The translations under genes were made by a program, and so were the position numbers. From a virus (Duplodnaviria; Heunggongvirae; Uroviricota; Caudoviricetes), in IMG/VR virus record IMGVR_UViG_3300044640_000771: DNA of 64,000 nt. The stretch is one strand, 5' to 3'. Positions 1 to 64,000 of the stretch are shown here, one piece after another; positions within the stretch are counted from its first letter, which is position 1, and each line of letters opens with the position of its first letter. The notes under the pieces were generated by a model. It had not been told where the DNA came from and searched no databases. It saw nothing but the letters and a program-made list of their open reading frames with translations.

Positions 1-322
1 CAGTAGATACGGTAAGATGATACTCTGGAAGATCATATTCGTCAACGTTCTTGTTTGCAAGATGGACACTCCAAATACGAGTAACTTCCTGCTGAGACAT
101 GTAAGAAGTACTCTGCATTTCGTCAGCATCAATCTTAACCATAAAAGCTTCAATTACCTTGTCTTCAGTATGAGGAATGAAGATATCAATATCCTTGAAT
201 TGTACACCAACAATTGAGTCTCGGATAAACCCGCCTGCGATTGCAGCCCCAGGAATATCCTTGACCAATTCTAGTGCGTGCATAGCAAGCTCATACTTAT
301 CATCTGGCAGATCAATCAACAT
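1..322 (-). CDS. nucleotidyltransferase (CCA-adding enzyme / poly(A) polymerase head-domain-like), N-terminal part; gene runs off the window edge
   Basis: Minus-strand translation from ATG at 322-320 reads MLIDLPDDKYELAMHALELVKDIPGAAIAGGFIRDSIVGVQFKDIDIFIP with no stop to position 1. The GGxxRD...DxD pol-beta NTase head motif is present. It lies 5 nt downstream of the deaminase stop. Confidence 0.5.
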   Translation of the reverse strand, partial: MLIDLPDDKYELAMHALELVKDIPGAAIAGGFIRDSIVGVQFKDIDIFIPHTEDKVIEAFMVKIDADEMQSTSYMSQQEVTRIWSVHLANKNVDEYDLPEYHLTVST

Positions 323-791
323 ATTCTAGCCTTTCTACAAAGATTCCACTACTGCGCAATAATTCTATTCCTTGTAAGTCCCTGTATTCTTCAGAATAAA
401 AGACACTGGATACTCCCGTCGCCAAAAGTGCAGCACTACAGTGCCTACAAGGGGCATGTGTGATATACATTTTTCCACCTCGCGTACTAATCCCTTCCAT
501 TGCACACTTATGTAAAACATTTTCTTCGGCGTGTTGTACTTCTGGTTTAGTTACGAGGATTCCGTTCACAATTTCTTCGCAGTCGTTTCCGAGTTCTTTA
601 GGGAGCCCGTTTACTCCTGGAACAATTACCCCTGTAGATGTTACCAGAACTGCCCCAACTTTCAATCGTTTTGCCTTGGATATGTCAGCGTGAAGCTTTG
701 CTGTTTGCATGTACAAATAGTTAAGTTCAGTTTGGGAAGCCATCCTTACCATGCCTTTCTGTGTACTCACCAATTTCAGAGATTTTATCAC
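312..791 (-). CDS. dCMP (deoxycytidylate) deaminase
   Basis: CDA zinc-binding motifs VQHAEENVL and HAPCRHCSAAL are present. Length and layout are ComEB/T4 cd-like. The true start is probably an internal Met (about 743-752), which avoids overlap with the upstream HNH gene. Confidence 0.8.
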   Translation of the reverse strand: MIKSLKLVSTQKGMVRMASQTELNYLYMQTAKLHADISKAKRLKVGAVLVTSTGVIVPGVNGLPKELGNDCEEIVNGILVTKPEVQHAEENVLHKCAMEGISTRGGKMYITHAPCRHCSAALLATGVSSVFYSEEYRDLQGIELLRSSGIFVERLEYVD

Positions 792-1314
792 TTCGAAAGG
801 CTACAGCAAGATTAAAAGCTTCTTTACCGTACTTTGCTATGGAAAAAGACTTTGTTCGTTTTGCTCCATCTTCTGACCAACAAACCCTCCAGCGTCCTTC
901 TTCCTTGTAAACACCAGTAACCCCACTTTTATTATTTACTTGCTTCGCATGGTTTTTGTTGTTAACTAATTGAGTTGTTAATCGTAAATTTGTAATTTTG
1001 TTATTCAACGGATTACCGTCTTTGTGATCAACAACTCTGTCAACAGGTATCGAACCCTGCAGGATATACCATATCAGCCGAGAAATTACGTAAGACTTTT
1101 CTTTGAATTTAATTCGCCAAGTTTTTACGTTAGTAATCCTATTGTGATGGATAAAACCAACTTTTTCACCGGAAATCTTAGAGATTAACCCGCTTTCGGA
1201 TGTGTCAGAATAGTCGTAAATTTCTTTAAAATGCGGGTTGTCATATTTTAATTTTACTTTACACATTTTGCACCTTATATGTTTGAATACCACTTGGGCT
1301 GGTATATTGCACAA
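727..1314 (-). CDS. HNH homing endonuclease (HNH_3 plus AP2-like DNA-binding domain)
   Basis: DHKDGNPLNNKITNLRL HNH_3 motif. C-terminal KSGVTGV...WRV...KYG AP2-like region ending HGKDGFPN. Paralogous to the ORF at 9938..10531. Likely true start MCKVKL near 1266. Confidence 0.8.
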   Translation of the reverse strand: MCNIPAQVVFKHIRCKMCKVKLKYDNPHFKEIYDYSDTSESGLISKISGEKVGFIHHNRITNVKTWRIKFKEKSYVISRLIWYILQGSIPVDRVVDHKDGNPLNNKITNLRLTTQLVNNKNHAKQVNNKSGVTGVYKEEGRWRVCWSEDGAKRTKSFSIAKYGKEAFNLAVAFRSDKISEIGEYTERHGKDGFPN

Positions 1315-1609
1315 CCTTAATACCGAAATCTTTAATCATTTCCTGGCAGGTTGGACATGGCATTGCTAGCGCCATATCACCCTTGGCATCGAAACGCTGT
1401 ACAAGAATCTTATAGATTTCTTTACGGCCAGCAGACAGGATTGCAGCCAACTCTGCATGCTGATAAATCTTCATTTCGGATTCACCTGCACGTTTAGCAT
1501 AGAGTTGCATCAAGGGGTGAGACTTACGATAGTCGTTAGTCCCTGCCCCTATCACCCTACCTCTGCGATCAAAGGCAGTAGCTACAATCTGAAACCTACG
1601 ATTAGCCAT
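1259..1609 (-). CDS. small CDA-fold deaminase (cytidine/dCMP deaminase superfamily), second deaminase paralog
   Basis: 116 aa with QHAELAAI and AMPCPTCQEMI (HxE...PCxxC) zinc-binding signature. Confidence 0.6.
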   Translation of the reverse strand: MANRRFQIVATAFDRRGRVIGAGTNDYRKSHPLMQLYAKRAGESEMKIYQHAELAAILSAGRKEIYKILVQRFDAKGDMALAMPCPTCQEMIKDFGIKVVQYTSPSGIQTYKVQNV

Positions 1610-2115
1610 TACATCAGTTTAGAAATCTTCTTTAGCTTGCGCTGGATATCTGCAAGATTCTTTGCCTTTTCCTTAATGTCAGCCTTGGATGCCTTCCACT
1701 TGTTCAATGCCTGGAATTCAACCTCAGTATAAGGATCATCAGGATTGCACGATTCCCACAGAGCAGCGATAGTTCGATTAGCTACACGCTTGTGCTCTTC
1801 GAAGGCTGAGAGGATGATGCGCAAGGTGTACATCAGGCGCTGAACATCTGCTTGAGTCAGATCGTCAGGGTCATAAGAATATTCGAATTGAACAGGTTCG
1901 AAGTCCACCTCTTGGGCAATCTGTGATTTCAAAAGTTCACCAATTGCTCGACTTGTAGTTACACCTCCACCAACAAGCAGAGTAGGTTCACTGGTCTGGT
2001 GCAGCAGTGCAGTCTTCATACCATTTTCAAAGAACACCCGAGCAATGTCACCTTCATTAGAGACAGGATCAACATTGAAACGCCGGCACAGAGATTCAAA
2101 CTTTTCTTCTTGCAT
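1609..2115 (-). CDS. hypothetical protein
   Basis: 168-aa ORF in an operon with flanking minus-strand genes. Contains a TLLVGGGVTTSRAIG segment. No confident family assignment. Confidence 0.45.
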   Translation of the reverse strand: MQEEKFESLCRRFNVDPVSNEGDIARVFFENGMKTALLHQTSEPTLLVGGGVTTSRAIGELLKSQIAQEVDFEPVQFEYSYDPDDLTQADVQRLMYTLRIILSAFEEHKRVANRTIAALWESCNPDDPYTEVEFQALNKWKASKADIKEKAKNLADIQRKLKKISKLM

Positions 2116-2118
2116 AAA

Positions 2119-3342
2119 TTACTCCTTTACGGTTTGTTCGCTATTTGCGAATTGAGAATGCGATGCCTTGTTTAGCTCGCTGATAAGCATTGTAGCAAAT
2201 TCTTCTGCACTGTCAAGGTCCACTTCATGGTTGTGTTTCTTGTAGTGCTGGTTGAAGGTATAGACTGCCTTCTTGCCCATCTGGTGGCGCATAATACCCA
2301 AGGTACTATAGTGTTCCCCATCCTTACGAATTTGGTAGCAAACGTAAGTACCTTCTGCAGCTTGATTTCCATAAAAGCCTACACAGTGCTCCATGTCTTG
2401 ACCCTCTTTGTGATACTCACGGATAGAGTTCAGTCGGATTGCAGTGTATTCATTCTTTTCGTAAATCTTCATCGGATTGTCTTCGTATTCGATTGGATCG
2501 TCAAGGTTCCTGCTTTGTCGTGCTTGTTCACGGATACGATTCTGGTTGTTATACAGTTGAATCATGCGGTCATGCTCTTCCTTGAGCCTGTCTACACTCC
2601 AATTCTTAGACATTTCTCGGTTAAGGATGCGACACAAACGCTTGGTATCTTCGTGCAGGCTGGCGACCATCTTGCACCTGTCCTTGTTGGTCCAACTGCC
2701 CTTCAGTTTATCTTTGATATACAAGATTGTATCTTTTCCAACAGGAAAATTCCTGCTATTAAGCAAGTGCAACAAAGAGCTAGGAATGTCTTCGTGTGCA
2801 TCTTTGTCTCGAATGCTAGCGAAGCTCAGTAGCTTATTCCGGCTAAAGCTATTCTTGTGGAGCTTCTTCCAGAGTCCCTTGCCTAGTTCAGCCTTGAGTT
2901 CCTGTGGGCTACGTTCAGAAGCATACACCAAAGGGGCTACGTTGTAAATCCCATCCTTCTTCACTTGATCAAGCTTGTTAGCAACACGACGAAGCCTAGC
3001 CAATGCTTCAGGTTTCACTCCTTTCTGCATCCAGCACAAGGCGAAGTTCCTGACATGATGATTGTCAATAGAAGCAACGAAGGTCTTGTATGAAATAGCA
3101 TTGTACCACTTCAGGGCAGCAGCTGGAGACATACCAAGCTTATCCCCTGCTTCCTTGTAGTAAGACTTCATATCCTTGCGGGGAACAGCTAGACCTAGCT
3201 CAGAGATCATTTGCTTGCAGTTCTTGTACTTGCGGTAATACCTGAACTCCGTGAAGTAGATGCGAACAAATGGACCACGCTTGTCCACTCCTGTTTCAAC
3301 CAAGTTCTTACCAGTTCTCTCTTCCATGCTCGCTACTTGCAT
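2119..3342 (-). CDS. hypothetical protein (407 aa) with C-terminal HCVG motif, possibly PcfJ-like
   Basis: Long basic ORF. AAGGA SD upstream of ATG at 3342. C-terminal EGQDMEHCVGFYG motif. Family uncertain. Confidence 0.45.
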   Translation of the reverse strand: MQVASMEERTGKNLVETGVDKRGPFVRIYFTEFRYYRKYKNCKQMISELGLAVPRKDMKSYYKEAGDKLGMSPAAALKWYNAISYKTFVASIDNHHVRNFALCWMQKGVKPEALARLRRVANKLDQVKKDGIYNVAPLVYASERSPQELKAELGKGLWKKLHKNSFSRNKLLSFASIRDKDAHEDIPSSLLHLLNSRNFPVGKDTILYIKDKLKGSWTNKDRCKMVASLHEDTKRLCRILNREMSKNWSVDRLKEEHDRMIQLYNNQNRIREQARQSRNLDDPIEYEDNPMKIYEKNEYTAIRLNSIREYHKEGQDMEHCVGFYGNQAAEGTYVCYQIRKDGEHYSTLGIMRHQMGKKAVYTFNQHYKKHNHEVDLDSAEEFATMLISELNKASHSQFANSEQTVKE

Positions 3343-3377
3343 TGCTCATCCTTTCTTACAGTACTATCTACAGATAC

Positions 3378-3406
3378 ATTCTACGATATATCCTCCAAAG
3401 CAGCAA
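3378..3406 (-). promoter_or_regulatory. sigma70-like promoter candidate for the leftward operon (-35 TTGCTG, 17-nt spacer, -10 TAGAAT)
   Basis: Reverse complement of 3378..3406 reads TTGCTG-N17-TAGAAT, 36 nt upstream of the 3342 start. Confidence 0.35.
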
Positions 3407-3740
3407 CAGCATAGCCTTCTAGGCGTATCCCGCAGGACACCCTAGAGTGGCTAAAGCTATCTACTTCCTCCTGAAGTTTTCGAGCATTATTCAATAGCAA
3501 GCCAGGGTTGTCAAGTCCTCCTGATCAACAGCCGAGTTGCTATCCTTCTACCTAAATGCTATCATGCAGATGCAGTGACATAGTTCGGTTGGGATTATTC
3601 GTCAATGGCAACAGACGTAGAGATGCTCACGCAGTCTCAGTACCCATGTCTGCATTGTAGCATGCAACCAACGAAGAAGTCAAGTGTTGACAGGAAATTT
3701 GGTTGTGATACAGTTCAGGCTTCTTTTGAAAGGAGTTACA

Positions 3741-4163
3741 ATGAGCATTAAAATCTACGATATCAACGTTCTGGAATCACAGAACACATCACAACCTTAC
3801 ATCTTGTATTCGTATGAACCATACATTGATCGGATAGATTTCCACTCTCAGTGCATTCCTACAAAGATTCACAGTCTTCCTGTTCACCGTTTTGTTCAGA
3901 CAGACGAGAACGGAAAGCAGACGGATTTGTTTATTGCTATCGGACCTGAACTGTTGCGTGTACTGCAGGCATTGGTTCGAAGTGATGCTGCTGAACTGTT
4001 GGAAGAAAAGGAACAGCAAATCCGTAGTCTGCGATCTTTCATGGATGACACGTATGTTCTTCTGAACAAGTCAGAACGACAACTCAACAATATGCTTGCA
4101 GTCAATGGATTGCCGTGGTACACTCGTGTCATCAAAGCACTTCGAAAGGATTACCATGTTTAA
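3741..4163 (+). CDS. hypothetical protein
   Basis: ATG at 3741 is preceded by AAAGGAG. A TTGACA...TACAGT promoter-like pair lies about 50 nt upstream. 140 aa. Confidence 0.45.
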   Translation: MSIKIYDINVLESQNTSQPYILYSYEPYIDRIDFHSQCIPTKIHSLPVHRFVQTDENGKQTDLFIAIGPELLRVLQALVRSDAAELLEEKEQQIRSLRSFMDDTYVLLNKSERQLNNMLAVNGLPWYTRVIKALRKDYHV

Positions 4164-4368
4164 TTACTTCAGTAAACAGTCTCGCCTGAACCGCATGAAA
4201 GTCAAGCTTGCAGAAGCAAGGGCTGAGTTGAAAGCTGTTGAGAGTTTCGTAGGGGTAAAAAGTGGAGGGTATACTCCATCAGAAGCTCGTCGTATTGTTC
4301 ACCTGGAAAGCTACATTGCAGGTCTTCTGGTGGAAATCCAAATCCTAGAAGGAGAAATCAATGTCTGA
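4156..4368 (+). CDS. hypothetical coiled-coil protein
   Basis: MFNYFSKQSRLNRMKVKLAEARAELKAVE. SD AAGGA upstream. Confidence 0.35.
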   Translation: MFNYFSKQSRLNRMKVKLAEARAELKAVESFVGVKSGGYTPSEARRIVHLESYIAGLLVEIQILEGEINV

Positions 4369-4525
4369 TGTTGAACAATTCTACTACGCTATCCAATCCA
4401 AGATTGGTGGCACTGTTCCGTGGCATAGCCTGCACCCCATTCAACAGGCGCAGTTTGTACAGGCATTGAACCAGATCATGCAAATCTGCAGCAGCAATCA
4501 AATCTTTCAAGAAGAGAGTACTGTA
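4361..4525 (+). CDS. hypothetical small protein
   Basis: 54-codon ORF with GGAGAAATCA SD. Start/stop overlaps the neighbours. Confidence 0.3.
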
Positions 4526-4634
4526 TGAAGCAGTTTGGTATATACTACCTTACTCCGAAAGTATTCCGGCACGGCGGATGGTATCTGAAGCTCTGGGGTA
4601 AGCGGTATCGAATTATTAAAGTGGGAGAACACTG

Positions 4635-5057
4635 ATGGCACTAACCAAGAATCAAATCATTTTCAATACTATCAGTCCTTGGGATCATCCTTGTCAGGGT
4701 CAAGATAAGAAGGTACTATTCGTCTGCAGCGCGGGCATCCTACGTTCAGCTACTGCCGCTCGATTGTACTCGCATGTATACAACACCCGTTGTGCAGGTA
4801 GTGAAGACTACGCTCTGATCCCTGTTACACCTGACCTCTTGTTGTGGGCGGATCAGGTGGTGTTTGTCAAGGAAGAAAACTACTGGAGCATCGTCAATCG
4901 ATTTGATCTTGACACGTTTCAAGTAGATGTGGTAATCTTGAACATTGATGACAAGTATGATCACATGGAAGCTGGTCTTGTTGAGTTGTTCAACAGTCAG
5001 TACGAAGAAGTACATCCGGTTATCTATAATCGAATTATCAATAAGGTGAATTCATGA
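4635..5057 (+). CDS. low-molecular-weight protein-tyrosine-phosphatase / arsenate-reductase-like protein
   Basis: N-terminal VLFVCSAGILRSATAA matches the CX5R(S/T) P-loop of the LMW-PTP/ArsC family. Confidence 0.5.
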   Translation: MALTKNQIIFNTISPWDHPCQGQDKKVLFVCSAGILRSATAARLYSHVYNTRCAGSEDYALIPVTPDLLLWADQVVFVKEENYWSIVNRFDLDTFQVDVVILNIDDKYDHMEAGLVELFNSQYEEVHPVIYNRIINKVNS

Positions 5058-5248
5058 ATAACATTCCACAAAATCTGTGCCTGCGAGAACTTGAGCGCTG
5101 GGTATACATTGAGGATATTCAGCCCCTGAGAGGGGTACTTGACTACCATTGGAATCAAGTATTCACAAAAGGGTTTGATCTTGGTGTTGAACATCAGAAA
5201 CAACGTCAGTTGAGAGAAGCTTATTCATCGACGGAGACTTGGAAATGA
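5054..5248 (+). CDS. hypothetical protein
   Basis: 64-aa ORF in an operon. Confidence 0.3.
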   Translation: MNNIPQNLCLRELERWVYIEDIQPLRGVLDYHWNQVFTKGFDLGVEHQKQRQLREAYSSTETWK

Positions 5249-5463
5249 GAAGCAGACCCTTCAAGATTGACATGAAGGATAGACTTTGGGACAAGCGGCA
5301 CTCTATCCATCGAGCCATCTCATACTTGTCTAAACGGTTCTGTGTATTTGTAGGTAGAAAGTTGTTGACAGGCGTAAGGTCTGCGCATAGAATGCCTGCT
5401 GCTAGGAAGTTTAGAACTCAGTTGAGAATTCAACGATATGTCAAAAGGAAAACAAATGACTAA
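5239..5463 (+). CDS. hypothetical basic protein
   Basis: 74-aa ORF rich in Arg/Lys. Confidence 0.3.
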   Translation: MEMRSRPFKIDMKDRLWDKRHSIHRAISYLSKRFCVFVGRKLLTGVRSAHRMPAARKFRTQLRIQRYVKRKTND

Positions 5464-6418
5464 TCAAATCGATGGTTTCAAACCAATGCTTGCCTGCGAC
5501 TGGCACGAAGAAAAGCTTAAATTCCCCTGTATTGTCCAACCGAAGCTAGATGGTGTTCACTCATTGAATCGTCATGGTAAGTGCCTTGGTCGCAGTCTAA
5601 AGTCGCATGAGAATCGCTATGTTACTGAGCAGTTCAGTAAGCCTGAATATCATGGTTTCTGTGGTGAAAAGATTGATGCCGACCTTGGAACTACTCACCC
5701 TGATCTTTGCCGAATTACTTCGGGTAACCTTCGTCGGATTGAAGGTGAACCAAATATTGTTTGGGTGCTATTTGATTATGTAACTGAAGAAACCAAGGGT
5801 CTGGGATATGTACAGCGAATGCACAAATTGGAAGAATACCTTGATTGTCTTGAATCGGATGACTTTGTTCCAGTTGACATTGTAGAATCAACTCTTGTTG
5901 AAAACCTAGAACAACTTCTGGAACTGGAAGAAGAGTATCTTAATCATGGATACGAAGGTATCGTCATCCGCGATCCTAACGCACCTTATAAGTATGGTCG
6001 TTGTGGTAAGACGTTCATGGGTGCATGGCGTGTAAAGCGTTTCATTGAAGAAGAAATCCTTGTTGACAAGATCAATGAAGGTATGCATAATGCAAATGAA
6101 GCAAAGACGAATGAACTAGGTCGAACCGAGCGCAGCACACACCAAGAAAACATGAAACCCAATGGCTTGCTTGGAAACATGGAAGGGACTACAATCAAGG
6201 ATATTCATGATCCGCAATCTGGTGAGCTATTGATTCCCAAAGGTGAACGTGTTACAGTGAGTCCTGGTGAAATGAATCACAAGATGCGAGGGTTCTACTT
6301 TGAAAATCCTAGTGAAATTGTAGGACATGTGATCAAGTTCAAGATGTTCCCGAAGGGTGTAAAAGATAAGCCTCGATTCCCTACATATGTGAGTCATCGT
6401 AATGAAAATGACACTTGA
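5456..6418 (+). CDS. ATP-dependent DNA ligase
   Basis: Adenylation motif I QPKLDGVH (KxDG). Motif GYEGIVIRD. SD AAGGAAAA before the ATG at 5456. Confidence 0.85.
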   Translation: MTNQIDGFKPMLACDWHEEKLKFPCIVQPKLDGVHSLNRHGKCLGRSLKSHENRYVTEQFSKPEYHGFCGEKIDADLGTTHPDLCRITSGNLRRIEGEPNIVWVLFDYVTEETKGLGYVQRMHKLEEYLDCLESDDFVPVDIVESTLVENLEQLLELEEEYLNHGYEGIVIRDPNAPYKYGRCGKTFMGAWRVKRFIEEEILVDKINEGMHNANEAKTNELGRTERSTHQENMKPNGLLGNMEGTTIKDIHDPQSGELLIPKGERVTVSPGEMNHKMRGFYFENPSEIVGHVIKFKMFPKGVKDKPRFPTYVSHRNENDT

Positions 6419-6935
6419 ACAAGCACTGGATTGGCTAATCGAGCATGACCCTGATCTTGCACAGCGATTCATTGAAAAGCACCTTGCAAGAATCGAACTG
6501 CACAAGCGACTGAAAGAACACAAGAAAGCAAAGCTTGACAAACACGTTCTACAGAGTCATAATTTCCGCTGTGGGTCAATTCAAACAATTTCGGAGGATA
6601 AAACCGTGAAACACTCAATTAAAGAACTTGACGCTATCCTAGACACTCCTTGTACCTTCAGGGATTGCTCTGCTGAGAATCTTCGGCTATACTTCTACTA
6701 CTTGCTCGATGCGGTATGGGTACAAGGTGAAAGCTTCAGCGGTAAGCGACCGTTTGGTAATTCTGGATGGGAAAACGAAGTCTACGCAGCACTGATTACA
6801 ACAGGAGCAATGTATGGTAGAATTGATGAAGAAGGTTACCCTTGGCGCTTCAACGAACTAGTAGCCAACAAGTTGATTTCTAAGTTAATCCTGCGCTGTA
6901 CTGGTGCAGATCGATACTTTGATATGGAGGATTGA
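6402..6935 (+). CDS. hypothetical protein
   Basis: 177-aa ORF that overlaps the ligase stop. Confidence 0.45.
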   Translation: MKMTLEQALDWLIEHDPDLAQRFIEKHLARIELHKRLKEHKKAKLDKHVLQSHNFRCGSIQTISEDKTVKHSIKELDAILDTPCTFRDCSAENLRLYFYYLLDAVWVQGESFSGKRPFGNSGWENEVYAALITTGAMYGRIDEEGYPWRFNELVANKLISKLILRCTGADRYFDMED

Positions 6936-7107
6936 ATGACTAAGAAAGAGTTGAAGCGTATCATGCTTGAGGTTATTGCTGAGGCAGATCAATACGACAA
7001 AGATAGCTGGTATTGTACCGATCAAGAAGTAACCCAGGTTGGAATTGAAGCCTTGGCTAAAAAGTTGAATATTGATCTCGATAAGGAAGACTAAATAAGG
7101 AGTTATA

Positions 7108-7284
7108 ATGCTGAAGATGCTACTTGTGTATTTTCTAATCTGTTCCCTGGTGTATGGTATCGGATACTTCTTCTTCACTGGAGGAAAGTATGCTATCATC
7201 AACACTAGTAAGTGGGTTGGTATTAGTATTTTTGTCGCTACGATTGCACTTGCTGTGATTAGTGGTATTGTTATTGTGTTTTAA
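7108..7284 (+). CDS. small membrane protein
   Basis: 58 aa, two hydrophobic segments. AAGGAG SD. Confidence 0.35.
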   Translation: MLKMLLVYFLICSLVYGIGYFFFTGGKYAIINTSKWVGISIFVATIALAVISGIVIVF

Positions 7285-7295
7285 AGGAGAAACTT

Positions 7296-8111
7296 ATGCA
7301 AATTATGAAGAATCTGAAAGCCCTGCTGGTTGCAGCAATGGTTGTTATCGCTGGTGCAAATCTTACGGGTTGCACTCGAATTGAGACTGGTGAAGTTGGC
7401 GTCCGTATCAATGCATCAAAGCAGATCGAAGGCTCAGAACTACCCCCTGGTAGTTGGAATCAAATTCTGGTTGGTAGCGTCTTGACCTTCCCGGTTAAGG
7501 ATGTTACAATGACTCTGGAGAACAAGACCCCGCTGACAGCAGACAATGCTGCACTAGCTGACTTTGATGTGAGTGTAGTCTATAACATCAGTCAGAGTTC
7601 GGTTGCTGAACTGTACAGTACCAAGGCACGAAGCTTCCATGCTGTGTTCGATGGCGACAATTATCTAATGTACAACTACATTAGTACTCTTGTCAACAAT
7701 GCTTCGTACAAGGCTGTCCGTCAGTACAAGTCTCTGGAAGTAGCAGACAATCGCCAGAAGATTGAACAGGATATTCGTGAACAAGTGCAAATTGCTCTTG
7801 CAGCAGAGAATCTTGATAAGTCCCTGACTATCTCTGCAGTTCAAGTTCGAAACGTTCAGCCTAATGCACAGATTCTGCAAGCTGCCACTGCATTCGTTGC
7901 AAGTCAGAATGAACTGCGTATCAAGGAAAATGAAGTGAAGATCGCTGAAGCTGAATCTCGTCGGATGGCTGCTCTGTCTGCTAATTCCAAGCAGAGTATC
8001 GACTACATGCAAGCACAAGCTGCTGTGAACTATTCTGAAGCTGTCAAGGCAGGTAAGGTTAATACCATCATCGTCCCTGTTGACTTCAAAGGCATGGTAA
8101 GCATTAAGTAA
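7296..8111 (+). CDS. SPFH/band-7 domain lipoprotein
   Basis: Signal peptide with LTGC lipobox. Prohibitin/HflK-like core followed by a coiled coil. Confidence 0.55.
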   Translation: MQIMKNLKALLVAAMVVIAGANLTGCTRIETGEVGVRINASKQIEGSELPPGSWNQILVGSVLTFPVKDVTMTLENKTPLTADNAALADFDVSVVYNISQSSVAELYSTKARSFHAVFDGDNYLMYNYISTLVNNASYKAVRQYKSLEVADNRQKIEQDIREQVQIALAAENLDKSLTISAVQVRNVQPNAQILQAATAFVASQNELRIKENEVKIAEAESRRMAALSANSKQSIDYMQAQAAVNYSEAVKAGKVNTIIVPVDFKGMVSIK

Positions 8112-8119
8112 AGGAAACT

Positions 8120-9895
8120 ATGTGCGCAGCATTCGTTAAACATACGAATTGCGAAGAGTGTGGCTCAACCGACAACAAGGCAGTTTATGATGATAATTCT
8201 AGCCATTGCTTTGGTTGCGGCCACACTGTACTTAGCGATGAGTATAAGAAAGAATTGAAGGAAAAGAAGCCCTTGCAGATGCGCGTTAGGGCTTCTGCTG
8301 TTTCTACAGAACAAAAACAAGAAAGGGTAGCAATGAGTAAAGAAATGATCACTGATGAAGAGAATGAAGAACTAAAATCAAGGACGGAATTATCTGGCAA
8401 AGGTTATCGTGGAATCTCAGACGAAGTACTGAAGTTCTACGGATGCCGCACAGAGTTTGATGATGAAGGTGATGTGTATGCACGATACTATCCGTATACA
8501 ATCGATGGTAAACTGTCAGGATATAAGGTCCGAAAGCATCCTAAGACATTCGGTGGTAACATCGGAAATACTGGTAAGGACTGTGACTTATATGGTCAAT
8601 TCCGCTTTAAAAATGGAGGTAAATACCTTCTAATTGTTGAAGGGGAAGAAAAGACACATGCTGCCTACCAGATGTTTCTTGATTATGCCCGAAGTAAATC
8701 TTCAGAATTTGTTACAGCCGTTGTAGGCTTAGGGCAAGGTGTAGGGTCTACCAAGCAACTAGCAAATGCTTACGAATTCGTAAACTCTTTCGATACAATT
8801 TATCTGGGCATGGATTCCGATGAACCAGGACAAGAAGCTGTCGAAAAACTGGTAGCGGTATTACCTAAAGGTAAGGTAAAAATCGTAAAGTGGAGTAAAT
8901 ATAAAGACGCAGACGATTACCTATTGAATGACGCTGGGAGAAAGTTTCTGAACGACTTTTATAATGCGACTACCTATGTACCTGCTGGTGTAGTAGGTAG
9001 TTCTGAGTTGTACCAACAGTTGCTAGACATGGCTTTGGTTGAGAAGATTCCACTTCCACCTTTCATGAAGAAGCTTGACAATATGCTAGGTAGTATTGAG
9101 CTAGGTACAATTGGAATTCTTGCAGCAGGCAGTGGAGCAGCAAAGACAACCTTCGCAAACGAATGCCTCTATTTTTGGTTGTTCAATTCTCCGCATAAAG
9201 TGGGCGTAGTGAGTCTAGAATTAACTTGCGCTCAGTATGGTCAGGCTTTACTGTCTCGACACATTGAGAAAAGAATTTCTTCAATTCGTGACCCACAGGA
9301 GAAGTTTGAGTTCCTGAAGCAAAGCAGTATCAAGGATAAAGCCGACAGTTTATTTAAAAACAACGAAGGACACGACAGGTTCATGCTCATTGACGAACGT
9401 GAAGGTGCTGTTTCTGTCCTTCAGGACAAGATTGAAGAACTTGTGATATCATGTGGTTGCAGAGTAATCATTCTTGATCCGGTATCTGACCTACAGGATG
9501 GATTGTCTATTGATGAACAGGCTGTCTTTTCTAAGTGGATGAAGGGGATGGTGAAGCGATACAACATGACGTTCATTCTCATTGCTCACATTCGAAAGTC
9601 AGGTAGTAATAAAGACGCAGCATCATCAGGTTCTTTTATTCCAGAAGAAGCGATCATGGGTTCAAGTACACTATTTAAGTCAGCAAGCTGGGTTGTCATG
9701 ATGCAGCGAGACAAGTACAATGACGATCCTATCGTTAGGAATACCACTCGACTTACTTTAAGTAAGAACCGCAGTGGTGGTGAGACAGGTAATGCTGGAG
9801 AAGTGTATTACGATCCTGAAGAGCACAAGCTGTACGACTACAAAGAATTGTTTGGAAAGGATTTCGAAGCTCCAGAACAAATGAAACGCAACTGA
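8120..9895 (+). CDS. DNA primase/helicase (T7 gp4-like: zinc finger, TOPRIM, DnaB-like helicase)
   Basis: N-terminal CEECGS...CFGCGH zinc ribbon. Walker A GILAAGSGAAKTT. Helicase C-terminal motifs. 591 aa. Confidence 0.85.
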   Translation: MCAAFVKHTNCEECGSTDNKAVYDDNSSHCFGCGHTVLSDEYKKELKEKKPLQMRVRASAVSTEQKQERVAMSKEMITDEENEELKSRTELSGKGYRGISDEVLKFYGCRTEFDDEGDVYARYYPYTIDGKLSGYKVRKHPKTFGGNIGNTGKDCDLYGQFRFKNGGKYLLIVEGEEKTHAAYQMFLDYARSKSSEFVTAVVGLGQGVGSTKQLANAYEFVNSFDTIYLGMDSDEPGQEAVEKLVAVLPKGKVKIVKWSKYKDADDYLLNDAGRKFLNDFYNATTYVPAGVVGSSELYQQLLDMALVEKIPLPPFMKKLDNMLGSIELGTIGILAAGSGAAKTTFANECLYFWLFNSPHKVGVVSLELTCAQYGQALLSRHIEKRISSIRDPQEKFEFLKQSSIKDKADSLFKNNEGHDRFMLIDEREGAVSVLQDKIEELVISCGCRVIILDPVSDLQDGLSIDEQAVFSKWMKGMVKRYNMTFILIAHIRKSGSNKDAASSGSFIPEEAIMGSSTLFKSASWVVMMQRDKYNDDPIVRNTTRLTLSKNRSGGETGNAGEVYYDPEEHKLYDYKELFGKDFEAPEQMKRN

Positions 9896-9901
9896 TGAAT
9901 A

Positions 9902-9925
9902 CCTCCCTTCGGGGAGGTTTTCTTC
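9902..9925 (+). terminator. rho-independent terminator
   Basis: CCTCCC-TTCG-GGGAGG hairpin followed by TTTTCTTC. Confidence 0.6.
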
Positions 9926-9937
9926 ATTGGAGAACAA

Positions 9938-10531
9938 ATGAAACACATAAAAGATTACAATGCAATAAATTGGGAAAGCTATTTTTACTATGATGAAACT
10001 TCGCCGAGTAAATTGCGATGGAAAATTGACATTTATAAAGGAATAGGAAGAGTTGCCAAGGTTGTGAGAAAACACGATGTAGCCGGGTCTTTACACAAGA
10101 CTAAACGGTACTGGAGAGTTGTTCTTAACAAATCAACATATGTTGTTCATAGAATAATTTTCAAAATGCAAAATAAAGAATATAATCTGCTAACTGATGA
10201 TTTAATAGATCATATCGATAGAGATAAAACCAATAACTCAATCGATAATCTCAGACTTGTTTGTAACAGTGTTAACCATAGAAACATGAAACTAAGCGTG
10301 AGAAATAAATCAGGAATTACGGGTGTTTGTAGAACAACGAATAAAGATGGAATATCTGTTTGGAGGGTTACCTTTCGTAAGTTAGATAGTACACAGGGTC
10401 AGAAAGTTTTCTCTATAAATAAATACGGGGAAGAAAATGCTAGACAGATGGCAATCGACTATCGTGATAGAATGATTGACGAACTTAATCGGCAAGGTGC
10501 TGGTTATACTGAGAATCACGGAAAGGACTAA
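9938..10531 (+). CDS. HNH homing endonuclease (HNH_3 plus AP2-like), paralog of 727..1314
   Basis: DHIDRDKTNNSIDNLRLVCNSVNH motif. KSGITGVC...WRV AP2-like. C-terminus ENHGKD. Inserted between the primase-helicase and polymerase genes. Confidence 0.8.
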   Translation: MKHIKDYNAINWESYFYYDETSPSKLRWKIDIYKGIGRVAKVVRKHDVAGSLHKTKRYWRVVLNKSTYVVHRIIFKMQNKEYNLLTDDLIDHIDRDKTNNSIDNLRLVCNSVNHRNMKLSVRNKSGITGVCRTTNKDGISVWRVTFRKLDSTQGQKVFSINKYGEENARQMAIDYRDRMIDELNRQGAGYTENHGKD

Positions 10532-10532
10532 C

Positions 10533-12704
10533 ATGGAAGAAGTTAAGTTTATCGATGGAGATTGGGTATATGACATTGAGACATACCCTAACTGTTTTAC
10601 CTTCTGTATTGTCAAGTCGAATGGTAAGTATCTCAAGGTATTTGAAATCTCTTCACGTAAGAATGAGCAGGAAGGGCTATTTAAGTGCCTAGACTATCTG
10701 TATGACAATAAACAAGTATTAGTTGGATTCAATAACATTGGATTCGATTATCCAATTGTTCATCAAATCTACTCAGAATATCGTCGCAGTAAACGTAAGG
10801 TGTTTACCGCAGAGTATATCTATGATCTTGCACAAGAGCAGATTGCTTCATTCAAGACGGGTTTCGGTAAGACTGTATCCAACAATGACACCTTGATTAA
10901 ACAACGTGATCTATTCAAGATTCATCACTTCGATAACAAAGCGAAGAGTACCAGCTTGAAGATGCTAGAGTTCAACATGAAGTCCGACAATATCGAAGAC
11001 CTACCATTTCCTGTAGGTACAGTATTGACAGATGATCAAATGGATACTCTGATTACATATAACAAGCATGATGTACTGGAAACTCTGAAGTTCTATCAGA
11101 AGTCAATCCCTGCGATTCTACTTCGTGCAGACCTGACTGAGAAGTACGGTATTGACTTTACGAACTACAACGATACGAAGATTGGTAAGGAATACTTTAT
11201 CAAGCGATTGGAAGACGCTATTCCTGGTAGTTGTTATCGGAAAGAAGGTCACAAGCGAGTTGTCAATCAAACCCGCCGACCAATTATCAAGATCAAGGAT
11301 TGCCTGTTTGATTACTATGATTTCAAGCGACCGGAGTTCCAGGCTATTCTGGAATGGTTCAAGAATCAACGTATTCATGAAACCAAAGGTGTATTCAGTA
11401 ATATTGATGAAGGTGATCTAGGCGATGTAGCGCAATATGCTGAGTTGAAAGAGAAACGTCAGAAACTCAAAGGGAAACCTACTGACCAAGATATTGCTGC
11501 CTTCAAATCAGAACATCCGAAGGGATGGATTCAGACTGAAGAATTGAAAGCTACTTACACTGAGATTCAACCAGATGGTACGAAGGTTAAGAAGCACAAA
11601 CTATCTTACTGGAAACACTGGAGAGTTGCAGAGACACTTAACATCGTAGTTGATGGATTCCGATTTGACTTCGGTACAGGTGGTATTCACGGTAGTATCT
11701 CCAACAAGATTGCAAAAGCTACCTGGAAGTATAAGATCAAAGATGCAGACGTAGCGAGTATGTATCCGAATATCGCTATCTCCAATAATGTGTATCCTTT
11801 GCACCTTAGTTCTAAGTTCTGTGAAATCTATCTGGACGTTTACGAACAGCGCAAAAGTTTCAAGAAAGGTACTCCTGAGAATGCCGTTATGAAGCTAGCC
11901 TTGAACGGAGTCTACGGGGATAGTAACAACAAGTACGGTCCTTTCTATGATCCGCAGTATACAATGACGATTACTATTAACGGTCAGCTGTCACTTTGCT
12001 TGCTTGCTGAACGACTGATGGAAATCGAAGGTCTTAAGCTTATCCAGGTTAATACTGACGGTGTTACGGTAGCTCTTCCAATTGATAAGGAAGACGAGTA
12101 CAATCAAGTCTGTGCTGATTGGCAGAAGAAGGTTAAGCTTGAATTGGAATTCGCCGATTACTCGCAAATGCTAATCCGTGATGTGAACAACTATATTGCT
12201 GTTTACACCAACGGTAAGGTAAAGCGCAAAGGTGCATACCAGTATGAAGACCTGGGCTGGCATCAAAACCAAGGCGGATTGATTATTCCAATGGCAGCAG
12301 AAGCAGCAATGCTACGCGGAGAAGATATTGAAACTTTCATTCGTTCGCACAAGAACAAGTGGGATTTCATGCTTCGTACTAAGGTTCCTCGTAGCTCAAG
12401 ACTGGTGATGCGGTTCGAAGATGGTAGTGAGGTTGACCAGCAGAACATTTGCAGGTATTATCCTAGCAAGCAAGGTGGGAAGTTGGTCAAGATCATGCCT
12501 GCACTTGCTAACAAGGAAGATCAAAGCGACCGTGAGCTAGGGATCGACACTGCCTGGAATGTGAAGGTCTGCAACAACGCTTGCCTTTTTGACTTCGATG
12601 ATGTAGACTACGATTACTATGTTGCTGAAGCCACCAAGCTACTTGTTGGCGTAGAGCATTCCGAACCACTACCTAGCCGAGAGGATGAAGAAGATGAAAC
12701 CTAA
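10533..12704 (+). CDS. family B DNA polymerase with 3'-5' exonuclease domain
   Basis: Exo I DIETYPN, Exo II FNNIGFDYPI, Exo III YNKHDVLE. Polymerase motif A DVASMYPNIAIS, motif B KLALNGVYG, motif C QVNTDGVTV. Start MEEVKF at 10533. Confidence 0.8.
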   Translation: MEEVKFIDGDWVYDIETYPNCFTFCIVKSNGKYLKVFEISSRKNEQEGLFKCLDYLYDNKQVLVGFNNIGFDYPIVHQIYSEYRRSKRKVFTAEYIYDLAQEQIASFKTGFGKTVSNNDTLIKQRDLFKIHHFDNKAKSTSLKMLEFNMKSDNIEDLPFPVGTVLTDDQMDTLITYNKHDVLETLKFYQKSIPAILLRADLTEKYGIDFTNYNDTKIGKEYFIKRLEDAIPGSCYRKEGHKRVVNQTRRPIIKIKDCLFDYYDFKRPEFQAILEWFKNQRIHETKGVFSNIDEGDLGDVAQYAELKEKRQKLKGKPTDQDIAAFKSEHPKGWIQTEELKATYTEIQPDGTKVKKHKLSYWKHWRVAETLNIVVDGFRFDFGTGGIHGSISNKIAKATWKYKIKDADVASMYPNIAISNNVYPLHLSSKFCEIYLDVYEQRKSFKKGTPENAVMKLALNGVYGDSNNKYGPFYDPQYTMTITINGQLSLCLLAERLMEIEGLKLIQVNTDGVTVALPIDKEDEYNQVCADWQKKVKLELEFADYSQMLIRDVNNYIAVYTNGKVKRKGAYQYEDLGWHQNQGGLIIPMAAEAAMLRGEDIETFIRSHKNKWDFMLRTKVPRSSRLVMRFEDGSEVDQQNICRYYPSKQGGKLVKIMPALANKEDQSDRELGIDTAWNVKVCNNACLFDFDDVDYDYYVAEATKLLVGVEHSEPLPSREDEEDET

Positions 12705-12849
12705 TCTGGTACTTATCGTAGGAAACCGCGCCATTCGATACGTTAATGGTGTCCGTGATCAAATCGCTGAGATTGACTGGACTACTGATCGACGGGAGAT
12801 TCGGCGCGGAATTGAATCTTTTCGGGTTAACGGGATTAAGGAGTAAAAC

Positions 12850-13347
12850 ATGAAAGACATTGACTGGAGCAAACAGCATTGCGGAGTACATCAGGCACAC
12901 ATTGAAGACTTGTGCCATCTGATGCCCGATCTTGTACCTTTGCTTGAAACATTCCCTGATAATGCTTTTGACTTTACTTGGGATGTAAAAGTTCACATGT
13001 TGATGCCCCGTCAATATCCTTGCATTCCTAATTGGCACGTAGACAACGTACCTCGTTCTAAAGATGGACGACAAGAGTTTGATAAGGTACAATTGGATAA
13101 ACCGATGTACCTCTGGATCAGCAACGGCCCATTGACCGAGTTTGAAGATGGTTATATTCGTCCTAAGACTTGGGTAAAATTCAATCAAGCCGATAGCCAT
13201 CGTGGAACTGCAGCACAAGAGTTTTGCTGGCGAGGGTTTATCCGTGCAACGCACAAAGACATTTTGCCTTACGATGATAGTCGGACACTGCAACAAATTC
13301 AACGCAGGCATTGTCAAGTATACGTACCGGAGGATTACAAATGGTAA
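12850..13347 (+). CDS. hypothetical protein (possible HxD...H metal-binding / 2OG-Fe oxygenase-like)
   Basis: NWHVDNVP and ADSHRG spacing is suggestive but weak. Confidence 0.4.
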   Translation: MKDIDWSKQHCGVHQAHIEDLCHLMPDLVPLLETFPDNAFDFTWDVKVHMLMPRQYPCIPNWHVDNVPRSKDGRQEFDKVQLDKPMYLWISNGPLTEFEDGYIRPKTWVKFNQADSHRGTAAQEFCWRGFIRATHKDILPYDDSRTLQQIQRRHCQVYVPEDYKW

Positions 13348-13559
13348 ATAAAATCTACGGAGATATTGACAAATTCATTGAAGCTAACTATCTTACCAGT
13401 CAACTGGAAGAGAGTCTAATGTCATGGCCAATTTTCCAGAAAGCATTGGGTGACAGCAAAGACAGTTACCTGATTGATGCGTTGGTAAAATGCCACGAAC
13501 GAGTGGTTCTAATTTCACAGAAACTTGAAGAATATCGAATTTCACTTTTGAAGGGGTAA
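13341..13559 (+). CDS. hypothetical protein
   Basis: Start MVNKIYG. Confidence 0.35.
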   Translation: MVNKIYGDIDKFIEANYLTSQLEESLMSWPIFQKALGDSKDSYLIDALVKCHERVVLISQKLEEYRISLLKG

Positions 13560-13562
13560 TGT

Positions 13563-13742
13563 ATGGATCGTAACGAAATTCGTGAACTGATCTTTGAAGA
13601 AATTCAAGATCGCCTAAGAGTGGATATTCAGCGCCGCTGGGATGAAGTAGTAGTCAAGCTATACTGGCGTATCGATCCAGTCTGGACGCCCGAGGGGTAC
13701 AAAACAGAAGTACCCATTGCAGAATCAAATTACTATATTTAA
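13563..13742 (+). CDS. hypothetical small protein
   Basis: About 59-aa ORF, MDRNEIRELIFEE. Confidence 0.3.
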   Translation: MDRNEIRELIFEEIQDRLRVDIQRRWDEVVVKLYWRIDPVWTPEGYKTEVPIAESNYYI

Positions 13743-13751
13743 GGAGTAAAT

Positions 13752-14003
13752 ATGCTCATCCTACTAGCAATCTATGTTGTGTCAGCTACGCTTATCACTT
13801 CAATGTTATACGCTAATTTGCAAAGTTACTACCCAACTATGGCAAATGCATATGCAAGGCGAGATTTAGGTTTTGCTTGGTCATACGGAATTATCCTCGG
13901 TTTCGTTGGTCCATTTGGAGTACTACTTGTTCTCTTGCTTTCAGGCTTTGCAGAGGATGGGTTTCTGAATCCATTTAAGTTTAATAGAAATACAAAGGAG
14001 TAA
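13752..14003 (+). CDS. small membrane protein
   Basis: Two transmembrane segments. AAGGAG SD. Confidence 0.4.
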   Translation: MLILLAIYVVSATLITSMLYANLQSYYPTMANAYARRDLGFAWSYGIILGFVGPFGVLLVLLLSGFAEDGFLNPFKFNRNTKE

Positions 14004-14006
14004 ACC

Positions 14007-14813
14007 ATGCCAGTACAAATCCATAAAAATGACAAACCTTGCTTGTACAAGCAATGGACTTTCCCAGGCGGAGAAGTCGGTGTACAATTGTTGGATACCG
14101 ATATCGAAGATCGGGATGAAATTTGGATTACCATTCGAGGTATCCCAACACCTGAAGATATGTTCGTTGCAGCAAACTTGCTGAATGCTATCCGAAATGT
14201 AAACAGCAAAGCTGAAGTCAACCTTTATATGCCCTACATTCCGTATGCAAGGCAAGATCGGGTTTGCAACAAGGGTGAATCTTTCGGGCTGATGGTATAT
14301 TTTGACATGATGCAGTATATGTTCGCTGATGTTGATCACTTCACTACGGTTGATCCGCACAGTCGAGTAGCAGAAGACTTGGTAAATGCTTTTGAATGCA
14401 CCATTATTCCACAGCACGTTATGGCTGGATCAATTTTGCATTCTTTCAACTATGACACTCTGATTGCACCCGACAAAGGAGCTACAGAAAAGGCTAAGAA
14501 ATTCAATCACAAGAATCTAGTAACTCTCAGCAAGTCCAGGACTGCAGAAGGTATCAAGTACGATGATTACGAGCATGATACTCTTTCGGGTTCCGTTCTG
14601 GTTGTAGACGATATCTGCGACGGTGGAGGTACGTTTCTGTCGCTGATTGATATGCTTAAACGTACCCAACCTCGTGTGACAAGTTATGCTCTGTACGTCA
14701 CACACGGTATCTTCAGCAAGGGTGTTGACGTTCTGCTGAAGGCTGGCTACAATGAAGTCTTTACAGCAAACAACATGCTTGAAATTGGAAGGAACAAATA
14801 TGTACACAATTGA
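14007..14813 (+). CDS. ribose-phosphate pyrophosphokinase (PRPP synthetase) family protein; candidate ADPR-PP synthetase (Adps-like) of a NAD+ reconstitution pathway
   Basis: PRPS motif YARQDR and PRPP-binding loop VLVVDDICDGGGT. Sits immediately upstream of, and overlapping, the NAMPT-like gene. Confidence 0.8.
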   Translation: MPVQIHKNDKPCLYKQWTFPGGEVGVQLLDTDIEDRDEIWITIRGIPTPEDMFVAANLLNAIRNVNSKAEVNLYMPYIPYARQDRVCNKGESFGLMVYFDMMQYMFADVDHFTTVDPHSRVAEDLVNAFECTIIPQHVMAGSILHSFNYDTLIAPDKGATEKAKKFNHKNLVTLSKSRTAEGIKYDDYEHDTLSGSVLVVDDICDGGGTFLSLIDMLKRTQPRVTSYALYVTHGIFSKGVDVLLKAGYNEVFTANNMLEIGRNKYVHN

Positions 14814-16362
14814 CCCAATCATCCAAACAGATTTTTACAAGATCCATCACAAGTTTCAGTACCACCCCAAGACTGAAATGATCTACAGTAACTTCACCCC
14901 TCGGTCAAATCGACTGGCACCTGTCTACGGTTCCAATCGTAAGATTCGTAAGGTTGTGAACTTCGGTTTGCAGGGTTTCATCAAGAACTTCCTGATTGGT
15001 ATCTTCAACAAGAACTTCTTCCAGCAAGACATTGCTGTGATCAAGGCTAAGTATGCTCGTCTGTGTGGTGTCGATACAACACACATTGAAGAGTTGCATG
15101 CTCTCGGTTACCTGCCGATTAAAATCAAGGCGCTTCCTGAAGGTGAACTGATCCCCATGAAGGTTCCGATGTTTACCGTCAAGAGCACCTTGCCAAAGTT
15201 CTATTGGCTGGTGAATTACCTGGAAACGGTTATGTCAGATGAAATCTGGAAGCCTACTACGGTAGCTACCATTGCCTTTGAGTACCGCAAGCTGCTGGAA
15301 CACTATGCAACGAAGACTGGTTCTCCGCTTGATTTCGTCAAGTGGCAAGGTCACGATTTCTCTATGCGTGGTATGTCCGGTATGGTCGATGCTGCTGCCT
15401 CTGGTTCCGGTCACTTGCTGCCATTCACTGGTACAGATACAATCCCTGCAATTGATTATCTTGAGCAATTGTATGGTGGCCTGAATACCTTTGTTGGTGC
15501 GTCGGTTCCTGCCAGTGAGCACAGTACTGCCAGTGCAAACATTCTCTTCAATGCTCGCCAGATCAAGGGTGAGACTGATACCGAAGAAGTTATGTATGAA
15601 GCTGAACGCGCTTTCCTGAAGCGATATATCACCGAGATTTACCCTACTGGTGTAGCTAGTTATGTCAGTGATACCTTTGACTTCTTCCGAGTTATCAATG
15701 AGATTGCCCCTTCGCTGAAGAAGGAAATTATGTCTCGTCAGCCTGATGCTCTAGGATTGAATAAGGTTGTATTCCGTCCTGACAGTGGTGATCCTGTTGA
15801 GATTCTGTGCGGTCAAGATGTAACGGATGAAAACATTGAACGCACTCCCGAGCAGAAGGGTGCTGTAGAAGTTCTGTGGGATCACTTCGGTGGTACAATT
15901 ACCGAAACAGGTCACAAGCTGCTTGACTGCCACGTTGGTCTGATCTACGGTGACAGCATCACTCTGAGCCGCGCCGAAGAGATTCTTCGCAAGCTTGAGC
16001 AGAAGGGATTTGCTTCTGGTAACGTAGTCTTCGGTATCGGTAGTTTCACCTATCAGTACTTGACACGAGACACCTTCGGCTTTGCTATGAAGGCTACTTA
16101 CCAAGTAGTTGACGGTGAAGGTATCGAACTCTTCAAAGACCCTGTTACCGACAGTGGTACTAAGAAGTCTGCTCGTGGTCTGCTACTTGTCACGAAGGAT
16201 GATCTTGGCTACAATCTGATTGATCAAGTCGATGGTGCAACAGAAGAGATTGGCTGTCTGCGAACGGTGTTCAAAGATGGTGTGTTGACAGTCGATGATG
16301 ATCTGGCTACAATTCGTACTCGGGTTGAGCAAAACCTGATCCAAGAACTGCAAGACTACTAA
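14800..16362 (+). CDS. nicotinamide phosphoribosyltransferase (NAMPT/NadV) family protein; candidate Namat-like enzyme
   Basis: N-terminal IIQTDFYKIHH (NAMPT TDSYK-like). About 520 aa, the typical size. SD GGAAGGA before the ATG at 14800. Confidence 0.85.
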   Translation: MYTIDPIIQTDFYKIHHKFQYHPKTEMIYSNFTPRSNRLAPVYGSNRKIRKVVNFGLQGFIKNFLIGIFNKNFFQQDIAVIKAKYARLCGVDTTHIEELHALGYLPIKIKALPEGELIPMKVPMFTVKSTLPKFYWLVNYLETVMSDEIWKPTTVATIAFEYRKLLEHYATKTGSPLDFVKWQGHDFSMRGMSGMVDAAASGSGHLLPFTGTDTIPAIDYLEQLYGGLNTFVGASVPASEHSTASANILFNARQIKGETDTEEVMYEAERAFLKRYITEIYPTGVASYVSDTFDFFRVINEIAPSLKKEIMSRQPDALGLNKVVFRPDSGDPVEILCGQDVTDENIERTPEQKGAVEVLWDHFGGTITETGHKLLDCHVGLIYGDSITLSRAEEILRKLEQKGFASGNVVFGIGSFTYQYLTRDTFGFAMKATYQVVDGEGIELFKDPVTDSGTKKSARGLLLVTKDDLGYNLIDQVDGATEEIGCLRTVFKDGVLTVDDDLATIRTRVEQNLIQELQDY

Positions 16363-16366
16363 TTGA

Positions 16367-18457
16367 TTGAAAGGGAACATCTTGAAACTGCAAACTAACT
16401 CTACCAGTATTGAAATCAGTGGGAACAATGATAGCTCACAGTTCAGCATTGCCATGAATGGTAAAGCTTTCCGTGTTCTGTCAGACACTCTCTACAAGAA
16501 CAAGATTGGTTCGATTGTTCGTGAACTTTCCTGCAATGCATATGACGCTCATGTGATGGCAGGTAAGCAAGATGTTCCCTTCACTCTGCACTTGCCTGAT
16601 GCATTTGAACCTTGGTTCTCTGTGCAAGACAAGGGTGTCGGTCTGTCTCCAAAGGATATCACCAGCGTTTTTACCGTCTACTTTCAGTCTACGAAAGATA
16701 ATAACAACGACGCTATTGGTGCATTCGGTCTTGGTGCTAAGACTCCCTTTAGCTACACCGACCAGTTCAGTGTAACTTCTGTCAAGGATGGCAAGAAGTA
16801 TATCTACTCTGCTTACATTACTGAATCTGGTGTTCCCAGTATTTCGGAAATGCATTCGGAAGATACTACCGAAGAGAATGGCGTAGAAATCAAAATGTCT
16901 GTCAAGCAGCAAGACTTCCGTACATTCAGGACCGAAGTTGAGAATCAACTGCGCTTCTTCAAGGTTAAGCCTGCAATTGAAAATGGTACTGTTACTTTTG
17001 CACAATTCGGCAATGTAGTCTTCGATACTGATTACGGTACGATTCACAACCGTAGCTATAGTGTTTATCCTGCGATCTATATCGTTCAAGGTAACGTTGG
17101 CTACATCGTTGATCGTAACGAAATCAAGAACAATATCTCTGCTGAAGCAAATGCATACCTGCATCTGTTGCACAACTACGATGTTATTCTTCGTTTTAAC
17201 ATTGGCGAAATCGGTGTCACTGCTTCCCGCGAAGGTGTAGAGTACAACGCGACTACTTGCAAGAACATTGAACAAAAGATCACTAATCTGAAAAAGTCTG
17301 TGATTGAACAGTTCGATGAAAAGCTTAAGAAATTCCCTACGGATTGGGAGAAGGTTGCTTATGTGAATACCGATGCGTTGATGCAGACATTGGGTAAGTA
17401 TCCTGATGGCGTCAAGGTTGACGGTGGTTACATGGTTAGTAATCTTGCGTTGCCTGATGTTAAGATTATCGCTCGTAGTACAATGCGTCGATCTGCACCG
17501 ATGTATTCTTACTCGGTGAACAAGGCTGGGGTTTCGCAGTACAACTTCAAGGTTCGTATTGATTCCAAGAAGGACGTTAAGTTCGTCATCAAGGATTCCA
17601 GCACGATGATTAGCGCTAAGTATCGTCAGTTGTATGCTGGTTTCAACGGTGTAATTTACGAAATCACTCCTTACGATGGTTTCGACCTGGAGGAATTCAA
17701 GAAGAGCATCGGTGGTTACGATGAATTCATCAAGGCATCGGAAGTTATTCTTCCTCCTGCTGTAAAGAAGAAGTATACTCGTTCGAATTACTACAAGTAT
17801 TGCGCTGGTGCATCCATGTCTATCCGTAGCTGGACTCGTGAGCCTGGGGAAGATATCGAAGACATTGAAGATGAAACACTGTACGTTGAAGTGAAAGATG
17901 GTAACGTAGTTGACATGGATTCGATTCGTCAGTACAATGCTGTTTCTTACTTCGAAGAAGTACCTGAACTGATCGCTATCCGTGAAGCTGACATTGCAGA
18001 AGCAGAAAGCAACGGTAATTTGATTCCGCTGAAGGACTACATTGAAAACAAGATCAAGGAGTACAATGTCAATTCTTCACTGAAAAAGAAGTATCTTGCT
18101 TTTGATGCTGCTTCGACTTATAAAAACTCGCTGTTCTATCAGCTGTTTAACGATGAGTTCGTAAAGCAAATCAAAAAGCTTGCGGTTGACAGCGAAATCA
18201 ATAAGTTGTATACCGCACTTCAGAAAGCAAGTAAGCGACCTGGGATGACAGATAAAGAAGTGAATATTTGTCAGTTCATGGGTTGGGATCGTGATAAGCA
18301 AAAGCTTCAACAGCGCAGGTATTCGATTGCTCGCAATTTTGTCAACAAGCTGGAGAAGAAGTATCCTTTGTTGCGAGTTGCATTGAGTAGTTCGTATTCA
18401 AATAACACCGTAGAAACTGCCGCAGCACAGTATGTTGCACTAATCAATAAGGAGTAA
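16367..18457 (+). CDS. rIIA: rIIA-like protein (GHKL ATPase fold)
   Basis: N-terminal region resembles T4 rIIA: IVRELSCNAYDAH (N-box), VQDKGVGLS (G1), GAFGLGAKTPFSYTDQFSVTS (G2). 696 aa. Probable TTG start. Confidence 0.8.
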   Translation: MKGNILKLQTNSTSIEISGNNDSSQFSIAMNGKAFRVLSDTLYKNKIGSIVRELSCNAYDAHVMAGKQDVPFTLHLPDAFEPWFSVQDKGVGLSPKDITSVFTVYFQSTKDNNNDAIGAFGLGAKTPFSYTDQFSVTSVKDGKKYIYSAYITESGVPSISEMHSEDTTEENGVEIKMSVKQQDFRTFRTEVENQLRFFKVKPAIENGTVTFAQFGNVVFDTDYGTIHNRSYSVYPAIYIVQGNVGYIVDRNEIKNNISAEANAYLHLLHNYDVILRFNIGEIGVTASREGVEYNATTCKNIEQKITNLKKSVIEQFDEKLKKFPTDWEKVAYVNTDALMQTLGKYPDGVKVDGGYMVSNLALPDVKIIARSTMRRSAPMYSYSVNKAGVSQYNFKVRIDSKKDVKFVIKDSSTMISAKYRQLYAGFNGVIYEITPYDGFDLEEFKKSIGGYDEFIKASEVILPPAVKKKYTRSNYYKYCAGASMSIRSWTREPGEDIEDIEDETLYVEVKDGNVVDMDSIRQYNAVSYFEEVPELIAIREADIAEAESNGNLIPLKDYIENKIKEYNVNSSLKKKYLAFDAASTYKNSLFYQLFNDEFVKQIKKLAVDSEINKLYTALQKASKRPGMTDKEVNICQFMGWDRDKQKLQQRRYSIARNFVNKLEKKYPLLRVALSSSYSNNTVETAAAQYVALINKE

Positions 18458-18460
18458 TTC

Positions 18461-19390
18461 ATGAAATATATCATTGGTTCGGATAGCGTCACTGTTTTTG
18501 TTGACGGCAAGCCCTGCACAGTAAATAAGCAGGCACCTACATATAATCTAGTCATCAAGGCACTGAAGAGTGGTAATGTTGATGAACTGCGCAATGCAAT
18601 CAATATTCGTCAGTCAATTGTTACGAATTTGAATAGCAAGGCCAAGGGTAAGGTTCGAATTGAATCTAGCCGAATCTTCTACGAAGATCGTGAAGTTACA
18701 GGTCTGATCGCAGGTCGTGTCTTTGAAGTGATCCGCCTTGGTCTGGATGTTCAACCGATGGTCAACTTCATTGAAAACCTGATGAAGAATCCTTCGAAGC
18801 GTGCAACTGACGAACTGTTCGGTTTCATGGATGCATGCGATCTGCCTATCACTGAAGACGGTCATTTCCTGGCATACAAGCGTGTACGTTCAGACTACAA
18901 GGATGTTTACTCTGGTACTATGGACAATAGCGTAGGTAAAGTTCTGGAAATGTCTCGAAATCTTGTTGACGAAGATAAGGATAACACTTGCTCTTACGGT
19001 CTGCATTTCTGTAGCTACGATTATTTGCAGCACTTCAGCGGCGATCGTGTCATGGTTCTGAAGATTAACCCTGCCGATGTAGTGGCTATTCCTTCAGACT
19101 ATAACAACGCGAAGGGTCGTGCTTGCCGATACGAAGTAGTTGACGAACTTCCTGTGAATGGTAAAATGCCAGAGTACAAGATTCAGGCAAACTACTCAGC
19201 TGACTACGCAAAGCCGGTTTCAACCTCACCAATCGGTCAGACGAAGCTGGGTGCCTCTTCTGTTCGTGCAATTAAGCACATGCTGGCAAATGGTGTAGCA
19301 ATCGCAGTTATCGCTCGTAAGTTCAACGTGAGTTCGCGTACCGTGGCTCGTATCCGTGATGGTCAAGTGGAGGCTTATAAGAATGTCTAA
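18461..19390 (+). CDS. rIIB: rIIB-like protein
   Basis: 309 aa directly after rIIA. Conserved rIIB block ITEDGHFLAYKRVRSDY...CSYGLHFCSYDYLQHF...IPSDYNNAKGRACRYEVV. Confidence 0.8.
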   Translation: MKYIIGSDSVTVFVDGKPCTVNKQAPTYNLVIKALKSGNVDELRNAINIRQSIVTNLNSKAKGKVRIESSRIFYEDREVTGLIAGRVFEVIRLGLDVQPMVNFIENLMKNPSKRATDELFGFMDACDLPITEDGHFLAYKRVRSDYKDVYSGTMDNSVGKVLEMSRNLVDEDKDNTCSYGLHFCSYDYLQHFSGDRVMVLKINPADVVAIPSDYNNAKGRACRYEVVDELPVNGKMPEYKIQANYSADYAKPVSTSPIGQTKLGASSVRAIKHMLANGVAIAVIARKFNVSSRTVARIRDGQVEAYKNV

Positions 19391-19640
19391 TGTAGCTAAA
19401 CTGAAAGAAGTACTTGCTAAAATCAAGGTAGACAACAAGTGCGATGCTGAAAAAGTTGTGCGAGAGCTTTGTTCATTCGTCAATGATGTAGAAGATAAAA
19501 TTGCAGAAATTGCAATTGAATATCAGATTCGTGCTCACATTGCCGGACCATACGGTGCGAGTCGTTGGGTAAGTCTTGAAGGTGATTCCTACTACGACAT
19601 TGAACCCGGCGAGTGGCAAGCTTCTGCTCAATCCTGTTAA
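19383..19640 (+). CDS. hypothetical protein
   Basis: Start MSNVAKLKEVL. Confidence 0.35.
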   Translation: MSNVAKLKEVLAKIKVDNKCDAEKVVRELCSFVNDVEDKIAEIAIEYQIRAHIAGPYGASRWVSLEGDSYYDIEPGEWQASAQSC

Positions 19641-19643
19641 CAA

Positions 19644-19661
19644 GAAGGGCTTCGGCCCTTC
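19644..19661 (+). terminator. stem-loop (weak terminator or RNA-processing hairpin)
   Basis: GAAGGGC-TTCG-GCCCTTC. The 3' T-tract is weak. Confidence 0.35.
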
Positions 19662-19679
19662 TATTCAAAGGAGAATACG

Positions 19680-19874
19680 ATGTATCTATCAAACGATGAA
19701 TATAAGCCCCTAGCTGTAAGCGCGGATGCCCTAGAAAAAGTAGTTGCTTTCATGATTGAAAATGAAATTAACTTTGTAAGGGCCACCGACGAAGATTCAG
19801 CAGATGGTATCGTGTCACTAGCCAATGATGAACTGGCTGAATGGCAACCATCGTGGGAAGAGTCGAGTTGCTAA
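19680..19874 (+). CDS. hypothetical acidic protein
   Basis: 64 aa, AAAGGAG SD. Confidence 0.35.
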   Translation: MYLSNDEYKPLAVSADALEKVVAFMIENEINFVRATDEDSADGIVSLANDELAEWQPSWEESSC

Positions 19875-19883
19875 GGAGGTAAT

Positions 19884-20102
19884 ATGAACCAAAAAGAATT
19901 CGATAACCTTGTCGATGAACATAATGAACTCGTACTAGAAAGTGAAAACAAGCTGGTAAAGATTGCTCTGGAGAATAATCTAAAACTTGAACTTGGTGCT
20001 GCTTATGGTGAAGGTCGAATGCTTCTTCTGGAAGATGACAACAAAGACTGGGGATCAGGCAAGAAGCGGGGCGAATGGTTGTACTCTTCGGAAAGTTGCT
20101 GA
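19884..20102 (+). CDS. hypothetical protein
   Basis: 72 aa, AAGGAGG SD. Confidence 0.35.
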   Translation: MNQKEFDNLVDEHNELVLESENKLVKIALENNLKLELGAAYGEGRMLLLEDDNKDWGSGKKRGEWLYSSESC

Positions 20103-20329
20103 TGAAATTCTGTTCTGATTGTAAACACTATCGTGAACAACTCAGTGGGCAATGGTGTTATCATCCTTCACTCGGTGTTCGGATTGTAGACGGCACTTCG
20201 AATCGAAAATACTGCGTTACAATGCGGCATGAACATGGAGATTGTGGGCCAAATGCCAAGTTGCACGAAGAAAAGACTTCCGCTACAATCATTCCATTCT
20301 GGAAAAAACTCTTTAAGTTGAAAGGATAA
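20102..20329 (+). CDS. hypothetical Cys-rich small protein (zinc-ribbon-like)
   Basis: MKFCSDCKHY...CYHP...CVTMRHEHGDC. Confidence 0.35.
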   Translation: MKFCSDCKHYREQLSGQWCYHPSLGVRIVDGTSNRKYCVTMRHEHGDCGPNAKLHEEKTSATIIPFWKKLFKLKG

Positions 20330-20330
20330 C

Positions 20331-21281
20331 ATGCTAGTTCTTATTGGTTCCCGCGCTATCGAATACTGGTGCAATGACTTCCGAAAAGTCGGTCCTGACT
20401 ATGATTTCATTGGTACAAAAGAAGAATTCAAGAGTTTGGTTACTCGTCTGATTCAAGACGGAAATCGCCTAGTTGAATTGAAATTCATCGAGGGAACCAA
20501 TAAGGCATACGCTAAGTTCAGCAAGTTCATCATTGACATGAGTATGGTTGATGTTGACGGTCCTCTGCGAGAGTCTGATGCGGAAATCTATGAGTATGCC
20601 AAGCATCGGTTTGGTTGCATTTTTCTGAAAGAACTTGACAACTACTTCATGCTTTCTACTTTGGAACTCAACTTTGTCTTGAAGGAATCCCATAAGTTCA
20701 AGAAGAATAGTCCGCACTTCCTCAAGACGATGCAAGACCTAGAGTTTCTTCGCAGGTTTACAAATGAAAACATTATCAATGTGTATCTTCGTGAAGTACT
20801 TGACCGACGCAAGAAAGCAACGTACAATTACCAGCATCCTAAGTTGAACACCAGCAAACAGGAGTTCTTCACGGATTCTGTACCGTATCAGTACGATCAT
20901 GATACAATTCATGAAGCGGTTAAGCACTTGGACAAACCTGCGTATCAGTACTACATGCAAGACGATGCCCAGGTAATGTGCAGTAGCGACAAGTTCTTCG
21001 CGCAGCCTGAGATTGTTCGGTTGTATGGTGTACTTGAAGAAAGCTATGTACTTGCCCTGGAACGTGCTGTGATTCCACACGGTACTAATCCAGAACGTGC
21101 ATTTGAGATTGCACTGGAGAAAGTTTGCACCAGCATTACCAGCGGATGGTTCCGTGAGTATGCTTACGAGAACTACTTCAAGGTGAAGAATATGTACCAC
21201 GCTAGCTATGTTGACAAGTTCAACCGAGCCTTGTACAATAACCAGATCAAACCATTTAAGGAGAGTTCTTATGCCAAGTAA
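20331..21281 (+). CDS. hypothetical protein with N-terminal nucleotidyltransferase-fold signature
   Basis: VLIGSRAIEYWCNDFRKVGPDYDFIG matches hG[GS]-x-DhD of KNTase-type minimal NTases. About 250 aa of unknown C-terminal region. Confidence 0.45.
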   Translation: MLVLIGSRAIEYWCNDFRKVGPDYDFIGTKEEFKSLVTRLIQDGNRLVELKFIEGTNKAYAKFSKFIIDMSMVDVDGPLRESDAEIYEYAKHRFGCIFLKELDNYFMLSTLELNFVLKESHKFKKNSPHFLKTMQDLEFLRRFTNENIINVYLREVLDRRKKATYNYQHPKLNTSKQEFFTDSVPYQYDHDTIHEAVKHLDKPAYQYYMQDDAQVMCSSDKFFAQPEIVRLYGVLEESYVLALERAVIPHGTNPERAFEIALEKVCTSITSGWFREYAYENYFKVKNMYHASYVDKFNRALYNNQIKPFKESSYAK

Positions 21282-21744
21282 AATTCAAACAGTCTACGGT
21301 AACGTACTTGACTTTACTGAAAATGCTGTTATGATTCATGGCTGCAATTGTCAGGGTGTGATGGGTAGTGGTGTTGCGTTGGCTGTACGGGAGAAGTATC
21401 CTGATGTGTTCGCTGATTATCGCACGTTGTGCAACCTCTACGCCGACGATTCCTCTCGATTGCTAGGTGACAATCAGTATGTGTATGTGTCGGAGAATCA
21501 TGTTATTGTGAATGCAATGACGCAAGACTTCTTCGGTGGAGGTAGGCAGATCAATTACGAAGCTATCTATCTGTGCTTCGAACGTGTAAATCAGTTCTTG
21601 ACAAACGTTGCATTTGAAGCTACACTCTACTTTCCAAAGATTGGTGCAGGACTCGGTGGTGGTAACTGGGAAATCATCAAGACAATTATTGAACAAACCG
21701 TTGACCAGAAGTTCAATCCGACTCTGGTAGAATTTTCAGGTTGA
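21271..21744 (+). CDS. macro domain (ADP-ribose binding/processing) protein
   Basis: VMIHGCNCQGVMGSGVALAV and IGAGLGGGNWEII match macro-domain glycine-rich motifs. TAAGGAG SD before the ATG at 21271. Confidence 0.7.
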   Translation: MPSKIQTVYGNVLDFTENAVMIHGCNCQGVMGSGVALAVREKYPDVFADYRTLCNLYADDSSRLLGDNQYVYVSENHVIVNAMTQDFFGGGRQINYEAIYLCFERVNQFLTNVAFEATLYFPKIGAGLGGGNWEIIKTIIEQTVDQKFNPTLVEFSG

Positions 21745-21769
21745 CTTCATCGTGTGAATCGGTTATAAT
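21741..21769 (+). promoter_or_regulatory. consensus sigma70-type promoter (TTGACT-N17-TATAAT) upstream of the SSB gene
   Basis: TTGACT at 21741-21746, exact 17-nt spacer, TATAAT at 21764-21769. About 100 nt upstream of the 21867 start. Confidence 0.7.
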
Positions 21770-21866
21770 GAAATATAAGAAGCAGGATGCTTCTGCCATT
21801 AGGCAATAGTTGGTAGACTAGCAATCAACACTACCAAATGTCAACTCTATGTGAAAGGATCACAAA

Positions 21867-22478
21867 ATGCTAAAACAACTAGAAGGTACTCTCGTTTACG
21901 TCATGTGCGACAAACCCACTCCTTGCTATGAAAAGGATAAGGGTACAGAATGGAAAGCTGGTATCGTACTAACTGACGAAGATACGGTTGATCTATTCGA
22001 TGAGACTTATCCTAAGCAGTCTGCTAAGAAAGTCAAGTCAAGCGAATTTGAAGAAATTTACAAGTGCAAGCTGCCAGAAGGTGCAGGTAAGAACGTATGG
22101 GTCATCACCCTGAAGAAGAATACCAAGCTATCAAACGGTGAAGATGTACCTGATAAGTATCGTCCGCACGTATTCGAAGTAACTGAAAGCGCAGGTAAGA
22201 AAGTAATGACCGACATTACCTTTACCAAGCTGGCTGGTAACGGATCAAAGGGTATTCTTACCATTGATCACTGGGCTGGTGAAAAGGGTAACGTAGCTCG
22301 TCTGAAGAACGTAGCTGTTACTGAACTGATCGAATATGTCAAGCCTGAAGGTTCAGACTACAATCCTGGTGATGAGTTTGATTTCGGTGATGCTCCTGCT
22401 CCAAAGGCTGAAGCAAAGAAGCCAGCTGCGAAGAAAGCAGTGAAGAGTGATGCAGAAGACGATGGCGCTCCCTTCTGA
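21867..22478 (+). CDS. ssb: single-stranded DNA-binding protein
   Basis: 203 aa with a lysine/alanine-rich linker and acidic C-terminal tail ending DDGAPF (SSB-type C-terminus). Strong promoter upstream. Confidence 0.65.
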   Translation: MLKQLEGTLVYVMCDKPTPCYEKDKGTEWKAGIVLTDEDTVDLFDETYPKQSAKKVKSSEFEEIYKCKLPEGAGKNVWVITLKKNTKLSNGEDVPDKYRPHVFEVTESAGKKVMTDITFTKLAGNGSKGILTIDHWAGEKGNVARLKNVAVTELIEYVKPEGSDYNPGDEFDFGDAPAPKAEAKKPAAKKAVKSDAEDDGAPF

Positions 22479-22600
22479 TGTGATTAAAACCACGTAGAGA
22501 AATCTACGCAGGATTAGCTGGTTACTAAGGTTCCTAGGGACTGAATGTGGTAGAATTCCAGCAAAGACATACAATTAGCCCTGATGTATGTTACTAATTA

Positions 22601-22677
22601 GCGTCCTTAGCTCAGAGGATCAGAGCAGTGGTCTTCTACACCATAGGTCGGGAGTTCGAATCTCTCAGGACGCACCA
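22601..22677 (+). tRNA. tRNA-Arg (anticodon UCU)
   Basis: Hand-folded cloverleaf. Acceptor GCGTCCT/AGGACGC, D-stem GCTC/GAGC with GG loop, anticodon loop CTTCTAC, T-loop GGGAG-TTCGAAT-CTCTC, CCA encoded. Confidence 0.85.
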
Positions 22678-22684
22678 GAACATT

Positions 22685-22770
22685 GGGCAACTGACCAAGT
22701 GACAAATTGGTACAGTCGGCAGATTCAAAATCTGTGGTTTTTCCCGGTTCGATTCCGGGGTTGCCTACCA
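22685..22770 (+). tRNA. aberrant tRNA-like element (tRNA-Leu CAA-like; possibly a pseudo-tRNA)
   Basis: Acceptor GGGCAAC/GTTGCCT plus A plus CCA. T-arm CCCGG-TTCGATT-CCGGG. Anticodon arm GCAGA-TTCAAAA-TCTGT. Leu-type D-arm GAC-AAATTGGTACA-GTC. However, 7 extra nt (ACCAAGT) follow position 9 and the variable region is only 7 nt. Confidence 0.45.
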
Positions 22771-22777
22771 GATCAAC

Positions 22778-22900
22778 GGGAGCGCAAGGTCATTCCTTGC
22801 ATTTATGGAAAGTAATTTTGTGAGTGTGTAGAACTGCCAAATGCCTAGGAATGAAGGTGAGACTGCACAAAACCAAATCCATATCTAGCTGCTCCCACCA
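22778..22900 (+). ncRNA. candidate small structured RNA with tRNA-like acceptor end
   Basis: 123-nt spacer begins GGGAGCG and ends TGCTCCC-A-CCA (7-bp terminal helix plus discriminator plus CCA). No T-loop or anticodon arm recognisable. An internal hairpin CAAGG-TCATT-CCTTG is present. Confidence 0.25.
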
Positions 22901-22906
22901 AACAAC

Positions 22907-22980
22907 GGGGTCTTAATTCAATGGTAGAATATTCGGCTTTTACCCGATCAACATAGGTTCGATTCCTATAGGCCCTACCA
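22907..22980 (+). tRNA. tRNA-Lys (anticodon UUU)
   Basis: Acceptor GGGGTCT/AGGCCCT. D-arm ATTC-AATGGTA-GAAT. Anticodon loop CTTTTAC. T-arm ATAGG-TTCGATT-CCTAT. CCA encoded. Confidence 0.85.
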
Positions 22981-22990
22981 AATCCAGATT

Positions 22991-23467
22991 ATGAAAACAA
23001 TACTTAAAATATACGGTCCATACCAACATGAAAATGGTAGATTATTTGTAGTAGCAAAATACAGTGACGGTAGTAAAGGAAGTATTTCTTATCCTAAATA
23101 CTTAATGGAATTACATTTGGGTAGAAAACTACTACCAAATGAAACAGTCGATCATATCGATAGAAACTATCTCAATAATGAAATATCAAACCTGCAGATT
23201 TTAGATAGATCGTTACATGTAAAGTTAGACGTAAAGCGACGACAAGACGAAATCTTAACTTGTATTTGGTGTAATGCAAATTTCTTAAAGACAGGAAAAA
23301 TTTTATCCACCCAAAACTCCAGAATAAAACATACAGCAGGCCCGTTCTGCAGTAAAAAATGTTCAGGAAAATACGGAGCATCAATTCTTCATGATGGCAT
23401 CGAGCCACTAGCAAGAGTGCAAAACCCTAAGAACTATTATCAATTAGATAAATCCTCAGTAGTTTAA
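22991..23467 (+). CDS. HNH homing endonuclease embedded in the tRNA cluster
   Basis: VDHIDRNYLNNEISNLQIL HNH_3 motif. C-terminal Cys cluster (CIWC...CSKKC). Starts 11 nt after tRNA-Lys. Confidence 0.75.
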   Translation: MKTILKIYGPYQHENGRLFVVAKYSDGSKGSISYPKYLMELHLGRKLLPNETVDHIDRNYLNNEISNLQILDRSLHVKLDVKRRQDEILTCIWCNANFLKTGKILSTQNSRIKHTAGPFCSKKCSGKYGASILHDGIEPLARVQNPKNYYQLDKSSVV

Positions 23468-23543
23468 TGGTAAAACAGCGGAATTATACCCCGTAGCGCC
23501 AGATAAGCGGCTAATATTGGTTCGAATCCAGTTTGAGGAACCA
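23453..23543 (+). tRNA. aberrant tRNA-like element (class II length, anticodon ambiguous, UAU if the canonical fold is imposed)
   Basis: Acceptor TCCTCAG/TTGAGGA plus A plus CCA. D-arm GTTT-AATGGTA-AAAC. T-arm ATTGG-TTCGAAT-CCAGT. The middle 39 nt fold poorly (A-C mismatch closing the anticodon stem, 21-nt extra arm). The 5' end overlaps the HNH stop codon. Confidence 0.4.
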
Positions 23544-23564
23544 CAATATCGAAAGGAGTAAGCA

Positions 23565-23718
23565 ATGTACTATCGTGATCTAGAATCCAGCATCTTCAAG
23601 GGTGCTTTCAACAAGGCAGTTCATGACTCAAACATGAAGAAGGCTGCTGCAGAGCGTTTGGCTAAGATTGCCAAGCTGAAGAAATCAAAGAAGAATAAGG
23701 AGATCGCAAATGACTGAT
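23565..23718 (+). CDS. hypothetical small basic protein
   Basis: MYYRDLESSIFKGAF..., AAAGGAG SD. Confidence 0.3.
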
Positions 23719-23964
23719 ACAGCAGTAGCAGCACCGGCTGCACCAACCAAGACTGAAATTGAAATCATCGAAGACATGATGGACCAACTAATCCAGATTG
23801 AGAAGTACAATACAATTCTTAAGGAAATCAAAGCTGAAGCTAAGGGTCAAGGTTATGATGCTGCTATCCTAGCTTCCGTAGCAAAGGCTAAACTAAACGA
23901 CTCCCTGGACGATCTGAGTGAGAAGTCTCAAGCTGTCCTGGACCTGATTGATGAGGTGAAATAA
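23710..23964 (+). CDS. hypothetical acidic protein
   Basis: 84 aa. Confidence 0.35.
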   Translation: MTDTAVAAPAAPTKTEIEIIEDMMDQLIQIEKYNTILKEIKAEAKGQGYDAAILASVAKAKLNDSLDDLSEKSQAVLDLIDEVK

Positions 23965-24167
23965 TGAAAGAACAATTCGCAGGTTACTCTATCTTCGGTA
24001 TTCTAGTGTTTCTGGTACTTGCATTGATCTTCGGCCCTTTGCTGACCATCTGGACACTGAATACTCTCTTTGTCAGTCTAGCAATTCCGTATACTTACTG
24101 GACTTGGTTAGCTGCTCTACTGCTTAACCTTACCATTGCAGGTGCAGGTAGTCTAAGTAATAAATAA
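23964..24167 (+). CDS. small membrane protein
   Basis: Two hydrophobic helices. Confidence 0.35.
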   Translation: MKEQFAGYSIFGILVFLVLALIFGPLLTIWTLNTLFVSLAIPYTYWTWLAALLLNLTIAGAGSLSNK

Positions 24168-24174
24168 ACACACG

Positions 24175-24210
24175 ATCCCTACTGGTTAATTCCGGTAGGG
24201 ATTTATTCTT
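24175..24210 (+). terminator. rho-independent terminator
   Basis: ATCCCTAC...GTAGGGAT stem with loop containing TTAATTCC, then TTATTCTT. Confidence 0.6.
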
Positions 24211-24221
24211 AGGAGAAGTCA

Positions 24222-25196
24222 ATGGAGAAACAAACTATTGCTCTATTTGACTTTGACATCATCGCATATCGTGCCGCCGCAGCCGTTGAGGAACGTACTG
24301 TGGCTGTAACGCATATTCCTACAAATAAGACTAAGGTATTCAAGACTAGGACAGAATTCAAGAAGTTCTTATCCGAAAAGAATTACCCTTTCGTAGATTC
24401 TGACTATGAGTTCAGGGATATCCAAACTCCAGAGCCAGTAGAGAATGCATGTCAAATTGTCAAGAAGCAAGTTAATACAATCAAACAAGAAGTCCAAGCG
24501 GATTACATTACCGGGTATGTAGGGGTAGGAAGTACAAACTTCAGATTGAAGCTGGACTTACCGGAACTATACAAAGGTCAGCGTGAGAATATGCTGCGAC
24601 CAATTCATTTAGATGAAGCCAAGAAATATGCACTGAAGAAATTTCCTGGAGAGCTAGTCGAGGAAGTTGAAGCGGATGATTATCTTGTAATCAAATACCA
24701 TGAGTACAAACAAGCTGGTCACGATCCTGTGGTTATCACTTTGGATAAAGATCAGAAAGGGTGTGTAGGAACTAAATACTACGACTGGACTCAACCTGAT
24801 GCAAAGATTATCGAAGTACCAGCCTTTGGATACTTGACTTATATCGAAGAAAAGAAGAAGATTGACGGTGTAGGATTAAACTTCTACTGCTATCAAATGC
24901 TTTGCGGAGATAATGCAGATAACTATGGTCCGTCTGATTTGCACAAGAAAAAGTTCGGCGATAAGTCTGCTCTGAAAGTACTAGAGAAACTAGAATGTGT
25001 AGATCAGTTATTTGGTGCAGTAGAGAAACAATACAAAGAATGGTTCCCTGAACCTGTTACGTATAAGACACAAACAGGATTCATTGTTACGAAAGACTAC
25101 CGTGAACTTCTTGATTTATACCATCAAGCTGCGTATATGAAGCGTGTAAAGAATGACACAACAGGCTTCTATGATCTATGGGAGGAATTTAAATGA
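24222..25196 (+). CDS. 5'-3' exonuclease / flap endonuclease (T4 RNase H-like / T7 gp6-like)
   Basis: N-terminal IALFDFDIIAYRAAAA (FEN N-domain) and H3TH-like LCGDNADNYGPS. Confidence 0.65.
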   Translation: MEKQTIALFDFDIIAYRAAAAVEERTVAVTHIPTNKTKVFKTRTEFKKFLSEKNYPFVDSDYEFRDIQTPEPVENACQIVKKQVNTIKQEVQADYITGYVGVGSTNFRLKLDLPELYKGQRENMLRPIHLDEAKKYALKKFPGELVEEVEADDYLVIKYHEYKQAGHDPVVITLDKDQKGCVGTKYYDWTQPDAKIIEVPAFGYLTYIEEKKKIDGVGLNFYCYQMLCGDNADNYGPSDLHKKKFGDKSALKVLEKLECVDQLFGAVEKQYKEWFPEPVTYKTQTGFIVTKDYRELLDLYHQAAYMKRVKNDTTGFYDLWEEFK

Positions 25197-25444
25197 CACA
25201 AACAAAACTATACCGTAAGAAACCAATTCCGGTTAAAGCGTATCAATATACGATGGACATGTTTCTAGCTCAAGCAGATGTACCAGGAGTTGCATATACT
25301 ATTACAGGTACACCTTTCATTCAAACCCTTGAAGGTAGAATGACAGTAGCGGTAGGTTCATATGTGGTGCAAGGTCCGCATGGTGAATACTGGGCAGTTA
25401 AAGAACACATCTTCAATGATACGTATGAAGAAGTCACTCTATAA
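25193..25444 (+). CDS. hypothetical protein
   Basis: 83 aa. Confidence 0.35.
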   Translation: MTQTKLYRKKPIPVKAYQYTMDMFLAQADVPGVAYTITGTPFIQTLEGRMTVAVGSYVVQGPHGEYWAVKEHIFNDTYEEVTL

Positions 25445-25961
25445 TCCCAAGGATGTAGCAAGGGTACGCGATGAATTATTTGACAAGCAAAATGAAAAGT
25501 GCGCTATTACTGGTTTGGCAATTGATAAAAGAGAGGCCGTCCTCGACCATTGCCACAATTCTAATCATGTACGTGCTGTTTTGCATCGTCAGTCAAATGC
25601 TACTTTAGGTAAAATAGAGAACATGTGGAATCGATACCTTGCATGGTGGTATCCACATGATCTTGCTACATTCCTAAGACAATGCGCCGACTACTTAGAA
25701 CGAAACCATCCACAGGAATACTATCACCCTGGGTGGAAGAAATCAGTTCTTGTATCCTTTAACAAATTACCTTCTGTGTATCAAATGGAAGTACTGCAAG
25801 ACTTGTATAATGCAGTTGGTCTTGATATACCAGTAGACAAGAAGAACAACAGCACGATTCGCAAGGCTCAATTTAAAAGATTGATATTGAATAGGTCACT
25901 TGGTTATGATATAATTGAGGCCACAATCCAAAACGTAAAGGATAAATTCTATGGTACATAA
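25425..25961 (+). CDS. recombination endonuclease VII-like (His-Me finger Holliday junction resolvase)
   Basis: CAITG...AVLDHCHNSNHVRAVLHRQSNATLGKIEN resembles the T4 gp49 zinc/His-Me core. Confidence 0.65.
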   Translation: MKKSLYNPKDVARVRDELFDKQNEKCAITGLAIDKREAVLDHCHNSNHVRAVLHRQSNATLGKIENMWNRYLAWWYPHDLATFLRQCADYLERNHPQEYYHPGWKKSVLVSFNKLPSVYQMEVLQDLYNAVGLDIPVDKKNNSTIRKAQFKRLILNRSLGYDIIEATIQNVKDKFYGT

Positions 25962-26856
25962 CAAAGAAACAATTGACTTCATCATCAAGTCTAAGGCAGC
26001 AGGCTATTCATCACGAGAGATTGCATCAATTCTAGGCATTGGAAAGTCAACTGTCAATGACATTTACAATCGGCATTCAGGTCGCACTCCCAAGATTGCA
26101 CTACTTGACTTGGAAACTGCTGCTGCAGTATCCTATCACTTCAGCAGATGGAACATCAACGTTACTGAAAATCACGTAAAGACAGAAGGTGGCAACATCC
26201 TGGTTGGATGCTACAAGTGGCTAGGCGAAGATAACACCTATTTCTTGAATCAATCTCCAAAGGAAATCAAGACTCTAGATGATTCTCGTATCGTAGCAAC
26301 TCTGTATGATCTGTACGAACAAGCTGATGCGGTTGTAATGCATAACGGTAAGAAGTTCGATCACAAAGTACTACAGACTCGTGGTTTATATCACAACTAC
26401 GGAAAGCTACCTACAGTAAAGATTATCGATACCCTAGAAATTGCTAAGAAGAAACTACGTTTCCCTAGCAACCGTCTGGACAGCATCGCTAATTATTTAG
26501 GTCTAGGACGTAAACTTGATACTGGCGGAATTGACTTGTGGAAGCAAGTTCAAGAAGGCGACAAAGAAGCAATGGAAAAAATGAAGGACTATTGCATTCA
26601 AGACGTAAATCTGTTAGAATCTGTTTTCATGAGGATGGCTCATCTTGGTATCGACGGTTATAACGCTGCTCTGTACTTCAACGATGATGAACGTAGATGC
26701 AATGTCTGCGGTGGAGTTCACGTAGAACCCACAGGTCGTTACTCTTATACTTCGGTCAGCGCATTCTCAGAATATGAGTGCCTAGATTGTGGAGCAATCA
26801 GCCGAGATAGAAAGTCTACGGTATCGAAAGATAAGCGTAGTAAATTACTAACCTGA
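25951..26856 (+). CDS. DEDD-family 3'-5' exonuclease with N-terminal HTH
   Basis: HTH GYSSREIASILGIGKSTVNDIY. Exo I IALLDLETAAA, Exo II VMHNGKKFDHKVL, Exo III YCIQDVNLL. C-terminal Cys cluster. Confidence 0.65.
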   Translation: MVHNKETIDFIIKSKAAGYSSREIASILGIGKSTVNDIYNRHSGRTPKIALLDLETAAAVSYHFSRWNINVTENHVKTEGGNILVGCYKWLGEDNTYFLNQSPKEIKTLDDSRIVATLYDLYEQADAVVMHNGKKFDHKVLQTRGLYHNYGKLPTVKIIDTLEIAKKKLRFPSNRLDSIANYLGLGRKLDTGGIDLWKQVQEGDKEAMEKMKDYCIQDVNLLESVFMRMAHLGIDGYNAALYFNDDERRCNVCGGVHVEPTGRYSYTSVSAFSEYECLDCGAISRDRKSTVSKDKRSKLLT

Positions 26857-26863
26857 AGAATTT

Positions 26864-26890
26864 CCCCTGGTTAATTCCAGGGGTTATTTT
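26864..26890 (+). terminator. rho-independent terminator
   Basis: CCCCTGG-TTAATT-CCAGGGG followed by TTATTTT. Loop motif shared with the 24175 terminator. Confidence 0.65.
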
Positions 26891-26907
26891 AATTTAAGGA
26901 GCACAAT

Positions 26908-27090
26908 ATGAAATATCAAGCCGAAGTTCATTTCGTAGTGAATACAAGTACAGGGGCACGAGTCTCGCCGTATTACACTCGATTTGGGGATGCAGTTAAC
27001 AAAGCCAAAAGGATTAACAAGTGCGCGTTTAATGGTGATCACCATATAGCGGTCACAGCAGAGATTAACGTAGAAGTAAAGGAAGACTAA
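26908..27090 (+). CDS. hypothetical small protein
   Basis: 60 aa, AAGGAG SD. Confidence 0.35.
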   Translation: MKYQAEVHFVVNTSTGARVSPYYTRFGDAVNKAKRINKCAFNGDHHIAVTAEINVEVKED

Positions 27091-27566
27091 TGGATTATAC
27101 TTACGATCAATTTGCAGATAAGGTACGGACATTTAACACTGTAGCAGGAAAAGATAAAGTTCCGACAAAGCAAGACCTAGTAAATCAGATGAAGATTATT
27201 CTGGAAGAAGTCAAAGAAACTATTGACGATCTAGAAGCAAATAACCGAGAAGGTGTACTTGACGGTTATACTGATATGATGGTAACTGTAGTTGGATTCG
27301 GTCATATGCTAGAAGCACTGAATATCCCTGTACGGGCAGCGCTGCATGCTACTGCAGATAACAACATGACAAAATTCCCTCGTCCTGATGATAACATTGT
27401 TAACGATACCCTTGCCCTTTATCCAGACATTAAGGTGCAGGCAATCTACAACAGTACGTATGACATGATTGTTTTCAAGGATGCTAACAATAAGGTACGA
27501 AAGCCAGCGGGATATGTAGCTAATTCTCTTGTGCATTTCGTACCAGATACATGGAGGTTAGAATGA
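27090..27566 (+). CDS. MazG-like all-alpha nucleoside triphosphate pyrophosphohydrolase (candidate dNTP pyrophosphatase)
   Basis: ILEEVKETIDDLEANNREGVLDGYTDMMVTVVGF matches the MazG/HisE EExxE...D helix pattern. Confidence 0.5.
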   Translation: MDYTYDQFADKVRTFNTVAGKDKVPTKQDLVNQMKIILEEVKETIDDLEANNREGVLDGYTDMMVTVVGFGHMLEALNIPVRAALHATADNNMTKFPRPDDNIVNDTLALYPDIKVQAIYNSTYDMIVFKDANNKVRKPAGYVANSLVHFVPDTWRLE

Positions 27567-28072
27567 TTAGCACAGGACAAAGCCACCCACTACGTAGAGA
27601 ATCAGACTATCCACTGATTAGAGAAGTATTCGAAGATACCAACAAGCCAAGTAATCCAAAAGATTCCATCGGTATTCGTAAAGTACCAATGTCGGTTGTA
27701 CCTGCAAATGTATTAGCTGAAGTTGCTGCTGCTCTGATGGAAGGTGCTAGTAAGTATGGTAGACACAATTACCGAGAAGTCGGAGTAAGAGCTAGTGTTT
27801 ATTACGATGCTGCAATGCGACATTTGATGGCATGGTGGGAAGGTGAAGACCTTGATCCTGATACTGCCAATACTATCTCGCACATTACAAAGACAATCTC
27901 TGCACTGGTAGTACTTCGTGATAGTATGATGCAAGAGAACTGGACAGATGATAGACCACCGAAATCTGTACCTTTTTATTCAAGACTAAACGCTGCATGT
28001 TCAGATATCCTTGACAAGTATTCTGACAAGAATCCTAAGCATGTAACAGAACTAAATAAGGTGGAAAAATGA
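27551..28072 (+). CDS. hypothetical protein (possibly nucleotide pyrophosphohydrolase-associated)
   Basis: 173 aa. NPKDSIG...KYGRHNY block. Family uncertain. Confidence 0.35.
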   Translation: MEVRMISTGQSHPLRRESDYPLIREVFEDTNKPSNPKDSIGIRKVPMSVVPANVLAEVAAALMEGASKYGRHNYREVGVRASVYYDAAMRHLMAWWEGEDLDPDTANTISHITKTISALVVLRDSMMQENWTDDRPPKSVPFYSRLNAACSDILDKYSDKNPKHVTELNKVEK

Positions 28073-28488
28073 CATTCAAACTAACTCGTGACTCAATGAT
28101 CGTAGCCAGTGTATTCGTATCTGAATCTGAACTGAAGGTTGCCAAGCCTGAGTTCTACTCTGGATATGAAGATAAAAATCCTACTGCATTTAAACAATGG
28201 TTGTATGAGTTAGGGGTAGACACCAATCTACCCGTAGCAAAACAAAAAGGATTAAAGCATCGCAATCGAATGAATCAAGTTGTTGTCTGTGATCGCTGGC
28301 TAGGAGAAGAACGACAAGACGAAGAATGGATTAACTCTGGTTATGCCAGCAGGGAAGCTAGAGATAAGTACTCAGGCAATCGTATTCTAGAAGACTTGTA
28401 TCGTTCACGTAATCTGACCGTAGATGCACAGAACATTCTGGAAGATAGAGATAAACATACTGTAATTGATGAAAGTAACTGGGAATAA
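28069..28488 (+). CDS. hypothetical protein
   Basis: 139 aa. Confidence 0.35.
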   Translation: MTFKLTRDSMIVASVFVSESELKVAKPEFYSGYEDKNPTAFKQWLYELGVDTNLPVAKQKGLKHRNRMNQVVVCDRWLGEERQDEEWINSGYASREARDKYSGNRILEDLYRSRNLTVDAQNILEDRDKHTVIDESNWE

Positions 28489-28489
28489 C

Positions 28490-29482
28490 ATGGAAAAACA
28501 TTTACTACCTGTTGAAGAATATAAAGAACCAATTGAATTTGCGAATCAGCAACTAAAAATCTTCTGGCTACCTGACGAGATTAAAGTAGAAAAGGATATC
28601 CAAGATGTTCTTGTGAATTTCACTGAATCTGAAAAGCACGCTGTTATCTCGGTACTAAAGCTATTCAGTATCTACGAAACTCACGCTGGTGACGAATACT
28701 GGGGTAAGCGATTCAAGGACATGTTTGATGGTGCAGAATTCCATAGAATGGCATCCGTCTTTAGTATGTTTGAACTTGCTGTGCATGCACCGTTCTATAA
28801 CAAGATCAATGAACTACTGCATATCAATACTCCTGAATTCTACAATTCATACCAGCAAGACGAAGTATTGAAAGCTCGTGTAGAACATCTTGGTGAGATT
28901 ATCGATCATCACAGTGATCTAGTATCTCTTGCTGCTTTCTCAATGGTTGAAGGTGTAATTCTGTACAGTTCATTTGCTTACCTAAAGCACTACCAATCTG
29001 AAGGTAAGAACAAGCTAATGAACGTTGTGAGAGGTATCAACTTTTCTGTACGTGACGAGAATCTGCATTCAATGGCTGGTGCATGGGCATTTAAACTTAA
29101 GATGAAACAGAAAGAAGAATATTGGAAGAGTAAGGGATACGATGTAGAGTTTCAGAAGCAAATAGTACTAGCTAAGATTCATCAAGCTGAAGACTTGCTG
29201 GTGGAACACGAAGATGCTATCATCGACAAGATTTTTGAGAAGGGTGATATCCCAGGTATTACTTCACATCAACTCAAGCAGTTTGTCCGTAGTCGTGTAA
29301 ACGAATGCAGAAAACAATTAGGTCTTGAGAAGAAATACGATGTGAAATACAATCCGATTGCCGACTGGTTCTACAAGGGTATCAATAACTATCAATTCAA
29401 TGACTTCTTCTCAGGGCAAGGTAGAGAATATAACCGCAATTGGGACGAGAGTGCTTTTACATGGGGAACGAGCAATGGGTGA
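28490..29482 (+). CDS. nrdB: ribonucleotide reductase small (beta) subunit, class Ia
   Basis: Ferritin-like di-iron ligands (VEGVILYSSFAYL, RDENLHSMAG). Confidence 0.85.
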   Translation: MEKHLLPVEEYKEPIEFANQQLKIFWLPDEIKVEKDIQDVLVNFTESEKHAVISVLKLFSIYETHAGDEYWGKRFKDMFDGAEFHRMASVFSMFELAVHAPFYNKINELLHINTPEFYNSYQQDEVLKARVEHLGEIIDHHSDLVSLAAFSMVEGVILYSSFAYLKHYQSEGKNKLMNVVRGINFSVRDENLHSMAGAWAFKLKMKQKEEYWKSKGYDVEFQKQIVLAKIHQAEDLLVEHEDAIIDKIFEKGDIPGITSHQLKQFVRSRVNECRKQLGLEKKYDVKYNPIADWFYKGINNYQFNDFFSGQGREYNRNWDESAFTWGTSNG

Positions 29483-31190
29483 CAATCTATATAAGAAACT
29501 AAGTCAAGAACGAAAAGAACTACAGGAGAAGGGCTTAGTCCCTTCTTGGTATTCTACAGGCGCATATCAAATGTTTAAGGATAAGTACGAGTATGACACT
29601 AAAGGTCGTTCAGTACGAGGTCAATTTGAACGAATTGCAAAGACTGCCGCAGATCATCTTCGTGGTACAAAGCTGGACACATATGCGGATCAAGCAGAAA
29701 CAGAATTCTTCAATCTACTATGGTCCGGCTTACTGTCTCCGAGTACACCAGTGCTGGCAAACATGGGTACTGACCGAGGAATGTCTGTATCCTGTAGCGG
29801 CGGATATATTGAAGATTCTGTAGGAGGTTTCTATGAAACTCTGCATGAAACTGCGTTACTAACTAAGTACGGCTTCGGTACATCTGCTTATCTAGGCGAT
29901 ATTCGTCCTCGTGGTTCTCCTATCAGCGTAGGTGGGAAAGCTTCCGGTGTTCTGCCGGTATTCAAGGACTATGTTAACGCGATGCGTAATATTGCGCAAG
30001 GTACTGCTCGTAGAGGCGCATGGGCGGGTTACATTGAAATCACACACAATGATTTCGATGAACTTGTAGATCACATTATGGCGGAACCCGATGATGCCAA
30101 TATCGGATGGATTGTTACTGATGAATTCATTCAGGGTCTAGAAGCAAATAACCTGGATTATATTCGTAGATTCCAGAAGGCAATGAAGATGAAGATGATT
30201 CTCGGTAAAGGCTACTTCTGCTTTATCGACAAGATCAATCGTAAGCGTCCTGCTGCTTACGTGAATCATAATCTATACGTGCGTTCATCTAATCTGTGTG
30301 ACGAAATTACTTTGTTCTCAGATGAAGAGCATACGTTCACTTGTGTGCTTTCTTCAATGAACGTATATAAGTACAGACTGATGAAAGGCACTGACGCTGT
30401 ATTTTGGGCTACGGTATTCCTGGATTGCGTAGCTGAAGACTTCATTCAGAAAGCCAAGGGAATCAAAGGTCTAGAGAAAGCTGTAAGATTTACTCAGAAG
30501 GGTAGAGCACTAGGATTAGGTCAGTGTGGTTTCCATACTCTGCTACAATCTGAAGGAATTCCTTTTGAGTCATTCGAAGCTCACATGCTGAGTCAAGAGA
30601 TTGCTGCTCACATCTGGAATGAATCAGAAAGAGCTAGTCGCTGGATGGCTGAATGGCTAGGTGAACCTGAGTGGTGCCAAGGAACAGGTCTTCGTAATAG
30701 TCATCGAATTGCTATTGCGCCGACAAAGAGTACTGCCTTACTGATGGGTGGAATCTCTGAAGGTATCAATCCTGATCCAGCGATGGCTTACAATCAGACA
30801 ACAGCCGCAGGAGAAGTTGACCGAATCAATCCAGTACTACTTGACTTGATGAAGAAGAAGGGTGTATACTCTCCGAAACACATTAAGGAAGTCCAGGATG
30901 CTCAAGGAAGTGTTCAGCATGTAAGCTGGCTATCTGACAAAGAAAAGGAAGTATTCAAGACTGCCTTTGAAATTAACCAGAAAGCTATCTTGCGCATGGC
31001 TTCTGCTCGCGGTAAGTACATCGATCAATGGCAATCGTTGAACGGTTTCTTTGCTGCAGATGAAGACCCTGCTTGGATTGCTGAAGTACATCGTGAAGCT
31101 TTCCTTGACGAAGGTATTCTTGGGATGTACTATGTGTATACTCAAGCTGGTGTTCAAGCTAGTAAAGGTGAGTGCGAAGCTTGCCAATAA
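29475..31190 (+). CDS. nrdA: ribonucleotide reductase large (alpha) subunit, class I, no ATP cone
   Basis: RNR catalytic barrel motifs (VLANMGTDRGMSVSC, NLCDEI, PTKSTALLMGGISEGINP). C-terminal CEAC cysteine pair. ATGGGTGA overlap with nrdB. Confidence 0.85.
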   Translation: MGDNLYKKLSQERKELQEKGLVPSWYSTGAYQMFKDKYEYDTKGRSVRGQFERIAKTAADHLRGTKLDTYADQAETEFFNLLWSGLLSPSTPVLANMGTDRGMSVSCSGGYIEDSVGGFYETLHETALLTKYGFGTSAYLGDIRPRGSPISVGGKASGVLPVFKDYVNAMRNIAQGTARRGAWAGYIEITHNDFDELVDHIMAEPDDANIGWIVTDEFIQGLEANNLDYIRRFQKAMKMKMILGKGYFCFIDKINRKRPAAYVNHNLYVRSSNLCDEITLFSDEEHTFTCVLSSMNVYKYRLMKGTDAVFWATVFLDCVAEDFIQKAKGIKGLEKAVRFTQKGRALGLGQCGFHTLLQSEGIPFESFEAHMLSQEIAAHIWNESERASRWMAEWLGEPEWCQGTGLRNSHRIAIAPTKSTALLMGGISEGINPDPAMAYNQTTAAGEVDRINPVLLDLMKKKGVYSPKHIKEVQDAQGSVQHVSWLSDKEKEVFKTAFEINQKAILRMASARGKYIDQWQSLNGFFAADEDPAWIAEVHREAFLDEGILGMYYVYTQAGVQASKGECEACQ

Positions 31191-31193
31191 ACC

Positions 31194-31215
31194 GAGAAGG
31201 GAGAAATCCCTTCTC
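31194..31215 (+). terminator. stable hairpin after nrdA (attenuator or RNA-stability element)
   Basis: GAGAAGGGA-GAAA-TCCCTTCTC 9-bp stem. No strong T-tract. Confidence 0.35.
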
Positions 31216-31231
31216 ATTCGAAAGGAGAGAT

Positions 31232-31681
31232 ATGAACTGGTTACAAAAACTAATTGCTAAGTTTCGTCGGAAGCCTATTGTTGCATCTTCTGTACCAGCA
31301 GCTGTACCAAAACGACTCACACCTGTATCGAGTGTGGCATCCAATGTACAATACAAGCAAGCTGTACGAAGTCACCTTAACGTGAGTGCTAGACCAAAGC
31401 CTAAGTATGTACCTCCGCAACCTGCACCAATTGGAAATATTACTCGTGAGTATCGTACCGAAACCAGAGTCGAAAGTTCATCAGATGTTGACTTGTTGAC
31501 ACCGCTAGTTGTTGCGTATATGATGCAGTCACAAACCAGCCCTTCGTATTCCTGCCCAGCACCAGAACCTGAGAAATTCTCTTCGGGTGGTGGTGGAGAT
31601 TACGGTGGTGGCGGTGCATCTGGATCATGGGATTCAGGTAGCTCAAGCAGTGATAGCGGGTCATCAAATGACAACTACTAA
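31232..31681 (+). CDS. hypothetical protein with Gly/Ser-rich C-terminus
   Basis: AAAGGAGAG SD. C-terminal SGGGGDYGGGGASGSWDSGSSSSDSGSS. Confidence 0.4.
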   Translation: MNWLQKLIAKFRRKPIVASSVPAAVPKRLTPVSSVASNVQYKQAVRSHLNVSARPKPKYVPPQPAPIGNITREYRTETRVESSSDVDLLTPLVVAYMMQSQTSPSYSCPAPEPEKFSSGGGGDYGGGGASGSWDSGSSSSDSGSSNDNY

Positions 31682-31895
31682 ACAGAGTGATTATGATTTT
31701 GTAAAAGAGATATTGCGCGCTTGGCGATGTATTCGAATTGATGCCAAAGGAAACAGAATGATTCATCATTTCGTTGCTTGGCTAGATGAAGATATCAATG
31801 CTTTTATAGAAGATGAAATTAAACACGGAAGTAAGTTCTATGACTACAAAGAGTATTTCGTTAATAAAACACTAAAGGAAATCTATGCCAAATAA
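31668..31895 (+). CDS. hypothetical protein
   Basis: Start MTTTKQSDYDF overlaps the upstream stop. Confidence 0.35.
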   Translation: MTTTKQSDYDFVKEILRAWRCIRIDAKGNRMIHHFVAWLDEDINAFIEDEIKHGSKFYDYKEYFVNKTLKEIYAK

Positions 31896-32139
31896 AGTAC
31901 TACTAAAAGCATCAGCATCATGGTGCCAACCCTGTAAGAATCTACAGAACGTAATTGATTCTACGGAATTAAACGTAGATGAAATTCAACTGATTGATAT
32001 CGATGAAAATCCAGACTTTGCATATGAGTATGGTATCCGTGGAATTCCTACGTTGATTCTATACGAAGATGGTTCAGAGGTTCGTCGTACATCAGGTGCT
32101 CTGACGAAAGAGCAATTGATTCAATTTGTTGGAGATTAA
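31885..32139 (+). CDS. thioredoxin
   Basis: WCQPCK active site. 84 aa. Sits downstream of the RNR genes. Confidence 0.8.
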   Translation: MPNKVLLKASASWCQPCKNLQNVIDSTELNVDEIQLIDIDENPDFAYEYGIRGIPTLILYEDGSEVRRTSGALTKEQLIQFVGD

Positions 32140-32140
32140 A

Positions 32141-32338
32141 ATGACGAAAAATGTAAGAGTTGAAAACGCCTGTACATCAACATTTGAAGTAATCGTAGAA
32201 GTGTGGGACAAAGGTTACCCCGCTGGAGAACCTGACAAACTCGTGGAAACCATTCCACTGAAATATCCTACTTCCATGACTCGTGAAGGTTTGTACATTA
32301 CGAGCACTCGATATCTTGTAGTAAAAGAAAAGACATAA
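32141..32338 (+). CDS. hypothetical small protein
   Basis: MTKNVRVEN. Confidence 0.35.
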   Translation: MTKNVRVENACTSTFEVIVEVWDKGYPAGEPDKLVETIPLKYPTSMTREGLYITSTRYLVVKEKT

Positions 32339-32344
32339 AGAAAT

Positions 32345-32373
32345 CCCCTCCTAGCTTACGCCGGGAGGGGTTT
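32345..32373. terminator. bidirectional rho-independent terminator between the convergent + and - gene blocks
   Basis: CCCCTCC...GGAGGGG stem with a T-run on the + side (TTTCGTCATTT) and an A/T-run on the other side. Lies between convergent stop codons at 32338 and 32376. Confidence 0.6.
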
Positions 32374-32375
32374 CG

Positions 32376-32924
32376 TCATTTGGATTGTAGGATAGCTTTC
32401 GCTTCAATGTTTCTTCGGATTGTTAATCCCTTCATTACTTTACCCTTAGACTTATTCCATTTCAAGCATTCGGATGCAGCACCTTCCCAATCCTTACTGT
32501 CAATTCTTTTCTTGAATGTACTGATTCGGTAGTTACCTAGTCCGATGTTGTACACCCAGGAAAGCACTGCAGCAATTCTTAGGATATTTTCTGTAGCCAA
32601 TGTAGGGGATAGCCCTAACAGCTTAGAAAGAAAGCCTGAGAGTACCTTTGCTTTGACTTCAGTGGCATATTCTAGCGTCCAGGTTTCTCCTAGTTGAATA
32701 GGAGTACCGTCAGCATGATATGTTAGACCCCAGGCAATAGTAATCGGTAGACCAGCTTCGGGTGAACGAACCCAATTACCAAATTCATCTTGCACTTTCA
32801 AGTTACGCGATCCAGGGTCTTCGTATGCCATGAATCTACCGTCTGGTGTCATCGGTCCAGTACCCTCGCAGGGAATAAGGAAGAGTTCTACGCAGGTGCG
32901 TTTAACGTCTTCTAGTTTATTCAT
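32376..32924 (-). CDS. endolysin, GH24 lysozyme family (lambda R / P22 gp19-like)
   Basis: C-terminal LSWVYNIGLGNYRISTFKK...W...GLTIRRNIE matches the phage lysozyme signature. GGAGG SD before MNKLEDV at 32924. Confidence 0.65.
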   Translation of the reverse strand: MNKLEDVKRTCVELFLIPCEGTGPMTPDGRFMAYEDPGSRNLKVQDEFGNWVRSPEAGLPITIAWGLTYHADGTPIQLGETWTLEYATEVKAKVLSGFLSKLLGLSPTLATENILRIAAVLSWVYNIGLGNYRISTFKKRIDSKDWEGAASECLKWNKSKGKVMKGLTIRRNIEAKAILQSK

Positions 32925-33579
32925 TTTTAAGCCTCCAGCCACGATGTACTTTTGACTTCGGGCGGAAAAGATGATCTATTTTAAAACCATAAGTATTTAG
33001 AAAGTCTTTTCGTGTGCCCTCAAAGCATAATCCAGATTCGTGTACTAGTTTATGTATTTTATTGTCTGAGTTTGCAATACTTATCTTACGCTTGGCTTCA
33101 TCTGAAATCGGTCCTGTTCTATAAGGATTGAGCTTTCGGTCTTTAGACATTTTAAGCTTAGTTTCTTCGGAGTGTTTGGTTCCTTGTTTGATTTTAGAAA
33201 GCTTTCTTTTAGTCTCTTCGGATCGTTTAGAGCCTAATGAATAGGTGTTTCCTTTACGAATCAAAGACAGATTCTTACAGTACTCTTCAGAACGCTTGAT
33301 CCCAGCAACACCTTCACCACCATCCGTGAGATTTACCAATGGACCTTGTTTTAAGTTCAACCGTCCATATAAAGATATCAACTCAGCTTCAAGTTCGAAA
33401 GCATACCACTCTTGCAGATCACCTTGGACAATTTCTGCGAAGTATCCGTGTTTGTTAACTATTTTGTGCCAAAGATTAGATCGACCGACTTTTGAATTCA
33501 GTCTGCCATCTTTTCCTTTTCCAACGTAAAATATTTCACCAGTTGTTTTCTTTCGGTGGATATAAACATAAAAACTCAA
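32917..33579 (-). CDS. GIY-YIG homing endonuclease with NUMOD3 repeats
   Basis: YVYIHRKKTTGEIFYVGKGKDGR GIY-YIG motif. Repeated KRSEETKRKLSKIKQG / HSEETKLKMS NUMOD3-like units. Confidence 0.8.
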   Translation of the reverse strand: MSFYVYIHRKKTTGEIFYVGKGKDGRLNSKVGRSNLWHKIVNKHGYFAEIVQGDLQEWYAFELEAELISLYGRLNLKQGPLVNLTDGGEGVAGIKRSEEYCKNLSLIRKGNTYSLGSKRSEETKRKLSKIKQGTKHSEETKLKMSKDRKLNPYRTGPISDEAKRKISIANSDNKIHKLVHESGLCFEGTRKDFLNTYGFKIDHLFRPKSKVHRGWRLKNE

Positions 33580-33602
33580 GATAACCTCGCTTTCTCAATC
33601 AT

Positions 33603-34097
33603 TTAGTGCTTCTGGTATTTAGAAATATCTCTTGCAATAAAGTAATAGGTAAGAACCATTGTGAGCACCATAAAATCGTCATTTGTCCAACTTTGTGCGA
33701 CGATAGTAGACCAATCCATTCCCATGTAAAATCCGTTAACAACGAATGTAAGTTTAAGGATTACATAGAACAGAAAGATTGTCAAACTTATGACAGGCCT
33801 TACCATTGCAGATAACGCAGACACCCATTTGTAACTATTACTGGCAATCTTACCTTCAGCTTCTGTGGCGGCTGCAATGGCATTCATTTGCGCCACAGAA
33901 AAATCTACGTAACGCTCTTCCATTTTATAGTCGCCTTTTACGCGCTCTAAATCTGTCTGGAGTTTGAACATGCTCAACTCGTGATTGCGCTCGTTCTTAC
34001 GATCCATGAATTTTAAAATCTCAGGTGCAAGCCTAAATAATCCCCCAAAGAGACTACCAATTACACCGCTCCCAGCAAGTCCAATTAAGTCGTTCAT
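33603..34097 (-). CDS. membrane protein of the lysis cassette (holin/antiholin candidate)
   Basis: Hydrophobic segments at the N- and C-termini. Between the endolysin and other membrane proteins. Confidence 0.4.
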   Translation of the reverse strand: MNDLIGLAGSGVIGSLFGGLFRLAPEILKFMDRKNERNHELSMFKLQTDLERVKGDYKMEERYVDFSVAQMNAIAAATEAEGKIASNSYKWVSALSAMVRPVISLTIFLFYVILKLTFVVNGFYMGMDWSTIVAQSWTNDDFMVLTMVLTYYFIARDISKYQKH

Positions 34098-34105
34098 AAT
34101 TTACC

Positions 34106-34423
34106 TCATGTTTCCGCATCAGGGATTCTACTATCCCTTAGCATTTCTTCCAGTTCAGTAATACGCTGGCGCATATCATCCATGATTTTGTACGCTTCAG
34201 TAAGTTCTTTACGTACTGCGTGTAATTCACCGGCTAGAAGTTTGTTTTGTTCGATCAATGTAGTAAGTTGATCTGTTTGAAGCTTACTAATCGAAGTTAC
34301 TTGTGTTAAGTCTACGTCTTTCTTTTTGAGAAAGAATGAACCGATGAGAAACACAATCACAACGAAAGCTGTGGTTCCTTCTGGAACTCCCTTCATCAAT
34401 TCTAAAATGGCTGTCACTTCCAT
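34106..34423 (-). CDS. i-spanin-like protein (N-terminal TM plus coiled coil) or holin
   Basis: AFVVIVFLIGSFFL transmembrane segment followed by a long coiled coil. Confidence 0.4.
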   Translation of the reverse strand: MEVTAILELMKGVPEGTTAFVVIVFLIGSFFLKKKDVDLTQVTSISKLQTDQLTTLIEQNKLLAGELHAVRKELTEAYKIMDDMRQRITELEEMLRDSRIPDAET

Positions 34424-34833
34424 ACTAACCTCTGATTATTTACCAAGAATGCATAGAGATTAGCTATTCCCAGTGTGAACATTATCACATAATTAAATAC
34501 TGATATTGAATCTGAATGTACAATACCCAAATAAATCATTAGTCCACCCATGACAAGAGAAGCGTAAACCCTTAGAGGTTCAGCATTGTCTAATACCACG
34601 AGGGCTAATAGTTGTAAAAAACCAACGATGGCAGAAAATACTAGTACACTGGTATACTCAGTATGATCTGCACCGAAACCAAAGAACATTAATACTGCAC
34701 TAATGAATATCGCAATTGCACTAGCCAGTTCAACGATACGAGTATCGTCAGGTAATAGATTCTTCCATTTGCATGACATAAAATCCTCACACATCTCTGA
34801 GGTCAATCGGGAACTGCTTCCTGGATTTCTCAC
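34414..34833 (-). CDS. multi-pass membrane protein (holin candidate)
   Basis: 3-4 predicted transmembrane helices. Confidence 0.4.
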   Translation of the reverse strand: MRNPGSSSRLTSEMCEDFMSCKWKNLLPDDTRIVELASAIAIFISAVLMFFGFGADHTEYTSVLVFSAIVGFLQLLALVVLDNAEPLRVYASLVMGGLMIYLGIVHSDSISVFNYVIMFTLGIANLYAFLVNNQRLVWK

Positions 34834-35041
34834 TCAAGTATGACCCGAAGCAGTGGGCTTTGTCAAAGAACAGCAGGGCATCAATCAGTGGTCTAAAAAT
34901 CTTACCGAAGATTTTACCCTTTTGTTCAGCACGGTAAGCACGGCTAGATAATGTTTCATCTGCCATGCCACCGAGCAATGCATTGAATACCTGATCGATT
35001 GCTACAAGAATCTGTAGGAAGTAATCAAATATTCGTTTCAT
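34787..35041 (-). CDS. hypothetical protein
   Basis: 84 aa, overlaps its neighbour. Confidence 0.3.
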   Translation of the reverse strand: MKRIFDYFLQILVAIDQVFNALLGGMADETLSSRAYRAEQKGKIFGKIFRPLIDALLFFDKAHCFGSYLSEKSRKQFPIDLRDV

Positions 35042-35304
35042 TATGGTCTTTCGCTATCCAGGATAGGAGAAGTAAGGATTGAGTTTACATCAATTGCAAA
35101 CCCCGCGTCAACAATCATCTGCAGAGCAACAGGGAGGTCAGGGCGATCCAGATCAATGAAAGTCCTTACTGAACAATCCTTGATTAGAGCCTGTACACCT
35201 ACGTTAGTTGAAGCAAGGATCGGATACTTGAAAGCACCGAATCTATCGAAGAAAGAACCTACGGATAGGTGCTTTGGTTTTACTGGTTCTACACAAATAA
35301 ACAT
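35041..35304 (-). CDS. hypothetical protein (possible fibre assembly/chaperone)
   Basis: 87 aa immediately downstream of the tail-fibre gene. Confidence 0.3.
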   Translation of the reverse strand: MFICVEPVKPKHLSVGSFFDRFGAFKYPILASTNVGVQALIKDCSVRTFIDLDRPDLPVALQMIVDAGFAIDVNSILTSPILDSERP

Positions 35305-36635
35305 TATAAAATCCTCGTATAAGCTGGAATAGCGTAGTTCGCACTGATTCCTGGATTGCCAAAAAATCTAATACCAATAGATCCGATCCAGTCGGGATTA
35401 GTTTGCCACACATCATTTGTAACATCAGCAACAGTAACTAGTCCAGATTCATTCATGAATACATTGACAATCTTGTTGTTAGCAAAAAGAAGCGTACCGC
35501 TCGATCTCACGTTCGGCTGTGGCAAAGTCGAGGCATCCGCACGATATGAAAACGTAGGAGTCCAAGTAACTCCACCATCGGTTGAACGAAGATAGAACGT
35601 ACCGTACATACTTTCAGATACTGTGTACAGGAATCTTGCATTAACTGGATCATACATAATCCGATTCTGCCCGGTAATACTTGGATAAAAACTATTCATG
35701 TTAATCACCGTCCAGTTTGCTCCATCGGTTGTTCTACGAATCTTTCCATTCTCCCCGGAAATAATCGTGACAGTCGGTGAACTTGCGATATAACCTTTTG
35801 AAGCAGCGCTCATTAGGGAGGTGTTAATACTGAACGAAGTATCATTATTCCATACCCCAGTATGTGTAAAACCGTCTGTTGTACGATTCATTGATACTGA
35901 ATTGGATTGCTGTTGACCAAGAACAAAGAAAGCATTAGCACAAGGACTCCAGAAAATACAATACATGGTGAAATTATTACCACCACTGATTGTTCTAGCG
36001 GTCCAAGCCGTTCCGTTTACTGAGGTGTATACTGCCCCGTTTGTACCGGCTTGTGTTCCTTCAATACGTGTTGCCACGATGTAGTTTTCAGCGGTATTCA
36101 CTGCTAAACTATTATGTGAAAATTGGGTATTACTAACGCCGTCCCAACCAGTTGACCCAGCGGTCTTATATCGAATCGTAAGCTGATTGGTGCTATCGCT
36201 ACATACTGAAACAATTGTGGTCCCAATCTTTGCAAAGTCGGTGGCGTAACCCATCACGGAAGGATTTGTCACAGCATTCCACACTACTAAATTGCTTGAA
36301 TACCACGCATATGTAGTGTTATTTGTAGTATGTGAAAGAGCTAGAACATAATTCGTACCATCATGAAAAAGACGGATACCTCCTTGAGTAAAAGTTGCTC
36401 CCGTCATTGCTGTAGTTGTGGCAAGGGGTGTGAAATCAATAAAACTACCTTGTGGCATTACTGTTTTAAATGAATCATACTTCGCTTCATATGCCTTAAG
36501 GAATCCTGTTCTTAAATACTCTTTTGATGAAACTGTAAAGAAAGGTGCCGCGCCGTCCATTGGAATCGCTTGACCCAACTCAATTCCGCCTCCACCCATA
36601 AATTGACTTAGTACACTCATTATGTAATTCTCCAT
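35304..36635 (-). CDS. tail fibre distal / receptor-binding protein with BNR (Asp-box) sialidase-like repeats
   Basis: Asp-box S-x-D-x-G-x-T-W repeats: TSVNGTAWT, RTTDGANWT, RSTDGGVTWT. Gly/Thr/Ser/Asn-rich, beta-propeller-like. Confidence 0.6.
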   Translation of the reverse strand: MENYIMSVLSQFMGGGGIELGQAIPMDGAAPFFTVSSKEYLRTGFLKAYEAKYDSFKTVMPQGSFIDFTPLATTTAMTGATFTQGGIRLFHDGTNYVLALSHTTNNTTYAWYSSNLVVWNAVTNPSVMGYATDFAKIGTTIVSVCSDSTNQLTIRYKTAGSTGWDGVSNTQFSHNSLAVNTAENYIVATRIEGTQAGTNGAVYTSVNGTAWTARTISGGNNFTMYCIFWSPCANAFFVLGQQQSNSVSMNRTTDGFTHTGVWNNDTSFSINTSLMSAASKGYIASSPTVTIISGENGKIRRTTDGANWTVINMNSFYPSITGQNRIMYDPVNARFLYTVSESMYGTFYLRSTDGGVTWTPTFSYRADASTLPQPNVRSSGTLLFANNKIVNVFMNESGLVTVADVTNDVWQTNPDWIGSIGIRFFGNPGISANYAIPAYTRIL

Positions 36636-37285
36636 GTGTTATTTAGATACTCAAACGTAGCCGTAGCATTCTTGTTATCAAGTCTGCAATTCTCAGGAAT
36701 ACCCATAATTGTTGCTGTACCACGAAGGACATTATTGGTATCTCTGTTATTCGCTACCGTAATTCTAACCTTCATATAGTTTGAAGGAGTAGGCAATGTT
36801 ACGTTTACATCACCAGCACCTGTTAGAATATAGTGCCAGTTATGCAGAGCAGTAAATGCCAAAGAACTTGTAGTTTCCTTAGCAATTTCACCGTTCAATA
36901 GTTCCCAGGCTGTTGTCAGCGCAGGATCAACTACGGAACCAGTGATATTAGACTTTGCCCTATACGTTAGGAAGCTAGTAGGACTCCAAGTACACTGACC
37001 TTCCGTGTAGTTAGTTCCAGAGACCCACTTAGGAGCGCTTGAAGCATTGCTGGCGGATACCGCACTAGCTTGTGCAGCGTTTGCACTTGCTTGAGCATTG
37101 TTTGCATATGTCAGTGCAGCATCTTCACTATCTGCCGCTGCGATTTGACTGTTGTTTACATCTGTCGCCAAAGAGTTTGCTTCGGTTGCAAATGTAGGTA
37201 ATGCGCTAAGGAAAGCGTCTGCTTCGTTAGCAAACGCAGAAGGATTCGACCTACTTGGTGGGGTCGGTAGGGCACTTATCGGCAT
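36620..37285 (-). CDS. tail fibre protein (proximal part)
   Basis: Ala/Ser/Asn-rich N-terminus (AANNAQASANAAQASAVSASNASSAP) typical of fibre shafts. Adjacent to the distal fibre. Confidence 0.5.
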   Translation of the reverse strand: MPISALPTPPSRSNPSAFANEADAFLSALPTFATEANSLATDVNNSQIAAADSEDAALTYANNAQASANAAQASAVSASNASSAPKWVSGTNYTEGQCTWSPTSFLTYRAKSNITGSVVDPALTTAWELLNGEIAKETTSSLAFTALHNWHYILTGAGDVNVTLPTPSNYMKVRITVANNRDTNNVLRGTATIMGIPENCRLDNKNATATFEYLNNTWRIT

Positions 37286-38139
37286 GTTGACTCCTTAACG
37301 GGGTATCCCGCATTATCTTCATTTAATTTGTTAATCTCCATATTCCTTCTTTCCGTTGCAAGCTTTAAGGCTTCAGATTCACCTAATTTCTTGCAGCTAA
37401 ATCTAACTGTGTGTTGCTTTCTATTCAAATCGTACCAAGTGGCGCAATAGTAATCTAAGGTTCCTGTCCTACTACCGTTTGGCACAGTAATTTTTACGAC
37501 TCCAATGGAATCGTTATTTATGTGCTTATTAGTTTTTCTGGAATTAAGAGCAGGCGTAGATAGTTCAAGATTTGATAGTGAATTATTAAAAGGATTAGTA
37601 TCTATATGATTTACAATCCATTTTTCATTGAAGTCTTGGTTTGAAATCGCCATGATAACTCTGTGACAATAATACGTTCTACCTTTCAACACGATTCGCC
37701 AGCACTTCGGTTTCCCGTTGGTACGAAAATACTTGTTTCCCGCTACACCATCTTTTCTTGCACTCAACACGTTATTTTTGGTTCCAGAATAAATATCTAC
37801 TTTCCAGCGCAACCCAGAAGGACTACTTTCATCGATGTAAAAATATTTACTAAATTCTTCTGGGCAAATAATCTTGGTTTCCATAGAAAGTTTACTATTA
37901 ACCAGTTTCCAATCAACAGGAGGATTATCTATTAGTTTTCTCTCGATTGAAAGTGCTTCCTCTTCACTCACATTCTCGACATATTTCTCGATTAGATAAC
38001 CACCTGATTCCGAAACAATACTATTCCATTTGACGCTTCTGTTATGCTTTGTAATCAACCTATTCCCAACACCCTTACCAACGTAAAAAACTTCATTGGT
38101 ATCTTTTCTTCGGTGGAGATAAACATAATAATCGTTCAT
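37276..38139 (-). CDS. chimeric homing endonuclease: N-terminal GIY-YIG plus HNH_3/AP2-like region
   Basis: YVYLHRRKDTNEVFYVGKG GIY-YIG motif, then SPSGLRWKVD...HRVIMA...NHIDTNPFNNSLSNLEL and IGVVKITV, as in the HNH_3/AP2 ORFs at 727 and 9938. Confidence 0.7.
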   Translation of the reverse strand: MNDYYVYLHRRKDTNEVFYVGKGVGNRLITKHNRSVKWNSIVSESGGYLIEKYVENVSEEEALSIERKLIDNPPVDWKLVNSKLSMETKIICPEEFSKYFYIDESSPSGLRWKVDIYSGTKNNVLSARKDGVAGNKYFRTNGKPKCWRIVLKGRTYYCHRVIMAISNQDFNEKWIVNHIDTNPFNNSLSNLELSTPALNSRKTNKHINNDSIGVVKITVPNGSRTGTLDYYCATWYDLNRKQHTVRFSCKKLGESEALKLATERRNMEINKLNEDNAGYPVKESTCR

Positions 38140-39035
38140 ACCAAGCCTTCGATTTCAATACTATACAAAGCGTATTCTGGATATGAAATGTCCATGTCAA
38201 ACGATTTATAGAATCCATACACAATCAAAGCTTCTTCATATGTCGGATTATCTGAAGCAATCCAAACTGAAGGAGAAGCACGAAGTGAATATAGTAACTG
38301 TTGTACTCGATTTAGTTGTGGATTCTTCACAATAACCTGAGTACTTAATCTCTTGCTGTATGCTCTTTCAACGAAAGTAACCGTACCGAAATCGTCAGTA
38401 TTCTTCTTAGAGAAGTCGATGATACCAGCGGTTGCTCCAAATTGAGTCATACCAATTTCTGTTAGTGTTCCGAAGATACATTCACCTACGGAAATATTTG
38501 TACTTGATGTAAATTCCAAAGTAATATGGCAGTTCACATACGGAGGGATGTTTGAGAATACTAACTGAGTACGTTTCAGCAGAGGATCGTAGAAGAAGTA
38601 CTGATACCAGTCAGTAACCGTAGCTCCACTCAAACCACCTGTGTATTCATATACGATAGGGCCACCGGCACCATTCCGTACAGTTAGTTTCGCAACATCT
38701 GCGTTTAAGTTAATCAATGCAAGCGAATCAATCGCTGCACCCGGTGAAATTACCACCGTCAAAGTTGTACCTGCTGTTGTAGCTGCCGAAATCGTTCTAT
38801 CGAACATGGCATATCTATTTGCAGGACCGTAATCTGACCACCATGCTGCATTAGCAAGTAAGTCAGGTTGTTTATTCGTGTTGGCGGCTTGTAGGCTGAT
38901 ATATAACCTAGTACCGTAAACTACAATGGCATCCTTTGCATACGTTGTAGCAGAAGACCATGTAGGGTTAGATTCACTAGCAGTAGATGATAACAACATG
39001 CTAGATTGAAATGCTTTTGGACTAATAACCTTCAT
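38136..39035 (-). CDS. tail protein downstream of TMP (distal tail protein / Dit-like candidate)
   Basis: 299 aa, beta-rich, first gene after the tape measure protein. Confidence 0.4.
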   Translation of the reverse strand: MKVISPKAFQSSMLLSSTASESNPTWSSATTYAKDAIVVYGTRLYISLQAANTNKQPDLLANAAWWSDYGPANRYAMFDRTISAATTAGTTLTVVISPGAAIDSLALINLNADVAKLTVRNGAGGPIVYEYTGGLSGATVTDWYQYFFYDPLLKRTQLVFSNIPPYVNCHITLEFTSSTNISVGECIFGTLTEIGMTQFGATAGIIDFSKKNTDDFGTVTFVERAYSKRLSTQVIVKNPQLNRVQQLLYSLRASPSVWIASDNPTYEEALIVYGFYKSFDMDISYPEYALYSIEIEGLV

Positions 39036-39080
39036 GTATATCCATCTAAAGAAAGAGGGGAGTATTTCATCCCCTCATTG

Positions 39081-42000
39081 TTAAACAACAGTTCTAGTTG
39101 CAACAGCATCACCGTCAGGTGTTACTCGTTCTAGAATCTTAGCTACCTTGCTTGTGTGAGTTACCCCAGCACGAACTTCGTAACGTAGACCTTCGATATT
39201 TGCGTTTAGTTTCTCAACCAAAGCTTCTAGATTAGAACCAGAACCTAGCATTCCAGCAGTAGTCTTAGCATCGTAAACACGACCTGATGAATTGAAGTTA
39301 ATCAACTCTGGACCGTTTTCACCTACAAGAGCAATACCACCAGCGTAGTTTCCTCCATCTGCGTAAGCAGGGATTGCTAGACCGTAGTTAGTATTGATTC
39401 TTGTACCTGTAGCTTCTAGACTTGCAGCTGTCAGCATTTGGATTCTGCGGAGTTCAATCATGCTTCTGGCTTGTTCACCAGCAATATCCAACAAAGCTCT
39501 ACTCAATTCTGGTAGGGACTTTGCTGCTTCTTGATCACCGTTTAGAGCCCTTACGGTTGCACTATCAAATGCAGACTGAGCTTGTGCTAGACTATTCGGA
39601 CCTTCGCCGGCTACTAGACCACGAATGCGCGCAAATTCTTCGAAGATAGAATCTGTAATAGATTTCCATGCGTCTTTGATTTGCTGCGCTGCTCTTGCTG
39701 CTTCTTCAGCGGCTTGTGCTTGTGCTCTTGCTGCTTCTTCAGCGGCTTGTGCTTGTGCTCTAGCTGCTTCCTCTGCTGCTTGCGCAGCAATCTTGTCGGC
39801 TTCAATCTTGTCTTCAATTGCCCAAATCTGTTTCTGTGCTTCGCGGTTAGCTGGATCAACCAAAGCTAATTCACGTTCACGAAGAGTCTTAGTATCACCA
39901 AGTAATTGCAGTCGCTTAGTTTCCAGGTTGTATGCTTCAGATTCAACTTGCTTCTTCTTATCAGCGGCTTCAGCTGCAGCTTTCTGTGAAGCTTCCACTT
40001 CCCAAATCTGCTTTTGAATACGTTGACTTTCAGCATCAGCTAGTTTGTCAAGAATAGCTTGTTGCTTATCTGCTGCACTCGCTGTTAACTGGAACAATTG
40101 ATCTTGCAGAGATTGTCTCTGAGCAATCAACTTATCTTCAGCGGCTTTCAATTCTTCAGTCTTCTTGGCAGCTTCTTCAAGCGACCAGATTAGTTTCTGA
40201 AGTTCTTGATTTGCAGGACTCATTGTTGCCAGTTCTTTTGCACGAATCTCTGCTGTACTGTGAGTCAGTTTGAATAACTCATCTTCCAGTTTGTTTCGTA
40301 CATTCAGATCGGCAATTTGAGCCTTCATAGCCTGATTCATGTCGTAAGCTGCAATCTCCAGTTCTGTCATACCTTCGATAGCAAGAAGTCGAGTAGCTGC
40401 ATTAGCTTCGGCAGTCTTGCCTTGAAGTTCTAGTAACTGAATAGCAAGTTGCCTACCTTCGTCTTTCATGTTAGCTAGACTCTCAGCAATATCTTGTGCA
40501 GTACGCCCTGTAGCTTCCGCCCAAGGGTTTAGTTCTGCAAAGGCACCACTCAGCATCATTAGTTTAGCAGCGAGGTCTTCGTTACCAGCAGCAAGAGCCT
40601 TCTCTACTTCTACTCTGTACTTTAGTCTGTCGGCAGGAACCGCAATTCCTAGCTTCTCAAACTCTTTAGACAAAGCAGCAGTAGCAGCATTAGCTTTCTC
40701 ACTGTCGTTATAGAAGTTCTGATAGAAACCACTAGCAACACCAGATAGATTCTCGATACTACCGAAAGCACCCAGTAATGAACTTACCGCTTCACCAGTT
40801 AGGTTAGCGAACATTGGCATTACTGAACCTAGATTCTCTAGAGCATTCTGAGTAGCGTTGATTCTGTCAACTACAGCACCAAGTTGTTCAACAGTAGGAG
40901 CATCGCCCAAACTATCCAACATACTAGTTGCCCACTCAGGTAATCCAATAGATTCCAGAGCTTTCTTAACGTCAGCAGCTACAGCAGCATTGAATTCCTT
41001 TAGACCGGCTTCACCGTCTGAGAATGACTTCCCAGGCCAGCGACCGTTACCTTCAGAACCGAATCCTGCTAGGTTTTCACCTAGCTTACCAATCATTAGA
41101 GAACCCCAAGCGCCATCCTTAGACGAATCATCTGCGAATGCTACAGCGGCTTCATAACCAGCAGTCTTACCGAAGTTCAAAGCCGTTTGATCTAGAATAT
41201 CAACGATACCCTTAGACATTGCAGCCATTGAAGTTTCTACATCCTTGCTGTAGAATCCCTTATCGGAACCTACACCGTAGACTCCCATACCTGTCTTTGA
41301 ACCAGAACCAGCACTGTAGGAAGCGCTAGCACCAGTATGCGGTGTACCAGAGTCATCTAGTTTCTTGTAGATTGCGTAAAGTGCAAGAGCAGCAGCGATA
41401 TAAGGAGCAGCAGCACCTAATTGCATAGCAATTCCGTTAGCACCACCAACCGCAGAACCTGCTGTCATACCTGCGCTCATTCCTGTACCGGCTACAGTGT
41501 TCATCGCTCCAGTAGCAAAGTATGATCCCATAGAAGACATACTTACACCAGAACCTAGTACTGAACCAAGCATACCACTGCCTGCAGAACCAGCAGCGGA
41601 CCCAGTTGCACTTCCTGTAACGTTTCCGAGTACAGAGTTTACAAATCCACCAGTGATATCCTTAACTACAGCGTTTACAAATAGTGTAATAGGCTTACGT
41701 AGTTCAGCGACAATTACATCGCGTAACTTCTTCTTACCAGCTTTACCACCTTCGAACAATGCTGTTACGATTGCGTCTGAGATTCCATCTTGAATTCTGT
41801 TAAATTCTTTCATGAAATCTTCTGCTGCTGATACTGCGACTTCCCGATTTGCAACTAATTGCTTTTCTTTACGAACGCGATCAGCATCTGAAACAGCTTT
41901 TAGATAACCTTCAATATCGAACTCAGCACCTTCAGTATTACCTTGAGCATCGACAAATTTCTTCCAAATTCGCATCTGTTCGATTGCAAACTCAGCGTCG

Positions 42001-45000
42001 GCTTGACGAATCTTTGCTTGACGAGTTACTTCACGAGTGATAACTTTTGTCTGCTCTTCGGTCTTACCTAGTACTTGCATTCTAAGATTCAGACTGTCGT
42101 TTTCTTTGTTGATTGATTCAACTTGCTTTTCGTAATCTAGAGCTAGAGAACTTCTCAGTTCGTAAATCTTATCTTCATACTTCAGAAGTTCTTTCTTTAG
42201 TCTAAGTTCTTCTTTTTGGAAAGCCTGTAGTTTCTCGGCGTTAACAGCTTTGTCTCTTTCCAGAGCAAGTTCTTCCTGTCTTTTGCTTGAGAACTTATCC
42301 CAGTTACTAGACGCTTTGATTTCATTGTAAGCAATTTCAGCTTTAGTAAGTTCTCTTGTCTTACCTGCAGCTTCTTCTCTTAGAGTAATAAACCTCTGAA
42401 TTGCAGCGTTGTAAGCATTATCGATCTTAAGTTGCTCTTTGGCACCGTCTTTAGCCGTCTTAGTTTTCTTCCACTCTAACTCAGCTAACTTTTCAAGGTC
42501 TTTCATTTGAACTTGATTCAGCGCTGTTTGATTACCAACAATCTTCGCTTCTTCTAGTTTTTTATCAATGAATTTCTGGACGAACTCTGTACGAGTCATT
42601 TCCTTCATTGTCAACTTATCAAGATCATCTTGAATAGATTTATTCAATCTTCTGGTAGCTTCAGTTGCACGAGCTTGAGCAGCTTGTGTAGCCATCATGT
42701 CTTTATCAGCTTCTTCTTGAAGAATCTTATAATTCAACTGATCACGAAGAATTTGAAGCTTTTCTTTGTCGGCAGCTAAAGCTTGCTTGTTAACAGGACC
42801 GAAACTATTTTCACGCCCTGCGATTCTTTCTTGTAAAGCTGCAATATCCTTTTCAAGTTTCTGAGTAGCGTTTGGATTGTAAATCAAACTCTTGATTCCA
42901 GACCATAAATCAGAGAAAGCCTTTCCTGTTTCAACAAGAATTGTACCAAGCGTACTATAATCTTGTTTCATTCGATCAACAGCTACCTGATTAACTCTTG
43001 CGGCTTCATTCATTGCAATTGTCTGAGCTTCTGTCTTGCGTCCGGAATCCTCCATTTGAATAGCCATCTGAAGGGTTTCTTGTGATACCATACCCGTAGC
43101 TTTTGCCAATTCAATTAGAGCCTCTACAGGTTCCTTTTTGAACTTGGCAAAAGATTTGACAGCATCTTCGGCGGAAATGCCAAGTTGTTCAGACATTTGC
43201 TTTGCGACTGGAACTAGAAGTTGCAGTTCTTGCTTAGTAAAATTACCCGCTTTAGCAAATTCAGTTATGTACTGAACCGCTGAACTTACGTTCATTCCAA
43301 CTTGTTCAAAACTAGCCGCAAAATCAATCGCTGCATTTTTAGTAAGACCGAGTGATCCACCAGTCAGAATAAGTGCTTTACTTAGTTCATCAGCTTCTTT
43401 AGATGCCTTGAAAAAAGCAACACCGTATGCTAAACTGAAAGCACCGAAAGCTAGAGTAATGGCAGTCACTGTTGTTGTCATCACAGCAATGATACCATTC
43501 ATTACTGTCAGAGCACCTGTTGTTTTACCACTGATCGCTTCTGCAAGTTCTAGTTCGGTTCTCCATCTGCGAATCGCATCACCGCCAAACGGACCTGAGA
43601 ATCTAGCACCCAAATTACCAACTGCGTCATACAGAGACTTAAATGCACCACCAACGAAAATACCGATGTTTTTACCAGTATCGATAAATGACTCCGCAAT
43701 CATTGCTGCAGCAACTCTCATTGCCGCGCCAGTATCTACCGCATCTTTCTTTGCGAGTTGGAATGCAGCTCTCAACTGGTCACCCTGCTGGATCATGATC
43801 ATGAAAGGATTCATACCACCAGCAAGAGAAACAGCAACGTCACCCATTTGAACAGATACTGCTCTAGCTAGGTTACGAAGGTCTTTATCCATTTCTTCGT
43901 TAGTCTTTTTCTGACCTGCAATGATTGTACTGCGATACTTTTCCATCATAGCAGTTGCTTCATCACCAGAAATACCAGCTTTACGAAGTTGCTCACTAAA
44001 TCTAAAAAGACGGTTTGATGATGAAACTTTCAATTCATCATTAAAACCTACAAGTGCATTATCTGCTCTTCGAATTTCACGGTCTAACCATTCAGCAGCC
44101 TTGGCAGCTTCACTCATCGCACCTGACTGCTTTACACTTGAACCTGTAACATTCTGCTTTGCAGCAGCTAGTTGCTTTTCAGCAGCAATCAGTTTCTCGA
44201 TATTAGCCAGTTCAACACCAGATGCAGCCATGTCGGTACGCTTTGTAGCTTCACCTTGAGACATACCACCGGCAACTAGCTTGGAAATCTTAGCCAATCT
44301 TTCAGCTGAGTCGATAGCGGCTTGGTTTGCGTCGATAATCTTTTGTGAAGCACGAGCAGCAGCATCGGCCTTCTCTTGTTCCAGCTTACGGAACTGAGCA
44401 ACTGCAGTATCCATCATAGTGATGTTTTCAGCAAGTTGTTTGTTCTGTAGCTTGTTTTGCTTTTCTAGTTCCTTGGCTGCAGCAACGTAGTTATTTACGC
44501 TACCTGCTACCTGTAGATATTCTCTTTCCAGTTTTGCCAAAGCAGCAGCAATAGCTTCCTGGGAAGACCCTTGTTGCTTCATTGAGTCTGACAAACGAAT
44601 CTGATCACGAGTCAACAGTCTAACTTGTTCGCTTGTTAGGTTGAAACCCTTAGCCAAATACTCTGCAGCATTTGACATTTCCATAGCTTTCTGCTTCAGT
44701 TGACCTAATCCAGATGCGCTTTGGTCAAAAGGATTCTTACCTGTTACCTTACTGATATCTTTAAATACATTAGCAAGTGCTTGCAGTTGATCAGAAGTAG
44801 CTCCTGCAGCAGTAGCAGTAGCCATCATTCCGGCTTGGCTCTTTGTGAACCCGTCTTCAATATACTTCTGATCGTTACGTAGGAACTTCAACACATCTGA
44901 TTGGTGTTGAATCATCTTGGATACTCGATCCAGATTCTTCGGTAGATCACCAGCGAGAGGTTTATTCAGTCTTTCAGCACCTTGTGCAGCTTCCTCTAGT

Positions 45001-45161
45001 CCAGTAGCTGCTGTAGACGCACCTTTCCCTAAGTCTCCTAGCCCTTTACCTGCGCTAGAAGAATTTACCTTTTGCATTGCTGCAGCCAGATTGTTTAGAT
45101 CATCTGCTGCTTGCTTGACTTCAGCAGTTTCAACTTTGAAACTTAACGTGGAGAGTTCCAT
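39081..45161 (-). CDS. tail tape measure protein
   Basis: 2026 aa, highly alpha-helical and coiled-coil. Hydrophobic glycine-rich segment. AEEAARAQAQ tandem repeats. Follows the gpG/gpT-like genes. Confidence 0.85.
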   Translation of the reverse strand: MELSTLSFKVETAEVKQAADDLNNLAAAMQKVNSSSAGKGLGDLGKGASTAATGLEEAAQGAERLNKPLAGDLPKNLDRVSKMIQHQSDVLKFLRNDQKYIEDGFTKSQAGMMATATAAGATSDQLQALANVFKDISKVTGKNPFDQSASGLGQLKQKAMEMSNAAEYLAKGFNLTSEQVRLLTRDQIRLSDSMKQQGSSQEAIAAALAKLEREYLQVAGSVNNYVAAAKELEKQNKLQNKQLAENITMMDTAVAQFRKLEQEKADAAARASQKIIDANQAAIDSAERLAKISKLVAGGMSQGEATKRTDMAASGVELANIEKLIAAEKQLAAAKQNVTGSSVKQSGAMSEAAKAAEWLDREIRRADNALVGFNDELKVSSSNRLFRFSEQLRKAGISGDEATAMMEKYRSTIIAGQKKTNEEMDKDLRNLARAVSVQMGDVAVSLAGGMNPFMIMIQQGDQLRAAFQLAKKDAVDTGAAMRVAAAMIAESFIDTGKNIGIFVGGAFKSLYDAVGNLGARFSGPFGGDAIRRWRTELELAEAISGKTTGALTVMNGIIAVMTTTVTAITLAFGAFSLAYGVAFFKASKEADELSKALILTGGSLGLTKNAAIDFAASFEQVGMNVSSAVQYITEFAKAGNFTKQELQLLVPVAKQMSEQLGISAEDAVKSFAKFKKEPVEALIELAKATGMVSQETLQMAIQMEDSGRKTEAQTIAMNEAARVNQVAVDRMKQDYSTLGTILVETGKAFSDLWSGIKSLIYNPNATQKLEKDIAALQERIAGRENSFGPVNKQALAADKEKLQILRDQLNYKILQEEADKDMMATQAAQARATEATRRLNKSIQDDLDKLTMKEMTRTEFVQKFIDKKLEEAKIVGNQTALNQVQMKDLEKLAELEWKKTKTAKDGAKEQLKIDNAYNAAIQRFITLREEAAGKTRELTKAEIAYNEIKASSNWDKFSSKRQEELALERDKAVNAEKLQAFQKEELRLKKELLKYEDKIYELRSSLALDYEKQVESINKENDSLNLRMQVLGKTEEQTKVITREVTRQAKIRQADAEFAIEQMRIWKKFVDAQGNTEGAEFDIEGYLKAVSDADRVRKEKQLVANREVAVSAAEDFMKEFNRIQDGISDAIVTALFEGGKAGKKKLRDVIVAELRKPITLFVNAVVKDITGGFVNSVLGNVTGSATGSAAGSAGSGMLGSVLGSGVSMSSMGSYFATGAMNTVAGTGMSAGMTAGSAVGGANGIAMQLGAAAPYIAAALALYAIYKKLDDSGTPHTGASASYSAGSGSKTGMGVYGVGSDKGFYSKDVETSMAAMSKGIVDILDQTALNFGKTAGYEAAVAFADDSSKDGAWGSLMIGKLGENLAGFGSEGNGRWPGKSFSDGEAGLKEFNAAVAADVKKALESIGLPEWATSMLDSLGDAPTVEQLGAVVDRINATQNALENLGSVMPMFANLTGEAVSSLLGAFGSIENLSGVASGFYQNFYNDSEKANAATAALSKEFEKLGIAVPADRLKYRVEVEKALAAGNEDLAAKLMMLSGAFAELNPWAEATGRTAQDIAESLANMKDEGRQLAIQLLELQGKTAEANAATRLLAIEGMTELEIAAYDMNQAMKAQIADLNVRNKLEDELFKLTHSTAEIRAKELATMSPANQELQKLIWSLEEAAKKTEELKAAEDKLIAQRQSLQDQLFQLTASAADKQQAILDKLADAESQRIQKQIWEVEASQKAAAEAADKKKQVESEAYNLETKRLQLLGDTKTLRERELALVDPANREAQKQIWAIEDKIEADKIAAQAAEEAARAQAQAAEEAARAQAQAAEEAARAAQQIKDAWKSITDSIFEEFARIRGLVAGEGPNSLAQAQSAFDSATVRALNGDQEAAKSLPELSRALLDIAGEQARSMIELRRIQMLTAASLEATGTRINTNYGLAIPAYADGGNYAGGIALVGENGPELINFNSSGRVYDAKTTAGMLGSGSNLEALVEKLNANIEGLRYEVRAGVTHTSKVAKILERVTPDGDAVATRTVV
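39688..39786 (-). repeat. 33-nt tandem repeat (about 3 copies) inside the TMP gene, encoding AAEEAARAQAQ units
   Basis: GCTCTTGCTGCTTCTTCAGCGGCTTGTGCTTGT repeated directly in the sequence. Confidence 0.7.
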
Positions 45162-45223
45162 ACTTACCTCTTATTGGTTATCAGCTTTTTGCTTTTTATT
45201 TAAATCAACTTTCAGTAATCCAA

Positions 45224-45248
45224 ATAAAAAACCCTCGATCAACGAGGG
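45224..45248 (-). terminator. rho-independent terminator between the gpT-like gene and TMP
   Basis: On the minus strand: CCCTCG-TTGAT-CGAGGG then TTTTTTATTT. Confidence 0.6.
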
Positions 45249-45252
45249 CTGA

Positions 45253-45588
45253 TTACTTCTTTGTTTTCGTCTTCTTCTTGGATTCTTTTTCTGCTTCTTC
45301 AGCATGTACTCGCAGAGCAATTCCATCCAACTGTTTGATTGCAGAAATTTCCCAGTCCATCGGAACAACATTATTTAGATCAAAGTAAGCCTTGATATCA
45401 GAAAATGTTATTGGGTTAATACCAAATGCTCCTGCTGTACGGGAGTTATGCAGGTCAATGAAGTATCTCCAAACAAAGGTCATCGTGTCAGGTAGCTCAA
45501 CTAAATCTTCTAGTTCTTCGATAGCTTTACCTGTTTGTCTAGCCGCTGCTTCCAGTTTAGCTCTCAAGGAGTTGGGACCACGCCCCAA
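45253..45588 (-). CDS. tail assembly chaperone-like (gpT-like position)
   Basis: 111 aa with Lys-rich C-terminus, directly upstream of TMP. Confidence 0.35.
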   Translation of the reverse strand: MGRGPNSLRAKLEAAARQTGKAIEELEDLVELPDTMTFVWRYFIDLHNSRTAGAFGINPITFSDIKAYFDLNNVVPMDWEISAIKQLDGIALRVHAEEAEKESKKKTKTKK

Positions 45589-45628
45589 TTTAAACTCCTG
45601 AGTAGCAAATTCTAGAAGTTGTTCTAGA

Positions 45629-46033
45629 TCACTTTGGTTGAAAGTTCAGAATGTCACCAGCTTCTTTGGTAATTTCTTCACGAATCCAAGGGTGAACCTT
45701 CAGTACTTCAGCGGCCTTTTCCTTGCTGAAAGGAACTTCCTTGCCATTCTCGGTAATACCTTCCCATCCGATTAGACGTACCAGGGCAGATTCTACGGCC
45801 ATATCTTCGGCTTCATCCAGGTCTAGCTCATCTTCACGATTCTTACGCTTGGCAATCGCTTGGCGTTGTTGGAATTCTTGGAACTTGCGGCGACCATACT
45901 GCTTGACAGTAGGTGAAAGATCACCGATGATTGTCAACTTAGCGCCAGATGATGCACCAGTGGGTAGCTTCAGTTCAAATGTGTAGCCTACTTCAGCTGA
46001 TTTTGAGAAGTCTTGTTTTTGAATGTCAAACAT
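45629..46033 (-). CDS. tail assembly chaperone (gpG-like)
   Basis: 134 aa, acidic, between the major tail and TMP genes. Strong promoter upstream. Confidence 0.4.
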   Translation of the reverse strand: MFDIQKQDFSKSAEVGYTFELKLPTGASSGAKLTIIGDLSPTVKQYGRRKFQEFQQRQAIAKRKNREDELDLDEAEDMAVESALVRLIGWEGITENGKEVPFSKEKAAEVLKVHPWIREEITKEAGDILNFQPK

Positions 46034-46085
46034 TTCATTTCCTTTCTTGTTGTTAATCGAAGGCTATAATGCCTGTGGAGTTCCT

Positions 46086-46114
46086 ATTGTAACATGAAAT
46101 GCTGGTAATGTCAA
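46086..46114 (-). promoter_or_regulatory. consensus sigma70-type promoter on the minus strand (TTGACA-N17-TACAAT)
   Basis: Reverse complement reads TTGACATTACCAGCATTTCATGTTACAAT. Sits between the major tail gene terminator and the gpG-like gene. Confidence 0.6.
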
Positions 46115-46125
46115 GATTGAAAGAC

Positions 46126-46157
46126 AAAATAAAAACCCCTCGGGATTAACCGAGGGG
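46126..46157 (-). terminator. rho-independent terminator after the major tail protein gene
   Basis: CCCCTCGG-TTAATC-CCGAGGGG 8-bp stem followed by TTTTTATTTT on the minus strand. Confidence 0.7.
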
Positions 46158-46170
46158 AATTCTTTAGCTA

Positions 46171-47400
46171 TTAAGCCTGACTGTCTTGGATAGTGATAGT
46201 TGTTACTTCACCACCAGTAGCGTTGCTAGCGTTCAATAGAGCTTGGAAGTCCATTGAAGCAGTAATCGCTGTTTCAGTGTCATCACGAGTAAAGCTGTTT
46301 AGCTTAACGCGAGGTAGGGTAATACTGATAACGTCAGCAGTTGCAGCGTTTGAAGCTGTCAGTGTGAAGATCAGTGATACTTCTGTTTCGTCCTTAAATG
46401 CGTTACGAGCAACGGCATCAGTGAAGTAAACAGATAGTGAACCATCTACAGCAGCACGACCAGTGAAAACTTCAGCAATACTGTTTGAACCTAGAACGGT
46501 AGCGTTGCTTAGGTTACGGTTTACGTTAATTGAAGCATCGGTAATAACCGCTACAGGAGTACCGTTGAAGATAACTACACCGTTAACACCAGCGAATACA
46601 CCACCAGTACCTTGTGTTGGGCTAGTGAAGTATTGTGATGTTGAAGTTAGAGCCAAGTCCTTACCCATGAAACCGATATCGACCGTAGCCATACCAGTAG
46701 CAGGTAGAGAGATACCTAGAGTATTTACCTTAACACCAGTATAAACTTCTGACTGAGCAATGTTAGCAAACCATTCTTCAACAGTGAAAGAATCGTTAGT
46801 GTGACCAGTCTGAGGAACCCAAGTCTTCTTACCAACTACAGCGATGGCAGTAGCTGCACTTGAAGAGCTAGGAGTGATAGTAGAACCGTTTACAACAACG
46901 ACACTTGCTACAGTAGCTGTCAGAGCAACGATAAGCAAGTTCTTATTCAGTACGTCAGCATTTAGACCAGTACCTGCGCTAATACGCATTACGTCACCGA
47001 TACGGAATCCGTCAGTAATCCAGCTACCAGTTACACGAGTAAGAGGATATACACCGGATACTGCAGCACCTACAGTCAGGTTACCTGTACCAGCGTGAGC
47101 AGCAGTAGCACCAGCTGTGAAATCACGAGTAAGAACAGCAGCCATAAAGTCTGCGTATGAACCAGCAGAAAGTTCACCATTTAGTGACCCTTCAGCAGAA
47201 CGTACACCGTGGCGCATGTCTGAGATTTGATAGTCAGTACGTAGTTCTTCTGACTGATATGTTTCTTTTGATAGGTTAAACGCAGCAGTAACACGACGCA
47301 TTGCTTTTGCGCCAGCACCGCCTGCAGCCGCAGTTCCCCATTGACCTGCACCTTCTTTCTTGTAAGCTACTACTTTGCTTACGCCTTGAGCTAATGGCAT
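46171..47400 (-). CDS. major tail (tube) protein
   Basis: 409 aa, beta-rich, position equivalent to lambda V. High expression implied by its own terminator. Confidence 0.5.
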   Translation of the reverse strand: MPLAQGVSKVVAYKKEGAGQWGTAAAGGAGAKAMRRVTAAFNLSKETYQSEELRTDYQISDMRHGVRSAEGSLNGELSAGSYADFMAAVLTRDFTAGATAAHAGTGNLTVGAAVSGVYPLTRVTGSWITDGFRIGDVMRISAGTGLNADVLNKNLLIVALTATVASVVVVNGSTITPSSSSAATAIAVVGKKTWVPQTGHTNDSFTVEEWFANIAQSEVYTGVKVNTLGISLPATGMATVDIGFMGKDLALTSTSQYFTSPTQGTGGVFAGVNGVVIFNGTPVAVITDASINVNRNLSNATVLGSNSIAEVFTGRAAVDGSLSVYFTDAVARNAFKDETEVSLIFTLTASNAATADVISITLPRVKLNSFTRDDTETAITASMDFQALLNASNATGGEVTTITIQDSQA

Positions 47401-47443
47401 ATATTTTCCTTTAAGTTATTGCTATTTACTTATCCCAAGAGAC

Positions 47444-47845
47444 TTAGATAGCCTCTACAGAATATCTGATTAAAACAGGAACAATTACCCTATCCCCAAT
47501 GATAGTGCATCCTGAAATGTACGGAGTTCGCATAATCTGCACTACGCTATTCCCTTCGGTTAAAGTTGTACCTCTCTTGAAGTGACTTCTTAACGCTTCT
47601 GCCCTTCCTAACACTTCACCTGTACCTTTATTACTGGGATAAAGTAGGAAAACTTGAAACTCACCATTATCTCTGAAGTAATCATCACCTAGAGTTGGAT
47701 TTTCCGGTCTACTTGGGACGAGTTGAACTCGTTGATAAGGTGTACCGTTTATAGGGGAGAAAGAAACTCCCTCATATGCTGTTGACAAGCTAGGCGTTAA
47801 AGCACTAAGATGTTTCTCCAGAGCTTTCTTTGTATTTTCGATCAT
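47444..47845 (-). CDS. tail completion / head-tail joining protein (gpU-like position)
   Basis: 133 aa between the head-tail connector genes and the major tail gene. Confidence 0.35.
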   Translation of the reverse strand: MIENTKKALEKHLSALTPSLSTAYEGVSFSPINGTPYQRVQLVPSRPENPTLGDDYFRDNGEFQVFLLYPSNKGTGEVLGRAEALRSHFKRGTTLTEGNSVVQIMRTPYISGCTIIGDRVIVPVLIRYSVEAI

Positions 47846-48387
47846 CGTTCCATAGCCTCGTCAAAGTATTGTTTTAGTCTAGGAGTACCTGCATAGATTT
47901 CCATGATAGCTTCGATAGCTTCGTCACCTAAACTCCAACCAGGATTACCTTTTGCAGATACATCATTTAGCATACTGAAACCAGGACCGTTGGCACCTAC
48001 CCAAAATGTTTCACCTAGAGTATAAGTTGATCTGGCTTTCTCTGTAGCTCTTGCATCTACTGTTTCATTCTCATAGATATTTCTATCGAAGTCGAAACTA
48101 GGTGTTGTATTCGTTGTCCAAGAACCCTTGTGGAAACCTACTTGAATGTTAATACCGTGTTGGTTGAAACGATTCTTGTACATGTTAAAGTACGCAGCTT
48201 CCATTGTTCCGGGATTGTCTTCACCGTACTGCAAGCTTTCTGCACTACCTAACTTTGTCTTATTAGAAGCAATCTGTGCGATATCACCAGCGAAACTAAC
48301 CACCATGTGTCCAAGTGCAAATTCCATCTTGTTGACAAGTTCTTGTAGTTCTTTTGCAACTTGGTCAGAATTTGAACTTACAAACAT
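47842..48387 (-). CDS. head-tail joining / tail completion protein (gpZ-like position)
   Basis: 181 aa. Confidence 0.35.
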   Translation of the reverse strand: MFVSSNSDQVAKELQELVNKMEFALGHMVVSFAGDIAQIASNKTKLGSAESLQYGEDNPGTMEAAYFNMYKNRFNQHGINIQVGFHKGSWTTNTTPSFDFDRNIYENETVDARATEKARSTYTLGETFWVGANGPGFSMLNDVSAKGNPGWSLGDEAIEAIMEIYAGTPRLKQYFDEAMER

Positions 48388-48734
48388 TAGATCACCCCGA
48401 GGATTCTGTGTAAGATAACTTGTCCATCTGCACTGTGTGATTGGACAGAATCAATCTTGTAAACCTTACCGTTGAATGTAATCAAGTCTTGAGGTTCGGG
48501 AGTGAAAGGTAGAGAAGCAGCACTAATATAGAACAGTCCGACTTCTTTACCGATTAAGTTTGGAAAGTTATACTGATTAGCACGTTGGTGCTTCATGTAC
48601 ATCTTTACAGTATAGTTTGTACTTGTGTTTGTAACAGAAGAAGTCTCAACGTCATATACACCTTCGACTACTCTCGTATACGTTGAAAGGATACCTTGTC
48701 TACTCAAAATGTATTCAACAGATTGTTTAAACAT
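48387..48734 (-). CDS. head-tail connector protein (gpFII-like position)
   Basis: 115 aa. Confidence 0.35.
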   Translation of the reverse strand: MFKQSVEYILSRQGILSTYTRVVEGVYDVETSSVTNTSTNYTVKMYMKHQRANQYNFPNLIGKEVGLFYISAASLPFTPEPQDLITFNGKVYKIDSVQSHSADGQVILHRILGVI

Positions 48735-48743
48735 ACAGTCTCC

Positions 48744-49154
48744 TTACGCTGAGAAAGGATCAGAAGTTGCAATGTTAATTTCTAGTCCTGGGGTATTGAC
48801 AAAGTTTGTATCTGCGTTAGAATTGTTCGCAAGCATGTCGGACTTGCTGATGCCACCAGCGTAACCGTTGGCTAGCGACAAGACAGGATTCATGTTAGGA
48901 TCACGTAAGAACATCTGTAGAGACATTCTGTATTGCTCTGCGGACTTACCACCCTTGACAGTAAAGATATCAATGGTTTGGTCACCACGCATTGAAAGCT
49001 GCATCAAGATTGACTTGGCAGCATCCATCGATGCACGACGAACTGAGTCATTATTCTTTGACAGGAAATATTCATATGTGCTATCATCCAGAATAGGAAA
49101 TTGCACATCAACATCGCCAACAGCGACTCTTACTTCTTGAATTGGAGTTAGCAT
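48744..49154 (-). CDS. head-tail connector / head completion protein (gpFI-like position)
   Basis: 136 aa. Confidence 0.35.
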   Translation of the reverse strand: MLTPIQEVRVAVGDVDVQFPILDDSTYEYFLSKNNDSVRRASMDAAKSILMQLSMRGDQTIDIFTVKGGKSAEQYRMSLQMFLRDPNMNPVLSLANGYAGGISKSDMLANNSNADTNFVNTPGLEINIATSDPFSA

Positions 49155-49196
49155 GTTTTATCCTTTATTGTTTGCTAAATACACATCATATGCACT

Positions 49197-49224
49197 TAGA
49201 AAACAAGGGAACCCGAAGGTTCCC
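49197..49224 (-). terminator. rho-independent terminator after the major capsid gene
   Basis: GGGAACC-TTCG-GGTTCCC followed by TTGTTTTCT on the minus strand. Confidence 0.6.
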
Positions 49225-49230
49225 AAGTTA

Positions 49231-50244
49231 TTAGTTGCTGCTAAATACGCGGCAGATCGTAGCAGGACGACGCACTAGGTGTAGTTGGTTAGATTCAGTT
49301 TGCAGAATCAGACCTTCATCCTTTGGATCACGGTATTGGAACGCATAGGCTTCTTGACCCAGTGTGTTAACAAGTGAAAGCTTGTTAGCTGGTGAGAAGT
49401 AGCTTACGAACGTATCCTGAGTACCAGTTGGGAACGCATAAGCATCACCAGCAGGGATCAGAGCGCTACCGTTGTATGAACCACGGTATTCAATGAACTC
49501 TACACCACCGTGCATGAAACGACGATATAGACCTGAACCTAGACGTTGACGTAGAGGCTCTTGTGTGCTAGCGTAGTACTTGTATGCTTCCTTGATGGTA
49601 GCGTGGTCAATCAGCTTTGCGAAGAAAGTAGGTGAACAGATGAAAGTAACACCAGTCATAACATCACCAGACAGTTGATTGTCTTGGATGTGAGCTACGA
49701 TTTCTTCAATCTTAGCAGTTAGGTTAGTTGTAGTCGTACCTAGTACGAAGTCAACTTCCTTACGAGTAATACCGAAAGAAGTGTAGTAGTTATCTACAAC
49801 AGTTCCGTTAGGAGCGTATACAGCACCGTTAGTCAGAGCATAAGCCTTAGCAGCTTCCATCGTAACAGCGTGGTTACGACGAATACGCTCTAGCTTACGA
49901 GCAACAACAGCAGCCTCTTGATCAACATTATCTGAACCGTAAGCGCGCTTACCTTGTAGGTCTTGCGGAGTTACAGCGTCATCTAGCGTGAAGTGAGGAA
50001 TGCTGAAGGCGTGAATCTGACGGCCATCGTCCTTGCTAACAAGGTTACGAGCACCACGTACAGTATCACCGATAACGCTTAGAGTACCAGAAGTTACTTC
50101 AACGTTAATAGTGTGCTGAGTTACTGACTCACTACGGAAAAGACCGAGTTCGTTAATCAGACCCCATGTGTTAGGGATAAGATTTAGTTCTTCGGTTAGG
50201 TCCACCATTTCGTATGGACGGTCAAATGATCTGATAATAGCCAC
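49231..50244 (-). CDS. major capsid protein (lambda gpE-like)
   Basis: 337 aa. Placement after the scaffold and decoration genes. Own terminator. C-terminal region resembles lambda E. Confidence 0.6.
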   Translation of the reverse strand: MAIIRSFDRPYEMVDLTEELNLIPNTWGLINELGLFRSESVTQHTINVEVTSGTLSVIGDTVRGARNLVSKDDGRQIHAFSIPHFTLDDAVTPQDLQGKRAYGSDNVDQEAAVVARKLERIRRNHAVTMEAAKAYALTNGAVYAPNGTVVDNYYTSFGITRKEVDFVLGTTTTNLTAKIEEIVAHIQDNQLSGDVMTGVTFICSPTFFAKLIDHATIKEAYKYYASTQEPLRQRLGSGLYRRFMHGGVEFIEYRGSYNGSALIPAGDAYAFPTGTQDTFVSYFSPANKLSLVNTLGQEAYAFQYRDPKDEGLILQTESNQLHLVRRPATICRVFSSN

Positions 50245-50245
50245 G

Positions 50246-50956
50246 TTAATTTTCCTTATTAAATTTTGTTTTCCAATTGTTATCTAGACTTGGATTCCAT
50301 CCAGACCTAAACATTTTGATTAGTGATTGTGAATTTCCAGGGGTTAGTCCCGTTAACTCACAAAACACTTTAATTGATATTTTGTGCCTAGAATTTGCGC
50401 ACATTGTTAACATCTGTTCAAAACTGTTGAAGTAAACATCTGCTTTCTCCCATAAAGTTAGATTTGCTCTAGAATTCTCCCAAGCAAGTCCTTTATTTAA
50501 TTTAGCAAGACGCTGTTTACCCTTGGTTACTTCCGATGCAACTCTACCTCTGTTCAAAGTCTTGAACTTTTCTCTATACGTTTCATCTTCAGCATACTTT
50601 TTCTTTAGTCCAAGACTAATTTTCATTTTGATGCTATCGGTGAAATGTTCCCTAGTTGTATTCGAATCATGCTTGCCACCAACTGAGTGATTCAATCCGA
50701 TATTTACCTTTGGTCGCAAAGATTTCTCTAAGTCAAGACAATATTCAGATGAACCAATAAGAAGAATAGTCATTCTATAATCATCATACTTTCGCATCGC
50801 GTTATAGAGTCTATGATTTTTCTTCTTGCTTTCTTTAGTATACAAATGATGTTTCCACCTTGAGTCTGGATTAATTGAAATTCCAATATAACCCTCTTCT
50901 AGTAGATTCGTATCACTAGGGCGATGTATCCAGTATAGATAACAAACGTCAGTCAA
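50246..50956 (-). CDS. GIY-YIG homing endonuclease inserted between the decoration and capsid genes
   Basis: CYLYWIHRPSDTNLLEEGYIGIS GIY...YIG motif. Basic C-terminal DNA-binding region. Confidence 0.7.
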   Translation of the reverse strand: MTDVCYLYWIHRPSDTNLLEEGYIGISINPDSRWKHHLYTKESKKKNHRLYNAMRKYDDYRMTILLIGSSEYCLDLEKSLRPKVNIGLNHSVGGKHDSNTTREHFTDSIKMKISLGLKKKYAEDETYREKFKTLNRGRVASEVTKGKQRLAKLNKGLAWENSRANLTLWEKADVYFNSFEQMLTMCANSRHKISIKVFCELTGLTPGNSQSLIKMFRSGWNPSLDNNWKTKFNKEN

Positions 50957-50958
50957 TT

Positions 50959-51357
50959 TTAGACCGTATCATTTACCTGAATACCCTTGGCTTCCAGTGA
51001 TGCGTAGATAGCATCCTTTTCAGCTTGCAGGTCTTGAGTAGCGTCAAGAATCAGAGCGCCCTTAGAAACGATAGCTGGACCCTTGATCAGAACCATCACT
51101 TTCTTGTCGGTGTTCAGAGCAGCAGTAACGTCTTCCATCAGGATAGCGTCAGCTACCAGTGAACCGTCAGCGGCACCTTGTACGGGAATCTTGTACTTAC
51201 CACTTGCGGTAACCTTACCCAGAACTGTACCAATCTTCAGATCACCAGCAGTACCATTGTAAGTTACAACAGCACGGCAGAAACCGTGATTAGCCCAGAA
51301 CTCGTCCTTAAGCATGTTGCTCAGGCGCTTGTTTTCAGTTGCGAATGCAATAGCCAT
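50959..51357 (-). CDS. head decoration protein (gpD-like)
   Basis: 132 aa between the scaffold and capsid genes, as in lambda. Confidence 0.45.
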   Translation of the reverse strand: MAIAFATENKRLSNMLKDEFWANHGFCRAVVTYNGTAGDLKIGTVLGKVTASGKYKIPVQGAADGSLVADAILMEDVTAALNTDKKVMVLIKGPAIVSKGALILDATQDLQAEKDAIYASLEAKGIQVNDTV

Positions 51358-51369
51358 TTTATTTTTCCT

Positions 51370-52335
51370 TTATTTCTGTGCGTATTTAGCTTTGAGTACT
51401 TTTGATACTTGAGATTCCGCAACGGGAGTATCTTCAACATCAACAGTAGCACCAGTTTCCTTGAACATTTCTGACTTCTCTACGATAGCCTGCATTCCTG
51501 CTAGCACTTCGACTGAAGCATCAAATTCAGCATCACTTTCTAGAAGAGAAAGGGCCTTGAATAGAGATTCTGCTTTAGCTTCGTCCTTAACAGCGGCTTT
51601 TAGTTTATCGAAACGAGACTTACGAATCATTTCTTGCTTTTCAGCCTTAAATACATTGAGTTCTTCAAGAGCCTTAGCAAGTTCAACCTTAATGGTGTCA
51701 TTTGCTTTCTTGATTTCTTCTAGTTCATCCATGTAATTTTTTCCTTTGTTAACATTCTCAGAAGGTTCAACCTTCGTTTGTGTTTCATCCGATTGTTTAG
51801 CTTTCGCTACGGCTTCGGTTGAGCCTTCTTCAGCTTTAGCTTTTGCAGCTTTGGCAGAATTCTTTTCGATCTTAGCAAGTACTTTCTCAAGCTTAGATTG
51901 TGACTTGAGTACTTTCAGATATTTATCTTCACCTAGTGCAAGAATATCAGCAGCGATATCCTTTGATTCATTAAGTGACTTCAATACTTCGAACTGATCC
52001 AGACGTTCTTGGATACGATTTTCATACCAATCTTCGTAACTGTCAGTATCTTCAACTTCATCTTCTACTTCAACGTAACCCATCATGCGCGCAAGTACTT
52101 CAGCATCTTCGTAATAAACGTTGAAGAATTTACGCAAGAACTCAGGAAGTTCCATAGTAACTCGGACTTGTTGCATCTTGGTTACGAATTCTTGAGAGAA
52201 TCCTGTAGCTTTCATTACAAGAGCGTAGTCATGACCATTTGCTGGCCCACCTTGCTGCTTGCTTACTAGAGCTACGTGAGCACCTTCGTGTTGGAAACTA
52301 ATGTCAGATAGCTTTCGTTTTGCTTTAGTTGTCAT
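51370..52335 (-). CDS. capsid scaffolding protein
   Basis: 321 aa, acidic, long coiled coil (EKVLAKIEKNSAKAAKAKAEE...). Immediately after the protease gene with an ATGA overlap. Confidence 0.55.
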   Translation of the reverse strand: MTTKAKRKLSDISFQHEGAHVALVSKQQGGPANGHDYALVMKATGFSQEFVTKMQQVRVTMELPEFLRKFFNVYYEDAEVLARMMGYVEVEDEVEDTDSYEDWYENRIQERLDQFEVLKSLNESKDIAADILALGEDKYLKVLKSQSKLEKVLAKIEKNSAKAAKAKAEEGSTEAVAKAKQSDETQTKVEPSENVNKGKNYMDELEEIKKANDTIKVELAKALEELNVFKAEKQEMIRKSRFDKLKAAVKDEAKAESLFKALSLLESDAEFDASVEVLAGMQAIVEKSEMFKETGATVDVEDTPVAESQVSKVLKAKYAQK

Positions 52336-52718
52336 TCTTCTTCACCTTCCAGTGTTTCAACAGCAGCCAAAGCGCCGATTGATAGTCCGTTAATTTCACC
52401 TGACTTCATCAGTTCCCATAGATTATCATCTAGAGCCTGTACTGTAGCTAGCCAAGTACCTTTCTTAACTTCCTTGTCACCTAGAATAAAGTCTGTTGGA
52501 CAGACATATGATTCTACGAATTCAAATGATTCGGATTCTACTAGGTGAAACAAGTTAGCTTGCATCGAGAATTTATTGAAGTTATGACATGCTTTACGCA
52601 CTTCATCTTCAGAAATAGTATCTCCGTGAGCATCAACTTCGTCAGGAACCAATACAATGTAAGTGGCCTGCTTTAGTTCTTCATTCACAGCTTTCGCAAT
52701 CTTTGTACGTTTTGTCAT
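52332..52718 (-). CDS. prohead maturation protease (HK97 gp4 / S78-like, short)
   Basis: DAHGDTI and C-terminal INGLSIGALAA resemble the S78 family D-x-GD and GLSIGF catalytic-Ser motifs. AAGGAG SD. Strong promoter upstream. Confidence 0.45.
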   Translation of the reverse strand: MTKRTKIAKAVNEELKQATYIVLVPDEVDAHGDTISEDEVRKACHNFNKFSMQANLFHLVESESFEFVESYVCPTDFILGDKEVKKGTWLATVQALDDNLWELMKSGEINGLSIGALAAVETLEGEEE

Positions 52719-52750
52719 AACGCTCCTTTAGAGTAAGCGCAATATAAGAA

Positions 52751-52779
52751 ATTATATCACAGTTTAATGGTAATGTCAA
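52751..52779 (-). promoter_or_regulatory. perfect consensus sigma70-type promoter on the minus strand (TTGACA-N17-TATAAT) driving the protease-scaffold-capsid operon
   Basis: Reverse complement reads TTGACATTACCATTAAACTGTGATATAAT. Shares the TTGACATTACCA core with the 46086 promoter. Confidence 0.7.
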
Positions 52780-52784
52780 GGTAA

Positions 52785-54104
52785 TCAATACGGTTTGATG
52801 AATACAGTAGTAATATCTTCAGTATTCAGATAGATAGTTGAGTCTGTATTAGGTCCGATGTATACAACTTCAGCATCCGGCATTATCTCAGCAAGAACGA
52901 AGTACAAGAAGTCGATATCAGAAGTAACCTGCGTCAACCCTTGAATCAAGTATGTACAAGAGCGTGAAGAAGTTAATCCAAAGCGAACCTTGAATTCTTC
53001 CGTCAGTGTAGAACTGCTGGCTTGTCTTACTGTATAAGTCTGAGGCTGGTTATTACCAACCTGTACTTGAATCACATAGTTTACACCCGCAGAACTATTT
53101 ACACTCTGCAGAATGCTGTAAGAGATTCCGTTCGTTGCGTTTACTTGAGTTCTAACCTTGTATGAGACACTGTAGGAAGTAATTACTCCCGTTGCATTCA
53201 AGATGTTATAAACTACATCGGTACTAGCAAGAGTGCTTGTTCTAATGTTGTAGCTTACAGATTGATTTCTTGAAGCTGAACCTCGGATCAGATAAGATAG
53301 AACGTCTGATTCACTTACTGAAGTTCTTACGAAATAACTAGCAGAATCTGTCTCTTGAACAGATGCTCGCACAGAATAGTTCGGTGAAGTAACTCTTTGT
53401 ACCTGCGCGCGGATCGAATATCCGCTTGCGGAAGTATTCAATGTAGCAGAACGAACTACATAAGAAGAACTGTCTAATTCAGTAACTCCGGTTCTTACGA
53501 AATAGTTACCAGCAGAAGCTCTTGTTAGTTCTGATCTTACATTGTAAGTTGCACTTCTACTTTGTTGAGCAGAAGTTCTTACGTTATAAGAAGCAGAATT
53601 AGAACCTGCTACTAATCCAGCAACACCATACGCAGCAGCAATTGATTTGTTAATCTGAGTGCGTACTAAATATGAAGAAGATGTTTGTCTTGTTGCTGAA
53701 GTTCTGATCGTGAAACTGACTGATCGATTTGAAACAATAAGTTCTAGAATGTTGTAAGAACCAGATACAGTTCTTGATGCTAGACCTCTGATTCCAAACA
53801 AAGCATTCAACAGTGATGTAACCTGAGTCAATCCTCCACCAGCAAGAGTACTGAAACTAGCTTCAACAACTGAAGAATAGTTTGTTCCGTCAGACCAAAC
53901 AAAAGCAATCTTGTAGTCTGTACTTGCGGTTAATCCACTTGCAGCAGTAGGCCAATCAAATTGTCCGCTGGTATTCGGATCAGGAGTATTACCTGCCCAA
54001 GTTGCAGCGGAACCATTTGGAGCTAAACCAGCGATAACGTTGTTAGCACTAGGAGTGTACCAGCCAGCAGCCGGTGCAATAATTGAATAGATAGTTCCTA
54101 GCAT
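52785..54104 (-). CDS. structural-like protein with 14-residue tandem repeats (x-SY-x-VRT-x7)
   Basis: About 14 consecutive repeats such as SYNVRTSAQQSRSA, TYNVRSELTRASAG, NYFVRTGVTELDSS. Paralog of 58272..59408. Confidence 0.5.
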   Translation of the reverse strand: MLGTIYSIIAPAAGWYTPSANNVIAGLAPNGSAATWAGNTPDPNTSGQFDWPTAASGLTASTDYKIAFVWSDGTNYSSVVEASFSTLAGGGLTQVTSLLNALFGIRGLASRTVSGSYNILELIVSNRSVSFTIRTSATRQTSSSYLVRTQINKSIAAAYGVAGLVAGSNSASYNVRTSAQQSRSATYNVRSELTRASAGNYFVRTGVTELDSSSYVVRSATLNTSASGYSIRAQVQRVTSPNYSVRASVQETDSASYFVRTSVSESDVLSYLIRGSASRNQSVSYNIRTSTLASTDVVYNILNATGVITSYSVSYKVRTQVNATNGISYSILQSVNSSAGVNYVIQVQVGNNQPQTYTVRQASSSTLTEEFKVRFGLTSSRSCTYLIQGLTQVTSDIDFLYFVLAEIMPDAEVVYIGPNTDSTIYLNTEDITTVFIKPY

Positions 54105-54111
54105 CTTAACC

Positions 54112-54909
54112 TCAGTATTGTACGTTTAGTTCTGGTTTAGCGGAATTGGCGGCTATGTCGATAACACCAGGGGAGGTTAGGTCAGGAATTAAAACACCTG
54201 AATCACCTGTTGGGGCGAAGAGAGGATAACTCGTTTTTGTTAGGATTTGCCAAGGATTTCGTGTTAGCTCTCGGATCTCTAGGTCGGCCAGGACTCTAGA
54301 GTAGTTGTATCCAAAAAGCAGTTCAGTATCACTTGGGCAAACACTAGTGTTATCTCTTGCCTGGAAGCTGCTTAAAGAGCCAGTATTAGCGTTGTTCTGC
54401 TTTACGCCATTAACCCATAGATTGAAAGCACCCTCTCCAGCTGTGTAGGCTACTGTAACCCAATCTCCTGCAGTATAGATGGCGTCCGACTCGACTATGG
54501 TGTTAGCTCTGATTGTGGAACCTCTTACCCTGCCTGTCGTCAAGATATCAATAGAGGCGCCTTCACCAGAGATGTTGTTGAATCCAAAAACAGCCCGGTC
54601 TGCAAAGCTTTTTATCCGAAATCGGCAAATAATTGTAAAGGGTGACGCTGTATTGATAGGCGCTTCGTTCTTAAACGTATATGAAATATTAGGCGAACTG
54701 ACACTGGTAGACATCACCCGCCCTTCTCTTGACACATGCTGACTCATCAAGTTGCCATTAGAATTGGCAAACCACAGCCGTCTGCTGATAAGCTCAAGAT
54801 GCGGCGTGACACCATTCCAGGCTCCTTCTAAACCCCTTGACAGAGGGTGCCCCCAATTTACCCAGATAGGTACCTGAGGCTGCGAGGTAAATACTTCATT
54901 TTTATGCAC
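54112..54909 (-). CDS. concanavalin A-like lectin / LamG-like domain protein
   Basis: Beta-rich. C-terminal LTRNPWQILTK motif shared with the two domains of the neighbouring 512-aa protein. Confidence 0.4.
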   Translation of the reverse strand: MHKNEVFTSQPQVPIWVNWGHPLSRGLEGAWNGVTPHLELISRRLWFANSNGNLMSQHVSREGRVMSTSVSSPNISYTFKNEAPINTASPFTIICRFRIKSFADRAVFGFNNISGEGASIDILTTGRVRGSTIRANTIVESDAIYTAGDWVTVAYTAGEGAFNLWVNGVKQNNANTGSLSSFQARDNTSVCPSDTELLFGYNYSRVLADLEIRELTRNPWQILTKTSYPLFAPTGDSGVLIPDLTSPGVIDIAANSAKPELNVQY

Positions 54910-54916
54910 AATTACC

Positions 54917-56455
54917 TCACTTCGGAAGGATTAATTGGGATTGGTTCTTGAAGAGTTGCCAGGGATTATTGCTGATAGAACGTACTTCTGCAAAACTCAA
55001 AGCTCTTGTCCAACCTGCGACCGTAATAAAATCTATAGCACCGATAGTCACTAGCCCTGTAACTAAGATTCCATGTCTACCTTGACCGTTCCAGTAGCTA
55101 GGAGCTTGATCAAACATTAGAATGCCATCAATATATAGTTTTACATTAGTTGCAGAAGTTACTGTAACAATATCGTAATACTTTCCTAGTTCTGCAGTAA
55201 GAGCAATTGGAGTCTTGATGAAAGTTCCTGTATAAAGTTCAACGTAGAAAGTTGCATTAGTACCAGCGTACAATCCGACACCTAAGTTAAAAGCATCACC
55301 CAAGAAGTTACAATCACCACTTGTGAATGAATTTAACTTCATTCGACAGTAACTCGTGAATATAGAAGCTCCCGTATTTAGGAAACCTACACCACAGTTA
55401 AGGTTAAAAGCCGTGTATGCTAGTCCCATCGGAGTAGGTTTTGCACCTACATTGTTTGTTAGGCTTGTAGATCGTTCACTCGTTGGCTGAGAGATTTTAC
55501 CCAACATTCCTTTTACATCAGCGTGACCAACGTAAGGTGGAGTGAATAAGTCAAACAATGATCTTGTAATCGAATTTGACCAAGCTATTTCAATTGCCGA
55601 AGCGTTAACTGGTTGTCGTGATAGAACCTTCTTAGTATCGCCAGTAGGAACATTGACGACAGTAGTATCACTCAACTTACGCTTAGACGTACCAAGTAAA
55701 GTAGATTCACGCAGAATCGGTTTTCTGTTTTCTTTGGTTGTGACATCCAGGGGTGTGTTAACTTTCTTATAGAACAATTGCCAAGGATTATCATGAAACG
55801 CTTTACACTCTGCTTCCCCCCAAGGAGTTGAACTATACCCCGCAATAACTATATCTGCATCTAAGTCCCATTCAGTACCTCCTGAATATCCACCAAAGTT
55901 AAGAGTCTTAGGTTCGCTATTGATTAAGGCATTACCGATTCCCTGTACACGACGAATACCGTCAAAGTACACATCCGTAGATCCCGATCTTGCACTAAAT
56001 ACCACACTGCGATTTCTACTGTTTGCAAGATTTGGGGCACCAGTTCCAGATGTTGCACCTACGTAAACTCTACCATCAGAAACCAATTGTAAGTATGAAC
56101 TTGCAGAAGTAGTCGATAGGAAAATACAATTGACACCTAGATCGTAAACTCCAAATCTTGGCATCCATACAAAGAAAGTTCCGGTAGCACCACCCATATG
56201 AGGATAATCAGCACTCTGGAAAACACGGGAAGTTGTCCCATCAAACCTTGATGAAATACCTGATTGTGTCAGCGCACTTGTCGCACCATTCACCGGTGTC
56301 CAAATAGCGCTTGTATTGACTAAATCGACTAACTTACCTGATCGCTGCATCAGTAGCATCTGCAACCCTCTACCTAATCCTGAGTAATCAACTTGGACAG
56401 CACCTTGAGGTTGCTTGGTACAAGGTAAATATCTGGGTAGTACTACATCTGTCAT
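54917..56455 (-). CDS. tandem LamG/lectin-like domain protein
   Basis: Two related domains ending FHDNPWQLFYKK and ISNNPWQLFKNQ. Confidence 0.4.
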   Translation of the reverse strand: MTDVVLPRYLPCTKQPQGAVQVDYSGLGRGLQMLLMQRSGKLVDLVNTSAIWTPVNGATSALTQSGISSRFDGTTSRVFQSADYPHMGGATGTFFVWMPRFGVYDLGVNCIFLSTTSASSYLQLVSDGRVYVGATSGTGAPNLANSRNRSVVFSARSGSTDVYFDGIRRVQGIGNALINSEPKTLNFGGYSGGTEWDLDADIVIAGYSSTPWGEAECKAFHDNPWQLFYKKVNTPLDVTTKENRKPILRESTLLGTSKRKLSDTTVVNVPTGDTKKVLSRQPVNASAIEIAWSNSITRSLFDLFTPPYVGHADVKGMLGKISQPTSERSTSLTNNVGAKPTPMGLAYTAFNLNCGVGFLNTGASIFTSYCRMKLNSFTSGDCNFLGDAFNLGVGLYAGTNATFYVELYTGTFIKTPIALTAELGKYYDIVTVTSATNVKLYIDGILMFDQAPSYWNGQGRHGILVTGLVTIGAIDFITVAGWTRALSFAEVRSISNNPWQLFKNQSQLILPK

Positions 56456-56485
56456 ATTATCTCCATAATAGCTACCCAGAGTAGC

Positions 56486-56971
56486 TTAGTTGTAAAAAGT
56501 TTCTACGTATTCAGCATAATGCCCCGAAGCTGCTAAAGCCGCCCCAGTCTGATTCTGAATGACAATACCCCATTTGCGAGGTACAAAACCTAAAGCACCT
56601 ACAACACTGCCTTCTAGTTTATTCGTTTGGCTAGGTACAGCCGATACAGACTGTAACCATTTTAGTGCAATATTACCAAACGAGCCCAATGTAATAGAAC
56701 CAGCAGTTCCAGTAACAACTTCTACAGTACCAGTAGCACCAGGATAACTATTGTCATCGTTAGTACCCCACACGAATACCGTAACCAGAGTACTAGCGGA
56801 TTGAGTGTGAGCGCCACAAACTACACCAACGTTTACAGTAATGTCTGTAACATTGTTTGTTGTAGAGCTAATCACTTCGTTTGATTGCGCCGCTGCGGTT
56901 GCGCTTGAAGCCAAGCTGTTTACAGCCGTACCCAAGTTAACAGCAGCAGGATTACTTCTTTGAATTGCCAT
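56486..56971 (-). CDS. hypothetical beta-rich structural-like protein
   Basis: 161 aa, Thr/Val/Gly-rich. Confidence 0.35.
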   Translation of the reverse strand: MAIQRSNPAAVNLGTAVNSLASSATAAAQSNEVISSTTNNVTDITVNVGVVCGAHTQSASTLVTVFVWGTNDDNSYPGATGTVEVVTGTAGSITLGSFGNIALKWLQSVSAVPSQTNKLEGSVVGALGFVPRKWGIVIQNQTGAALAASGHYAEYVETFYN

Positions 56972-56973
56972 TA

Positions 56974-57402
56974 TTAAACTCCCTGTTCGTCAAAAGCTGC
57001 TTGAACTTGTGACCAATCTACTGTATCAGGAACAGAAGCTAGACCTTTTAGGTTTGCAGCTTCAGTTGCTGTAATTGCTCCACCAGCAGCCAATTGATCC
57101 AACAGAAGTTGAGTAGCAGGATCGCCAAGGTCGATACCTTCTGTAGTACCTAGAAAACGAACTGCGCGCTTAACTAGGCTAGCCATTGGATGTGCAGTTT
57201 GTGAAAATACTTCAAGCTTTGTAAGTACAGCATCAGCCTCAACTGGTCCCGTAGGATACTTTGCTAGAATTCCGCGCTCACCCATTAGTGTCTGTACTGT
57301 CTTTGTACGACCAATGTTTAGAAACGCAGCAATTTCATGCATGTTTCTACGAGCCAGCATTTCAGCAGAGCATTTTGTTTGAATTTCATTCCATAGAGAC
57401 AT
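56974..57402 (-). CDS. hypothetical protein
   Basis: 142 aa, alpha-helical. Confidence 0.35.
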   Translation of the reverse strand: MSLWNEIQTKCSAEMLARRNMHEIAAFLNIGRTKTVQTLMGERGILAKYPTGPVEADAVLTKLEVFSQTAHPMASLVKRAVRFLGTTEGIDLGDPATQLLLDQLAAGGAITATEAANLKGLASVPDTVDWSQVQAAFDEQGV

Positions 57403-57427
57403 GGTATCTCCTTATTCTAATTGTCAA

Positions 57428-57922
57428 TTAAGGGTTGCTATCGCCTTGAACAGCAATAGTGAATGAATCAGCTACAGCAGCAGTACCAGCGTTAACAGTA
57501 CGACGAATCCAGATTGACTTAGTTGCACCAACAGCTAGATCACCAATTGAAAGACCAGCAGCAAAGTTAGCAGGTTCAGAGAACGTTACGCCTGAAGGAG
57601 CAGTTGTTTCGTTAGCAACAGTTTGTTCTGTTGCGTTGATCGCAGCAGTACCTAGACCAATAGCTACAGTAGTTGTAGCAGAAGGAGTATTCGTCTGGAT
57701 GAATACTTTCGGAGCAATCAGAGTTAGAGTACCGTTAGTATTCTTTACGTAGATACAACGATATTCAACCGTACCAGTTGTAGCTTCAGCACTTGGAACA
57801 TCGTCAAAAAGACTTGCAGTTGTTTCTGTTGTAGAAATTACACCACCCAAAGAAGCATTAGGGTTGGCATTACCAGCACCACCAGAGAAGTAGTATTTGA
57901 TATCGGTAGATAGAATCGGCAT
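57428..57922 (-). CDS. hypothetical beta-rich structural-like protein
   Basis: 164 aa, Thr/Ala-rich. Confidence 0.35.
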   Translation of the reverse strand: MPILSTDIKYYFSGGAGNANPNASLGGVISTTETTASLFDDVPSAEATTGTVEYRCIYVKNTNGTLTLIAPKVFIQTNTPSATTTVAIGLGTAAINATEQTVANETTAPSGVTFSEPANFAAGLSIGDLAVGATKSIWIRRTVNAGTAAVADSFTIAVQGDSNP

Positions 57923-57931
57923 TTTATTTCC

Positions 57932-58285
57932 TTAGTTACGAGTGACTTCCTGACTCACAGAGACACTTCCCTGCAGCAGTCGAATAGGTTTTGATAGAGA
58001 ATCTAGTAGTTCTAGATCGTACACATACTTCAGAGAAGTAAATGCTGTTGTGTCTGCCTCAGACAAGTTGATTTCAACAGAAGATGTTCCAGTGTCAATA
58101 ATCAGCTTACCGTTTGCAGTACTTGCGTCAACAGCTACTTGACTACTACTAACATATGGTCTAAACTGCATTCTGGCAGTCCAACCTGTCATGTTAGGTA
58201 GGGAATTATCCTCATTTCTTACGAGGAATTTTTTCTTATATGGAATCCCTTGTTCGATTTCCAGATCGAATTTAGTTGCGGCCAT
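57932..58285 (-). CDS. small conserved protein, paralog B of a duplicated module
   Basis: MAATKFDLEIEQGIPYKKKFLVRNED...YDLELLDSLSKPIRLLQGSVSVSQEVTRN. Paralogous to 60254..60592. Confidence 0.45.
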   Translation of the reverse strand: MAATKFDLEIEQGIPYKKKFLVRNEDNSLPNMTGWTARMQFRPYVSSSQVAVDASTANGKLIIDTGTSSVEINLSEADTTAFTSLKYVYDLELLDSLSKPIRLLQGSVSVSQEVTRN

Positions 58286-59408
58286 AATTGTCTTTCTTAT
58301 AGATAACAGAGATTAACTGTTTAGGTAACAGATATACGGTGCTTGAAGGATTAGTTGACAAGGTAATAGTGACTGCCGTATCATCGATTTTTCCAAGTAC
58401 GTTATAAGTAAACGAAACCTGTCGGTAAATTACCGAAGACAATTCAACATTATACCACAGATTTATCTGTTTTTCTACAGTTTGGCGAACAGAATAACTA
58501 CACAACCCAGAATTCGTAGTAGAAACTCTAACAAAGTATGAACTAGGTAGAGAATTCTGAATCAACTGTCTTACGTTATAAAGAGAAGTTATACTATCAG
58601 ATACTGAACTACGAACAAACCAAGACGATGAATATTGATTAACTGCAATCAGCGAGTTCAGAATGTCATAGTTAAACGACCTGTCTTTACTCGTGAAAGT
58701 TCTTATGTTGTAACCAGCATACGTACTTGACGAACTAGATTGTCTAACTAAATAGGACAATACACTGGTCTGTAACGTAGACAGTCTTACAAAATAAGAC
58801 TTACTTCCACTCTTTGAAACACTCTGACGGATGCTGTAGCTTCCGTTTTGTATTGTTACGGAGAATCCTCGTACTCTATAAGAAGCAGAACTATCTCTAT
58901 ATGCAGAAGTTCTTACGACATAAGATGGAGTGTTAGTTCCAGTCGATATCTGTCGGATCAGGTAGGACTGGTTTCTTGTGTTGGATACTGAAGTTCGAAC
59001 TGAATAACTTACGTTTTGTACGTTTGATACAAAACCAGACACACCATACGAAACTAATCTGGTGTTTTGTACTTGTTGTCTAATCGCGTAATTTACAGAC
59101 GCAGATTTTGTAGCAGAGGTATATACAGAATACGAGAACGCATCTGATGAATTCTGTTGCGTTCTAATCTGAAAGTTCGCAGAGATTGCAGACTGAACCT
59201 CTGATCTAGCAGCGTAGTTATATGCTAAGTTTCTAGAAACTGAAGTTCTTGTATTCCAGTTTGCTGAAGATGAAGCGGATACTTGGACTAAGCTTTGAAC
59301 AACATCGAAGTAATCATCAGATACGATTAAACCAGCGGGAGTGTCCCAAAAATCAGAACCACCGGAAAACCATATCGGTCTATCTGTTTCAGGACTTCTG
59401 ATTGACAT
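58272..59408 (-). CDS. structural-like protein with 14-residue tandem repeats (paralog of 52785..54104)
   Basis: SYSVRTSVSNTRNQ, SYLIRQISTGTNTP, SYVVRTSAYRDSSA, SYRVRGFSVTIQNG... Confidence 0.5.
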   Translation of the reverse strand: MSIRSPETDRPIWFSGGSDFWDTPAGLIVSDDYFDVVQSLVQVSASSSANWNTRTSVSRNLAYNYAARSEVQSAISANFQIRTQQNSSDAFSYSVYTSATKSASVNYAIRQQVQNTRLVSYGVSGFVSNVQNVSYSVRTSVSNTRNQSYLIRQISTGTNTPSYVVRTSAYRDSSASYRVRGFSVTIQNGSYSIRQSVSKSGSKSYFVRLSTLQTSVLSYLVRQSSSSSTYAGYNIRTFTSKDRSFNYDILNSLIAVNQYSSSWFVRSSVSDSITSLYNVRQLIQNSLPSSYFVRVSTTNSGLCSYSVRQTVEKQINLWYNVELSSVIYRQVSFTYNVLGKIDDTAVTITLSTNPSSTVYLLPKQLISVIYKKDNYGRN

Positions 59409-59411
59409 ACT

Positions 59412-60245
59412 TTATCCGTGAGCTAGTTTACCACCACCCCTTACAGTTCCTGTGCTGGTAGTAGAAGTTAATTGAATCATGAATAGTGCTGATGAATTCG
59501 GTACGTTAGCCAAACCCAATTGAGCCCAATCTGCCGTTTCTGTTTTATTTGCAACATTCAAAGACAGTAGAGTTCTAGGTCGAGTTGCTGTAACTCCGAA
59601 ACTACCTGCTGTTCCTGTAGTTGCTGATAACTGTACAGTATTTACTGCACGAATAAACTTGCCAGGATTAGCAGCATTCAAACCGTTCAACGGAAGCATA
59701 AATGAAGCGGGACGAGTAGCGGCAAGAGAAGCGCTCAAGTTAGCAGTTGTGCCATCGTTAAATGTAACAGTAACTGTAGCGGTAACAGCCGTACCACCTG
59801 TTGCTGTATACCATTCTAGCCACCACTGTACATCAGAGTAGTTAGAATCACCAATTCGTTCTGTTAAATTTGATGTAGCAAGATTTGCGTTTAGATCAAC
59901 GTTCACCGTTTGAGCAGTAGTTAGCGTACCATTTAGACCACCCACGTGCATCAATCTATCGTGGAACTCCACAGTAACTGCCGAGTTAGAACAAACAGCA
60001 TTTGCCCAAGCTAGATATGAAGTTGATGGACTAGTTTGCTGAGTAAAGTTGAAAGTACCTAACAGGCTATTATTACAAACAGCCGCTGCAGCAGGAATAG
60101 CACCTTGTCCTGGTTGACCTGTAGCTCTCCAAAGAGATACATACGTACCAGCTGCTTGTGAAGCAATGGAAGCTTTATCAATAACAAGACGACTGCTATT
60201 ATTAGCCAGCGCATCAATCAGTGCATCACGAGTTGAAATAGTCAT
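59412..60245 (-). CDS. hypothetical beta-rich structural-like protein
   Basis: 277 aa, Thr/Ala/Asn-rich (TATGGTAVTATVTVTFNDGTTANLSASLAA). Confidence 0.35.
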   Translation of the reverse strand: MTISTRDALIDALANNSSRLVIDKASIASQAAGTYVSLWRATGQPGQGAIPAAAAVCNNSLLGTFNFTQQTSPSTSYLAWANAVCSNSAVTVEFHDRLMHVGGLNGTLTTAQTVNVDLNANLATSNLTERIGDSNYSDVQWWLEWYTATGGTAVTATVTVTFNDGTTANLSASLAATRPASFMLPLNGLNAANPGKFIRAVNTVQLSATTGTAGSFGVTATRPRTLLSLNVANKTETADWAQLGLANVPNSSALFMIQLTSTTSTGTVRGGGKLAHG

Positions 60246-60253
60246 ATAAATCC

Positions 60254-60592
60254 TTATCTTGTAACTTCAGGACTAACCTGAACTTTTCCTTCAAGCAGTC
60301 TCACTGGTTCATCCGATGCATCTAACAATTCAAGATCGTAGTAGTATTCAGCATACTTCAAATTTCTAGTCTCTTCTTCCGAGAGATTCAAGTAAACAGT
60401 AGACGCAACGATTGAAATTCTGCCGTTGTAAGTACTAGACTCTAACTCTACTTTTAGACTAGAGTAAGCGATCCTGAAGTGCATCCTAGCGTTAAAACCT
60501 GACAAGTCTTTAGGACTAAGATTTTCATTTCTTACAATGAACCCCTGTTCGAAAGGAATTCCTTGTTCAATTTCAAGCAGATGATTTTTCAT
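60254..60592 (-). CDS. small conserved protein, paralog A of a duplicated module
   Basis: MKNHLLEIEQGIPFEQGFIVRNEN...YDLELLDASDEPVRLLEGKVQVSPEVTR. Confidence 0.45.
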   Translation of the reverse strand: MKNHLLEIEQGIPFEQGFIVRNENLSPKDLSGFNARMHFRIAYSSLKVELESSTYNGRISIVASTVYLNLSEEETRNLKYAEYYYDLELLDASDEPVRLLEGKVQVSPEVTR

Positions 60593-60887
60593 GTTCTAAC
60601 TTTCTGATCAAACGCTTGGCATCAAGAACAATCTCTTTTCCATTTCGCTCAAGTCTTCCGTATAGAACACCGTAATCATCGTGCAGCAACTTAGCTACTT
60701 TGCACCATTCCTCAAAGGTTATACTTTCACCGTCAGATTTCAACGCTGCATGTAAATATGCAGTGTTATCCCCCAATAGCTCAACTTGAATTACCCCGAT
60801 GTACGAATCTTTGTTTTCGTAGTTATCGGGGCTTCTGTATAACCTAAGAGTCAATGACGTTACTTGCGCGTGCCATTGAGTTTTCAT
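60573..60887 (-). CDS. hypothetical protein
   Basis: 104 aa immediately downstream of the portal gene. Confidence 0.35.
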   Translation of the reverse strand: MKTQWHAQVTSLTLRLYRSPDNYENKDSYIGVIQVELLGDNTAYLHAALKSDGESITFEEWCKVAKLLHDDYGVLYGRLERNGKEIVLDAKRLIRKLEHEKSSA

Positions 60888-60894
60888 GATTCAC

Positions 60895-62379
60895 CTATGC
60901 TTTGTTATCTAGATTATCAGATGAATTATCTTCACCGGCTACTTTGTCAGAAGTACCGTTTCCTGATCCCTTTTCCATTCCGTCGCCAGAACGAGAAGTT
61001 GCATCAGATAGATATTCCTCTCTCGGTTCTACATCTTCCGCAATAGGATCAAGGCCAGCGGCAGTTCTAACTGCGTTCAGCACAGGACGATCTTTCTCAA
61101 CAAGACCAACGGAAGTAACACGTTGCCAGTATTTGCTTAGAGTTTCCAGATCAACAGCATGTAGACCTTCATAGTCAAGTGTTGAACTTCTGGCTACATT
61201 CCAACCATTTAGCTCATACAATTGACGGATCACATCACGATTGAAAACCTCTACGATGTTGTCAAGCATTGACTCTACAGCAGAACCTGTTAGACTGTTC
61301 TTGATTTGACCTAGAGCAAAGGAACCTACTCCACCTTGACCTAGAATCAGAACGTCAGCAAACAATCCTGTGTAAATCATGTTCTGGTAGTACTCTTTCA
61401 CCTTACCAGTGTCAAAGTTCTTCTTACCACCTTCCGTACTCAATAGAGTAAGATCAAACAGAGCCTGTCTTGTTTCAGGATCGGTCTGAGAAGGTAGAAT
61501 AACACCAGATTGACTGTTGTTTTGAATATTACGAATGATGTTCTTAAAGTTCTCGTAGATAGCCTTCTGATCTGGACTAGCATCATCAGACATATACTGC
61601 GCAGGAATCTTTAGGACAGGCATACCTTGCAAATCGCGCGCAACACCAGCCGCTTCAATTTCCTGAATGACTGTAAGGTATCGCCACGCAAGGTAAACGT
61701 CACGAAGCGGAGATTTACCGTATGGATCATTTCTGTTTCTCCCTGTGGTTACAAGCATTACCTTAGAACGAGGAAGAACAACTTCTAGTTCTTGTTTGCT
61801 GCGGTTACCGTAGAGCTTTCCATTCTGTACGTTAGTCAGATTCTGCTTAACACCTAGAATTTCATTTCCGCTGTCATCAAAGATAAACTTCTCAATAGTT
61901 TCTTGACTTCTCAGTGCAATCTTCTTCAGAGCAATCTTGTTGTCTGAATACATGCTACCACTGTTAGTATTTCGTCTGCGGTATACCTTTTCAAGTACAG
62001 CAAATCCGTAAATATTAGAAGACAATGCATCTTTGATTACTTGTCGGAAAGGAACGTCCATGTCATGTAGACATTCCTCTACGAACTCAGCTTGTTTCTT
62101 TTCTTCTTCCGTTGCATTCTTAGGAGGTACAATTCTCCAAGTTACCTTTGAAATAAGATTCTCATAGAGTTGCAGACAAGCGTTGACACTTGTGTGGTAA
62201 CTCATTTCTCGGTAAGTCTTAATGTTATAGGGGAAGTTTAGCTCTCGCTTAATTTCTTCATTAGTTACACCGTCAAAGATCGAAAGACCTGAGTAGCCAA
62301 TTTCACCAATACGAAAACGTTCTGGTTGATCTTCTGGTGCAATCGCTTTTTCTACAGTTTCAGTTCTTTTTCTAGCCAT
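60895..62379 (-). CDS. portal protein
   Basis: 494 aa directly downstream of the large terminase. Acidic C-terminus. Size and position typical of a portal. Confidence 0.6.
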   Translation of the reverse strand: MARKRTETVEKAIAPEDQPERFRIGEIGYSGLSIFDGVTNEEIKRELNFPYNIKTYREMSYHTSVNACLQLYENLISKVTWRIVPPKNATEEEKKQAEFVEECLHDMDVPFRQVIKDALSSNIYGFAVLEKVYRRRNTNSGSMYSDNKIALKKIALRSQETIEKFIFDDSGNEILGVKQNLTNVQNGKLYGNRSKQELEVVLPRSKVMLVTTGRNRNDPYGKSPLRDVYLAWRYLTVIQEIEAAGVARDLQGMPVLKIPAQYMSDDASPDQKAIYENFKNIIRNIQNNSQSGVILPSQTDPETRQALFDLTLLSTEGGKKNFDTGKVKEYYQNMIYTGLFADVLILGQGGVGSFALGQIKNSLTGSAVESMLDNIVEVFNRDVIRQLYELNGWNVARSSTLDYEGLHAVDLETLSKYWQRVTSVGLVEKDRPVLNAVRTAAGLDPIAEDVEPREEYLSDATSRSGDGMEKGSGNGTSDKVAGEDNSSDNLDNKA

Positions 62380-62390
62380 GAAGGCACTCC

Positions 62391-63872
62391 TTAATCAGTA
62401 ATGTCAGGTAAAGCTAATCCTGAAGTCGGTATAGTTACACCAGATGATAGACGATCAACAGGTGAAGAGCTTGAGAAATCTGCAAGGTTAAAAGTAGGGA
62501 TAATCAAGTCTTTATTCAGCAACGTAAAACAGTCGCTTACACAGTCAACTTGGTCATCTTTTGTCTTACCTGAACCATCGAAGATTTCCAGTTCATCATA
62601 GAAATCCTTATTCCAGTGACCTTCAACTACATGCACGAAACCTGCCTGTGCTACACTAGCAAAAGGAGCAAATCGAGTTACCTTAGATTTGACAGGCTTC
62701 TGCAGCTTGCACAAGTAACCCATTTCTGCTAATCTACGCTGTAGATCACGAGCATAAGCCGCAGCAGCAGCGTTAGGGTCTTGAGGAATAGAAATCGTAA
62801 CGTCCATTCCATCCATCAAGGCAGTCTTGAAGATTAGTTGTTCTACTTCGTGTACTCTGTCCCTTAGACCTACTACATCTTCTACAGTGTAAATCTTAGT
62901 CTTTTCATCCTTGGAAATCAGAACCCCTCTAGTCCAGTCAGGATTAGGATATTGTTCTGAAGGCTTAGAGAAAGCCAAGTCCCATGCACGAATTCTCTTC
63001 TTTGCGTGAATGTTAGGATGCGGAACTTCCTTTACCCAATCTCGCTTGAATAGTCCAGAAGCTTCAGGTCTTGCAAACCAAGAACCAAGTAGCAGTCGTT
63101 CCATTTCTACGCGAGGCATAGACATTAGACGGCTAATATAGTCTGGTTGAGCCTTAAGCAGTGGAGGATTATCCTTACAAGTAGCAGGGATGAATGTAAA
63201 TGAAGAAATACCAGACTCTGCACCCTTACCGTGAACAGCTTCAGCTTCTTCCAGTGAATTGTACCAGAGCATACTATTGCTCTGACGGAAGAAGTATCGC
63301 TTGACACCAGCGAGTTCATCTTTAGGAATTCCAGTCATCGGATCAAGATAGAAGTCTTGAATCCACATTCTCAGGAATGAGTGATAATCAGGGTTAGTCA
63401 TCAAGAACATCTGTGGTCTATAATCTACATAAGCATTACGCATACGAGATAGCAAGTAAACCACCATGTCTTCAGTAAAGTCGGTAGCTTCGTCAAAAGC
63501 TACGAAAGAATATTGTCCACCCTTGTGGGAATACATATCGGAAGCATGTTGCATGTGAGAGAACTTAAGTAGTGCTCCGTTGGGAAACACAATCTCATTC
63601 TCTCTGTGACGGATACGAAGACCTGTCTTATAAATGCTTGTGTACATATTCACTGCTTCGTGCCAGATTGAACCTGGAGCAGTAATCATCTTACTAGTTC
63701 TACGGAAGATAACTCCAGTAGCTCTAGGGTGTTGCATGAATCGCAACGCAATTAAAAGTGAAGTATAGGTTTTACCTGAACCGGCGGCACCGCCGCACAG
63801 AGTAATATCTGTGTCACTGTTCAAAAATAATTCCTGCTTTTTACTAGCAGGTGCTAAAATCAGATTACTCAT
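62391..63872 (-). CDS. terminase large subunit
   Basis: Walker A LCGGAAGSGKTY. Walker B-like FVAFDEATD. C-terminal nuclease region. Likely ATG start at 63872 (the ORF track uses a TTG at 63899). Confidence 0.85.
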   Translation of the reverse strand: MSNLILAPASKKQELFLNSDTDITLCGGAAGSGKTYTSLLIALRFMQHPRATGVIFRRTSKMITAPGSIWHEAVNMYTSIYKTGLRIRHRENEIVFPNGALLKFSHMQHASDMYSHKGGQYSFVAFDEATDFTEDMVVYLLSRMRNAYVDYRPQMFLMTNPDYHSFLRMWIQDFYLDPMTGIPKDELAGVKRYFFRQSNSMLWYNSLEEAEAVHGKGAESGISSFTFIPATCKDNPPLLKAQPDYISRLMSMPRVEMERLLLGSWFARPEASGLFKRDWVKEVPHPNIHAKKRIRAWDLAFSKPSEQYPNPDWTRGVLISKDEKTKIYTVEDVVGLRDRVHEVEQLIFKTALMDGMDVTISIPQDPNAAAAAYARDLQRRLAEMGYLCKLQKPVKSKVTRFAPFASVAQAGFVHVVEGHWNKDFYDELEIFDGSGKTKDDQVDCVSDCFTLLNKDLIIPTFNLADFSSSSPVDRLSSGVTIPTSGLALPDITD

Positions 63873-63877
63873 TATAT

Positions 63878-64000
63878 CATGAATTGTCAGGAGAATCAAG
63901 GACTCTTAGAGACAACATCGGAGTATTATTTTCTTCTTGTACTTCGGTAGCAGCGTCCTCTGCTTCATCTTCTCCGCCATATAGGTCTAGAGATAGTTTT
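63878..64000 (-). CDS. partial CDS (C-terminal end; possibly small terminase subunit)
   Basis: Minus-strand frame ...KLSLDLYGGEDEAEDAATEVQEENNTPMLSLRVLDSPDNS-stop ends 3 nt before the terminase ATG. Confidence 0.3.

Follow-up and report, generated by a model that had tools for sequence, protein, structure and literature searches.

Collar proteins that hold side fibres on the virion have been described for several phages. p132 of T5 and its counterpart LtfC of DT57C form a 12-subunit collar which anchors the lateral fibres (PMC10038345, PMC10713586); p132 together with p140 has been called a landmark of T5-like phages only (PMC10038345). Twelve small beta domains of the Stf protein of Ur-lambda ring the tail and hold the side fibres (PMC12617516). 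Members of Felixounavirus (Bas63, Sf14, Felix O1) possess an Ig-like collar ring anchoring appendages; in Bas63 it is a 12-subunit neck collar, with gp3 as the portal and gp5 as the whisker (PMC12609058). Another Ig-like ring, that of gp77 of phage GP4, anchors accessory fibres (Fiber I). In TP901-1 (BppU), mycobacteriophage Douge (gp23) and 80alpha (FibU), which have Gram-positive hosts, domains of this kind are N-terminal parts of larger baseplate proteins.

The locus described here compares with these systems as follows. Two paralogous collar-like proteins are encoded in one phage, which is not T5-like, and their genes are located between portal and protease, whereas the gene of T5 and DT57C is found in the tail cluster. 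No p140-like second tube protein, the partner of p132, was noticed in an unsystematic look through the window (the whole stretch of 64,000 nucleotides which was analysed), and the LamG heads, the 14-residue repeats and the protein g277 are unrelated to pb1 or LtfA/B. As in T5, the collar is a separate gene; in Ur-lambda Stf the collar domain is contained within the fibre protein. Felixounavirus shares the same slot, from a related portal of the Mu type to the protease-decoration-capsid genes, and its collar fold resembles the model of g117. However, the slot of Felix O1 holds only two small genes (166 and 110 aa), with no LamG, repeats, g164 or g277, and hhalign of alignment A1, which includes g112, against the collar ORF54 gave a probability of 0.7%; only fold class and slot are common. 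The domain of GP4 gp77 (PF23148) was absent from the block proteins in a Pfam scan, the LtfC-like type being present instead.

The block at positions 52785-60887 is exactly the span of the open reading frames from the portal gene (60895-62379) to the XkdF protease gene (52332-52718), as the preliminary description had delimited it. Eleven genes were found in the block, not 12 as claimed there; all are on the minus strand and tightly packed, with intergenic gaps of -20 to +30 nt. From portal to protease, followed by a promoter and the nearby decoration gene, the features are:

60573..60887, minus strand: g104, small conserved protein, first gene past the portal.
60254..60592, minus strand: g112, candidate Ig-like collar or anchor protein of the LtfC/p132 kind, first gene of proposed cassette 1.
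59412..60245, minus strand: g277, Thr/Ala-rich all-beta protein, candidate receptor-binding domain of proposed cassette 1.
58272..59408, minus strand: g378rep, 45-aa N-terminal segment, then about 20 units of 14 residues in tandem (x-[YF]-x-[VI]-R-x...), then a short domain at the C-terminus.
57932..58285, minus strand: g117, candidate Ig-like collar or anchor protein of the LtfC/p132 kind, first gene of proposed cassette 2.
57428..57922, minus strand: g164, very conserved protein of 163-164 aa, core member of the putative mobile cassette.
56974..57402, minus strand: g142, cassette member.
56486..56971, minus strand: g161, small beta protein rich in Thr, Ala and Ser, at a variable cassette position.
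54917..56455, minus strand: g512, two LamG-like units, each with a terminal NPWQLF.
54112..54909, minus strand: g265, single LamG-like protein with an N-terminal QPQ..W motif and NPWQI.
52785..54104, minus strand: g439rep, N-terminal domain of about 90 aa, then 22-23 14-residue units, with the C-terminal end conserved.
52751..52779, minus strand: sigma-70 consensus promoter in the 66-nt gap before the protease gene, downstream edge of the slot.
50959-51357, outside the block: lambda D-like (HDPD) decoration gene.

The head genes had been regarded as following strict lambda order; this sequence is broken by a GIY-YIG homing endonuclease gene (50246-50956) between the D-like and E-like genes, and the portal belongs to the Mu/Felix O1 type. 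The strong sigma70 promoter noticed beside the block is a perfect TTGACA-17-TATAAT with extended TG, the sole perfect consensus match in the 64-kb window as compared to 0.03 expected; a perfect match is present just upstream of the protease gene also in five diverged relatives (L003, L008, L011, L019, L029). In the phage's own tail tip, only proteins of 299, 221 and 443 aa follow the 2026-aa tape measure, with no recognisable fibre among them. By megablast, none of 50,697 phage records matched the block, scans of Pfam, PHROG and NCBIfam gave no match to a decoration family for any block protein, and the window contained no direct repeats of the type of a DGR template/variable pair near the lectin genes.

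Two paralogous sub-modules had been proposed. Paralogy was found for their first genes, the small conserved 112-117-aa pair g112 and g117 (50% identity, E 3e-36 in pairwise alignment), and for their last genes, g378rep and g439rep (30% identity, E 7e-36), but not for the rest: pairwise tests ruled out that g277, g164 and g161 are mutual paralogs, and gene content is not collinear between the two copies, the middle genes being unrelated. With blastn, a single 34-nt match was obtained between the sub-modules. They are otherwise without DNA similarity, and the duplication was therefore not recent, contrary to what had been supposed, as is also apparent from the low identities of the paralogs.

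In its predicted structure, g117 is a compact single-domain Ig-like beta-sandwich which can be superposed on p132, and it is related to p132/LtfC. The nearest structural relatives of the model were T5 p132, BppU and the neck collars of P74-26 and Sf14, and the neck collar of Bas63 is similar as well; Ig-like folds are common, and in the Foldseek search numerous domains of antibodies and TCRs ranked nearly as high. The protein g112 matched phrog_1084 (E 5e-18) and, weakly, phrog_3304, "L-shaped tail fiber protein assembly" (E 1e-6). A search of the PDB with the profile of A1 returned DT57C LtfC (E 8e-4) and T5 p132 (E 0.43), the best PDB sequence match of the collar family being entry 26dk. The Pfam model LtfC (PF23926) was matched by 7 of 26 homologs (best E 9e-6); g112 and g117 themselves had no Pfam match at E <= 0.1 and are thus below this model. 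A 115-aa protein of L007 was tested as a divergent LtfC and rejected. Both genes precede fibre-like genes, as do homologs in AP1, DC31, L029, L033, L034 and L035, and family members in Acidovorax phage AP1 (hhalign E 3e-35), Pelagibacter phage HTVC008M and DC31 adjoin fibre or baseplate genes.

For the repeat proteins, the 14-residue period was corroborated by an identity of 0.20-0.21 at lag 14 versus 0.08-0.09 in shuffled sequences (z = 7.3 for g378rep and z = 9.9 for g439rep); the units are more numerous than the approximately 14 per protein which had been reported. Residues 3-48 of g378rep share 45% identity with the N-terminal end of an L007 protein of 651 aa; the repeats of the latter are, by eye, about 22 residues long. 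In six homologs of g439rep (P0027, P0028, P0029, P0032, P0034, P0037) the same repeats are located behind an N-terminal LamG domain with NPWQ. Searches with g378rep produced no match (tblastn) or nothing useful (PDB sequences). The AF2 model of g439rep is all-beta and of low confidence (pLDDT 49), and Foldseek matches to it, obtained only at E >= 0.68 and TM <= 0.21, were uninformative; the term "fibre shaft" therefore reflects composition and periodicity only.

The pair g512 and g265 had been described as LamG/concanavalin-like; the Laminin_G_3 (PF13385) score was 27.8 bits for residues 363-456 of g512, barely above the cut-off of 27.6, and 26.2 bits (E 1e-5), slightly under the cut-off, for g265. 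The NPWQ(L/I) motif occurs in three copies, two in g512 (residues 223 and 497) and one in g265. Precomputed PF13385 matches exist for the fused LamG-repeat homologs P0027, P0029 and P0032.

Comparison with L003, a 96%-identical strain, showed replaced stretches only in the N-terminal part of g512 and in the body of g265, besides an 80-nt change of repeat number in g378rep. The counterpart of g512 is a 754-aa protein with a replaced N-terminal part and a C-terminal part of 84% DNA identity, and the body of g265 retains 36% amino acid identity, with no DNA similarity over window positions 54226-54873. The copy of g378rep is 405 aa long because of the indel at 58962-58967.

The protein g277 belongs to a family of about 1300 clusters at 50% identity. 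In some proteins of 710-919 aa its domain forms the C-terminal part, preceded by a GDSL/SGNH esterase, and one such fusion weakly matched tail-fibre PHROGs; a copy with 55% identity in L007 is again directly upstream of a repeat protein. No PDB sequence match was obtained for g277. A protein of about 300 aa which takes the place of g277 in P26059A and L019 proved to have no relation to it. The replacements in L003 and the esterase fusions support the previous view that these are unusually placed fibre or adhesin genes whose products are surface-exposed and diversifying.

The protein g164 matched phrog_13135 and has 928 homologs; among the matches listed, most show 60-70% identity and a fixed length. 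Identity is 60-65% in the myovirus-like contig L027 and the podovirus-like contig L034. It had no PDB, Pfam or NCBIfam match; kinship with the tail tube gene, hinted at by two short DNA matches, was not seen with hhalign. Homologs of g142 occupy the same relative position in L029 (E 3e-28), L030 (E 4e-16) and L032 (E 2e-23), the copy in L034 being linked solely through L029 (E 1e-15). For g161 a homolog was found in L003 only, and hhalign showed it to be unrelated to the small proteins which occupy its place in the cassettes of L029/L034 and L027/L030/L032. The protein g104 is 98% identical in L003 and has a homolog (E 5e-31) in the same slot of L029, between a LamG-repeat gene and the gene of a 565-aa protein. 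Neither g142 nor g104 had a Pfam, PHROG or NCBIfam match.

The block is not an isolated insertion; of the relatives examined, nearly all carry genes in this slot. It is hypervariable, with a length of 0.66-8.5 kb and varying content. A gp77 domain (40 bits) is present in the first slot protein of P26059A, and in E217-like contigs the cassette, with its LamG-repeat gene, adjoins the GP4 gp77 fibre-tail-adaptor gene. An 865-aa protein of L008 and the 565-aa protein of L029, guessed by eye to be pectate-lyase tailspikes, had no Pfam match. The genes for collar, g164, g142, LamG and repeat proteins are found again as a group in unrelated lineages, both myovirus-like and podovirus-like; the whole cassette is present after the adaptor gene in a GP4-like podophage contig (L034), and in L033, which is of the same clade as the phage described here, it is placed after the tail-tube gene. 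A LamG-repeat gene is located inside the head gene cluster in two unrelated lineages. Most likely, related phages use the portal-protease position as a swap site for host-binding fibre genes.

The block thus probably represents two accessory adhesin fibre cassettes, anchored by a collar on tail or neck, and not a capsid decoration. The two cassettes would follow each other in tandem as the 3'-terminal part of the terminase-portal transcription unit. By analogy with p132/LtfC, g112 and g117 may form a ring encircling the tail tube or the neck, into which the N-terminal segments of the fibre proteins would lock. The fibres would consist of the beta proteins g378rep and g439rep with heads of a sugar-binding type, namely g277 in cassette 1 and the three LamG units of g512 and g265 in cassette 2; g164 and g142 would perhaps be adaptor and, possibly, assembly factor. 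Fibres of this kind, attached to the virion, could act in adsorption by a reversible first binding to glycans of the host surface, and heads and repeat number would be exchanged or altered quickly, tracking host variation. The fibres may be attached at the distal tail, in the manner of T5, or at the neck, in that of GP4 and the Felix O1-like phages.

A neck collar-and-whisker complex only, in the role known from Felix O1 and Bas63, which would mainly brace the head-tail joint and not bind to the host, appears unlikely. The two-gene slot of Felix O1, the positions of portal and whisker in Bas63, the likeness of the g117 model to the neck collars of Bas63, Sf14 and P74-26, and the g164 homolog of KVP40, which lies among neck genes between gp15 and gp16, would be consistent with it, but there is no sequence relation to the slot protein of Felix O1, and the closest sequence relatives are tail-tip collars. 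Moreover, the block is eight times the Felix O1 pair in size and contains lectin-type domains; since these are sharply divergent between near-identical strains, they point to host binding and not to bracing.

Capsid appendages, i.e., head fibres or decoration attached to the shell (cf. phi29 gp8.5, T4 Hoc) and mediating weak adherence to surfaces or the host, are quite improbable. The position of the block inside the head gene cluster, and that of the LamG-repeat gene between portal/MuF and scaffold in the unrelated E217-like lineage, speak for them, and so do the fused proteins with LamG N-terminally and a conserved segment C-terminally. Hoc is anchored at its C-terminus, and such an arrangement would fit a Hoc-like topology. 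Against this stand the best structural and sequence relatives of g112 and g117, which are collars of the tail or neck and do not bind capsids, the cassettes after the tail-tube gene (L033) and after the adaptor gene (L034), the tail-fibre clusters which contain the collar-family members of AP1 and HTVC008M, the HDPD decoration gene which the phage already has, and block proteins without a decoration-family match. Head fibres or decoration proteins are hence the least likely of the three placements put forward in the preliminary description, because of the likeness of fold to collars and adaptors, the cassette positions in L033 and L034 and the existing D-like gene; relocated tail-tip proteins are plausible. 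The LamG-repeat gene in head clusters of two lineages would also fit head or neck appendages and counts against collar-anchored fibres. So do the missing LtfC match of g112 and g117 in Pfam, the commonness of Ig-like folds, the fact that no p140-like tube protein was noticed, and the low confidence of the repeat-protein model.

Very improbable is non-structural cargo in a permissive gap at the operon end, such as secreted or cell-surface proteins which alter the infected cell and are not part of the virion: the slot is bounded by a conserved strong promoter and ranges from nearly empty to 8.5 kb, like moron sites, and most block proteins have no annotated family, but the genes are tightly packed in the late operon and lack individual promoters and terminators, the sole recognisable family is a virion collar, and the same genes are found among tail genes in other phages.

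To return to collar-anchored accessory fibres, we tentatively suggest, as a possibility somewhat short of even chances, a self-contained, horizontally mobile "plug-on" adhesin cassette, which would comprise the Ig-like collar, the highly conserved g164, g142, and LamG and 14-residue-repeat fibre proteins, and would fit siphovirus, myovirus and podovirus particles. In it, g164 could be a universal adaptor and the 14-residue repeat a fold absent from solved structures. The conservation of g164 is far above expectation for an adaptor docking onto lineage-specific virion parts and counts against the collar-fibre reading. Through such a cassette, a phage could acquire means of host binding that do not depend on its tail tip.

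A separate collar protein combined with side fibres, the principle of T5, would thus extend to phages far outside the T5-like group, and in a widespread freshwater phage group the position between the portal and the conserved promoter would serve as the swap site for host range. Four abundant families without known function, g164, g277, g142 and the 14-residue-repeat proteins, would be joined into one functional unit across three tail types, and should thereby become open to direct tests in P26059A and DC31, two relatives in culture. For annotation, fibre and adhesin genes should not be sought solely downstream of the tape measure gene.

The eleven genes between portal and protease are most economically read as two putative accessory fibre cassettes, with Ig-like collar rings as anchors and fast-changing lectin-type heads. 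They belong to the late operon, which this long-tailed phage has on the minus strand of the window; the following features are relevant here:

62391-63899, minus strand, large terminase
60895-62379, minus strand, Mu-type portal
52332-52718, minus strand, XkdF-type protease
50246-50956, minus strand, GIY-YIG gene between decoration and capsid genes
46171-47400, minus strand, tail tube protein
39081-45161, minus strand, tape measure protein, very long (2026 aa)
35304-39035, minus strand, tail-tip proteins of 299, 221 and 443 aa, with an HNH endonuclease in between
37276-38139, minus strand, HNH gene within the tail-tip genes
32917-33579, minus strand, NUMOD3-type gene adjoining the endolysin

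After the protease come the head genes for scaffold, decoration protein (lambda D-like) and capsid protein (lambda E-like), with the GIY-YIG homing endonuclease between the latter two. The tail genes are next, for a 409-aa tube protein, the tape measure and the small tip, and the lysis genes close the series. The proteins that were scanned include no sheath protein, and for this reason the phage looks like a siphovirus. Its nearest cultured relatives by portal are two freshwater siphophages, Curvibacter phage P26059A (70%) and Limnohabitans phage DC31 (53%). A J-like protein or recognisable fibre is absent from the tail tip after the tape measure (35304-39035); P26059A possesses a complete lambda-like tail tip, in which a tail component reaches 1644 aa and the phage's own fibre 658 aa. 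The three homing-endonuclease genes break up the late gene clusters; the HNH and NUMOD3-type genes have a 60-nt stretch in common (33515-33574 and 38072-38131, 77% identity), and the endonucleases of P26059A occupy similar, not identical, positions.

A preliminary description had listed 12 genes between portal and protease, where 11 ORFs were counted, separated by gaps of -20 to +30 nt. It had also proposed two recently duplicated, paralogous sub-modules. Paralogy holds for the first genes, g112 and g117 (50% identity), and for the last, the repeat proteins g378rep and g439rep (30%); the middle genes are mutually unrelated, and the two halves have no DNA similarity. The sub-modules are thus two cassettes of a kind and did not arise by recent duplication. 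The 14-residue period of the repeat proteins proved strong (z = 7-10 against shuffles), with about 20 units in g378rep and 22-23 in g439rep instead of the supposed 14 or so, and in each protein a single unit, in a conserved position, is 16 residues long. The NPWQ motif is indeed present, in three occurrences, and the assignment of g512 and g265 as LamG/concanavalin-like is borderline, with a score at the Pfam threshold itself. The strong sigma70 promoter below the block was borne out as a perfect extended consensus; 0.03 such sites would be expected in the window, and this is the only one there.

A profile of the g112/g117 family matched PDB 26dk chain M (E 2.5e-18), DT57C LtfC (E 8e-4) and T5 p132 (E 0.43); the first of these, the best match with a solved structure, is a 197-aa chain labelled "structural protein". 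Pfam LtfC was matched by 7 of 26 homologs, and AF2 modelled g117 with high confidence (pLDDT 93.6). In T5 and DT57C, 12 collar copies encircle a tube-like protein, and the lateral fibres weave their N-termini into this ring (PMC10038345; PMC10713586); in Ur-lambda the fibre has a domain of its own for this role (PMC12617516). Members of the family adjoin fibre or baseplate genes in cultured phages such as AP1, the pelagimyophage HTVC008M and several cyanomyophages; for the last, RefSeq gives "L-shaped tail fiber protein assembly" as the label of the gene.

In other contigs, g439rep has homologs in which one polypeptide comprises an N-terminal LamG domain, then 14-residue repeats and the same C-terminal end; the LamG domain likewise starts with QPQ..W and has the NPWQLF motif. 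In the window these parts are divided between two neighbouring genes, g265 and g439rep. The model of g439rep is all-beta (pLDDT 49), and a fold search with this low-confidence model found no structural match.

The distance from portal to protease in IMG/VR relatives ranges from 0.66 kb (contig L017) over 3.8-6.6 kb up to 8.5 kb (L007). The content of this slot varies, with g117-like, repeat, glycine-rich and large beta-rich proteins; units of the repeat proteins look longer there, about 21-22 residues by eye. In DC31 the slot contains ORF5 (589 aa, fibre-like) and ORF4 (118 aa), termed tail proteins by the authors who described that phage. Since the perfect promoter directly upstream of the protease is kept in five diverged relatives, the slot closes the transcription unit of terminase and portal. 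In the strain L003 (about 96% DNA identity; portal and protease proteins identical), there are exactly three differences: the g378rep repeats have an 80-nt indel, the N-terminal part of g512 has been replaced, and so has g265 (36% amino acid identity). Such a pattern is the usual signature of host-recognition genes.

Further observations were made on these contigs. Upstream of the portal gene, at a distance of a few kb, many relatives have another perfect TTGACA-N16-18-TATAAT site; its counterpart in this phage would fall past the end of the window. Glycine-rich slot proteins (307-333 aa, with extended GGxGG runs), a type not found in the window, are present in several relatives, as a tandem pair in L011. 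Two neighbours in the L008 slot (6804-10620; 865 and 402 aa), neither with a Pfam match, are alike in their first ~40 residues only, which would fit a docking segment shared by exchangeable receptor-binding proteins.

L003 312-339; L011 278-306; L006 6542-6570; L007 2973-3001; L008 726-754; L017 6463-6491; others: second promoter site
L006 13111-14112; L007 10481-11428; L011 8586-10448: glycine-rich slot proteins

One gene set recurs, in which g164 (60-70% identical) and g142 are accompanied by a collar-type protein, a small beta protein that varies, and the LamG and repeat proteins. It occupies the portal-protease slot of the same-clade contigs L029, L035 and L011; in L033, of the same clade, it follows the tail tube gene, and the slot is almost empty. 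In E217-like, myovirus-type contigs it is located between MuF and scaffold, and the small adjoining gene is a GP4 gp77 fibre-tail adaptor in place of an LtfC-like protein. In the GP4-like podophage contig L034, it comes directly after the adaptor gene, whose product matches a GP4 chain; the LtfC-like protein of L034 is a full-length homolog of 26dk chain M. The first slot protein of P26059A carries a gp77 domain, despite the complete tail tip of that phage. In the E217-like contig L027 (7262-9085), the MuF-like head protein has 607 aa, versus 284 aa in the related L030, and a weak intein-splicing match, which suggests that an intein has been inserted.

57428-57922, minus strand, g164
L023 6001-6549, KVP40.0353, homolog of g164 in KVP40

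With 928 matches the g164 family is very abundant; it is also highly conserved, those listed being mostly 60-70% identical and of fixed length. Searches for Pfam, NCBIfam or PDB relatives gave none, and there is no annotation. In KVP40-like Vibrio myophages the homolog is found between gp15 and the small terminase, and that of KVP40 itself between gp15 and gp16. The g277 family comprises about 1300 clusters, and g277 is elsewhere the C-terminal domain of SGNH-esterase proteins.

Two positions of the putative ring, the neck and the distal tail, are candidates. In favour of the distal tail, tail-tip collars are the sole sequence-level relatives of the collar family, AP1 and HTVC008M carry the family gene among tail genes, the L033 cassette adjoins the tube gene, and this phage's own tail tip has no recognisable fibre. 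Attachment to the capsid is the least supported reading, kept in play by the head-cluster position in two lineages. A purely non-structural block is unlikely.

A separate collar protein with side fibres is a principle already known from T5, and the portal-protease slot of Felix O1-like phages is already known to serve collar and whiskers. What appears to be new is this collar family in a non-T5 siphophage clade, in two copies, together with the 14-residue repeats, g164 and g277 as putative fibre components. The slot as a hypervariable swap site, with a conserved promoter as its boundary, and the spread of the cassette over three tail types likewise appear to be new.
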